A stretch of DNA of 32,000 bases, taken from contig NC_003276.1 in assembly GCF_000009705.1 (NCBI RefSeq), forward strand, positions 180,001 through 212,000, in the 5' to 3' direction. Both the position numbers and the translations under genes were made by a program. Under the pieces are notes generated by a model, which saw only the letters and a program-made list of their open reading frames with translations, was not told the origin of the DNA and made no database searches. Each line of letters begins with the position of its first letter. Position 1 is the first letter of the stretch. The stretch comes from Nostoc sp. PCC 7120 = FACHB-418 (GTDB lineage Bacteria; Cyanobacteriota; Cyanobacteriia; Cyanobacteriales; Nostocaceae). Positions 1 to 32,000 of the stretch are shown one piece after another.

Positions 1-73
1 ATATTTATTCATATATTGTTAGGATTAGGCTAAATAGCAATCTAAATAAAGGTTGCAAGGAAAGTAACGCCTC

Positions 74-262
74 ATGCTCAAGCAAGGTATTTCACTGGCA
101 GAAGCCGCAAAACGTTTAGGCGTAAGTCAGAGCGATTTGTATGTGGCTGTACAGAAAGGACAAATTCCTACCTTTAGAACCGATAGAAGAACTGTTGTTC
201 TTCCTGGAGCTTTAAAAGATTATCAAGTTAGGCGAAGTTTGACTGGTGACTACAAGCTTTAA
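74..262 (+). CDS. Excisionase-family / MerR-like helix-turn-helix DNA-binding protein (62 aa)
   Basis: ATG-started ORF. ISLAEAAKRLGVSQSDLYVAVQKGQIPTFR..R.VVLP fits the excisionase/HTH_17 pattern (helix-turn-helix followed by a G-x-hP wing). No integrase is visible in the window. Confidence 0.55.
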   Translation: MLKQGISLAEAAKRLGVSQSDLYVAVQKGQIPTFRTDRRTVVLPGALKDYQVRRSLTGDYKL

Positions 263-283
263 GTAGCAAAATTGCTTATGTTT

Positions 284-493
284 CTACTTCCCTAGAGAAG
301 AAAGTAACTTAACATCCCAAGTATAAACACCTTTTTCCCCTGGCACTCTGGAGAATATCCCTGTGCGATTTTCTCCCGTTAACCTGACGGTATAACGGGA
401 GAGAACGTCACTTCCAGCCAGAATGGTATGGAGCTTACTTTGATTGCCATCAGTTTCTATTGTGACTTTCTCTTGTAAGAATTGTGTGAGCAA
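284..493 (-). CDS. Small stand-alone paralog (69 aa) of the C-terminal winged-helix-like domain of the 2736..4151 protein
   Basis: TTG start. The C-terminal RTGIFSRVPGEKGVYTWDVKLLS is almost identical to the end of the 471-aa protein. The last ~86 nt (284-369) are ~95% identical to 2736-2818, while the N-terminal part (LTQFLQE...) is only distantly similar to the paralogous domain (LTTMLQQ...). Confidence 0.5.
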   Translation of the reverse strand: MLTQFLQEKVTIETDGNQSKLHTILAGSDVLSRYTVRLTGENRTGIFSRVPGEKGVYTWDVKLLSSLGK

Positions 494-525
494 ATAAAAT
501 AATAAAATAGCTATTCATATCTAAA

Positions 526-693
526 CTACGGCTCTATTCCTTCATCAATCCAAGTATCAATTGCTGTTTTTACGTTTAATTCAGTCACGGCACACCATTC
601 TTTTTCGTTGATAGTTGTTTTAAATACCGCTCTTTTACCGTGACCAACTTTTTCTATTGAGTGTCCACGATACAAATTTTTAGACTTAATCAT
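526..693 (-). CDS. Hypothetical small protein (55 aa)
   Basis: Below the 60-aa cut-off of the ORF track; found by manual translation. MIKSKNLYRGHSIEKVGHGKRAVFKTTINEKEWCAVTELNVKTAIDTWIDEGIEP*, ATG start at 693, TAG at 526-528. It fills an otherwise empty gap. No family recognised. Confidence 0.3.
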   Translation of the reverse strand: MIKSKNLYRGHSIEKVGHGKRAVFKTTINEKEWCAVTELNVKTAIDTWIDEGIEP

Positions 694-822
694 TTTTCTT
701 AATCATCTTTAGAGAATGGTCTGCTGAATAATTCTTGGGGTTATGCTTTTGGTAGTACGTTATTTTTGGGTTGGGTATTAGCTTCTGCTTTTCCCTTATC
801 AAGTTAGTTCCTCTGATACAAA

Positions 823-1263
823 CTATATTAATGCAACATACTCACCTTGAAATTTGGCAGCACAAATACCACTTGATGTAATCTCTGCATCTAAAATAAT
901 TCTTCCCTTCCCTTTTTCATCTAAATTAGTCACAAAACTGCTCCAGCTATCTTCAACTGGAGCTATGCAATGAGCTTGAAAATCTCCTTGGAGTGGTTGG
1001 AAATAATCGACAGTATTTCTTCTGATCACAATGCGACTATTAATGAATAATTCTTGAAGTCTTACATATACTAAAGTCCAGGCTGATAAAATTGCTAAAT
1101 TTGATATACTGCCACCAAATACTGTGCCGTGATGATTAATATTTGGTAATAACGGAGCAGCTAAGATTACTCCTTTTTCGTCAATAGATACTACTGACAC
1201 TGCCATTTGTTGCGAAATCGGTATATTCTGATGGAGATATTGTTCTACTTGTAAACTATTCAT
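823..1263 (-). CDS. Hotdog-fold thioesterase, YiiD C-terminal-domain family (146 aa)
   Basis: ATG start. LHQNIPISQQMAVSV...LAAPLLPNINHHGTVFGGSISNLAILSAWTLVYVRLQE matches the conserved core (PN.NH.GT.FGGS) of stand-alone YiiD_C putative thioesterases. Confidence 0.75.
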   Translation of the reverse strand: MNSLQVEQYLHQNIPISQQMAVSVVSIDEKGVILAAPLLPNINHHGTVFGGSISNLAILSAWTLVYVRLQELFINSRIVIRRNTVDYFQPLQGDFQAHCIAPVEDSWSSFVTNLDEKGKGRIILDAEITSSGICAAKFQGEYVALI

Positions 1264-1373
1264 GGTAATTTTTTATCTCCACTAATTATCAAGATTTTCT
1301 GAAGGTTAGCATTTTCCTAAAATTTACTATGTTTGAGATAAAAAATTAGTTGTATAAGGCTTTTGTGTCCAAA

Positions 1374-1721
1374 CTATCTGGGGCATGGACGTTCTTTATC
1401 TGTTCCTAAAAAATCTGCCCATTCACGCACACGCTCATGTGCTAATCCTGCGCCTGTCCTACCGTATGCTTCCAGAGCTTGACGACTTTTCTCAACCATT
1501 TGGGCTTGGGTGAGTGGTTGGAAATTTAATGTTGTATCTATTTCACCGTAATCATCAATTTCTTCTATACTTTGAGTAGATTCATGACTGAGTAACTGCT
1601 CAAAATCTTCTAAGTCTCCATCAGTTACACTCAACCATGTTTTGAGCAGACTTTTTACCTGCTCTCCTGGCAATACCTCAAGATGCTCTAAAATTTGCTG
1701 TTTAATATTGTTGATTGTCAT
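1374..1721 (-). CDS. Hypothetical acidic protein (115 aa)
   Basis: ATG-started ORF with good coding appearance, divergent from pepE. No family recognised. Confidence 0.5.
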   Translation of the reverse strand: MTINNIKQQILEHLEVLPGEQVKSLLKTWLSVTDGDLEDFEQLLSHESTQSIEEIDDYGEIDTTLNFQPLTQAQMVEKSRQALEAYGRTGAGLAHERVREWADFLGTDKERPCPR

Positions 1722-1930
1722 AGGTATTCGATTTCTAGCACGATTTCATTAAAATTCAATGTTTCACCAACATATCTAATTTTAACTTATTGGCATTGCT
1801 GATGGTGAGCCAAGCCTGAAACGCATAGCTGGGGCAGTGGCTCCTTTGGGTTGATTTTGCTTCGGGGTGTATCTCTGTAGTCTGTGATTGGCTCAAAGCG
1901 TTATAGCTCGTTAACTATAGGAAATAAATC

Positions 1931-2658
1931 ATGTCAAAAAGATTGTTATTACTCAGTAATTCCACAAATATCGGTGAAGAATACTTATTTTATGCTCGTC
2001 AGGAAATTAAAAATTTTTTAGGAAGTTCTGTCAAGAAAATAGCGTTTATCCCTTTTGCAGCCGTTACTTCAACTTATCAGCACTATAGCGAAAAAGTTAG
2101 AAAAGTATTTCAAGATATAGGTTATGAATTTGATGCTATTCATTTAGTTGAAAGTTCTCATGAATTAATTAAAAATGCAGAAGCTGTAGTAGTCGGAGGC
2201 GGAAACACTTTTCATTTAATACATTGCTTACACGAAACTAAATTACTTGATGATATCAGAAATAAAGTTAGTAATGGAACTCCTTATATCGGATGGAGCG
2301 CAGGCTCTAATGTTGCTTGTCCTACTATCAAAACAAGTAATGATATGCCAATAATTGAACCGATAAGTTTTCAAGGATTGAATTTAGTTCCTTTTCAAAT
2401 CAACCCCCACTATACAAATGCAGTAATCCCCAATCACAATGGAGAGACAAGAGAACAAAGACTGGAAGATTTTTAGTTTTAAATCCCGATATTTATGTTG
2501 TAGGATTGCCAGAAGGAACCATGTTAAAAATTGAAGATTCATCAATTAGATTGATTGGCAACAAAACGATATATTTATTCAAGTTTGGAGAAGAAAAACA
2601 AGAGTATTATCCTCATGATAATTTAGATTTTCTTCTTGAAAGAGCTTCTTTTACCTAA
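1931..2658 (+). pseudogene. pepE: Dipeptidase E (peptidase S51), interrupted by a 1-nt frameshift in a T5 run at 2470-2474
   Basis: The 181-aa ORF (LLLSNS..., GGGNTFHL, GWSAGSNV, GETREQRLEDF) stops at TAG 2474-2476. The PepE C-terminus (VLNPDIYVVGLPEGTMLKIEDSSIRLIGNK...) continues in another frame from 2476 to TAA 2656-2658. Adding one T restores a ~242-aa PepE-length protein. Confidence 0.8.
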
Positions 2659-2735
2659 TGATCATTTTTCAATGACTTATGGTGGGTGAGTGTCAAACCC
2701 TTCGGGGAATTCAAAAAATGGTCAATTTTCACCTA

Positions 2736-4151
2736 CTACTTCCCTGGAGAAAGTAGCTTAACATCCCAAGTGTAAACACCTTTTTCCCCTGGCACTCTGG
2801 AGAATATCCCTGTGCGATGACCCCGTGACAATTCATTGAGTACACTGGTTTTTACTTCCTTGATTTCATCCGGGTCTAGTTCTCCATATAATGCTTCTAT
2901 CACTTGCGCGACATTAAACACTTTCCCTGGGTTTTGTTGCAGCATAGTAGTCAGCGCATCAATTACAAACTTGCCTTCAAATTCCCCCACCATTGGCACA
3001 GCATTCGCTTTGGATTGAAGAGACGGTTTTTTCTTGTTTTCTGGCTGGGAAGAACTACTTTTACGATTCGACTTAAGCAATTTTAAATTTATGGTGTAAT
3101 AACCCGACTTCCCAGGAACCAAAAACCATCTGCCGCTATTTTTTCCCTGAGTTAATGTTGATTGGACTCTACCTCTAACTATCTTCCAAATACTTGGCTC
3201 TAACTCACCATACAACGCACGCGCCACAAAATCCACATGACATATATTGCCTGGATGTTTTTGGAGTAGCTTTTCTACTGCTTCTATGCGGCTGAGTCCA
3301 AAGTATTCCTCCAGCATAGGAATCTCTCCCAAAGAACGCTGTTTGTCCTGAGTTTGCTGTGCGTTCTCTTGTTCGCTAGATATTGATTGTGGCTGTTGAT
3401 GTTCGTTTTCGGTGGCTGTTGATGAACTCTCGGTTTCTATAATGTCTGTGGCTGCCTCGGAGACATCCTCAGTTTCTACAATGTTATTGTTATTGTCTGA
3501 GGATAAGTCCTCTTGGACAACTGTAGCTGATTCATCAATAACTAACTCTTCATTATCTTCCTGGCTTACAGATGATATGTCAGCTTCTATCGTGTCTGCG
3601 ACTGGCTGCTGTATATCATTAGTTTCTTCTTGCTCTCCCTGTGTTTCTAAAGTGTCTTCCCCAGAATCTAAAGATGAGTTTTCTTGAGTCGGGTTAGATT
3701 TTACTGCGGTGGTTTCAGCTTCACTAATCGCATTGCTATTGTATGAGGATGTGGTTTCCACAGCAATAACATCTAACTGTGGGATCTCTAGCTGGACATT
3801 ACTATCTTCCTGGGCTAGGGATAAATGCTCTGTTTCTACATTGTCAGTTGCGTTTAAATCGGTATTAGTTTGGCTTAACTTAGTCTCAGTTTCTGAAACT
3901 GTCTGGCTACTGTTTAAAGTGTCCTTCCCTTTTTCATTCGCAATGACCGCAGCAACCACCTGCGCTGGTGTTAAGCGATTAGTCTGTTCGCTTGACTTTG
4001 CAGGCCAGTTTGCTAGTAACGCTTCTACATGATTGAGATTATCCTTCGCTTGTGTGTACAACTTTTCATACTCTTCTACGAGGGATGCGTAATAATCACG
4101 TAATGCTAACAGTGTGGAGAGTATGTTTTGCGGCGGAGTTTTTAATTGCAT
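2736..4151 (-). CDS. Acidic low-complexity protein with two C-terminal HARE-HTH-like winged-helix domains (471 aa)
   Basis: ATG start. A ~50-aa helical N-terminus is followed by a ~230-aa D/E/S/T/Q/N-rich linker with degenerate [DN]-[IV]-[IV]-E-T-E repeats. Two ~65-aa repeats follow (HPGNICHVDFVARALYGEL...GRWFLVPGKSGYYTINL and NPGKVFNVAQVIEALYGEL...GIFSRVPGEKGVYTWDV). The domain call is by pattern only. Confidence 0.7.
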   Translation of the reverse strand: MQLKTPPQNILSTLLALRDYYASLVEEYEKLYTQAKDNLNHVEALLANWPAKSSEQTNRLTPAQVVAAVIANEKGKDTLNSSQTVSETETKLSQTNTDLNATDNVETEHLSLAQEDSNVQLEIPQLDVIAVETTSSYNSNAISEAETTAVKSNPTQENSSLDSGEDTLETQGEQEETNDIQQPVADTIEADISSVSQEDNEELVIDESATVVQEDLSSDNNNNIVETEDVSEAATDIIETESSSTATENEHQQPQSISSEQENAQQTQDKQRSLGEIPMLEEYFGLSRIEAVEKLLQKHPGNICHVDFVARALYGELEPSIWKIVRGRVQSTLTQGKNSGRWFLVPGKSGYYTINLKLLKSNRKSSSSQPENKKKPSLQSKANAVPMVGEFEGKFVIDALTTMLQQNPGKVFNVAQVIEALYGELDPDEIKEVKTSVLNELSRGHRTGIFSRVPGEKGVYTWDVKLLSPGK

Positions 4152-4298
4152 CTAAGTATCATTCTAGTTGGTTATTTTATAACAAACTCCAAAAAAATCG
4201 GCTATGTTATTTAAACATCCGAATTGAATAACTGTGTTTCCAAAATATATCTGCCTTCTATCTATCGACCTATCACTTTTAGCTAAAACCGACAGAAG

Positions 4299-4340
4299 CC
4301 CCACTCCCTGATCAACCTGATGGTTGATCAGGGAGTGGGG
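4299..4340. repeat. Perfect 19-bp GC-rich hairpin (CCCCACTCCCTGATCAACC / tgat / GGTTGATCAGGGAGTGGGG)
   Basis: Read directly from the sequence. It overlaps and encodes the last ~10 codons of the truncated ORF 4312..4701. It is either a terminator or a small palindromic insertion. Confidence 0.6.
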
Positions 4341-4701
4341 TCGATGTTAGCGCAGCGTTAGCGAGTCCGCGAGCGTCGGAATCACCATTTTCTGCTTTTG
4401 GTAGTCGGTCAATCCAATCTTCTATTATCTGGGTTACAGGAGCTTTTGTTTCTGCATTCGCAATGCCAAATTGATGCGTTGTCGCAATTTTGCCATCTTG
4501 AATCAGAATGAGAGCGGCACTGCCGAGTTCTCGATCACTCGCCTGACTGAGTTTGCGAACAAGATGAGTTTCGATCGCTGTTAAATTTTCAGGCTGCACG
4601 GCTGGACGTGCAAACCAAAATGCTTCGGCGAGAACAACCGCGATCACTAAAACTGACCAAAGGATGATCAATGCTATTGTGGTCATAACTTTGCGACGCA
4701 T
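4312..4701 (-). pseudogene. N-terminal fragment of a beta-lactamase-related serine hydrolase (129 aa, truncated before the S-x-x-K motif)
   Basis: An N-terminal TM/signal segment is followed by GSAALILIQDGKIATTHQFGIANAETKAPVT, typical of class-C beta-lactamase-like hydrolases. The family then requires ..F.IAS.SK. Here the sequence diverges instead and runs into the hairpin at 4299-4340. Confidence 0.45.
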
Positions 4702-4797
4702 TCTTTGAAAAAAGAGTTGTGAATGGAATTGAGGATGTTTGAACTTAGCAAATCGCTTGAATCAACACTTCGCTCTCTAAAACTGAAATGCAATGTC

Positions 4798-6894
4798 TCA
4801 GTCCTGATAACAGCGTAAGCGTTGCAGTAATTGTTCGCGTTCTGGCGATGGTGTGACATTCTGAGCAATGGCGATCGCAGTTTTAGTATCTCCTGTATGC
4901 ACTAGATTTAAAGCAATCCTTCCCCAAAAACGGGAACGTTCTGCAATTGGTGGTAAGGAAGACTCTGAGCCATTGCGGAGGGTTTGGATGGGAATATTGA
5001 GGAGCGATCGCGCTTTGGTAAAATTGCCTTGAGTCAGATTCAGTTCCACAACTCGTAAAGCAAAGTCAAACTTTTCGCTAGGATTTCTCCCGGCGTAACC
5101 AATGAAACGGGATGCTTCTTCTGGCTGACGATTGGCGATCGCTTGATTACCTGCTAAGGCAGCAAAGTCTACTTGCTGAAGTAACTTTAATCTTTCTGCC
5201 AGTGTAAAGTAAGCCGATCGCGTTGCGTTAAATTCTGCACTGATTGATAGCAATAATTGTGCTTGCTGTGGCGATGCTTTTTCTGTTTGTATGAGTGTAA
5301 CAATTCGATTCAATACCTTATCAGCTGGACGATTGGTGGAAATCAAAGCATTGGCGATCGCAGCATGAGTTGTGATGGCGGTAGGTAAAGCAGAAATGCT
5401 ATTAGCTATTACTTGGCTACGAGTAAATAATTGATCGGCAAGGCTACGATTACCACGGCGATGGAAAGCTTGAGCAAACCGTAGCAATCGCCGCACATCG
5501 GTTTTTTCCCCAGCAATTCGGGCTTCTGCATCCTTGGTTTGTCCGGCTTCAAGGGCGGCTATGGCAATATTATCCAGCCAGCGATCAGTTTCATCGAAAT
5601 AGCCTGCATCTATCTGTACGATCATCGGACGTGGTACCATTTGCCGAGCAGTTGTAAACTGCTTATTAGCAATCAAATCCCTTAGGACAATAGCCAAAAC
5701 ATTCACCGCACGCAGTTTAGCAATCAGGGCTTTAAGTTCAGGCTGATAGGCGCGAGTTTGAGATAAATTTGACATCTCGCCATACCATTCATTATCGAAG
5801 CGTCCGCCAAACTGATCATCTATTTTAGCGGCTTTGGCATCAGCAACTAAACGGGCGAGCGCAGATTCGCGGATTTCTGGCTGGTTAAATTTGCGACCTT
5901 CTGCGGCGATTGTCAACCAACTTCTAGCCCGGAAGGAATTAGGGCGTTTCATTAAAGAAACAATTTGCTGCGATCGCCTTAAATCTCCACTGGGTGCATA
6001 GTGCAGCACCAAAGTCATTAATTTAATTTCCCGTTGTTCAACATCTTTAATTGCTAGTGCGGCTTTGAGCAATGGATCGAGTAATTGCTTTGCTTTTACT
6101 GGGTCTCTAGCTTTAAAGTAGGTAGCAGCAATCTGAGTGATGGTAATATCAGGATCGTAATCTTCAGGAGAAAGTTGCTTTAGCACCTCTAAAGCTTTTG
6201 TGGGTTGGTAAATTTGGAGATATAAATTAACTATTTGTGACAAAAACTCACGTTTGGCGTAGGGATCTTTCAGATTTTTGATAGTTTGCTCAAACCCATA
6301 GTTGAGGGAAGATGCAGCTTCCGCCGGTTGGTCGAGAGCAATCCACCCTTCTGCAAGACGAATGTGCGCCGCAACTAAATCTTTAGGAGTATTGCGAATT
6401 CCTGATACCGACTCAGCCGCAAGCTGTAGCGTTTGTTGTCCTATGGTGAAGTGGCCAATTTTTCCATAGGCGATCGCAGATTCTGTCAAGATATGAGTTT
6501 TGCCTAAGCTATACCCACTCGGTAAAGGTTTAGCTAAGACCACGATTTGATCGAGAATGGTAGGAAGTTTTGGATTATCCTTATATGTCAGTGATTGTAC
6601 TTGAGTAGCAATTGCCTTGAGCGCAAAATCTAATGTCTGGGTTGTAAAAGTTGTATCTCCTCGCCGTTCAGCATTTTCTAGCTCTCTGATAATTGCGGGG
6701 AGCCTATCAGTCGGGGACATTCCAGAAATTTCGTTCCAGCGTCGGGTACTTTCACCAGTTAGCTCTACACGGCAAGCTTTAGAAATTGTTATCCTAGCAT
6801 CTGCCGCATAAATGGGAACAGAGTAAATTAGTTGAGAAGCAATAATCAAAGCAAGCGATAGCTTCGCTCGCCGCAGGCATTGTGTGAGCATCAT
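4798..6894 (-). CDS. Secreted all-alpha repeat (TPR/HEAT-like) protein, function unknown (698 aa)
   Basis: ATG start. Signal-peptide-like N-terminus (KLSLALIIASQLIYSVPIYAADA). A/L/Q/R-rich helical-repeat composition. Contains six HIP1 sites. Confidence 0.75.
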   Translation of the reverse strand: MMLTQCLRRAKLSLALIIASQLIYSVPIYAADARITISKACRVELTGESTRRWNEISGMSPTDRLPAIIRELENAERRGDTTFTTQTLDFALKAIATQVQSLTYKDNPKLPTILDQIVVLAKPLPSGYSLGKTHILTESAIAYGKIGHFTIGQQTLQLAAESVSGIRNTPKDLVAAHIRLAEGWIALDQPAEAASSLNYGFEQTIKNLKDPYAKREFLSQIVNLYLQIYQPTKALEVLKQLSPEDYDPDITITQIAATYFKARDPVKAKQLLDPLLKAALAIKDVEQREIKLMTLVLHYAPSGDLRRSQQIVSLMKRPNSFRARSWLTIAAEGRKFNQPEIRESALARLVADAKAAKIDDQFGGRFDNEWYGEMSNLSQTRAYQPELKALIAKLRAVNVLAIVLRDLIANKQFTTARQMVPRPMIVQIDAGYFDETDRWLDNIAIAALEAGQTKDAEARIAGEKTDVRRLLRFAQAFHRRGNRSLADQLFTRSQVIANSISALPTAITTHAAIANALISTNRPADKVLNRIVTLIQTEKASPQQAQLLLSISAEFNATRSAYFTLAERLKLLQQVDFAALAGNQAIANRQPEEASRFIGYAGRNPSEKFDFALRVVELNLTQGNFTKARSLLNIPIQTLRNGSESSLPPIAERSRFWGRIALNLVHTGDTKTAIAIAQNVTPSPEREQLLQRLRCYQD

Positions 6895-6969
6895 AAGCTG
6901 ATTTTGTATATTCGTATTCAGTTAAATTAAAGCGGTTTTAATTACTAAAAGCCTTGTATCTAATTCACT

Positions 6970-7082
6970 AGGACTTACACACCCCCTAACAATTCTTGGC
7001 GTTCTTCTCTACGAGACGCTGCGCGAAGGCGTTCTTGGCGGTTAGATAAATTAAGACTTTTGGTAATTTTTGCGTAAGTCCT
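6970..7082. repeat. MITE-like small element (~113 bp) with 12-nt terminal inverted repeats
   Basis: AGGACTTACACA (6970-6981) and TGCGTAAGTCCT (7071-7082) are inverse complements (11/12). There is an internal direct repeat TTCTTGGCG and a GC-rich core CTACGAGACGCTGCGCGAAGGCG. It lies in an intergenic region. Confidence 0.4.
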
Positions 7083-7105
7083 GTTGATTTATACTCAGCA
7101 CTCAG

Positions 7106-8281
7106 CTATTTTTTGCTAAGAATCTTGCCACTGAGATTAACAGTGTAAGTCAGTGATTTCTGAAAATTTGTCACCGTGACATTCCAACCGTCAAGGCGCT
7201 GCGTTGGTATGCAAGGTTCATTGGGTGCAGCCGTAGGACTGCGGAAACAATAGAATCTTGGTGCAACTTGGGTAATGCTGAGATTAGCAATAGGTTGCTT
7301 CAAGTCTGATTGGGCGGCGTTGAATACTGTGCGAGCGATCTCCGTTGGTAACTCATCAGTGCGGGTGGGAAGTCCGGCGATCGCTTCGGTGCGAAGATAA
7401 ACTTTATCATTGCTAATCCTGTATATTTGCCGTACTTGGGACTTTCCCACCACCGTCACCCGATAGCCCCGGATTGTTTGTTGAGCGCAGGATTCGGCTA
7501 AATTCCCCAATCCTAGACAGCTATCAGTAAAGGTTTGAGGCTCAATTTTAGTAATCAGAACAACTGAGGGTAAAATTTGCAAGTGTTTGCTGGCAATACT
7601 CTTGATTTCGTTAACCACCGGAATCGGTAAGCCGCGTTCAATCACAGGATTACTACGTGCAATCAATTGTAAATCGTCGGCTGTTTCACCTTGAAATACC
7701 CAACTTTGGCGTTGGTGGGGAATGGTAATTTTCCAGCCTTGGTTAATAATCGGATCGCAAGCATAAGGGAAAGAAATATTTTCACAACCACTTACCCAAG
7801 TTGTCTTTTCAGATGAAATATCAGTTAATAGGGGTTGTCCAGGATAGCCCCACTCTTTCGCCTGTTGAATCGCTGCTGTTATCATTGCCGTTGGTGGAAT
7901 TTCTTCGGCAGGTTTTCCCAGAGAATGGGTGTTTTGTCCGTTCATTTGCATCAAGACTCTAAATTTACCATTATCAGTGGTGAAATAGACCAAACTTTTA
8001 TGCTGATCAGCGATCGCAATTTTCCAGTAAGGTACAGGATTGTACATCCAGATATCCCCCTTACCAATTCGAGCAACTTGAACTACTTTTGCAGTATTAT
8101 CAAGTTTCTCATTGGCGATCGCATCTTGAAGCACTTGTTGAGCGATCGTCTTTGCTTGTGGTGTAGTCAAAATTTGCGGATTAGCAACGGTAGACTGTAA
8201 GGGAATTAGGGAACTAGAAAAAAGCAGGCCTCCGATAATAGTTGATTTTAATAAACCTTTGTGGGAAAAGTGTTGCAGCAT
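7106..8281 (-). CDS. Secreted hypothetical protein (391 aa from first ATG)
   Basis: The ORF track starts at TTG 8326. The ATG at 8281 gives MLQHFSHKGLLKSTIIGGLLFSSSLIPLQSTVANPQ, a signal-peptide-like N-terminus. No family recognised. Confidence 0.7.
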   Translation of the reverse strand: MLQHFSHKGLLKSTIIGGLLFSSSLIPLQSTVANPQILTTPQAKTIAQQVLQDAIANEKLDNTAKVVQVARIGKGDIWMYNPVPYWKIAIADQHKSLVYFTTDNGKFRVLMQMNGQNTHSLGKPAEEIPPTAMITAAIQQAKEWGYPGQPLLTDISSEKTTWVSGCENISFPYACDPIINQGWKITIPHQRQSWVFQGETADDLQLIARSNPVIERGLPIPVVNEIKSIASKHLQILPSVVLITKIEPQTFTDSCLGLGNLAESCAQQTIRGYRVTVVGKSQVRQIYRISNDKVYLRTEAIAGLPTRTDELPTEIARTVFNAAQSDLKQPIANLSITQVAPRFYCFRSPTAAPNEPCIPTQRLDGWNVTVTNFQKSLTYTVNLSGKILSKK

Positions 8282-8398
8282 ATAATAATATTGATTGAAA
8301 AATATCAGTAAATCTTGCAATCTCAAGTTAGCTAATAAATACTCAGACTCAGGATTGAGTTACAGATTTGGAAACAAAATACGGATGATTTATCTCAC

Positions 8399-8422
8399 GC
8401 AGAGACGCAGAGACGCGGAGAG
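8399..8422. repeat. Short tandem octamer GCAGAGAC x2 plus a degenerate third copy
   Basis: GCAGAGAC GCAGAGAC GCGGAGAG, read directly. It is intergenic. Confidence 0.4.
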
Positions 8423-8580
8423 AATAAGGAAAGGAGTGTAAATTTTCAATAGCTCAAAATTCATCCCCTAATTCAGCAAGCACTACATATTTCAGTAGTT
8501 GCAGTCATATTTGTATGATGCTTGACGCTTACTGCCATTGTCAGCCGGAAGAAATCTGGTTATTTCAGGCGGTAAATTCC

Positions 8581-8600
8581 GGTTTTTTCCGGAAAAACCC
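8581..8600. promoter_or_regulatory. Near-perfect 20-nt palindrome GGTTTTTTCCGGAAAAACCC upstream of the AAA_35 operon
   Basis: Centred on CCGG at 8589-8592, with one arm mismatch, ~120 nt upstream of ATG 8717. An additional CCGGAA lies at 8545-8550. The operator function is inferred only. Confidence 0.3.
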
Positions 8601-8716
8601 TGCTAATTATTCCCCATCACTAAGTGATAACGGTTTCTTCTGGTTCTTTGGGTATTAGGGGGAATTATTGAGAAATCCTATGTTAGAAGATAAACATCGC
8701 TTTCTAATTTAGGGTT

Positions 8717-10006
8717 ATGAGCTTAGACGCTGGATTTCAATGGAATGCTGCTCAACAACTCGTTGATCAGTTGATGCTACAGACTACGCAAAAGCATCTG
8801 AGTGATGTTGAAATCCAAGTTTTGCAGGGTGCATGGGAAGGTAAAACCTATGAAGCGATCGCAACTGAATCTTATCTTACCGTGAAGTATGTTAGTGAAG
8901 TCGGCGGGCGGTTGTGGCAATTGCTTTCAGAAGCACTCCAAGAAGAGGTGAAAAAAACCAATTTTCGCCAAGCCCTTCAGCGACGATGGCAAACCCTTCA
9001 GCCCCAATCTTACCAGGGAATTCAGCATCAACCATCTCGATGGGAATTTTGCTGTGCAGAGATTGATAAACCGGGGGCATTACTCCGCATTAAAGCACCG
9101 ATTCAGTTTGGTAAAACCACACTTATGGCGCAAGTTCTCAAGTATGCTCAAAAACAAGGGTATCGAGCGATCGCTATCAATCTCCGCGATGCGGTTGCTG
9201 ATGACTTTGATAGCTTAGATAGTTTCTTACAGTGGTTTATTGCTAGTGTCACCTATGCGCTGAATTTAACGGTTGATATGGAAACTCATTGGCGCAAAAG
9301 TTTAGGCAATAGCAAAATCAAGTGTAGAACTTATTTACAAAAATATCTCTTAACTGATGATATCCCCTTAGTCATTGCCTTAGATGAAGTGGATCGCCTA
9401 TTTACTCATCAATTAATTGCCGGTGAATTTCTGGGAATGCTGAGAACTTGGCATGAAGATGCTAAAACAAAATTGCTTTGGACTCAGTTACGTTTGATAG
9501 TTCTACACACTGAAGTTTACACCCAAATTGACATTAACCAATCACCATTTAACGCAGGTACAGTAATTCAACTGACAGAACTAAATTCCACAGAAATCCT
9601 CACTTTACTAAATCAGTATCAATTGCACTGGAGTCAGCAAGAGATGAAAAAATTAACTGCAATTGTTGGCGGACATCCTTACCTTGTTACCTTGACTTTA
9701 AAATTTCTGGCTCAAAATCCAACTTCCCTTGAGCAATTGCTCAATACAGCAGCAACTCCCAATAGTATCTACCGCAGCCATCTAGAAAGACAATGGCATA
9801 AGCTACAAACTCATTCTCATTTACTTGCACCATTGAAAGCGATCGCTTTAGCTGATGCTGCTATTTCCATTCAACCACATTTCCATCTCGATGATGTGGT
9901 GAAACTCTATGACTTGGGATTAATCCAGCTACAGCAACACCAAGTATCTATACGCTACGAACTTTACCGTCAATATTTTCGTGAACGTTTGGGAATTCAA
10001 ACATGA
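8717..10006 (+). CDS. LuxR-type HTH fused to an AAA_35 (AAA-like, STAND-related) NTPase (429 aa)
   Basis: LSDVEIQVLQGAWEGKTYEAIA...TVKYVSEVGGRLWQLL fits the LuxR/sigma-70 region-4 HTH pattern. Walker A-like APIQFGKTT and Walker B LVIALDEVD are present. The stop overlaps the next start (ATGA at 10003-10006). Confidence 0.75.
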   Translation: MSLDAGFQWNAAQQLVDQLMLQTTQKHLSDVEIQVLQGAWEGKTYEAIATESYLTVKYVSEVGGRLWQLLSEALQEEVKKTNFRQALQRRWQTLQPQSYQGIQHQPSRWEFCCAEIDKPGALLRIKAPIQFGKTTLMAQVLKYAQKQGYRAIAINLRDAVADDFDSLDSFLQWFIASVTYALNLTVDMETHWRKSLGNSKIKCRTYLQKYLLTDDIPLVIALDEVDRLFTHQLIAGEFLGMLRTWHEDAKTKLLWTQLRLIVLHTEVYTQIDINQSPFNAGTVIQLTELNSTEILTLLNQYQLHWSQQEMKKLTAIVGGHPYLVTLTLKFLAQNPTSLEQLLNTAATPNSIYRSHLERQWHKLQTHSHLLAPLKAIALADAAISIQPHFHLDDVVKLYDLGLIQLQQHQVSIRYELYRQYFRERLGIQT

Positions 10007-13000
10007 ACAATTACAACCATTATCAAGTCGGTGGTAGTTTACGAGAAGGTACAGAAATTTACGTTCATCGTCAAGCCGATAGTGATTTGTATACAGGACT
10101 AAAAGCGGGAATATTTTGCTATGTTCTCAACTCTAGACAGATGGGTAAATCAAGTTTAAGAGTGCGTACCATGTCGCGCTTACAGTCAGAAGGATTTGTT
10201 TGTATTGCCTTTGAAATGCGTGAACTCTGCGTTTATCAAGTGAGTGCAGATGAATTTTATGGAGGATTTGTCAGCCATTTTGCTAGTGAACTCAACATTG
10301 AAATTGATTTAGAATCTTGGTGGTCTCAAAATGCTTTGCTACATCCATTTTTACGGTTGAGTAAATTTGTGGAAGAAGTTTTACTAGCAAATATATCTCA
10401 GCAAATTATCGTTTTTGTAGATGAAATTGACAGTATTCTCAATCTAGAATTTAAGGATGATTTTTTTGCTTTTGTAAGAGCCTGCTACAACAAACGCGCT
10501 GATAAACCCCAATTTCAGAGGTTAACTTTTGCCCTATTTGGTGTGGCGACACCCACTGATTTAATCGCCGATAATAAATTTACACCACTGAATGTAGATA
10601 GTAGCGCCATCGAACTTACAGGTTTTCAATTGTCCGAAGCCAAACCCCTGGAACAAGGCTTAATTGAGGTGGCTGCAAATCCTACCAAGGTGATGGCAGA
10701 AATTTTAGCTTGGACTGGTGGACAACCATTTTTAACTCAATGGTTATGTCAACTAATTAATACAGCAAATACTTTTATTGCATCGGGATGGGAAAATTCA
10801 GCAGTAGAAGCGATTGTGCGATCGCAAATGATCGAACATTGGTTAGCAAATGACCGACAGCAGCATTTTCAAACAATTCGCGATCGCATTCTTCACAATA
10901 AATCTTTGGCTTGTTGGTCATTAGGACTTTATCAGCAATTGCTCAATAAAGGGGAACTTTCGGCTGAAGATAGCTGGGAGTTGATGCAGTTGTGTCTTTC
11001 TGGTTTGGTTGTCAAACGTCAAGGTAAATTGAGTATCTATAACCGCATCTACGCCACTGTTTTTGATTATACCTGGACAGAAAAAGCTTTGCGTGCTATC
11101 CGTCCCTATGGTGCAGAACTCGCCGCTTGGGAAATTTCTCAAGATGCTCAATATTTGCTGCAAAATGAAGCATTGCAGTGGGCGTTGGTTTGGGCAAAAG
11201 GATTGAGTTTAAGTCATAGTGATTATCAATTTTTATCTGCTAGCCAAGCCCAAGAACTAGCGATCGCCCAATCCAAAACCCAAACAGCGATACAACAAGA
11301 AACTCAAGCAATTCAGCGATTGAAAACCGTACAACATCAAACCAAAAAACGATTGCGAATTGGGGCGATCGCGCTTTCTGCGGCTGTAATTAGCACCATC
11401 GGCACGTTTTTCTACTTCCAGCAATCAGAACAGCAACTCAGAACTAATGCAGATATCTTAAATTTAGAACGCGAAGGAAGCCGAATTTTGCAAGTGCGTG
11501 CAGATGGCAATCAACTGAAGGATTTGCTAGGGGCGATGAAATTAGCGCAAAGACTCAAACAATTGACCAAACAGCATTCTTTTAAACATTTACCCACCCA
11601 CACGCCTTTATTTGCCCTACAAGCTGTTCTTGCCACGATTAATGAGCAGAATCGTTGGCATTTAGATAGTCCGGCGGTAGCGATCGCCTTTAGCCGTGAT
11701 GGACAAAAACTAGCAACTGGAGGAGAAGACGGGGCGATAACTCTTTGGACACTACAGGGAAAGAAAATTCAGACAATCAAAACTCACAAAACTAAAACTC
11801 TCCAAGGCTTCCCGATTTCCATTACTTCTTTGAGTTTTAGTCCTGATGGTCAGTATATTTTATCTGCTGACTCCGACTATGAAATCCAGGTTTGGCATCT
11901 CAAAACAGGTACTCTTGTCAATAAGCTAAAACTCGATCAAGAAACTCTTAGCGATGTCCAATTCACAAATGACAACAATATTGTGTTAGTCAACGACTTT
12001 GGCAGAGTTGCAGTCTTGAATTTGCAATGGAAATTACTTTACACTAGGCAGATTGCTCCACCTCAACAGGGTATTGACCTTACTATTAGTTTAGAAGGTG
12101 ATGCAATTGTCTTTATCAATGCCCAAGGAAAACCGGAAGTTAGAGACATTAAAACTGGTACGTTGATCAAAACCTATCCTAACATCACCCATAATTTAGG
12201 CGATCGCCTTTGGCACAGTTTCCACACAAAAGATGGTGCTTACATTTCTGCCAATCTCAACACCCTCAAATTGTGGCATCCAGACGGAACTTTACAAGCA
12301 GAAATCAAAACTCATCAATTGCTGGTTTCTGGTTTTAGTTCTAGCTTTGATGGTTCTGTCATCGCCACGAGTCACCCAGATGGAATGCTGAAACTCTGGA
12401 AAATCCATCCTCAAAAAATCTCCACTACATTAACACCACCAATACAAACTCCCCGTGTGGTTGTGGGAAATCAACAACGCATCAACCGCATACAACTACC
12501 GGGTGAAAAACTAAAAATTGCTGGGGCAAAATCTGATGCTCAAAATAGAATTATGGATGCCACTCTGAGTCCTGATGGACAGATAATTGCTGCCACAAAA
12601 TTCAATGGAGAAATGACGTTATATAAGGCAGATGGCAGCGAACTCAGAACAATACAAACTAATCTTCCGGAAAGTATGATTAAAGTTAGTCCCGATGGTT
12701 CGCGTTTAGTTTTGTTATCAATTCGTCAGCAAAAAATACAATTCAGGTTAGCAAATGGGGATTTAATTCAAGAAATGGATGCTGCTCATTATAAACCAGG
12801 AATCGAATTTAGTCCCGATGGCAAAGAGTTGGCAATCGCTGGTAATGAACCCGATAAAATTCAACTTTGGAGTAGTGAAGGTAAATTTTTAAAGACTATC
12901 AAAGATGCAGATTCGCTCTACTTTAGCCCCAACAATCAAACCTATATCACAGTAACTTCTGCCAATAACCCCATACCCACCCTGCGCCTATGGAGAAGAG

Positions 13001-13578
13001 ACGGAAAACTGCTCAAAACCCTATCAGGACAACCCCATGAAATCACAGCAATGGGATTTTCCCCCAGTGGTCAGTTTATGGTTGGCGATCGCTTTGGTAA
13101 ACTGGTAGTCTGGTCGGCTGAAGGTAATCTTATACAAACCCTCAATCATGGCGCAGCAATTATTGATATCGCTCTCCGTAACGACGGACAGCAGTTGGCG
13201 ACGGTGGGAATTAATCAAAATATCAAACTTTGGCGTTCTGATGGTACATTCATTCGCACACTTGAAACCAATCAAATTGGTCGCTTTGAATTTAGCCCAG
13301 ACGGGCAATTGTTGATTGCCAAGACTATTGATAGCACAATCCATATCTGGCAAGCCGACGGCACACCTATTACTCGCATCCCTATGGGTGGTGCATTTAA
13401 TACATTCCTCAATTTTACCCCAGATGGCAACCGTTTGATTTCTAGCAGTGGGTCAATGCTCTATTCTTTGAACCTGAATCTTGACGATCTCCTCACCCAA
13501 GGTTGCAATTGGCTGGGCGACTATTTCCAGAACCATCCCCAGGAGTTGCAGCAACTTCCATCTTGTCATAACCAATAG
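10003..13578 (+). CDS. AAA_35 NTPase - single TM helix - ~14 WD40 repeats (1191 aa)
   Basis: The N-terminus YVHRQADSDLY...YVLNSRQMGKSSL (Walker A) and IIVFVDEID (Walker B) are typical of the AAA-like domain family. The hydrophobic segment LRIGAIALSAAVISTIGTFFYF spans aa ~452-472 (nt 11356-11418). From ~11665 onward there are repeated FSPDGQ...x(15-20)...LW blades. Confidence 0.85.
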   Translation: MNNYNHYQVGGSLREGTEIYVHRQADSDLYTGLKAGIFCYVLNSRQMGKSSLRVRTMSRLQSEGFVCIAFEMRELCVYQVSADEFYGGFVSHFASELNIEIDLESWWSQNALLHPFLRLSKFVEEVLLANISQQIIVFVDEIDSILNLEFKDDFFAFVRACYNKRADKPQFQRLTFALFGVATPTDLIADNKFTPLNVDSSAIELTGFQLSEAKPLEQGLIEVAANPTKVMAEILAWTGGQPFLTQWLCQLINTANTFIASGWENSAVEAIVRSQMIEHWLANDRQQHFQTIRDRILHNKSLACWSLGLYQQLLNKGELSAEDSWELMQLCLSGLVVKRQGKLSIYNRIYATVFDYTWTEKALRAIRPYGAELAAWEISQDAQYLLQNEALQWALVWAKGLSLSHSDYQFLSASQAQELAIAQSKTQTAIQQETQAIQRLKTVQHQTKKRLRIGAIALSAAVISTIGTFFYFQQSEQQLRTNADILNLEREGSRILQVRADGNQLKDLLGAMKLAQRLKQLTKQHSFKHLPTHTPLFALQAVLATINEQNRWHLDSPAVAIAFSRDGQKLATGGEDGAITLWTLQGKKIQTIKTHKTKTLQGFPISITSLSFSPDGQYILSADSDYEIQVWHLKTGTLVNKLKLDQETLSDVQFTNDNNIVLVNDFGRVAVLNLQWKLLYTRQIAPPQQGIDLTISLEGDAIVFINAQGKPEVRDIKTGTLIKTYPNITHNLGDRLWHSFHTKDGAYISANLNTLKLWHPDGTLQAEIKTHQLLVSGFSSSFDGSVIATSHPDGMLKLWKIHPQKISTTLTPPIQTPRVVVGNQQRINRIQLPGEKLKIAGAKSDAQNRIMDATLSPDGQIIAATKFNGEMTLYKADGSELRTIQTNLPESMIKVSPDGSRLVLLSIRQQKIQFRLANGDLIQEMDAAHYKPGIEFSPDGKELAIAGNEPDKIQLWSSEGKFLKTIKDADSLYFSPNNQTYITVTSANNPIPTLRLWRRDGKLLKTLSGQPHEITAMGFSPSGQFMVGDRFGKLVVWSAEGNLIQTLNHGAAIIDIALRNDGQQLATVGINQNIKLWRSDGTFIRTLETNQIGRFEFSPDGQLLIAKTIDSTIHIWQADGTPITRIPMGGAFNTFLNFTPDGNRLISSSGSMLYSLNLNLDDLLTQGCNWLGDYFQNHPQELQQLPSCHNQ

Positions 13579-13606
13579 CTGAAAAGGTTTCATCAAACTT
13601 TTCAGC
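13578..13606. terminator. Hairpin GCTGAAAAG-(11)-CTTTTCAGC between convergent genes
   Basis: A 9-bp perfect stem starting at the last base of the WD40 gene stop codon. There is no clear U-tract, so terminator function is uncertain. Confidence 0.35.
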
Positions 13607-13772
13607 CATGTACAGTAGGGACTTGCAGAAAATAAATTATCCAAATTTAGTCAGGGTCATCGGGTGATGATTTATGTGACTTAAAAGCTTGAAATTACGT
13701 TAACTTTTGGTCACGTTATGGTTCAAAATTTGGTCACGCAGGGGGTAAAATCACACAAAATTATTTAAACTT

Positions 13773-16700
13773 TTAATGCTGCATCTCTACATCTCGTTTA
13801 TTCAAGATTGCCTCAACTTTAGTATTCGCATTCTCAAAAGTCTCTAACAGTTGGGGGGTTATTTTGTTGACTGTTATCTTGCCAGTCTCAACTTTCAAAA
13901 GTACATCTCCATCTTTTTGAGCAATGACTAAATCTTTGCGATCTCCGTTATAAGCCAAATCGTAAACTTTGCCCCTAACCACAGTAAAACCATCTTGGGC
14001 AGGCTGTCCCCAGACCATGCCAATCCTTTGCGCCATTTCGGTGAGCCGACTGATGTTGTGCAAGTCTTGCTTATCCTGTTGCATTGCCGCATAAGCTTTA
14101 TCCGATAACGCCTGACCTGCTTTGAAAGCATTGCCTATTTCCACAATGCGTTTTTTGTATTCATCAGGCTTGCCTAAGTTATGAGCATTGTCATACCAAT
14201 TCCTCAAGTCTTCAATAGTGACGGGAGGATTTGGCGAAGTCTTTTGTTGAGAATCTACAACTTGATTGTTAACTGTTGGCTCTCGATTTGATGCAATTTG
14301 ATTGACTATTGACGGCTGTGACGGTTGTAAAGACTGAGGGCGGTTCGGCAGCGATCGCACCATATCCTGATACTCCTGTTGCGACTCAATCACTGCACCA
14401 AACTTCTTAGTCATCGCCGCACTAACCGACTCAGGTATAGATGAATTGACCAAGTTGAAAACCGCTAGTCCTTTTTTAGTTTCTAGGGGAACTTCGTCTG
14501 GTAGTATTTGGGCGATCGCCACATTCTTCTGCTGCAACCATTGACAGACGGTCGCCACCTTGTGATTGTCCACGGCCATGCGCGTGATGCCAAGCATTTT
14601 ATCTTCAGGACTAGCGAACAATATGGTGGGACGCTCTTTGATTTTTTGCAATATCGGTGCAGTCTTTTCTAAGAGAAGTTGCTGTTCTTGGTTGAGTGCT
14701 TGAGTGCCAAAAGCCTGAGATTCCTTTGTCCAACTTTTGGGATACTTAATACTCTCTGGGTCTACTTTCAGTACAGTGGTCGAGAAATTACTTTGGAGGG
14801 TTGCTTGCACCTGTGTCAACTTTCCCGGTTGTAAAGCGCCTAGTTCTTTAAGAGCTTCCTTGTCTTTTTTGAAAAACAACACACCCAACGGCTGACCATT
14901 GAGAAACACTGCATCTTTGACCTGAGTTTGTGATACTTCTAACGTCAGCTTGCGATAGTTTTCATCATTAAATGTTTGCCCTTTGTAGTCATACTGTCCA
15001 ATATTATTGATTCTTAGTAGATTTCCGTTTGGCGATTCAGCCAGCACAAATCCCAGATTTTCTTTGTCAGAAATTGTTTTTAACTTGAGGTTGAAGGGTT
15101 GACCATCTTTAACAAGATTAAATGGTTGCAGCTGTTTGATTGAATCAGCATCTAATTCCCCTAGAGTTTTACCGTCTAGTTTGATTTTCACCGTTTGACT
15201 AGGTACTGATTTTGTGCCAATCTCTAATTTCACCGACTCAGCATTGAAGGTTTGTCCTGCATAAGCGAACTTGCCAATTTCTCTGATAGTGAAATTTACC
15301 TCCGGCTTTCCTGGAACTGCAATCGTGGCATTGGCTGTGTATGTTTCACCAGGGATAATATTAGCCAGAGCTTGAGTACCAATTGGTAGCTGTCCGGTTC
15401 TTGGTTCGAGCGATGCGTATTCCTTGTACTCGCCATTAGTATCCTGTACGAATACTAATCTTGAAGCGTGGCGCTCATGTCCTCTTGGATGGTGAGATGC
15501 CCTGATTTCAATCGGGTATTTCTCGTCGGGATGCCAAACTTTATCTTTGAAATTGTTCGCCTCGCTGCCCAATGTCCCTAATGTCATTTCATCAAATTGC
15601 AATTGTCTCAGTCGGGAAACAATTTCTTCTCCAAATGCAGCAAACACAAAGTTGGGTATTTTCTTTTGGATTGCAGTTTGAGACTGTTTATTTTCCTCCT
15701 CTCCATCATTTTTACGTTCCAGTTCATCCTGTCTTGCCGCACCAACACTCCATGCGGCGGCGGCGGCTCCTAATCTCTGCTCTGATGGTATACTTTCTCG
15801 GAACTTCTGGGCGTACTGGTTTGCCTTATCAAACATCAGCTTTGTCTGACTACGGCTTAGTTCTGGCTTCAATTCCACAAGTAGAGCATTATTGGTAGCC
15901 ATTCCTGGCTTGAGGTTGTAATCAGCCACTGACTGCTGACTCACTGTCCCCAGCTTGCGGTACAAGGGTTTGCCATCATCTGTCAGTTCATTATCAATTT
16001 GCGCTCTTGCTAATAATTTATGCGGTCGTTCTTTGCTGGGGTCGCTGTCTATCGTTTCCAGTTTCAGGTTTATCGTATGTGCCTTCCAAATACCGGGATG
16101 CCCATAGCGCGTGAGGTTCGTCACCTCGATTTGGGTTCCTTGACTCGTTTGGATCACCGCAGACGGCCCTTGCTCAGTTTCGCGCTTTATATCTATCCGC
16201 ACTGCCGCATTGAACAGTCGGTCATACTCGAATTTGGTGGCGATCGCTTCTAATCTCTGCTGCGATGTGAACTCTACTCCTTTAAATAAATCTTGAAACT
16301 GAACGATAGGACGTGATTCTAATTGTGATTGCTGAAAATATTTATTAGTTTGGATAATTAATAATTCTACTGGGGAATAGCCTTTAGTTTTGATACCCTC
16401 GTCTAAATAAATTGTTTTTAATTTCTTATCTTTAATGTAATTAACATCTCGATATAAGTAGCGATTATTCTCCTTAATTAACCCCATTTCTGGTGTTTTA
16501 GAGCTTTTAAACAGGTCTACCGCTATCTGGTTTTGAAAACAACCTTCTTCAATCATCTTCCGGTACATTTGGCGATTAACTTTCATCGCCTGAAGTATGA
16601 TTTGGGGCGCTCTCTCGGTCTGGGCTAGAGCTACAAAATCTTCCATGTATGATTTGTACTCTTGCCTAATTGGTTTAGGGCGTTCTTGGTTTTCTTGGGA

Positions 16701-18563
16701 GAATAATTCTTGATAGTGAGATGACACCTTATCTAAATATTCAGACTTCTGTTCTGGTGTCCCATAAGTTTTTAAGATTTCAATTTCTGATTCTAGGGCT
16801 TCCAGTGCGGTAACTTGATTATTAATTACCCCAACACTGATACTATCGCTCATGTGGATAGCTATTTCTTCAAAGGGTGGTTGTGTGCCATCGGGTAGAT
16901 AAAACGATTGTTTTTTCAGTTTGACTGTGGGAGCATAAGCATTTTCAACTTGGTTCTTGTACTCGGCTTCTGCCGTAAAATTAGGGTATAAGCTTGCTAG
17001 GGCTACACCAATACAGTCACCGTCAAAGTCTCTACCCTGGCGTTCTGACTCGGTTTCTAATGGGTCTAATTCGTCGGTATCTATTCCTTGCGCTTCCAGA
17101 GTAGCAATTCTAGCCTTGATGCGAGAGTGGTCTTCATCATTTACGACAATAACACCTTTTAAATTCGCACCGTCTGGTGCAAGTCTATCTTTAACAAGTT
17201 TATTAGCTGAAACGCACAAACCGTTAGAATTGAGAAAAGGTGAACGGAAGTTTAAAACTTTTTCCCCATCATCTAACCAAGGTACGCATATTTCACCGTT
17301 TTTCAGTTCCTTTGATGGGATTATCATCCCTCGGTCAAATGTTAAAGTGCGCCCGATTGCAATATCTTTCCATTCATTCTGTACAAATCGACTCAGTTCC
17401 TTCCTTACTTTCTCAGTTTCTAAAAGCTGATTATGTCCTCCAATTAAGTCAGCTTTAATAATTCTGTACATTAACAAATCTTCTTTCGGAGATTCGTCAA
17501 GTTCATCGCTTACTTCAAATTCTTCTGATTCTTTATTCCGGGTTAGTAGTTCTAATTGTTTTGCTAATTTTCCATCAGTATTTTGTTCAGTAATTTGTTG
17601 CTGTATAGCAGCTTTTTGTTCCTCAGTGAAAGCCTTACGTTTTTCATACTTTTCACAGTAAAGTTCTGCTACTTTCCTGGGGTCTGACTGCATTTCGGCT
17701 AATTTCAGGGCTTGTGCCTCTAGTTCCTCAGCGAAGTCCTTAATCCCTTGAGTAAATGAGGCTAATAACTGAGATATCGCTGTTTTACCGCGCTCGGATT
17801 GAGACTTTTCGCCTAGCCATATTTTTTGTTTGTATAACCCTGGTCGGATCTGTGGCTTGCTTGCTCCATCAGGGCGATCCTTATCTGTGCCTTTGAAGCT
17901 GGATAGAGGGAGGATTAAATCTATTTTGGGTTCATTATTTGGGTTGGCATATTCTATTTTATCTAATCTATAGGGTCGTAGTGTCCCTTTCCCAAACCTG
18001 TATTTAGTATCTGTTCCATCAGCATCTTTCCATCCAAAGCGATGCTGAATCACATGATAACTTTTATCTGGTTGTTCTTCGTGTTTAGTTAACTTTTCAT
18101 AAAGTTGGGTTGATATTTGTCCATAGCAATCTCCCACCATTTTATAGGCTAAATCATTTGATAATATATTTCCATTATCACCATTAGAATCATCAACAAT
18201 TAAAATATTTAATTGTTGATGAATTGAATTTTTACAACCACCTAGAAAGATGGAGCCGTAAGCTCCTCTGTCTTTCCTATCAGGGCATAATTTATCAATT
18301 ATTTCCAGGCATTCAGGTGAACCATATAGTAATCTAGTTTTGGATGATAATAACAATATATGTCCATCTGGGTGATTTTTTAAATCTTCTGGTGTACTAT
18401 GTTCATCTATATGTCCAAAAGAGAATTGTTTATCTGGAAAGTAAAACTCTAGTAGAGTATTATCTAATTTTTCAGTTAAAATTGAGTCAGGATTCTTATT
18501 ATCTCCGTCAGTATGAATCCATTGGTTTAGTCTGGTATCAAAATGCTTAAACTCAAGAGACAT
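13773..18563 (-). CDS. Giant single-chain double-psi beta-barrel polymerase, eukaryotic-RdRP / YonO-like (1596 aa)
   Basis: Uninterrupted 4.8-kb ORF with ATG start. It has colinear motifs GDCYGQIS (aa 144-151), VIQHRF..YRFGKGTL (171-195), LNFRSPFLNSNGL (437-449) and GRDFDGD (510-516; GAC TTT GAC GGT GAC at 17016-17030 on the minus strand). The C-terminal ~1000 aa are unassigned and include a tandem domain duplication. Coding status is near-certain; the function is inferred from motifs. Confidence 0.65.
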   Translation of the reverse strand: MSLEFKHFDTRLNQWIHTDGDNKNPDSILTEKLDNTLLEFYFPDKQFSFGHIDEHSTPEDLKNHPDGHILLLSSKTRLLYGSPECLEIIDKLCPDRKDRGAYGSIFLGGCKNSIHQQLNILIVDDSNGDNGNILSNDLAYKMVGDCYGQISTQLYEKLTKHEEQPDKSYHVIQHRFGWKDADGTDTKYRFGKGTLRPYRLDKIEYANPNNEPKIDLILPLSSFKGTDKDRPDGASKPQIRPGLYKQKIWLGEKSQSERGKTAISQLLASFTQGIKDFAEELEAQALKLAEMQSDPRKVAELYCEKYEKRKAFTEEQKAAIQQQITEQNTDGKLAKQLELLTRNKESEEFEVSDELDESPKEDLLMYRIIKADLIGGHNQLLETEKVRKELSRFVQNEWKDIAIGRTLTFDRGMIIPSKELKNGEICVPWLDDGEKVLNFRSPFLNSNGLCVSANKLVKDRLAPDGANLKGVIVVNDEDHSRIKARIATLEAQGIDTDELDPLETESERQGRDFDGDCIGVALASLYPNFTAEAEYKNQVENAYAPTVKLKKQSFYLPDGTQPPFEEIAIHMSDSISVGVINNQVTALEALESEIEILKTYGTPEQKSEYLDKVSSHYQELFSQENQERPKPIRQEYKSYMEDFVALAQTERAPQIILQAMKVNRQMYRKMIEEGCFQNQIAVDLFKSSKTPEMGLIKENNRYLYRDVNYIKDKKLKTIYLDEGIKTKGYSPVELLIIQTNKYFQQSQLESRPIVQFQDLFKGVEFTSQQRLEAIATKFEYDRLFNAAVRIDIKRETEQGPSAVIQTSQGTQIEVTNLTRYGHPGIWKAHTINLKLETIDSDPSKERPHKLLARAQIDNELTDDGKPLYRKLGTVSQQSVADYNLKPGMATNNALLVELKPELSRSQTKLMFDKANQYAQKFRESIPSEQRLGAAAAAWSVGAARQDELERKNDGEEENKQSQTAIQKKIPNFVFAAFGEEIVSRLRQLQFDEMTLGTLGSEANNFKDKVWHPDEKYPIEIRASHHPRGHERHASRLVFVQDTNGEYKEYASLEPRTGQLPIGTQALANIIPGETYTANATIAVPGKPEVNFTIREIGKFAYAGQTFNAESVKLEIGTKSVPSQTVKIKLDGKTLGELDADSIKQLQPFNLVKDGQPFNLKLKTISDKENLGFVLAESPNGNLLRINNIGQYDYKGQTFNDENYRKLTLEVSQTQVKDAVFLNGQPLGVLFFKKDKEALKELGALQPGKLTQVQATLQSNFSTTVLKVDPESIKYPKSWTKESQAFGTQALNQEQQLLLEKTAPILQKIKERPTILFASPEDKMLGITRMAVDNHKVATVCQWLQQKNVAIAQILPDEVPLETKKGLAVFNLVNSSIPESVSAAMTKKFGAVIESQQEYQDMVRSLPNRPQSLQPSQPSIVNQIASNREPTVNNQVVDSQQKTSPNPPVTIEDLRNWYDNAHNLGKPDEYKKRIVEIGNAFKAGQALSDKAYAAMQQDKQDLHNISRLTEMAQRIGMVWGQPAQDGFTVVRGKVYDLAYNGDRKDLVIAQKDGDVLLKVETGKITVNKITPQLLETFENANTKVEAILNKRDVEMQH

Positions 18564-18602
18564 ATTTTTATTTAAGTATTCAAAAATTTTCAGGAGTTTA
18601 AT

Positions 18603-19139
18603 ATGTCAGGAACAAGAATTAAACGTTGGCTAAATATGCACGGCAAAGAATTTAATCCAGATGGAACAATAAAGGATGAGGTTAGACAGCAAAAAATATC
18701 TCAAGGGAGAAATCCCGCCGCAGTTGATAGTTATGCTCAAAGATTGAAAGAAGAATTTGACGAATGGAAAAGGTTGGACGAAACAGATCCCGAACCCTGG
18801 CCCATCTTCACCGCCTACGATTTCTTTACCCCCACAGAAAAACAACAGTTCAACCCAGATGGCTCTCTCAAGCCCGAATATAGGGAGTCTGAACTGGCAC
18901 GAGGAACTAGCGAAAGTTGGTTAGATGAAATGGAGCGACGTAAAAAGCTGGAGGTTGATAGCTACAACAAGGTATCTGCAAGAGATGCCGAAATAGGGAT
19001 CAATTTTGGCGAACAGGAAATGAACCGATTACTTGCAACGAGCCTCACATATTTAGAACGCCACAAACAGATGGAAATCGACTTGCGAAACTGTGAAGAA
19101 CCAAGCTCACTACCTTTCGACAAAGATACGCCTTGGTAG
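18603..19139 (+). CDS. Hypothetical charged protein with internal FNPDG(T/S)(I/L)K..R duplication (178 aa)
   Basis: ATG preceded by AGGAG (caggagtttaatATG). It is divergent from the giant ORF with only a 39-nt spacer. No family recognised. Confidence 0.6.
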   Translation: MSGTRIKRWLNMHGKEFNPDGTIKDEVRQQKISQGRNPAAVDSYAQRLKEEFDEWKRLDETDPEPWPIFTAYDFFTPTEKQQFNPDGSLKPEYRESELARGTSESWLDEMERRKKLEVDSYNKVSARDAEIGINFGEQEMNRLLATSLTYLERHKQMEIDLRNCEEPSSLPFDKDTPW

Positions 19140-19164
19140 CTCATCCACACATATTTTATGCAAG

Positions 19165-19203
19165 CTGAAAGTGTTATTTTCCCAATACTTTCAGCATTTT
19201 TAA
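19165..19203. terminator. Bidirectional terminator hairpin GCTGAAAGT-(14)-ACTTTCAGC plus ATTTTTA
   Basis: A 9-bp perfect stem followed by a T-rich tail on the + strand. It lies between convergent genes 18603..19139 (+) and 19217..19621 (-). Confidence 0.55.
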
Positions 19204-19216
19204 TATTCATGTATTT

Positions 19217-19621
19217 TTAAGGAGCCTGCCGTTCAATAGCAGGCGGGTTCACCAGGGGCGTTGGCGATGAGCTTCGCTCCACCATAGGTGAACGCACAAC
19301 GGACTTATTGGAAACGGCGGCGAGGAACGCAAACATCCCCAGAATAGCAAAAGATAAAATAACAACTTGCTGTACAGAGGCAAATACTGACCTTTCTTTT
19401 TCTTTTTGGACAGCAATGCGATTGAGTTTGTCCTGAAGTGTTGAAAAATACAAGTAGTCTAATACTTTCTCACACAAGGTTGGGTCTTCGCCAAGTTGTA
19501 CTTTTTGGCACAGGAGAGTTTCTAACTTCTCTCGCCGGCGATCGCTGGTCAATAAATCGCGCTCATCCCACAGTTTTGCTTGGTTTGTATCTGAAGGTCT
19601 ATCAATATTCAATAAAGTCAT
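19217..19621 (-). CDS. Hypothetical protein with C-terminal TM helix (134 aa from ATG)
   Basis: The ORF track starts at TTG 19681. The ATG at 19621 has GAGG 8 nt upstream. The hydrophobic segment is VVILSFAILGMFAFLAAV. It is the last gene of the same-strand string headed by the AIPR gene. Confidence 0.5.
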   Translation of the reverse strand: MTLLNIDRPSDTNQAKLWDERDLLTSDRRREKLETLLCQKVQLGEDPTLCEKVLDYLYFSTLQDKLNRIAVQKEKERSVFASVQQVVILSFAILGMFAFLAAVSNKSVVRSPMVERSSSPTPLVNPPAIERQAP

Positions 19622-19835
19622 AATTATCGCCTCATTTAATTGTTGAGTTAGTTGAGAGAACAGGTGTAATTGATTTCTCAACTACACCAACTTCTGGAAA
19701 ATCTACCTAACTCAAGAAGTTTAAATGTGCTTTCAAAAAAGAACTAGCAACTTTGGTACTGAAAAAATCGGTACTGGAGTTGCTAGTAAAATCAGCGAGT
19801 TTATGCTATTGAGAACTGGGGAAAGGAGAAGGATT

Positions 19836-20240
19836 TTAAATCTCCCATTCCAAGTCAGGTTCTTGAGATTGGGATGGAGATACAACCTGTGTCTTGGGTG
19901 TATCTGGCTCCAGAGGATTTGTGCCGTCCTGAAAGATTTCCTGAGCCAAAGTCCGCCCATCACCATCAATATCACTGGCTAAAAAATACTCCAGAACCTG
20001 CGGTGGCGCACCAGAAACAGCCGCTTGTGCCAGCAAAGATTTGACAAATTGAGGGGATGCCTCACTATCTGCCAGTATCTTCAAGGTCTGTTCGGCATCA
20101 GAGACAGTCATTTTGGAAATGTCTTTAACTCCGGCTTCGTCCCAAACATCCCCAAAATACTGTCGATATTGCTGATTGAAGTCTTGCTCTTGGGCAAATC
20201 TTGCTAATTCTTGTACCTGCAATTGGGTCGTTTCGGTCAT
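19836..20240 (-). CDS. Hypothetical acidic protein with an EF-hand-like DxDxDG loop (134 aa)
   Basis: The ATG lies 1 nt after the stop of the upstream AIPR gene, suggesting translational coupling. DIDGDGRTLAQE (aa 90-101, nt 19938-19973) fits the 12-residue EF-hand loop at positions 1, 3, 5, 6 and 12. Confidence 0.6.
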   Translation of the reverse strand: MTETTQLQVQELARFAQEQDFNQQYRQYFGDVWDEAGVKDISKMTVSDAEQTLKILADSEASPQFVKSLLAQAAVSGAPPQVLEYFLASDIDGDGRTLAQEIFQDGTNPLEPDTPKTQVVSPSQSQEPDLEWEI

Positions 20241-20241
20241 A

Positions 20242-21444
20242 TTAATTTGCTAATGTTAATTGTTCGCGTTTGTTGTTTGAGTCAACCATTTTGAGTAACT
20301 GTTGATTCAGGTAACTCTGAGCCGAAACGTAGAGGTTATCCCAAATAACTGGGTTACGACAGATTTTGCTACCAACAGTATTGAGAGCCAGTTTCTCTGA
20401 CACCAAATATTTACGGTAGTAGTTATTCCACAAATGTTGTAGAAAATCCTCCGCGAAATCATCAAAAGGGATAATCCAGTTGTACTGTTCATCCAAAAAC
20501 ACCCGGTAGGCAGCAACAATGGGCATAGCAATATCAGCCGGCGCACTAAAACCGAACGAATATCTGCTATCGGGCAATAGTGTATTCTTGCGTGGGTCAA
20601 TTGAGGCGAGGTCAACTACTCCCTTTCTTTTAGGCTTGGTGATATGCTCCTCGATTACCTGAAATAGTCGTTGCTCAATCCATAACCCCTTGGACAATAA
20701 CGGTAATAGTTTCGACAGCCGTTGTCTTTCAGCCTCGCTCAATGACGGCGTATTGCTAACAGGTGGGTGTTTGGTTCTGCTTTTAGAGTCTGGATTGTAT
20801 TTATTCCTATCCAAACAATTCATTAATTTGATGAGATGGTTGACGTTACACTGTGGACTCTTGGGCGCACCGCTTTGGTTCTGGTAGTATGCAACTCTGA
20901 ACTTTGTTTTTTGCTCACGTTCTAGTTGTGCTAAGAACTGCTTGAGGAATTTATAGTCACCCTTGGCATTTACTTTTGAACGGGCATCCACTGGGGCAGA
21001 TGTATTTGATGCCAAGGCTATATCCTTAGCCTCATCTTCAGTTAAACCAATATGAATTGTGACTTTGACTCTAGCTTCGGTTAGGTCATATTTATAATTT
21101 CTTGCTTGCTCAAAAGCTAAAACTGTATGCCCACCATTAATGATGCCATCACTACCACCCTCATTAGCTTCTAATACCTCTAACTCTAGCTGTGTCTTTT
21201 TGCTGTTGGGTTTGACTTTATTGGCACACAATACGATACCACTATGACGCTCAAAGAATTTTTCTGGTTGAGTCGTCACCGAGTCAAATATTTGTCTGTA
21301 TGTTGCACTTTTCTTGTTCGGCTCACGAATATTCGGCTCTAGGGGTAGGTCGGCTGGAAATGTGTCTACATGAGCAGTAGCAATAATACAGTTAGGATTT
21401 GCATTGAAATACTGGTCTACTATTAAAGTCCAATTCTTGGGCAT
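20242..21444 (-). CDS. AIPR-family (abortive infection phage resistance-like) protein (400 aa)
   Basis: NIREPNKKSATYRQIFDSVTTQPEKFFERHSGIVL....GSDGIINGGHTVLA follows the AIPR N-terminal pattern (N.R....I..T....PE.F...N.GI.....IVNG.QT). GIINGGHT was verified at nt 21124-21147. It is shorter than many AIPR proteins. Confidence 0.6.
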   Translation of the reverse strand: MPKNWTLIVDQYFNANPNCIIATAHVDTFPADLPLEPNIREPNKKSATYRQIFDSVTTQPEKFFERHSGIVLCANKVKPNSKKTQLELEVLEANEGGSDGIINGGHTVLAFEQARNYKYDLTEARVKVTIHIGLTEDEAKDIALASNTSAPVDARSKVNAKGDYKFLKQFLAQLEREQKTKFRVAYYQNQSGAPKSPQCNVNHLIKLMNCLDRNKYNPDSKSRTKHPPVSNTPSLSEAERQRLSKLLPLLSKGLWIEQRLFQVIEEHITKPKRKGVVDLASIDPRKNTLLPDSRYSFGFSAPADIAMPIVAAYRVFLDEQYNWIIPFDDFAEDFLQHLWNNYYRKYLVSEKLALNTVGSKICRNPVIWDNLYVSAQSYLNQQLLKMVDSNNKREQLTLAN

Positions 21445-21747
21445 CTTCTTCCTTGATTGACAATAAAAATTGTTGGTTTGCTAATCATAAGGTAGCAATA
21501 ATTACGAAGACATTGATTTGATTATTTTATATTTTTTACTGAAAGATATTTAGAGATTTTTCTGAGAAAATTACTAAATATTGTGAAATAATTCAATTAT
21601 TAATCAATAAATTATATCTCTCAAATAGTTATTTAAAATCTTGATTAATATTTGCATCAAAAACAGCTATTTTGCCATTATCTCGTAGTACAATAGTTCT
21701 AGTAAACGGTGGAATCGTCTACTGCCAAAAGTCAAAACACACCAATT

Positions 21748-21769
21748 GCTTCTGGAATATTCCAGAAGC
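21748..21769 (-). terminator. Perfect 22-nt palindrome GCTTCTGGAATATTCCAGAAGC, 10 nt downstream of the ABC transporter stop
   Basis: An 11-bp self-complementary stem. T5 flanks it on the + side and GTGTGTTTTGAC follows it on the - strand transcript. Confidence 0.55.
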
Positions 21770-21778
21770 TTTTTGTCG

Positions 21779-23626
21779 CTAACCTCTAAAAAGCAGAATC
21801 ATAAATAATATCGATATCATGACCCCGATTAAATAAATTAGATTCCAATTATTTCGGGATACATCAGTGTATATAAGCCGTTCATAACCATCTAGAATGC
21901 TTTGAATCAACAGATTGGCTTTTAATAAATCATTATTCAGTGACGAGGTTCTTTTTATCTTCCCTAGACCGGGAAATTCGCACTTGGTAAACACATTTTT
22001 GTTGTAACAGTTACATTGGGCTATCAATGCAGTTGGTAATGTTTTCCTTTGGCTTTCAGACTTCTGCCAACAGAAATCATCAGCTATGTCTGCCCCCATT
22101 TTTGATAGAAATACTAAATTTTCAAATGAGTATTTGGAAAGCATTAATTGGCTAAAAGCCTTGGCATCGGGATTACTATTGAGGTTCTCGGTTGGTTGTA
22201 TTCCACCGCCAAAGACGATTTGAAAAACTAACAAGACCAGTATTATTAAGGGGGCTACACTTTGATTGGGAGCAACGGCACTTACAATCAAACCCAACAC
22301 CATACTACCAAAGGATGCCAGAAACAAGGTCAAGTACATTGCTGCTGTATTAGTATCCGCGCCAGGAACATCAACTGCACCCAGCATTAGATAAAATAGC
22401 ACCGCCGATTGGTATAAAGCGAGTACCCAAGCTAGAAGCAGCTTAGATATCAGATAAGGTGCTAGTCCCAAGCCGACGCTTCTTTCTCTTTTGTAGATTG
22501 GTCTTTCCTTTGCTATCTCCGGCATCATTGCCAGTGAACCAGACATTATTGCCATCACCACCACAACAAACAGCATAGAGATGGATTGCCCTGCATTCCC
22601 AGTTTTGGTACTGAACAGGTCGGATTTCCACAGTACAAAATTGAGTGACCCCAGAATGGGCGCTCCCAACAGCATTAATGCCAAGCTCAACTTATTTTTG
22701 AGCAGAATAGACAGATTACGCTGGCACAACACCACCAGTTGTTCTCTCAAATTAGGTTTATCTGCTGTAGGTGCTTGCTTCTGTTGCGGTAGCGATTGCA
22801 GGCGCTCGCTCACAAACTTTTTGTAGTAGCCCGATGATTTAAACCGTTCTTCCCATTGTGCCGGGGAGAGTTGATGTTCTACTTTATGATAGATTGCATC
22901 AAAATCTTGTACCCCGAAATAGTCTAATGCCAACTTGGGCGGCCCCACGTATGCCAGTCGTCCACCTTTGGCAAGGAAAACTACTTGATCGGCGATCCCT
23001 ACATTCTTAGTTGCATGAGTAATTAAGACTACGGTACTGGCCTGATCACAAAAAGAACGCAACAACGACATGATTTGTAATTCTGTTCCTGGGTCTAGTC
23101 CAGATGTCGCCTCATCTAGAAAAAACAAACTGGGGCTGCTGATGAGTTCCACTCCTATGCTGACTCGTTTACGTTGTCCTCCACTGAGTTGCTTAACTGG
23201 GACATTCTTTCGCTCCACCAGATGCAAACGTTGTAGTATTGCTTCTACCCATTGCTGCTGTTCGCTAATTGATAGAAAGGGTACTCGAAGCTGGGCAGCA
23301 AACATGAATGCTTCCCAGACAGTCAAGTCAAGATGGACTATATCATCCTGGGGAACATAACCGATGAGGTTCTTGAATGCGTGATAGTTCTTGTACAGGT
23401 CAACCCCATCAATTAATACTTTCCCCCTGGCTTTTCGTTGCCCATTGAGTGCATCAATCAATGTAGATTTTCCGCCACCACTCACCCCAGCGATGACAAT
23501 AAACTCGTTCGGCAAGAACGACAGCGAGATTTCGTTAAGTAACGTTGTTGAGGCAAGTATAGGGTGGCTATATTTTCGCAAGTCGATGGCATCTAATCTT
23601 AGTCCGGCTCTTCGCCTGGTTAACAT
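21779..23626 (-). CDS. ABC transporter, fused ATP-binding domain + ABC-2 type permease (ABCG-like half transporter, 615 aa)
   Basis: Walker A GVSGGGKST, signature LSGGQRKRVSIG, Walker B LFFLDEATSGLD and H-loop LITHA, followed by ~6 hydrophobic segments. A Cys-containing loop (DFCWQ..QCNCYNKNVFTKCEF) precedes the last TM. Confidence 0.9.
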   Translation of the reverse strand: MLTRRRAGLRLDAIDLRKYSHPILASTTLLNEISLSFLPNEFIVIAGVSGGGKSTLIDALNGQRKARGKVLIDGVDLYKNYHAFKNLIGYVPQDDIVHLDLTVWEAFMFAAQLRVPFLSISEQQQWVEAILQRLHLVERKNVPVKQLSGGQRKRVSIGVELISSPSLFFLDEATSGLDPGTELQIMSLLRSFCDQASTVVLITHATKNVGIADQVVFLAKGGRLAYVGPPKLALDYFGVQDFDAIYHKVEHQLSPAQWEERFKSSGYYKKFVSERLQSLPQQKQAPTADKPNLREQLVVLCQRNLSILLKNKLSLALMLLGAPILGSLNFVLWKSDLFSTKTGNAGQSISMLFVVVVMAIMSGSLAMMPEIAKERPIYKRERSVGLGLAPYLISKLLLAWVLALYQSAVLFYLMLGAVDVPGADTNTAAMYLTLFLASFGSMVLGLIVSAVAPNQSVAPLIILVLLVFQIVFGGGIQPTENLNSNPDAKAFSQLMLSKYSFENLVFLSKMGADIADDFCWQKSESQRKTLPTALIAQCNCYNKNVFTKCEFPGLGKIKRTSSLNNDLLKANLLIQSILDGYERLIYTDVSRNNWNLIYLIGVMISILFMILLFRG

Positions 23627-23670
23627 ACTGTGTGGTAAAAGGATTGTGAATTATTAGATTAAATATAGAT

Positions 23671-23701
23671 ATTAAATCTCCATAAGTTTAGGAGATTTAA
23701 T
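23671..23701. promoter_or_regulatory. 11-bp inverted repeat ATTAAATCTCC-(9)-GGAGATTTAAT just upstream of the ABC transporter start
   Basis: Read directly; 45-75 nt upstream of ATG 23626 on the - strand. It could be an operator or a 5' UTR hairpin (inferred). Confidence 0.3.
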
Positions 23702-23881
23702 CTTGTTATTTTCACACTGGGCAGATAATACAGCAATTAGCTATATAAATCATCTACCGCTATGAAAATTCATTGAACTGATAGAGTTAGCGACAATGCT
23801 CCGCCATGCTGTAGGGCGATTTCACTGGTGAGTTTATCAATACCTTTATGCAGCATAACCCTTACAGGCAAACAATTTGGG

Positions 23882-23910
23882 GATGTTAGACAGAGATTCT
23901 GTCTAACATC
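23882..23910 (-). terminator. 13-bp perfect hairpin GATGTTAGACAGA-gat-TCTGTCTAACATC downstream of the ParM-like gene
   Basis: Begins ~47 nt past stop 23957 on the - strand. There is no U-tract, so the assignment is tentative. Confidence 0.4.
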
Positions 23911-23956
23911 AGCAACATCTTAAACAAGAGTTTTTACTCAATTGCCAGCCAAGAGT

Positions 23957-25198
23957 TTAATATAACTTCTTGCTAGTTAAATATCCATTTTTCACCCTCA
24001 CCTGGGCTAACGAGGAAGGAGCGGGTGGCTGAACATAATAATCAGGGACTAAAGGTTTATCTTGGCGGTCATATCTTAGATTCAAATCCAGCATTTTGAT
24101 ATGACTAATGTGAGATCCCCAAACATCACATACTCTATCTCCTAATCCCATTGTGTCCAGATATTTAGGAAGTTCCATCCCACCATTCCAGCACATGGGA
24201 ATACCTTCATTGTCAAAATGTTGGGTTAGCTCGTGACGCACAAAACTTGCTGTTCCCCCGCAAATTAAAACCTCATCCATCGCAGCTATCCCTTTTAGCC
24301 ATCGTAGTAGAGCGCGAGTGTATTCTTCACGGACTAGCGGTAATATTTTCTCAAATAACTCTACATCCAAATTTATGTCTTGTTGTTTATTTTTCCGTGA
24401 TAATCGGCGCAATGAATCAAAATCTCCTTCTCCCGCTTCTACTATTGCCTTAATTAAACGTGAATCTTCTTTAGATAAGCCTACAGCAGTTCTCTCAACA
24501 AATTGACTGACTATCCAATTCATCCCTAAATCTGTCGATTCCGCTTTTGATGAGTTACCTTTCATTGAAAGTGTAAAACTAGCATTCCTATACCCCAACA
24601 TCAACATTCCTATGTTCTTTTGAAAATAGTTGACGTTGACATTACGACTGCGATACGCCAATAGCCCAGACCCCTCCAAAGCCCCGTTAAAACTTCGGAT
24701 TTTGCATTTGAACTTCCCTGTTGGGGTTTGTACACCTATCTTAAATACCTGTAAGAGTTGTCTGCCTAAATGATTAGCATCTGCTATTTCCCCTGGTGGC
24801 AGCAATATCTGTAAATAAATCTCCAAATCGTCTTTTATCCCCAATCCCAACCGACGACAAGCTAACCACATCAATGCGGCTATCTTTGGCATGGCATACT
24901 TGTATTTCAAGTCTTTTATCGCTGATGACCCAGCAAACATACTTTTCGACAGCGCTCCTAAGACATAGTATTCTTCACCAATACCTATCCACACTGTGTT
25001 GTCTTGCACTGAGGATTGGCTTGATAAAAACTCAATGGAACCGTAGCCTACATCTGCTATCTCCGGTTCCATTGGTATTACTATTGGCACTCCATCTGGA
25101 TACACCTGTGCTAAAGCTTTAGCTGTACTCGCCCCTAAATCAAGTGTTAATGCAACTTTTGTGTACTCTTTGGAGTCCGAGTTGCTTTTTCTATTCAT
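23957..25198 (-). CDS. Actin-fold ParM/StbA-like plasmid segregation ATPase (413 aa)
   Basis: The N-terminal phosphate-1-like LTLDLGASTAKA, the mid-protein MLMLGYRNASFT and the adenosine-motif-like VLICGGTASF occur in the order expected for the actin/ParM fold. The sequence is divergent. Confidence 0.6.
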   Translation of the reverse strand: MNRKSNSDSKEYTKVALTLDLGASTAKALAQVYPDGVPIVIPMEPEIADVGYGSIEFLSSQSSVQDNTVWIGIGEEYYVLGALSKSMFAGSSAIKDLKYKYAMPKIAALMWLACRRLGLGIKDDLEIYLQILLPPGEIADANHLGRQLLQVFKIGVQTPTGKFKCKIRSFNGALEGSGLLAYRSRNVNVNYFQKNIGMLMLGYRNASFTLSMKGNSSKAESTDLGMNWIVSQFVERTAVGLSKEDSRLIKAIVEAGEGDFDSLRRLSRKNKQQDINLDVELFEKILPLVREEYTRALLRWLKGIAAMDEVLICGGTASFVRHELTQHFDNEGIPMCWNGGMELPKYLDTMGLGDRVCDVWGSHISHIKMLDLNLRYDRQDKPLVPDYYVQPPAPSSLAQVRVKNGYLTSKKLY

Positions 25199-25249
25199 CT
25201 TTCTATCCCTTATTTAACAAAACTTAAGATTTTCCTAGTGTTGGTTGTT

Positions 25250-25714
25250 TCAACCATGCCAACCCAACATCTGATTAGCTTGTTTTAGTTCTTCTGGAAT
25301 TTCCATCTGCATCAATTCATCTTCTTGGTCATTATCAGAGTTGAACTGACTTGTTTGGGATATACTTCCTAAGACGGATGCCTTTTCAGGTGATGTTGTA
25401 ATGGCTATATGAGGTTTAATTAGAGAATTTATTGCCACTGGGTCATTATCAATTTCACACATTCGCCGTATAGAGCTAATTTGTGCTTCCAAATGTCCGA
25501 TTACCCAAATTCCCGTTTGCTTAAGTCTTTCACCTCTGATTCCTAAAGAGATCAGTGTCATGGGCAGCCAGTACACTTTGAGCGTAAACATAACTAATTC
25601 GGGAAGATCCATTCCAAATTCAAATGGATGAGATTGTAAGTAGTTAATTACTTTTCCGTCGGTACTATCATTTGGTCTTTTAATGGAAATTACTTTCTGT
25701 TTTGGATCACTCAT
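25250..25714 (-). CDS. Hypothetical protein upstream of, and co-oriented with, the ParM-like gene (154 aa)
   Basis: ATG start with a 51-nt gap to the next gene. No family recognised. A possible centromere-binding adaptor role is suggested by position only. Confidence 0.5.
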   Translation of the reverse strand: MSDPKQKVISIKRPNDSTDGKVINYLQSHPFEFGMDLPELVMFTLKVYWLPMTLISLGIRGERLKQTGIWVIGHLEAQISSIRRMCEIDNDPVAINSLIKPHIAITTSPEKASVLGSISQTSQFNSDNDQEDELMQMEIPEELKQANQMLGWHG

Positions 25715-26077
25715 AGTTTTTCAAACTCTAACTATAGCAACACAGATATCTGACAATTATTACATTTTTTATTCTTTAGCTTGGTTAGGATTGAATATTT
25801 AATTATTAAAAGTTCTCATTTCTCTTCTTTTACTCACCATTAGTTCTCAAAATTGCTCTAAATATTCAAAAAAACTTTTATCGAACAATTGTTATATATT
25901 ATTTAGCAGTATCAATTGAAAATTACTCCACCAAACTCTCGACAATCTTCGCTTACTCATAACTTTTTTCGCCAACTTTTATAATTATTAGCAAACCCTA
26001 CTAAATAAGTGGGGTTACTGTTGTTTTACGTGTGGAAAATGTAGCGTAAATTACTATGCAAAAAGAGTCATAAATAG

Positions 26078-26201
26078 CTCCTAAAAAGGTGTTATCCACC
26101 ACCTTTTTTGGACTAAAAATGCAGGTTTGTTATCTTTTTCTGACATTCTTGTACGTCCAAAATAGGTGTCAGACGACAGTTGTTCAACACCTTTTTTGGA
26201 C
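26078..26201. promoter_or_regulatory. Four copies of a 15-nt motif GTCCAAAAAAGGTGT arranged as two inverted pairs
   Basis: A is 26078-26092 (+, 13/15). B is 26099-26113 (-, 14/15). C is 26155-26169 (+, 14/15). D is 26187-26201 (-, 15/15). They lie in the AT-rich 1.1-kb non-coding gap between the par-like cassette and the mob gene. Confidence 0.55.
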
Positions 26202-26839
26202 TCCCTTTTTTAGGGATTAAATCGATACAGCCCTTGTCAATACTAGCCTTGAGTCTTCTTTTAGCCTCTTTTTCATTCTCAATAACTTCAAAATTATTGA
26301 GAATGCGTACTACAAAAATGTTGCAAATGAACTTCAAAAATAACTGTTTTTTCTTGTTGTGCTACAAAACACTACTAAAAATTACAAATTAGCACTGGTT
26401 AACCTTGAATCGCCGTTCAAAAATTCTGTTATCAACCATTTTATTCTGGAGTCATCCGTGAAAAATTATGTAAGCAGTCCATAAATTCTCATTAATTTAG
26501 AGTTGTTGACAATAAAATAGCCCCAAAGCCTTGATATTACGTGGTTTTTTAGCCAAAAACCCAGAAAATCAGGTGTTATGTACTTAGGCTTTAATTGTGA
26601 TTATAGTGACTGTATTACTGGCAAAATCTTGTAGATAGCGGGAGAACTGCCCCAGAAGTGCTGTAGGATCGACTAAAATAGTCGTACTCACTACGTTTAT
26701 CTACCCATTTTCGCATTTGAGCGATTAGGCTTCAAAAGTGGCGTAAAATCGGGGAAAAACAGCAATAATTTGCGTGATATTTGTTTCTCCCTCAGCCAGT
26801 CCAAAAACTCGTATTTCCAAATTTTAGCGTAAAGAAAAA

Positions 26840-28546
26840 ATGGCATACGCGATCGCCCGATTAAAAAAATTAAAGCGGGGCAATATATCAGGGAGTGCAT
26901 CTCACACCGCACGAGAACGTGAAACTCCTAACGCAGATCCCACCCAAAAAAATATTAGGTTCATCGGTAGCCTTGACCCGGATGAACGATTAGAGGATTT
27001 AGTCTTAGCCAAGATAGGGGACTCGGAGCAGAGGCGAAAAATTCGCACTGATGCAGTTTACTGTGTAGAGTTTTTGCTAAGTGCCTCCCCCAGTTATTTC
27101 CGTCCTGATTGCCCAACCAATGCTGGTTACTATAAACCCCAAAAATTGGATGATTGGGTAGAAGCGACTCACCAGTGGTTGGCGGATGAATATGGCGATC
27201 GCATTGTCAGAGCCGAGTTACACCTGGATGAAGCCACCCCCCATATTCACGCTTACTTTGTGCCAATTGATGATCAAGGGCAATTGCGCTGTAATCATTT
27301 CTTTGACGGCAGGCAAAAAATCCACGCCTTTCAAGATTCTTACTACAACACGATGCACCTGATTGGGCTGGAGCGTGGCATCAAGGGCAGTAAAGCCAAG
27401 CACCAGGACATCAAGGATTTTTACCGCATTGTGGAGGAGGGGCGAGATTTAGAGGTTGATGAGCTAAGTGCAGCGCAATTAAAGGCTAAAGCGGCTGACC
27501 GAGACAGAGCGACTGAGCGTAAACAGGAGATGGAAGCTACAGCCAAAGCTCTAGCGAGTGAAAATGAAGAGCTACGGCGACGAATTGAGCAATTAGAGCA
27601 AGATAATCAGCAATTACGACTCAAGAGCGAATGGTCAACTGATTTAGCTTTGGATGATGTTGCTTGGGAGTTGGGACTGTGGCGTAAAGGCAATGAGTGG
27701 GTGGGAAGAAACCACATCATTAATATAGATGGCTCTGGATTTACTGACTTTGGCAATGGTTTAGTATTGTCGGGTTATGGGGCGCTCGACTTGGTGAAAC
27801 ACGTTAATCAATGCAACCAAACCAGTGCCATCGCATGGTTGGGGGAACGATTTGGGAAAGCTGGCGCAGAACGTACAGCGATCGCTCATGCTAAAAAAGT
27901 TGCGGCTGACATTATCCAGACTCAAAGCGCACCCCAATTTACCCTACCCGTTGAGGAAAAATCTAACTGGTCAAGAGTTGAAAATTACCTTACCCAAAAA
28001 CGGGGAATCCCCTCTGATTGCGTACAGATGCTACATAACCAAGGGCTAATTTATGCCGACTCAAAAGCAAATGCCGTGTTTGTCATGCGGGATCTCGACG
28101 GGAATACCAAAGGCGCATTTTTACAAGGGACAGCTAATACATTCTCTGGTTATGAATTAGGTACTAAGCGCCGCTCTTGTTGGTTTTACTTTTCTTTAGG
28201 TGGCAAAGCAACTGATAAAAGCTCTCAAGCAGTGCTGTGTGAATCTCCCATTGATGCTATTTCACTGTTTGTACTGGAATATCACGTTAAAGGAATACCA
28301 GACAACAGAACACTTTACATGGCAGTAGACGACACCTCAAGTTTACCTTTTGAACGATTACGTCATGTTCCTCATGTACAAGTAGCTTTTATTCAACCAA
28401 ATATGGCACGGACTGTTAAAGAACTACTGCCAAAATCGAAGTTACTCAAGTGTGAAACTCTTGATTGGAATACGCAGTTAGTCAATTCCTCTCGTCAATT
28501 ACAACAACGGCGTTTACAACAAAACAATCAAGAATTAGAGCTATAG
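26840..28546 (+). CDS. MobV-family relaxase (Mob_Pre) fused to DUF3991 and Toprim domains (568 aa)
   Basis: The N-terminus MAYAIARLKKLKRGNISGSASHTARERE and HLDEATPHIHAYFVP (HxDE..PHxH, nt 27221-27250) are MobV hallmarks. A coiled coil spans aa ~205-262. ENYLTQKRGIP...GLIYAD...AVFVMRDLDGN is DUF3991-like. The Toprim E (LCESPIDAISL) and DxD (MAVDDT) are present. Confidence 0.85.
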   Translation: MAYAIARLKKLKRGNISGSASHTARERETPNADPTQKNIRFIGSLDPDERLEDLVLAKIGDSEQRRKIRTDAVYCVEFLLSASPSYFRPDCPTNAGYYKPQKLDDWVEATHQWLADEYGDRIVRAELHLDEATPHIHAYFVPIDDQGQLRCNHFFDGRQKIHAFQDSYYNTMHLIGLERGIKGSKAKHQDIKDFYRIVEEGRDLEVDELSAAQLKAKAADRDRATERKQEMEATAKALASENEELRRRIEQLEQDNQQLRLKSEWSTDLALDDVAWELGLWRKGNEWVGRNHIINIDGSGFTDFGNGLVLSGYGALDLVKHVNQCNQTSAIAWLGERFGKAGAERTAIAHAKKVAADIIQTQSAPQFTLPVEEKSNWSRVENYLTQKRGIPSDCVQMLHNQGLIYADSKANAVFVMRDLDGNTKGAFLQGTANTFSGYELGTKRRSCWFYFSLGGKATDKSSQAVLCESPIDAISLFVLEYHVKGIPDNRTLYMAVDDTSSLPFERLRHVPHVQVAFIQPNMARTVKELLPKSKLLKCETLDWNTQLVNSSRQLQQRRLQQNNQELEL

Positions 28547-28653
28547 TTGCGTAAAAGTCAAGCAACTCTAGTACTGTTTTTTTCAGTACCAAAGTAGCTA
28601 GTAAAGAATTTTGGGTGTCTCTATTATCAGGATGAAATTCATACAAAAGCCTG

Positions 28654-30273
28654 ATGAATAATGAGTTAATCAAGCAAATCTTCTCTCTAATCAAACTTAA
28701 CAATAAGCTGATAGCTGTCGAGTCTCCATTACAAGAAAGACTCAAACTTTTGACAAATCTTGCCAGTCAATGCCAGCAACATAACATTAACTGTTACCTA
28801 TGGACGCTGGAAGATGACGCGCTACACCAGTTAGAGACTAATAAGGAGGGATTAACTTTACATCCAATTAACCAGTATCAGGCGATCGCCAAAAACCGAC
28901 GCGAAAATTACTTTGAAATTCTCCAATTCTGGAAAACTACCAATTTACAAGGCATTCTCATACTTGAGGGTATATTTCCCTGGCTGGGAGAATCTACCAC
29001 TGACCCTGATTTTTTCTTAACTGCCGAGTGGATCAAGTCAGCCCTAATTAACCTGAAGTTGTACAATTGCAATGCCCAAAAGACAGCAATACTTTTAGGC
29101 CCTAACGCTAGTCTGTCATCTGATATTGCACCCTATATTCCGACACTCATTCAACAACTGCCAATTATCGAGGAAATTAAAACTCACTTACCCCAAGTAT
29201 TACCTGATTACAGCGCAGACGAAATTCATGCGACTGCGATCGCCTCAGTAGGAATGTACTTAGCAGATATCGACTATGGCATTCGACAGGCGATTGCGCC
29301 TGAAGTTACACCACTGGAGTTAAGACAAAAGCTTTCGGCTTACAAAATAGAACTGTTCAAGCGGATTTATAATATTCAATTTCTCCAACCCCCTAGCACT
29401 CCTATCGGTGGACTGGAACTGATGCAGCAGGCATTTAAAACTTACAAGCGCCTGTTAACGACACTGGCGAAAGCTTACAATCTGCGCTTACCCAAGGGGA
29501 TTTTACTTATCGGCCCACCGGGAACTGGAAAATCATACTCGGCTAAAGCAAGTTCGGCACAGTTAGGACTGCCTCTGATTATCTTGGAGTGGGGGAATTT
29601 CCGCAGCTACGGCAATCTTGCTGAGTACAAATTAAAAAACTTACTCGCACTGGTAGACCGAATCAATCGTGTCATCCTCTATCTTGATGACTTTGATAAG
29701 GGATTCGCTGGGGATGATGATTTATCCAAACGCCTAGCTGGTATGCTTTTGACCTGGATGCAAGAGCGCACTAGTGAGGTTTTAATTATCGCTTCGGCTA
29801 ACAATATTGAATGGCTACCACCAGAGTTAACCAGAAGTGGTCGCTTTGACGAGATTTTCAAAGTCGATTTACCCAATTATGGAGAACGGCACGAAATATT
29901 CAAGATTCACTTAGCCCGTTTTGATGCTCGGTTCCGCAATGGAGGTGATGGGTACACCGAACCTGAATGGAAAAGGTTGCTCAAAGCCACACAACGCTGT
30001 GTTGGTGCGGAGATTGGGGCAATTGTCGAACGTGCCGCCGTCTTTACTTTCTGTCAAATGTTCAGTGAAGATGTTTTGTCAGTTAGTGAACTTCCACCGT
30101 TAGAAATTACGCTCTCAGCATTGTTAACTGCAAGGCAGAACATGAATCCTCTGGCCATCCGTGAGGCTGACCGGGTTGAAAGTATGCGGAATAAAGCGGC
30201 TTTGCAAGGTCAAGCATCTAGTCCGGTCGATTCATCTATATATAGTCTCGGCAATATCGATATTTTTGGATAA
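28654..30273 (+). CDS. Ycf46-like AAA+ ATPase (539 aa)
   Basis: Walker A GPPGTGKS (nt 29512-29535), Walker B ILYLDDFDK, sensor-1 IIASANN and Arg finger RSGRFDEIF are present. The ~270-aa N-terminal domain and overall layout resemble cyanobacterial/plastid Ycf46. Confidence 0.85.
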   Translation: MNNELIKQIFSLIKLNNKLIAVESPLQERLKLLTNLASQCQQHNINCYLWTLEDDALHQLETNKEGLTLHPINQYQAIAKNRRENYFEILQFWKTTNLQGILILEGIFPWLGESTTDPDFFLTAEWIKSALINLKLYNCNAQKTAILLGPNASLSSDIAPYIPTLIQQLPIIEEIKTHLPQVLPDYSADEIHATAIASVGMYLADIDYGIRQAIAPEVTPLELRQKLSAYKIELFKRIYNIQFLQPPSTPIGGLELMQQAFKTYKRLLTTLAKAYNLRLPKGILLIGPPGTGKSYSAKASSAQLGLPLIILEWGNFRSYGNLAEYKLKNLLALVDRINRVILYLDDFDKGFAGDDDLSKRLAGMLLTWMQERTSEVLIIASANNIEWLPPELTRSGRFDEIFKVDLPNYGERHEIFKIHLARFDARFRNGGDGYTEPEWKRLLKATQRCVGAEIGAIVERAAVFTFCQMFSEDVLSVSELPPLEITLSALLTARQNMNPLAIREADRVESMRNKAALQGQASSPVDSSIYSLGNIDIFG

Positions 30274-30275
30274 TT

Positions 30276-30836
30276 ATGCAAATTAAGATCATTAATTCCG
30301 AGAAGGATTTATACGTTGCTGCTTTTAAGCTACTGAATATACTGGGGCCTGTCGCTGGAGTATCAATCATCATTGCTACTGTGGCGATCAGTTACGTCGA
30401 AACTCGTCCCCAGCAGTTACCCCTCACTCACATCCTCACCCAAAACAACCAGACATTTAAGCTAGAAGTCGCCTCTACGCCAGAGCAATTAGAGAAGGGG
30501 CTGAAATTTCGAGCATCCTTATCCAGAGATCGCGGAATGTTATTTAATCTGGGGGGCGAAATTTACAATGTACCTTTCTGGATGTACAAGGTAAATTTTC
30601 CATTGGACATCTTTTACATCAAGGACAATGTGGTGACAACGGTGGTTTACAACGCCCAACCTTGTCACAAACTTCCATGCCCCATTTATAAAGGTCGGGT
30701 GGACAATCAGGTGCTTGAGCTTCCAAACGGCGTTGCCAATATCAAGGTAGGGGATAGGCTCAAAATCCAGCCGTTATCAACTTTGCCCAAAAATGATATC
30801 GGTTTTGATAGCGGCGATTCTTTGAGAAGTAAGTAG
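30276..30836 (+). CDS. DUF192 domain protein with N-terminal TM helix (186 aa)
   Basis: The start is 2 nt after the AAA+ stop. LEKGLKFR...RGMLF......FWMYKVNFPLDIFYI......QPC....CPIY......VLELPNG fits the DUF192 pattern. The hydrophobic segment is GPVAGVSIIIATVAISYV. Confidence 0.75.
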   Translation: MQIKIINSEKDLYVAAFKLLNILGPVAGVSIIIATVAISYVETRPQQLPLTHILTQNNQTFKLEVASTPEQLEKGLKFRASLSRDRGMLFNLGGEIYNVPFWMYKVNFPLDIFYIKDNVVTTVVYNAQPCHKLPCPIYKGRVDNQVLELPNGVANIKVGDRLKIQPLSTLPKNDIGFDSGDSLRSK

Positions 30837-30859
30837 ATTGTCAAAGTATTGCTATCTAT

Positions 30860-31423
30860 TTGATATCAGTGGTGCTGTCAGTGAATCAACTAATCATAAT
30901 TTTCATACTAGCTCTGATTTTGGCTTGCTTGTTGTTGCTCGGAAGCAAGAAAAGCCGATATCTGCCAAAAAACATCAGGCATCAAAGACGGATTACAAAA
31001 GGTGAAGCTGTACTAGAGAGAATCAACAAAATCATTGCAGAACACCAAGAATCACTACCTGCTGTACTAGCATATCTCCGCAAGATAGATCCGCTTGTTT
31101 TTGAAGAATTGCTTCTGTCTAGTTTTCAGCGTCAGGGTTACAAAATAAAACGTAACCAACGTTACACCGGGGATGGTGGGATAGATGGTCATGTTTGGCT
31201 GCATGGTCAAATGTATCTGGTGCAAGCAAAACGTTATAAAGATTCTATTAAAGCCGAACATTTAGAGGAATTTGCTCAAGTTATTGTTCGTCACAAGGCG
31301 AGTGGTGGGTTCTTTGTTCACACTGGCACGACTCTGGCTAAGTCTAAATCTGTTTTGCAGCAGCATCCAGAAATCAAGTTGCTGAGTGGACAAAGGTTGG
31401 TGGATTTTCTTAGATGTTTATAG
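30860..31423 (+). CDS. Mrr-type PD-(D/E)xK restriction endonuclease domain protein with N-terminal TM helix (187 aa)
   Basis: FEELLLSSFQRQGYKIKRNQRYTGDGGIDGHVWLHGQMYLVQAKRY is the Mrr_cat core (D...GIDG...QxK). The N-terminal LIIIFILALILACLLLLG is hydrophobic. The start is uncertain (TTG 30860 or GTG 30869/30872/30881). Confidence 0.8.
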   Translation: MISVVLSVNQLIIIFILALILACLLLLGSKKSRYLPKNIRHQRRITKGEAVLERINKIIAEHQESLPAVLAYLRKIDPLVFEELLLSSFQRQGYKIKRNQRYTGDGGIDGHVWLHGQMYLVQAKRYKDSIKAEHLEEFAQVIVRHKASGGFFVHTGTTLAKSKSVLQQHPEIKLLSGQRLVDFLRCL

Positions 31424-31653
31424 ATGTCCGTTGCTGACTCTATTAAAAACTAGCAGTAAAATGTATGTCAATTCAGATACGTAAATAAACAACTTGCTAC
31501 GTATAATCCTAACTTTAGTAGAAATTTTACCAAAATAGGTAAAAAAATTGATGTTTTACCAAACCCAATGTTAGATAAGGGTTTAGGAAAATATCTGAAA
31601 AAATAGTTTATGAAAATGGCACTTTACCAGAACTATTTTTCGCTTGTACAGTT

Positions 31654-32000
31654 GTGCGGGGATTGTGTGTTAATTGATAGTAGGCTTACTCAGATAAGGA
31701 AACACTTAGTCGAGTGATTGCCTACGGCAAGCGATTACGCCATCGCTACCAGTTGTCATCCAATTGGTGAGAGAATGAGGATCTGGGCTATCTGTTTTTA
31801 TCAGGTAGCTAGTACGGATCATGAGAGAAGACACAACAAGGCAAATCGATTTAGTGTTGTCCACACCACTGCCGTTGACACTTCATCCGGCGGCAGTGTA
31901 TTTGTCGAGTTTGAGTCCTACTTCACGGCGGACAATGGAAAAGGCATTGAATGTAATTGCACGATTGCTAACTAGCAACCAATGCGATGCAATGTCCTTA
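31654..32000 (+). ncRNA. Possible structured RNA; 5' part of a group II intron is one option (truncated by window end)
   Basis: Begins GTGCG (31654-31658), the group II 5' consensus. It is followed by several hairpins, including GCTATCTG/CAGGTAGC, which needs a G-U pair on the + strand only, and CACTGCCG/CGGCAGTG. No convincing protein frame was seen. Domain V and any RT ORF would lie outside the window. Confidence 0.2.

What the first reader, a model, noticed from the sequence alone, without database searches (positions are those of the whole stretch)
13773..18563. Giant plasmid-borne single-chain polymerase with eukaryotic-RdRP / YonO-type catalytic motifs
The 1596-aa ORF carries four motifs in canonical order that together define the cellular-RdRP/YonO clade of double-psi beta-barrel RNA polymerases. 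GDCYGQIS (aa 144-151, nt 18111-18134) corresponds to DGxGxIS of RDR enzymes. VIQHRF..(12)..YRFGKGTL (aa 171-195, nt 17979-18053) corresponds to FQIRyGGyKGml. LNFRSPFLNSNGL (aa 437-449, nt 17217-17255) corresponds to RNPClHPGD of RdRPs and NRAPTLHRLGIQ of beta-prime. GRDFDGD (aa 510-516, nt 17016-17036) contains DFDGD, identical to the Mg-binding NADFDGD of beta-prime and fitting DbDGD of RdRPs. I verified all four at the nucleotide level. To my knowledge, characterised single-chain bacterial-world members of this fold are phage enzymes (YonO of prophage SPbeta, crAss-like virion RNAP). A 1600-aa version on a cyanobacterial mobilizable element, with ~1000 aa of unassigned sequence, has no obvious described function. 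Possible roles are element-specific transcription, priming during transfer or replication (no Rep gene is seen in the window), or RNA-templated synthesis in a conflict system.
Basis: partly seen in the sequence, partly recalled or inferred. Interest (0 to 1): 0.9.

Follow-up and report, generated by a model that had tools for sequence, protein, structure and literature searches.

The report
Plasmid-borne RdRP/YonO-like two-barrel RNA polymerase
A 1596-residue gene on a cyanobacterial plasmid encodes a single-chain polymerase with the fold and catalytic residues of eukaryotic RNA-silencing polymerases and phage YonO; it is a conserved backbone gene beside the plasmid's DNA-transfer genes, and its function has never been tested.

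Summary
The 1596-aa ORF (13773-18563, minus strand) is intact and all four motifs sit at the stated coordinates. An AlphaFold2 model of aa 1-1000 (pLDDT 85.7) matches QDE-1 and plant RDR2 best in the PDB (E 3.5e-9, prob 1.0). Among viral models it matches phage 'RdRP'/YonO-like proteins and crAss-like virion RNAP pieces. The eight residues held invariant in all two-barrel polymerases are invariant across this family. Sequence methods do not reach the known families (Pfam, NCBIfam, PHROGs, a profile against PDB sequences, hhalign against YonO).

The family has 463 clusters at 50% identity. Every match that carries an organism name is cyanobacterial (84 plasmids, 80 listed genome loci). Of 58 loci with enough flank, 54 keep a divergent 178-aa partner gene, 53 a ParM-like gene and 41 a relaxase within 10 kb upstream. 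Relatives fuse the module to PrimPol+PriCT-2, an RNase H-like domain, SF1 helicase or SLOG/NADAR domains.

Best reading: a plasmid-dedicated DNA-templated RNA polymerase making primers and/or early transcripts in connection with conjugative transfer. The fold assignment is solid; the role is inferred. Cyanobacterial 'YonO-like' proteins were mentioned in 2010 and 2017, so this is a new variant of a known kind.

The parts
13773..18563 (-). Complete ORF, 1596 aa: single-chain two-barrel polymerase (aa 1-~1000) plus about 600 aa of C-terminal non-catalytic domains
18234..18563 (-). N-terminal beta-rich domain, aa 1-110
   Evidence: Secondary structure of the AF2 model. Conserved start, H7 F8 D9 nearly invariant
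17778..18230 (-). First double-psi beta-barrel (beta/Rpb2-like), aa 112-262. Carries D145 (GDCYGQIS), R175 (VIQHRF) and K192-G193 (YRFGKGTL); also invariant C110 and C146
   Evidence: Strands E112-123, E147-151, E172-178, E189-198, E216-219, E242-255. Invariant columns. Fold match to QDE-1/RDR2
17355..17774 (-). Helical insertion between the barrels, aa 264-403, with a disordered acidic loop at aa 317-361
   Evidence: pLDDT below 50 for 317-361
16998..17342 (-). Second double-psi beta-barrel (beta'/Rpb1-like), aa 408-522. Carries R440-S-P442 (LNFRSPFLNSNGL) and the metal-binding D512-F-D514-G-D516
   Evidence: Strands E408-417, E435-440, E450-454, E471-475, E517-522. Invariant columns. Coordinates
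16164..16985 (-). Post-catalytic helical region, aa 527-800. Family-specific invariant motifs: K548/K551, VGxINN (577-582) and QNQIAVDLFKS (677-687, at the end of the long helix H653-686)
15594..16163 (-). Beta/alpha domain, aa 801-990, still part of the region conserved in all size classes
   Evidence: profile matches extend to about position 1085-1100
14754..15590 (-). Array of small beta-barrel domains, aa 992-1270, including a tandem duplication (about aa 1090-1180 and 1185-1270)
   Evidence: AF2 model 2. Self-alignment score 72 against 28 +/- 5.6 for shuffles. Only weak, non-significant fold hits to ModE di-Mop/TOBE-type barrels
14352..14696 (-). Alpha/beta domain, aa 1290-1404, no recognisable relatives
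14229..14324 (-). Disordered Q/P/S/N-rich linker, aa 1414-1445
   Evidence: pLDDT 29-45
13776..14228 (-). C-terminal module, aa 1446-1596 (LRNWYDNAHNLGKPDEYKKRIVEI...AGQALSDKAYAAMQQD). Kept at the extreme C-terminus of all size classes of the family. Also found at the C-termini of giant SNF2 and helicase proteins of other cyanobacterial plasmids
18603..19139 (+). Divergently transcribed 178-aa partner gene of unknown function; its start is 39 bp from the polymerase start
   Evidence: Present at -545 to -589 in 54 of 58 loci with enough upstream flank. 39% identical in Chroococcidiopsis. No Pfam or PHROG hit
23957..25198 (-). ParM/StbA-like partition gene of the same backbone block
   Evidence: Its homologue is annotated ParM/StbA in pNSMS102. 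Found within 10 kb upstream in 53 of 58 loci
25715..26839 (.). 1.1-kb intergenic region between the divergent p154/parM block and mobV, rich in hairpins. Candidate oriT and/or partition site (inference)
26840..28546 (+). MobV-family relaxase (Mob_Pre aa 1-195) with a DUF3991 domain (aa 382-456)
   Evidence: A MobV homologue lies within 10 kb upstream of the polymerase gene in 29 of 58 loci, and a MOBP relaxase in 12 more

Best explanation
The gene encodes a single-chain two-barrel (double-psi beta-barrel) nucleotide polymerase of the cellular-RdRP / YonO / crAss-virion-RNAP branch. Its first ~1000 aa hold both barrels and a complete catalytic set: D145, R175 and K192 from barrel 1; R440, P442 and D512/D514/D516 from barrel 2. 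The remaining ~600 aa are non-catalytic: a duplicated array of small beta-barrels, an alpha/beta domain, a disordered linker and a terminal module shared with other giant plasmid proteins. It is a backbone gene of large conjugative or mobilizable cyanobacterial plasmids. It is usually one copy per plasmid (a few records hold two or three matches) and is tied to the relaxase/oriT-ParM block and a small partner gene. Most likely it synthesises RNA on plasmid DNA for the plasmid's own benefit, in connection with transfer and establishment. It would make primers for complementary-strand synthesis and/or early transcripts on the incoming strand. That would be the plasmid counterpart of the Sog/TraC conjugative primases and of virion-delivered phage RNAPs. 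Shown: ORF, motifs, fold, family-wide conservation of the catalytic residues, gene linkage and domain fusions. Inferred: catalytic activity, NTP and DNA-template preference, and the link to transfer. Sub-confidences: two-barrel RdRP/YonO-like polymerase about 0.9; catalytically active about 0.8; transfer/establishment role about 0.4-0.45.
For: Fold: AF2 model pLDDT 85.7, pTM 0.81. Foldseek against PDB gives QDE-1 at E 3.5e-9 and RDR2 at E 1.3e-7 to 2.9e-7, all prob 1.0, over about 1100 alignment columns. Foldseek against BFVD gives phage RdRP/YonO-like proteins at E 2.7e-11 and crAss-like vRNAP pieces. Catalytic residues are invariant across the family and are the eight residues listed as invariant in all two-barrel RNAPs (PMC2919709). 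YonO carries the same four motifs in the same order (DGCGMI, VRLPWIKG, LRSPHL, FDNDGD). Distribution: 84 PLSDB plasmids, all cyanobacterial, 41 typed conjugative and 15 mobilizable; no phage match; 369 GTDB loci, the 80 listed all cyanobacterial; 463 clusters at 50% identity. Linkage: of 58 loci with at least 9 kb upstream, 54 have the partner gene, 53 a ParM-like gene, and 29 a MobV plus 12 a MOBP relaxase. The same holds for relatives of only 30-57% identity. Co-resident plasmids each carry their own diverged copy, for example five plasmids of Nostoc sp. C052. pNSMS102 has a separate CyRepA1 Rep, so the protein is not the replication initiator there. Fusions in relatives: PrimPol+PriCT-2, an RNase H-like domain, SF1 helicase (AAA_30+UvrD_C_2), and YAcAr/cpYpsA/DUF4326/NADAR. 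Multi-domain giant proteins of conjugative elements that carry primases and are transferred with the DNA have been described (PMC5512222). Distant relatives sit next to plasmid-borne dnaN/dnaX/holA or ssb/holA/holB. The C-terminal module is shared with giant SNF2 and helicase plasmid proteins, one of them 2 kb from a relaxase.
Against: No sequence-based method links the protein to RdRP or YonO: Pfam (including PF05183) gave nothing at E<=1, NCBIfam nothing, PHROGs nothing, the family profile against PDB sequences nothing relevant, and hhalign against a YonO-family alignment probability 0.7%. I could not inspect the model's coordinates, so the active-site geometry is not verified. Full-length TM-scores are only about 0.40-0.42. 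Template (DNA or RNA), substrate (NTP or dNTP) and any link to transfer are inferred from context only. The gene lies on the far side of oriT from mobV in MobV-type plasmids but downstream of the relaxase in MOBP-type plasmids, so there is no uniform 'leading region' placement. 28 of 84 plasmids are typed non-mobilizable. The relaxase here carries DUF3991, which to my recollection (not tested here) accompanies Toprim primases, so a priming role could be redundant. In the PrimPol fusion the primase function may already be supplied by PrimPol, which would favour transcription over priming. The C-terminus is acidic and lacks a classical positively charged T4SS signal (my reading of the sequence).
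Confidence: 0.45

Rival explanations
1. It is a plasmid-specific vegetative transcriptase. Like YonO for the SPbeta late genes, or the RNAP of yeast killer plasmids, it would transcribe a dedicated set of plasmid genes from double-stranded promoters, independently of conjugation.
For: YonO, a characterised bacterial-world enzyme of this fold, is a DNA-dependent RNAP that transcribes its element's own genes (PMC5467207). One diverged copy per co-resident plasmid fits element-specific promoter recognition. 28 of 84 host plasmids are typed non-mobilizable. The conserved divergent 178-aa partner could be a specificity factor.
Against: No candidate promoter set or regulon was identified. The linkage is to relaxase/ParM or replisome genes rather than to any conserved downstream operon; genes downstream of the polymerase differ between plasmids. 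Fusions to PrimPol, RNase H-like and SF1 helicase domains point to DNA replication or processing rather than gene expression.
Confidence: 0.25
2. It is a primase or replisome component for vegetative (theta) replication of the plasmid, unrelated to transfer.
For: Distant homologues lie next to plasmid-borne dnaN-dnaX-holA and an AAA ATPase (Gloeocapsa), ssb/holA/holB (Gloeothece) or ParA-ParB. There is a PrimPol+PriCT-2 fusion. One copy per replicon.
Against: Plasmids carrying it also have a dedicated Rep (CyRepA1 in pNSMS102; rep clusters typed). The most consistent neighbours are relaxase and ParM, not Rep.
Confidence: 0.15
3. It is an RNA-templated RNA polymerase that amplifies or copies RNA, as eukaryotic RdRPs do, in a plasmid-host or plasmid-phage conflict or regulatory system.
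For: The best structural matches are QDE-1 and RDR2. Variable defence-type cargo sits nearby (AIPR, Mrr, STAND-like NTPases). SLOG/NADAR fusions occur in relatives.
Against: QDE-1 itself also has DNA-dependent RNA polymerase activity (abstract of PMC9508822), so fold similarity does not imply an RNA template. YonO is DNA-dependent. The protein gave no PADLOC hit. The neighbouring defence genes are variable cargo absent from most loci, for example AIPR upstream in 6 of 58. RNase H-like and PrimPol fusions imply RNA:DNA hybrids.
Confidence: 0.08
4. It is not an RNA polymerase: either a two-barrel DNA polymerase like archaeal PolD, or a catalytically dead scaffold.
For: The two-barrel superfamily includes a DNA polymerase, PolD (PMC7281927). 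Sugar selectivity cannot be read from these data.
Against: PolD is not among the top 50 fold matches. All eight catalytic residues are under strict conservation across hundreds of clusters, which argues against a dead scaffold.
Confidence: 0.05

Closest known systems
QDE-1 (Neurospora) and RDR2 (plants): cellular RNA-dependent RNA polymerases, PDB 2J7N/7Y7T/7W84/7EU1
   Same: They are the best structural matches (prob 1.0, E down to 3.5e-9, about 1100 aligned columns). Both are single-chain with two DPBB domains. The catalytic residues are in the same order: D, then R...K, then RxP, then DxDGD.
   Different: There is no detectable sequence similarity (about 10% identity in the structural alignment; Pfam RdRP not hit). 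This protein is bacterial and plasmid-borne. It has about 600 extra C-terminal residues of unrelated domains. The R-to-K spacing is longer (17 residues here against 5 in QDE-1).
YonO of B. subtilis prophage SPbeta (single-chain DNA-dependent RNAP)
   Same: It has the same four motifs in the same order (DGCGMI / VRLPWIKG / LRSPHL / FDNDGD). It is single-chain and encoded by a mobile element. Phage YonO-like proteins annotated 'RdRP' are the best BFVD fold matches.
   Different: hhalign between the two family profiles finds nothing. YonO is 839 aa and phage-borne, transcribes the phage's own genes, and ends in a Cys4 cluster. This protein is 1596 aa, absent from 50,697 phage records, and linked to relaxase/ParM.
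crAss-like phage virion RNAP (e.g. Cellulophaga phage phi14:2 gp66)
   Same: It is a two-barrel RdRP-like fold inside a giant protein of a mobile element. My recollection, not checked in the literature here, is that this enzyme is delivered with the DNA to start early transcription. Weaker fold matches at E 5.5e-3 to 7e-4.
   Different: It is a phage structural protein delivered through the tail, not a plasmid protein. Structural similarity is much lower than to QDE-1 or the YonO-like proteins.
Conjugative primases Sog (IncI1) and TraC (IncP), and primase modules of 'polyvalent proteins' (PMC5512222)
   Same: These are large plasmid-encoded proteins, transferred with the DNA during conjugation, that make RNA primers on the transferred strand. 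Relatives of the present protein show polyvalent-style fusions such as PrimPol, helicase and NADAR/SLOG.
   Different: Those enzymes use Toprim or AEP/PrimPol folds. This protein has neither, so it is at most a functional analogue. Transfer to the recipient is untested. PMC5512222 lists no two-barrel RNAP among polyvalent proteins and reports a paucity of such proteins in cyanobacteria.
'Cyanobacterial YonO-like proteins' noted by Ruprich-Robert & Thuriaux 2010 (PMC2919709) and Forrest et al. 2017 (PMC5467207)
   Same: This is probably the same family: YonO-like proteins of cyanobacteria carrying the eight invariant two-barrel residues, with function called 'an enigma'.
   Different: Those papers place them 'in the main genomes' and give no plasmid or conjugation context, domain architecture or structure. 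Their supplementary lists were not available, so identity of the families could not be checked.

Membership tests
Two-barrel (double-psi beta-barrel) nucleotide polymerase superfamily | Two DPBB domains whose interface forms the active site | tested here: met
   A high-confidence AF2 model matches QDE-1, RDR2, Pol IV NRPD1 and beta'. The two six-stranded barrel regions are aa 112-262 and 408-522.
Two-barrel (double-psi beta-barrel) nucleotide polymerase superfamily | DxDGD metal-binding triad in the beta'-like barrel, preceded by an R-x-P motif | tested here: met
   D512-F-D514-G-D516 and R440-S-P442, invariant in the family.
Two-barrel (double-psi beta-barrel) nucleotide polymerase superfamily | One Asp and two basic residues from the beta-like barrel (QDE-1 D709, R738, K743) | tested here: met
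   D145, R175 and K192 are invariant. The list of eight invariant residues comes from PMC2919709.
Cellular RdRP / YonO clade (Pfam PF05183 RdRP) | Significant match to the Pfam RdRP model, or to YonO-family profiles | tested here: not met
   No Pfam hit at E<=1, although many YonO relatives carry PF05183. hhalign A2 against A6 gave probability 0.7%. The family profile against PDB sequences did not find QDE-1 or RDR2.
Cellular RdRP / YonO clade (Pfam PF05183 RdRP) | Closer in structure to RdRP/YonO-type single-chain enzymes than to multisubunit RNAP subunits | tested here: met
   The ten best PDB matches are all QDE-1 or RDR2, with TMq 0.33-0.42. Multisubunit beta'/Rpb1 matches have E>=9e-4 and TMq about 0.1. 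The top BFVD matches are phage RdRP-like proteins.
Cellular RdRP / YonO clade (Pfam PF05183 RdRP) | Templated NTP polymerisation dependent on the Asp triad | not testable with these tools
   Needs biochemistry.
Polyvalent proteins of conjugative elements (Iyer et al. 2017) | Several unrelated effector or enzymatic domains in one giant polypeptide encoded by a conjugative element | tested here: inconclusive
   This protein has one recognisable catalytic module plus uncharacterised C-terminal domains. Relatives carry PrimPol, RNase H-like, SF1 helicase, SLOG, DUF4326 and NADAR domains.
Polyvalent proteins of conjugative elements (Iyer et al. 2017) | Delivered into the recipient together with the DNA | not testable with these tools
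   Needs a translocation assay, for example a Cre fusion.
Conjugative primases (Sog/TraC Toprim type; AEP/PrimPol type) | Toprim or AEP catalytic domain | tested here: not met
   There is no Toprim or Prim-Pol hit in this protein. Only the relative P0100 has PrimPol+PriCT-2, as an added N-terminal module.
Archaeal PolD DP2 (two-barrel DNA polymerase) | Structural similarity to DP2 above that to RNA polymerases | tested here: not met
   No PolD chain appears among the 50 best PDB matches.

The most novel reading that the evidence does not exclude
Large cyanobacterial conjugative plasmids carry their own two-barrel RNA polymerase. It would be made in the donor and sent through the T4SS via the shared C-terminal module, or expressed first in the recipient. 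It would then synthesise RNA directly on the incoming single strand. That would be a third, structurally unrelated class of conjugative primase/early transcriptase and the plasmid equivalent of the crAss-phage virion RNAP. It would also make bacterial plasmids, not only phages, a reservoir of the enzyme lineage related to eukaryotic RNA-silencing polymerases.
Probability: 0.3. Interest if true: 0.85.

Novelty: new variant of a known kind. Interest (0 to 1): 0.64.

Why it matters
Two-barrel single-chain polymerases are known from eukaryotic RNA silencing (QDE-1, RDRs), the prophage enzyme YonO and crAss-like virions. The bacterial members outside phages have been called an enigma since 2010.

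This work places one large, strictly conserved family on the transfer/partition backbone of cyanobacterial plasmids, and relatives carry fusions to replication-type domains. That turns a vague statement ('YonO-like proteins occur in cyanobacteria') into a testable hypothesis about how large plasmids establish or replicate themselves without relying on host RNA polymerase or canonical primases.

If confirmed, it would add a new enzyme class to conjugation biology. It would give a tractable bacterial model for RdRP-type catalysis. It would also bear on the debated origin of eukaryotic RdRPs from bacterial mobile elements.

Tried and rejected
Sequence-level annotation of the 1596-aa protein found nothing meaningful. 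This covers Pfam, NCBIfam, PHROGs, PADLOC and phmmer against PDB sequences.

A family profile (A2) against PDB sequences gave only a spurious FliS match at E 0.17.

hhalign of the family profile against a YonO-family alignment gave no significant alignment. Both alignments have low diversity (Neff about 2.7), so this is a weak negative.

tblastn against 50,697 phage records gave no match at E<=1. A phage origin of this particular family is therefore not supported.

The first representative search failed because the profile exceeded 1200 positions. It was repeated with a shorter alignment.

The C-terminal half (model pLDDT 81) gave no PDB fold match below E 1e-3. The 'DUF3945' label that UniRef gives two homologues was not reproduced by Pfam.

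The 'it is the plasmid Rep' idea was rejected because pNSMS102 carries a separate CyRepA1 Rep 8 kb away.

The 'uniform leading-region gene' idea was rejected because the gene lies on opposite sides of the relaxase in MobV- and MOBP-type backbones.

Rfam found no RNA family in the window.

The 2003 Iyer et al. paper could not be retrieved. The supplements of PMC2919709 were not held.

The listing of cluster members gave almost no taxonomy for the giant fused relatives.
Full report
**Observation.** The minus-strand ORF 13773-18563 is intact: 1596 codons, an ATG start and no internal stop. Its first residues align with the conserved N-terminus of the homologues.
- GDCYGQIS, aa 144-151
- VIQHRF, aa 171-176
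- YRFGKGTL, aa 188-195
- LNFRSPFLNSNGL, aa 437-449
- GRDFDGD, aa 510-516

DFDGD occurs once, against 0.0008 expected from composition. The G+C content of the ORF (40.8%) equals that of the window.

**Sequence searches fail.** Pfam, NCBIfam, PHROGs, PADLOC and phmmer against PDB sequences give nothing for the protein. A profile of 30 family members also fails to reach QDE-1 or RDR2 among PDB sequences. hhalign of that profile against a 20-member YonO alignment is negative, with probability 0.7%. By sequence criteria the protein is therefore not a demonstrable member of Pfam RdRP or of the YonO family.

**The fold is clear.**
- An AlphaFold2 model of aa 1-1000, built on 35 homologues, has mean pLDDT 85.7 and pTM 0.81. 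Its only long disordered stretch is an acidic loop at aa 317-361.
- Foldseek against the PDB puts QDE-1 (7y7t_A E 3.5e-9; 2j7n) and plant RDR2 (7w84, 7eu1_M) in the first ten places. All have probability 1.0, about 930-1160 aligned columns and TMq 0.33-0.42. Pol IV NRPD1 and bacterial, archaeal or viral beta'/Rpb1 chains follow with local matches.
- Against BFVD the best hits are phage proteins annotated 'RNA dependent RNA polymerase' (E 2.7e-11, 2.2e-6) and other YonO-like phage proteins. Pieces of crAss-like virion RNAPs follow, including Cellulophaga phage phi14:2.
- The secondary structure shows two six-stranded barrels, aa 112-262 and aa 408-522. The first carries D145, R175 and K192. The second carries R440-S-P442, with DFDGD immediately before its last strand.

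**The catalytic residues are conserved.**
- These are the eight residues that Ruprich-Robert and Thuriaux list as invariant in all two-barrel RNAPs: QDE-1 D709, R738, K743, R962, P964, D1007, D1009 and D1011 (PMC2919709).
- They are invariant in alignments reaching about 32% identity.
- They are among only 19 invariant columns in an alignment of 21 very divergent giant relatives.
- YonO has the same motifs in the same order: DGCGMI, VRLPWIKG, LRSPHL, FDNDGD.
- I could not access the model coordinates, so the position of the DFDGD loop at the barrel interface is inferred from the fold match rather than measured.

**The rest of the protein.**
- Downstream of DFDGD there are family-specific invariant motifs: K548/K551, VGxINN at 577-582, and QNQIAVDLFKS at 677-687 at the end of a long helix.
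- A second model (aa 780-1596, pLDDT 81, pTM 0.42) shows, in order: an array of small beta-barrels (aa about 992-1270); an alpha/beta domain (about 1290-1404); a disordered Q/P/S-rich linker (1414-1445); and a terminal helical-plus-beta module (1446-1596).
- The barrel array contains a tandem duplication, with self-alignment score 72 against 28 +/- 5.6 for shuffles.
- None of these parts has a significant PDB fold match. The best is ModE di-Mop at E 9e-3.
- The terminal 150 residues are kept at the very C-terminus of the 1600-, 2180- and 2580-aa versions of the family.
- The same module (LRxWYxxAxxLGxPxxYxxRIxEV...AGQxLSxxAxxxMQxD) also ends a 2090-aa SNF2-related protein of Acaryochloris plasmid pREC3 and a 2578-aa 'helicase domain protein' of a Leptolyngbya plasmid. 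The latter gene lies 2 kb from a relaxase gene.
- A C-terminal module shared by different giant plasmid proteins suggests a common docking or export function. That is inference.

**Distribution.**
- tblastn finds the N-terminal 800 aa in 84 PLSDB plasmids, all cyanobacterial (Nostoc, Tolypothrix, Gloeothece, Pseudanabaena, Chroococcidiopsis and others). Of these, 41 are typed conjugative, 15 mobilizable and 28 non-mobilizable.
- It finds none in 50,697 phage records.
- A scan of one genome per GTDB species gives 369 loci. The 80 listed are all cyanobacteria, and the closest is Nostoc parmelioides FACHB-3921 at 95% identity.
- An exhaustive profile search finds 463 clusters at 50% identity with E<=1e-3, 218 of them with E<=1e-30, and lengths up to 3686 aa.
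- Strains with several large plasmids carry a diverged copy on each. Nostoc sp. C052 has five and ATCC 53789 has three. That is how replicon-specific backbone genes behave.

**Context in this window.** Reading from mobV towards the polymerase gene, the order is:
- mobV (26840-28546, Mob_Pre + DUF3991)
- a 1.1-kb hairpin-rich spacer
- a 154-aa gene and a ParM-like gene
- variable cargo (ABC ATPase/permease, AIPR)
- two small genes
- the divergent 178-aa partner
- the polymerase gene

All but mobV and the partner are co-oriented with the polymerase gene.

**Context elsewhere.**
- My own tblastn over the fetched loci covers 58 loci with at least 9 kb upstream. Of these, 54 have the partner gene directly adjacent and divergent, 53 have a ParM-like gene, 29 have a MobV homologue and 12 others a MOBP relaxase. 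That is 41 of 58 with a relaxase within 10 kb.
- The linkage holds for relatives of only 30-57% identity: T. variabilis plasmid C, Chroococcidiopsis pCHRO.01, Tolypothrix, Fischerella and Calothrix PCC 7716.
- In MOBP-type backbones the gene lies downstream of the relaxase rather than across oriT, so 'leading region' is not a uniform description.
- More distant relatives sit next to plasmid-borne dnaN-dnaX-holA (Gloeocapsa), ssb/holA/holB (Gloeothece) or ParA-ParB-SNF2.
- pNSMS102, the closest complete plasmid, has a separate CyRepA1 replication protein. The polymerase is therefore not the initiator.

**Fusions in relatives.**
- P0100 carries PrimPol + PriCT-2 in front of the module.
- P0217 carries an RNase H-like domain in front of it.
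- P0290, P0231 and P0307 carry an SF1 helicase (AAA_30 + UvrD_C_2) behind it.
- P0303, P0262 and P0328 carry YAcAr/cpYpsA SLOG, DUF4326 and NADAR domains.

Giant multi-domain proteins of this general kind, including PrimPol+PriCT-2 primase modules, were described as 'polyvalent proteins' of conjugative elements and phages. There the primase modules and the N4-type virion RNAP are the early-acting components delivered with the DNA (PMC5512222). That study lists no two-barrel RNAP and notes a paucity of polyvalent proteins in cyanobacteria.

**Interpretation.** The fold, the full catalytic set and its strict conservation make a catalytically active two-barrel polymerase very likely. By analogy with YonO, which is DNA-dependent (PMC5467207), and QDE-1, which also has DNA-dependent RNA polymerase activity (abstract of PMC9508822), I favour DNA-templated RNA synthesis on the plasmid itself. 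The RNase H-like, PrimPol and helicase fusions and the replisome, relaxase and partition neighbourhoods point the same way.

The tie to the relaxase/oriT block and the shared C-terminal module make a role in transfer and establishment the single most likely setting (about 0.4-0.45). In that setting the enzyme would make primers and/or early transcripts on the incoming strand, as Sog/TraC primases do, or as virion RNAPs do for phages.

The rivals are a vegetative plasmid-specific transcriptase (0.25), a vegetative replication primase (0.15), an RNA-templated RdRP in a conflict system (0.08), and a DNA polymerase or inactive scaffold (0.05). Arguments against the favoured reading:
- No sequence-level link to known families.
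- No uniform placement relative to oriT.
- 28 host plasmids typed non-mobilizable.
- A DUF3991 domain in the relaxase, which may hint at another priming function.
- An acidic C-terminus without a classical T4SS signal.

**Novelty.** Cyanobacterial 'YonO-like' proteins were noted from PSI-BLAST in 2010 as one of five families. They were mentioned again in 2017, each time as enigmatic and as residing 'in the main genomes'. No paper in the searchable library links them to plasmids, conjugation or priming.

New here are the high-confidence structural assignment, the plasmid-backbone linkage, the partner gene, the fusion repertoire and the shared C-terminal module. I rate it a new variant of a known kind, with interest 0.64.

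Noticed in passing
window 18603-19139 (+): A 178-aa gene of unknown function is transcribed divergently, 39 bp from the polymerase start codon. It is kept in this exact position in 54 of 58 related loci and is 39% identical in Chroococcidiopsis. It has no Pfam, PHROG or other family hit, and is a candidate cofactor or regulator.
   Followed up: partly
window 13776-14228 (-); L091:9001-9393; L092:9001-9237: The last 150 aa of the polymerase protein form a module that also ends a 2090-aa SNF2-related protein (Acaryochloris pREC3) and a 2578-aa helicase protein (Leptolyngbya NIES-3755 plasmid1, 2 kb from a relaxase). Pairwise BLASTP E is 5e-12 and 1e-12. It is a possible common docking or export signal of giant plasmid proteins.
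   Followed up: partly
window 25715-26839: The 1.1-kb spacer between the p154/ParM block and mobV holds several hairpins. Two share a CCAAAAAAGGTG-type arm (26079-26112 and 26155-26201), and there is a 15-nt near-perfect palindrome at 26274-26305. These are candidate oriT and/or partition sites.
   Followed up: partly
window 26840-28546 (+): The MobV relaxase (Mob_Pre aa 1-195) carries a DUF3991 domain at aa 382-456. To my recollection this domain usually accompanies Toprim primases; no Toprim domain was detected in the remaining 110 aa.
   Followed up: no
window 8717-13578 (+): Two adjacent NTPase genes: AAA_35 (429 aa) and AAA_35 fused to two WD40 propellers (1191 aa), a STAND-like pair. They are absent from nearly all related loci (1 of 90), so they are cargo inserted downstream of the polymerase gene. 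No PADLOC hit.
   Followed up: partly
window 19836-23626 (-): Variable cargo lies between ParM and the polymerase gene. It comprises an AIPR-family gene (20242-21444) with a 134-aa companion, and a fused ABC ATPase/ABC-2 permease (21779-23626) that hits the PADLOC models mad3/mad8. In pNSMS102 the latter region is annotated as FHA-domain and ABC permease genes.
   Followed up: no
window 28654-31423 (+): Downstream of mobV lie an AAA ATPase (weak PADLOC IetA hits), a DUF192 protein and an Mrr-type (type IV) restriction endonuclease. The AAA and DUF192 genes travel with mobV in 17-19 related loci; Mrr does not.
   Followed up: no
window 14754-15590 (-), aa about 1090-1270: There is an internal tandem duplication of a roughly 90-aa beta-barrel domain (IREIGKFAYAGQTFN... 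/ INNIGQYDYKGQTFN...), z about 7.8 against shuffles. Fold hits to Mop/TOBE-type barrels are weak and non-significant.
   Followed up: partly
PLSDB hits (e.g. CP040273-CP040277, Nostoc sp. C052): Strains with several large plasmids carry a separate copy of the gene on each plasmid, about 60-65% identical to the query (five plasmids in Nostoc sp. C052, three in ATCC 53789, two in N. punctiforme PCC 73102). This suggests replicon-specific function.
   Followed up: no
L002, L003, L004, L005, L009, L094 and others: A DUF6753 gene, usually within a block of small hypothetical genes, recurs within about 10 kb of the polymerase gene in distantly related plasmids and next to the 3686-aa helicase-fused relative. 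It is possibly part of the cyanobacterial transfer apparatus.
   Followed up: no
window 17778-18230 (-), C110 and C146: Two cysteines are invariant across the family, one immediately after the catalytic D145 (GDC). They may form a disulfide or a metal site near the active centre.
   Followed up: no
window 823-2476: The left end of the window carries metabolic cargo: a YiiD_C thioesterase (823-1263, minus strand) and a peptidase S51 (1931-2476, plus strand).
   Followed up: no

Follow-up and report, generated by a model that had tools for sequence, protein, structure and literature searches.

Do three tightly packed genes beside a plasmid relaxase gene in Nostoc sp. PCC 7120 encode a single defence system, or do they belong to different systems that happen to be neighbours? 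The window that we analyzed, a stretch of 32,000 nucleotides (contig NC_003276.1, positions 180,001 to 212,000), encodes an AAA+ ATPase, a DUF192 protein and an Mrr-type nuclease on one strand, and a sequence-only reading of it had proposed that the ATPase and the nuclease follow the logic of restriction and abortive-infection systems. Our comparison of related loci points elsewhere. The AAA and DUF192 genes are an invariant two-gene pair of the DNA-transfer region of large cyanobacterial plasmids, so far undescribed, and the Mrr gene is separately acquired cargo from a widespread plasmid family, outside the conserved pair. The features are, in window coordinates:

23957-25198, minus strand: ParM/StbA-like partition gene, divergent from the transfer cluster; orthologues are annotated ParM/StbA
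26840-28546, plus strand: MobV-family relaxase (Mob_Pre and DUF3991), which opens the same-strand transfer cluster
28571-28589, no strand assigned: perfect palindrome GTACTG-T7-CAGTAC in the MobV-AAA intergenic region
28654-30273, plus strand: AAA+ ATPase, 539 aa (Pfam AAA, PF00004)
30276-30836, plus strand: DUF192 (UPF0127/COG1430) protein, 186 aa (Pfam PF02643)
30860-31423, plus strand: membrane-anchored Mrr_cat PD-(D/E)xK nuclease, 187 aa (Pfam PF04471)
31821-32000, plus strand: tyrosine site-specific integrase, 5' end only, continuing past the window edge

The layout described from the sequence was borne out, with the relaxase gene preceding the AAA gene and gaps of 2 nt between the AAA and DUF192 genes and 23 nt between the DUF192 and Mrr genes. 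The second gap spans 23-44 nt depending on the Mrr start, given that this reading frame has no ATG and its candidate starts are TTG at 30860 or GTG at 30869, 30872 or 30881, each of which keeps the transmembrane (TM) helix. The relaxase matches Mob_Pre (5.7e-36), DUF3991 (1.1e-21) and the NCBIfam MobV model (1.2e-51, 175 bits against a cutoff of 100), and the ParM/StbA-like gene has no Pfam match. The translated integrase fragment matches the N-termini of the integrases of Nostoc sp. MS1 and locus L034, the MS1 orthologue being a Phage_integrase match at 9.3e-33. The palindrome occurs twice in the window against 0.01 matches expected; the exact motif was found again in 18 related loci, mostly just 3' of DUF192, and in MS1 and UHCC 0302 similar copies precede hyp200. 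It is possibly an operator or an RNA hairpin. A promoter and terminator scan was uninformative: its predictions did not exceed chance, and it placed no terminator between the AAA, DUF192 and Mrr genes.

The conservation of the three genes as a unit, which the one-system view presupposes, did not hold up. In every related locus with downstream DNA (75/75, covering AAA identities of 55-94%), the gene directly 3' of AAA, in the same orientation, is DUF192, and among the 34 plasmids whose AAA homologue is at least 50% identical, DUF192 follows AAA in 32; in relatives the two genes overlap by 4 nt. Mrr, in contrast, adjoins the pair in 1 of 80 loci (L012) and in one plasmid (Nostoc sp. MS1), and both of these relatives also have the tyrosine integrase. 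On three other plasmids that carry Mrr and the pair, 28-250 kb separate them. Junction alignment showed that Mrr and the integrase make up an insertion of ~2.2 kb that separates DUF192 from the type IV secretion genes and is missing from sister plasmids; at L034 the integrase occupies the identical site, but Mrr is lacking. Elsewhere Mrr homologues are solitary genes on plasmid backbones, with CyRepA1 as their neighbour in Halotia and TrbM/Hha in E. coli.

These data bear directly on the possibility of a single NTP-dependent restriction or abortive-infection system at the membrane, made up of AAA, DUF192 and Mrr, with the ATPase controlling a tethered nuclease. The tight same-strand spacing with no predicted terminator, the intact catalytic residues of Mrr, the common defence logic of an ATPase with a nuclease and a weak match of the AAA core to IetA models would all suit such a system. 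It fails, however, because the three genes do not co-occur as a unit, Mrr being adjacent so rarely, distant on three plasmids, part of an integrase-associated insertion and solitary elsewhere. The lack of co-occurrence has largely refuted this reading already, and we regard it as very improbable. The composition had also not been recognised as a named defence system, and profile scans with PADLOC-DB v2 and NCBIfam agreed, giving domain-level matches only, as did a PHROGs scan for a named system. The PADLOC matches were IetA on the AAA core (5.8e-16) and mREase_IV, PDC-S02 and ZorD on the Mrr_cat domain, with mREase_IV (1.3e-12) covering the catalytic part only (model positions 147-290 of 317); DUF192 had no match in the PADLOC-DB v2 scan. 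Likeness to the anti-phage system IetAS, which consists of the AAA ATPase IetA and the protease IetS, is confined to the AAA core. The NCBIfam IteA model reached 41.3 bits against a 510-bit cutoff, no IetS-like protease gene is adjacent to the AAA gene, and the locus is not assigned to IetAS. The same plasmid carries defence-like cargo at other positions, including AIPR and a STAND-like AAA_35/WD40 pair.

The Mrr_cat match of the nuclease spans residues 73-183 (5.2e-25, 88 bits against a cutoff of 21), and the catalytic motifs GDGGID (104; nt 31169-31186) and QAK (122; nt 31223-31231) are intact. An N-terminal TM helix had been proposed, in agreement with a hydropathy peak of 3.19 at residues ~10-28 (nt 30887-30943); a stretch of +8 charge follows it, so that the catalytic domain is predicted to lie on the cytoplasmic side. 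The membrane tether had been called unusual, but an N-terminal helix is present in 107 of 120 homologues, and we rejected the anchor as a special property of this locus. The nearest relatives are TM-anchored, uncharacterised "restriction endonuclease" genes encoding ~165-250 aa on plasmids of cyanobacteria, Enterobacterales, Xanthomonas and Rhizobium, and more than 2,600 plasmid records have Mrr matches, many of them clinical enterobacterial plasmids. A PDB sequence search with the Mrr protein found no relative. We hypothesize that Mrr works alone, close to the membrane, attacking DNA that is foreign or competing or serving the plasmid's selfish interest in another way, and that it is probably transcribed by read-through from the transfer operon.

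The AAA+ ATPase was described as having intact Walker A and B, sensor-1 and Arg-finger motifs, most of which stands. Pfam AAA covers residues 283-405 (4.4e-21, 76 bits against a cutoff of 21), Walker A is GPPGTGKS (K293; nt 29512-29535), and sensor-1 ASAN and RSGRFD in the Arg-finger region are present and conserved. The Walker B motif hhhhDDFD (D345-D346; nt 29686-29691) is intact only approximately because DD replaces the canonical DE family-wide, in 120 of the 120 homologues examined. These motifs identify a classical-clade AAA+ ATPase with a variant Walker B, and the DD may therefore make it a slow ATPase or an ATP-binding switch instead of a processive unfoldase. Its pore-loop equivalent is SYG (FRSYGN, conserved), not the canonical aromatic-hydrophobic-Gly. 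The N-domain, residues ~1-240, is degenerate and D1-like, with no P-loop within residues 1-260. An AF2 model (pLDDT 75.6, N-domain 80-90) aligned in Foldseek over ~550-600 columns to the tandem D1-D2 proteins Cdc48/p97/Rix7/Drg1/Pex1-6 (E ~1e-19), and PDB sequence matches to VAT, Cdc48, Afg2 and FtsH were restricted to the AAA core (~1e-33 to 1e-30 for VAT and Cdc48). The protein is thus modelled as two stacked AAA-fold domains in a type II tandem layout, the D1 being degenerate.

Its partner matches Pfam DUF192 at residues 61-164 (8.2e-23, 80.8 bits against a cutoff of 27). The N-terminal TM helix noted before was supported by hydropathy (peak 2.14, residues ~19-41), with the signal-anchor at nt 30330-30398, and an AF2 model (pLDDT 87) comprises a helix at 9-42 and a beta-domain at 50-166 that is predicted to be periplasmic and signal-anchored. 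A fold search with this model returned 3pjy and 3m7a as sole matches, both of them DUF192 (target-normalised TM-score, 0.70-0.80), to which sequence similarity is ~1e-9 to 1e-10. The 3m7a protein, Saro_0823, is periplasmic, with its signal peptide cleaved (PMC3608174). The fold matches give no functional clue, and mentions of DUF192 in the literature are confined to proteome and annotation lists. DUF192 proteins elsewhere are not T4SS-linked, an observation that counts against a transfer role.

What the pair might do is suggested by where it lies. The genes run on one strand in the order MobV-AAA-DUF192-hyp-hyp-VirB4-like(940 aa)-...-VirB10/TrbI-...-T4CP, and a MobV homologue lies ~100-1200 nt upstream on the same strand in most loci whose AAA is at least 65% identical. 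In the 55%-identity AAA clade, no MobV is found upstream and hyp200 and VirB4-like are kept downstream. A second arrangement, T4CP-hyp105-hyp480-AAA(-DUF192), is found for distant AAA paralogues (~33% identity) on plasmids of Allocoleopsis, Gloeothece and Tolypothrix, making the T4CP the deepest conserved neighbour. Spearman correlations with AAA identity are 0.92 for DUF192, 0.94 for VirB4-like, 0.87 for hyp200, 0.85 for MobV and 0.02 for ParM, so that the divergence of the pair tracks that of the transfer genes and not that of ParM. The complete DUF192 match list contains none of 17 small MobV plasmids, and the two that were inspected, which carry ParM and CyRepA1 as well as MobV, had no AAA, DUF192 or T4SS genes near MobV. 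Gene order across the loci shows a conserved position within the relaxase/VirB4/VirB10/T4CP cluster of T4SS-bearing plasmids. In many loci no T4SS gene follows DUF192 within 10 kb, which makes neighbouring mating-pair formation (MPF) genes a frequent but not a universal feature. A plasmid backbone inherited in common could by itself account for the linkage and co-divergence of the pair with the transfer genes. The sequence-only reading had offered, as an alternative, a role in plasmid establishment or exclusion tied to the adjacent mob gene; for AAA and DUF192, which sit between relaxase and T4SS genes, the tie to transfer comes near the reading that we support.

A related possibility, that the pair is a module parked in the transfer region for entry or surface exclusion of related plasmids or for defence against phages, seems unlikely to us. 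Entry-exclusion genes typically encode small membrane or periplasmic proteins within tra operons, a description that suits the membrane-anchored, predicted periplasmic DUF192 protein, and both the domain-level resemblance of the AAA core to the IetA ATPase and the plasmid's other defence-like cargo (AIPR, the STAND-like pair) would be compatible with defence. However, the pair holds a fixed position and co-diverges with VirB4-like and MobV over 55-94% identity, unlike mobile cargo, DUF192 has no PADLOC match, and we know of no exclusion system with a cytoplasmic tandem AAA+ component. Plasmid maintenance or host physiology is another candidate, whether as quality control of membrane proteins that the plasmid encodes, replication or partition support, or Ycf46-type regulation. 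In most loci ParM/StbA lies ~1.5-4.5 kb away, and one clade has it immediately upstream in the same orientation; a CyRepA-like replication gene is found in the same region, and Ycf46-like AAA proteins occur in phages (phrog_8638, PHROGs scan) and without transfer neighbours, as in Oscillatoria, the latter also counting against a transfer role. We nonetheless down-weighted partition and maintenance, and consider such a role improbable, because ParM identity is untied to AAA identity, which correlates strongly with the transfer genes instead, and because the small ParM/CyRepA1/MobV plasmids that have no T4SS also have no pair. The position of the T4CP as deepest conserved neighbour, at 33% identity, argues in the same direction.

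The explanation that we favour, and consider reasonably probable, joins two parts: AAA-DUF192 is a module of the transfer region, and Mrr with the integrase is an unrelated ~2.2 kb insertion into its operon. The pair is a translationally tight module between MobV and the VirB4-like/VirB10/T4CP genes. The AAA protein would be a cytoplasmic ring ATPase resembling Cdc48/p97, its D1 degenerate and its D2 binding ATP. It would remodel or unfold a substrate or a component of transfer, the most plausible target being the relaxase-DNA adduct bound for the T4SS; alternatively, it could assemble or recycle T4SS and relaxosome parts. We infer that DUF192 acts on the envelope side of the same apparatus. 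A relaxase must be unfolded for transit through a T4SS (PMC5826034). The narrower proposal, that a Cdc48-like AAA+ protein dedicated to cyanobacterial conjugation unfolds or remodels the MobV-DNA adduct or recycles T4SS components with DUF192 as its obligate partner, is tentative, and we would call it possible at best.

Even so, the pair is of interest in its own right. Cyanobacterial conjugation is almost unstudied, the MPF_C class having been defined by computation only, and neither cyanobacteria nor DUF192 nor any unfoldase appears in a comprehensive 2025 T4SS review. The mechanism that unfolds a folded relaxase for passage through a T4SS is still an open question in the field (PMC5826034), and a conserved Cdc48-like AAA+ protein encoded between relaxase and T4SS genes is a concrete candidate unfolder. 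For DUF192, a large family that has two crystal structures but no assigned function, an invariant AAA partner provides a testable context. If our narrower proposal is true, no earlier classical AAA+ unfoldase dedicated to secretion would be known from a type IV system, and DUF192 would gain its first functional context. The comparison also removes a false lead, in that the locus is not a new three-gene defence system, and flags membrane-anchored Mrr nucleases as a very widespread, unstudied family.

Among known conjugation systems, the locus resembles the MPF_C clusters of cyanobacterial plasmids in that VirB4-like, VirB10-like and T4CP genes come after a MobV relaxase gene in the same orientation. 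The MPF_C model plasmid is pCC7120alpha, accession NC_003276, with relaxase alr7199, VirB4 alr7206 and VirD4 alr7213 (PMC8600333, PMC4027160), and the CONJscan description of MPF_C, with eight specific profiles, has no AAA or DUF192 component (PMC4027160). We found no mention of alr7200 or alr7201 in the literature. With Cdc48/p97/VAT, Rix7, Afg2/Drg1 and Pex1/Pex6, the AAA protein shares the whole-chain fold, Walker A, sensor-1 and RxGRFD. Unlike Cdc48/p97-type unfoldases, it has no N-terminal substrate or adaptor domain, its D1 has no P-loop, its Walker B is DD and its pore loop SYG; overall identity is only ~15-18%, and the gene lies in a plasmid transfer region. The "Ycf46-like" label comes from automatic UniRef names on several homologues, with no curated Ycf46 in the comparison; a "ycf46"-named UniRef example, P0374, is a plasmid-borne paralogue, and Pfam and NCBIfam searches of the AAA protein gave no Ycf46 model match. 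Cyanobacterial proteins of this type align to it full-length at 30-37% identity, and Ycf46 has the same length class (~500-560 aa) and the same arrangement of an N-domain and one AAA domain. Bona fide Ycf46 is chromosomal or plastid-encoded, is linked to photosynthesis and CO2 physiology and, to our knowledge, is not linked to DUF192 or T4SS.

The plasmid Mrr shares the Mrr_cat domain and the D...QxK residues with E. coli Mrr and type IV methyl-dependent restriction enzymes. Unlike E. coli Mrr, it begins with a TM helix and basic linker and has no winged-helix DNA-binding domain, and it is 187 aa long versus ~300 aa for E. coli Mrr-type enzymes. The DUF192 protein has the fold and the periplasmic or exported location of 3M7A (Saro_0823) and 3PJY (R01717), which are soluble, signal-peptide-cleaved, chromosomal and uncharacterised; unlike these, it keeps a long, uncleaved-looking anchor helix, and its gene is coupled to an AAA gene. 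We know of no T4SS-associated accessory AAA+ protein of the kind represented by EccA (type VII) and ClpV (type VI), which are cytoplasmic ring AAA+ proteins encoded in secretion-system clusters and are thought to remodel substrates or components. The plasmid AAA protein would parallel EccA and ClpV by functional analogy only, the three belonging to different AAA+ subfamilies with different domain architectures.

The MobV relaxase gene of the window is followed by three ORFs on the + strand that the sequence-only reading had flagged as a possible defence operon, and all three were found where it had placed them, with gaps of 2 nt between AAA and DUF192 and 23 nt between DUF192 and Mrr. Pfam bore out the AAA, DUF192 and Mrr_cat domains, and hydropathy backed the single N-terminal transmembrane (TM) helix proposed for each of DUF192 and Mrr. 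The only start candidates of the Mrr ORF are TTG or GTG. The features of the window are as follows:

8717-10006, + strand: AAA_35 protein, with a 4-nt overlap with the next gene
10003-13578, + strand: AAA_35+WD40 (STAND-like) protein, 1191 aa
13773-18563, - strand: ORF of 1596 aa without a Pfam match
20242-21444, - strand: AIPR-family (abortive-infection-type) gene
23957-25198, - strand: ParM/StbA-like gene (orthologues annotated ParM/StbA; no Pfam match at E<=0.01)
26840-28546, + strand: MobV relaxase, Mob_Pre and DUF3991 (Pfam; named MobV by NCBIfam)
28654-30273, + strand: AAA gene (Pfam AAA PF00004, residues 283-405)
30276-30836, + strand: DUF192 gene (Pfam DUF192 PF02643, residues 61-164)
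30860-31423, + strand: Mrr gene (Pfam Mrr_cat PF04471, residues 73-183)
31821-32000: 5' part of a tyrosine integrase gene, starting at 31821 and leaving the window at its end

The AAA_35 and AAA_35+WD40 pair, the 1596-aa ORF and the AIPR gene form upstream cargo on the far side of ParM; given the AAA_35/WD40 and AIPR genes, defence-like cargo is present on the window's plasmid.

A nucleotide search of plasmids found the MobV-AAA-DUF192 block conserved on Nostoc and Trichormus plasmids, with the match reaching Mrr in Nostoc sp. MS1 only. In protein-level searches, 34 plasmids, spanning Nostocales and Chroococcidiopsis, had an AAA homologue of at least 50% identity. AAA adjoined DUF192 on 32 of them, and the adjacency was also present in Allocoleopsis at 33% AAA identity. 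Among the plasmids from these searches, an Mrr homologue stood next to the pair in MS1 only, and in Halotia, Calothrix NIES-4105 and Calothrix PCC 7716 it lay 28 to ~250 kb away. We also scored 80 genomic loci retrieved by tblastn with the AAA protein. DUF192 was on the same strand 6-672 nt 3' of AAA in every locus with downstream sequence (75/75), and Mrr was found in one of the 80 (L012, Nostoc parmelioides), where an integrase follows as well. The claim that the three genes co-occur as one unit did not hold in other genomes, Mrr adjoining the pair only in MS1 and L012. Junction alignment showed that Mrr and the tyrosine integrase make up a ~2.2 kb segment common to the window and MS1 and missing in UHCC 0302 and the Lobaria cyanobiont plasmid. 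A tyrosine integrase occupies the junction between DUF192 and hyp200, the ~200-aa hypothetical gene 3' of DUF192 in relatives, in three lineages (related loci L001, 13041-14000, and L034, 13092-14048); it is accompanied by Mrr in the window, MS1 and L012, and in L034 it lies at the same site without an Mrr gene. Given that the segment is missing in sister plasmids and that L034 carries the integrase alone, Mrr is cargo at an insertion hotspot; the integrase sites suggest that the transfer operon has within it a hotspot for integrase-associated cargo. A new three-gene defence system, as originally proposed for these closely packed genes, is unsupported, Mrr having been inserted with the integrase and not kept with AAA-DUF192, and we regard it as highly improbable.

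Mrr is an ordinary member of a widespread, unstudied nuclease family. Its catalytic motifs GDGGID and QAK are intact, and a +8 charged stretch after the TM helix indicates that the nuclease domain is cytoplasmic. The membrane tether had been considered unusual for an Mrr-type nuclease; it proved to be the norm for this family, given that 107 of 120 homologues have an N-terminal hydrophobic helix, E. coli and Halotia plasmid versions included. More than 2,600 plasmid records match Mrr, mostly from Klebsiella, Escherichia and Enterobacter, the closest at ~47-48% identity. In the E. coli plasmid inspected (pEco1162Ca, locus L010, 4896-5543), a solitary Mrr lies between trbM/kikA-like and hha-like backbone genes, and the solitary homologue of the Halotia plasmid adjoins CyRepA1. 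Canonical Mrr has a DNA-recognition domain, whereas the protein here is without one. We found no functional study of the TM-anchored family, the literature using 'mrr' as an annotation label only. Mrr most likely works alone as a membrane-proximal nuclease.

In insertion-free relatives, the pair is part of a cluster whose genes all lie on one strand. It runs through MobV, AAA, DUF192, a polytopic hypothetical protein (~200 aa), a second hypothetical protein (~110 aa) and a VirB4-like P-loop protein of 940 aa, and continues with three hypothetical genes, VirB10/TrbI, another three hypothetical genes, an unambiguous type IV secretion system (T4SS) coupling protein (T4CP) and then a DUF3854/CyRepA-like gene. 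A clade with 55% AAA identity is without MobV upstream and keeps hyp200 and VirB4-like downstream. The ~33%-identity AAA paralogues show another order, T4CP-hyp105-hyp480-AAA-DUF192 in Allocoleopsis (L007) and T4CP-hyp-hyp-AAA in Gloeothece PCC 7424 (L093) and Tolypothrix plasmid 2 (L092); the two proteins between T4CP and AAA (~105 aa and ~480-500 aa) had no Pfam match. Across loci, AAA identity was rank-correlated with that of DUF192 (rho 0.92), VirB4-like (0.94), hyp200 (0.87) and MobV (0.85) and uncorrelated with that of the neighbouring ParM (rho 0.02), the correlations being rough given that reference sequences were drawn from two plasmids. ParM/StbA-like identity ranged from 50 to 94%, uncorrelated with the adjacent transfer genes, which suggests that partition modules are swapped between backbones. 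The complete DUF192 match list contained none of 17 small plasmids of cyanobacteria, 29-92 kb in size, whose MobV homologues are 41-61% identical. The two of these inspected carry ParM and/or CyRepA1, and the ~16-18 kb around their MobV gene is free of AAA, DUF192 and T4SS genes. Together, gene order, co-divergence and absence from small plasmids indicate that the pair tracks self-transmissible, T4SS-bearing backbones. It follows neither the relaxase alone nor the partition system.

A cyanobacterial AAA-DUF192-hyp200-VirB4-like block (AAA 55% identity) is also carried by an 8.6 kb contig of an 'uncultured Acetobacteraceae' MAG (L091, CAZZZY010000222.1), which is most likely a binning artefact and not presence beyond cyanobacteria.

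The MobV-AAA intergenic region contains a perfect palindrome, GTACTG-T7-CAGTAC (28571-28589), with a second match at 19756-19774 (1 mismatch), giving the window two matches where chance would give 0.01. Eighteen related loci (L003, L013-L049) have the identical motif, usually ~0.6 kb 3' of AAA, right after DUF192, and MS1 and UHCC 0302 have similar copies on the 5' side of hyp200. The palindrome may be a transfer-region operator or an RNA hairpin.

The AAA protein had been described as having intact Walker A/B, sensor-1 and Arg finger motifs. Walker A, sensor-1 and RxGRFD were confirmed, but Walker B reads hhhhDDFD, not DE. Aspartate replaces the catalytic glutamate (D345-D346, 29686-29691) here and in all 120 homologues examined; Walker A, the DD Walker B, sensor-1 and RxGRFD are invariant in homologues, and a FRSYGN segment at the pore-loop position is conserved. 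This conservation suggests that the enzyme has not decayed but is an ATPase that is tuned or slow, or a switch. PDB sequence matches are limited to residues ~250-510 (VAT, Cdc48, Afg2, FtsH). An AlphaFold2 model from 53 homologues (mean pLDDT 75.6; N-terminal 240 residues 80-90) aligned by Foldseek over the entire chain (~550-600 columns, E ~1e-19) to the tandem D1-D2 proteins Cdc48/p97, Rix7, Drg1/Afg2 and Pex1/6. Given this alignment and that no P-loop was found in the N-domain, a degenerate D1 describes that domain better than the Ycf46-like label. A representative-library search returned 826 relatives at E<=1e-30, many full-length at 30-37% identity, with generic or automatic 'ycf46' source names. 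The phage family of unknown function phrog_8638 (PHROGs) matches residues 189-523 at 3.7e-59, indicating that Ycf46-like AAA proteins are present in phages too.

The DUF192 model (pLDDT 87) has a long helix (residues 9-42) followed by a beta-domain, and its only structure matches are two uncharacterised DUF192 crystal structures. One of these proteins, Saro_0823, has been detected in the periplasm with its signal peptide cleaved (PMC3608174), and by this analogy the DUF192 domain of the pair is most likely periplasmic.

AAA-DUF192, we infer, is best read as a module associated with conjugation. Passage through a T4SS needs relaxase unfolding (PMC5826034). Given this need and that AAA is coded between the relaxase and T4SS genes, a Cdc48-like cytoplasmic ring ATPase would be a plausible dedicated remodeller or unfoldase of the relaxase-DNA adduct, with DUF192 acting on the periplasmic side; alternatively, AAA might serve as an assembly or recycling factor. 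Analogues of the proposed AAA role are EccA in type VII secretion and ClpV in type VI secretion. The claim of a specific activity is weakened by the DD Walker B and non-canonical pore loop, by DUF192 giving no functional clue and by the absence of T4SS genes within 10 kb at many loci. A maintenance or physiology role for the pair seems unlikely to us. We are just as doubtful of a two-gene exclusion or defence module, the pair being backbone-like, unlike shuffled defence cargo.

No named defence system matched the locus, in agreement with the sequence-only reading of its composition; IetA matched over the AAA core only, at 41 bits versus a 510-bit cutoff. A 2025 T4SS review is without cyanobacteria, unfoldases or DUF192, and none of the papers searched mentions the genes that directly follow alr7199. 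The MPF_C-type transfer region of pCC7120alpha, with relaxase alr7199, VirB4 alr7206 and VirD4 alr7213, has the same layout as the MobV-to-T4CP cluster of the relatives (PMC8600333, PMC4027160). Unlike the cluster here, however, the published MPF_C description has no AAA or DUF192 component, and AAA-DUF192 is apparently a conserved, previously undescribed accessory pair in cyanobacterial conjugation clusters.
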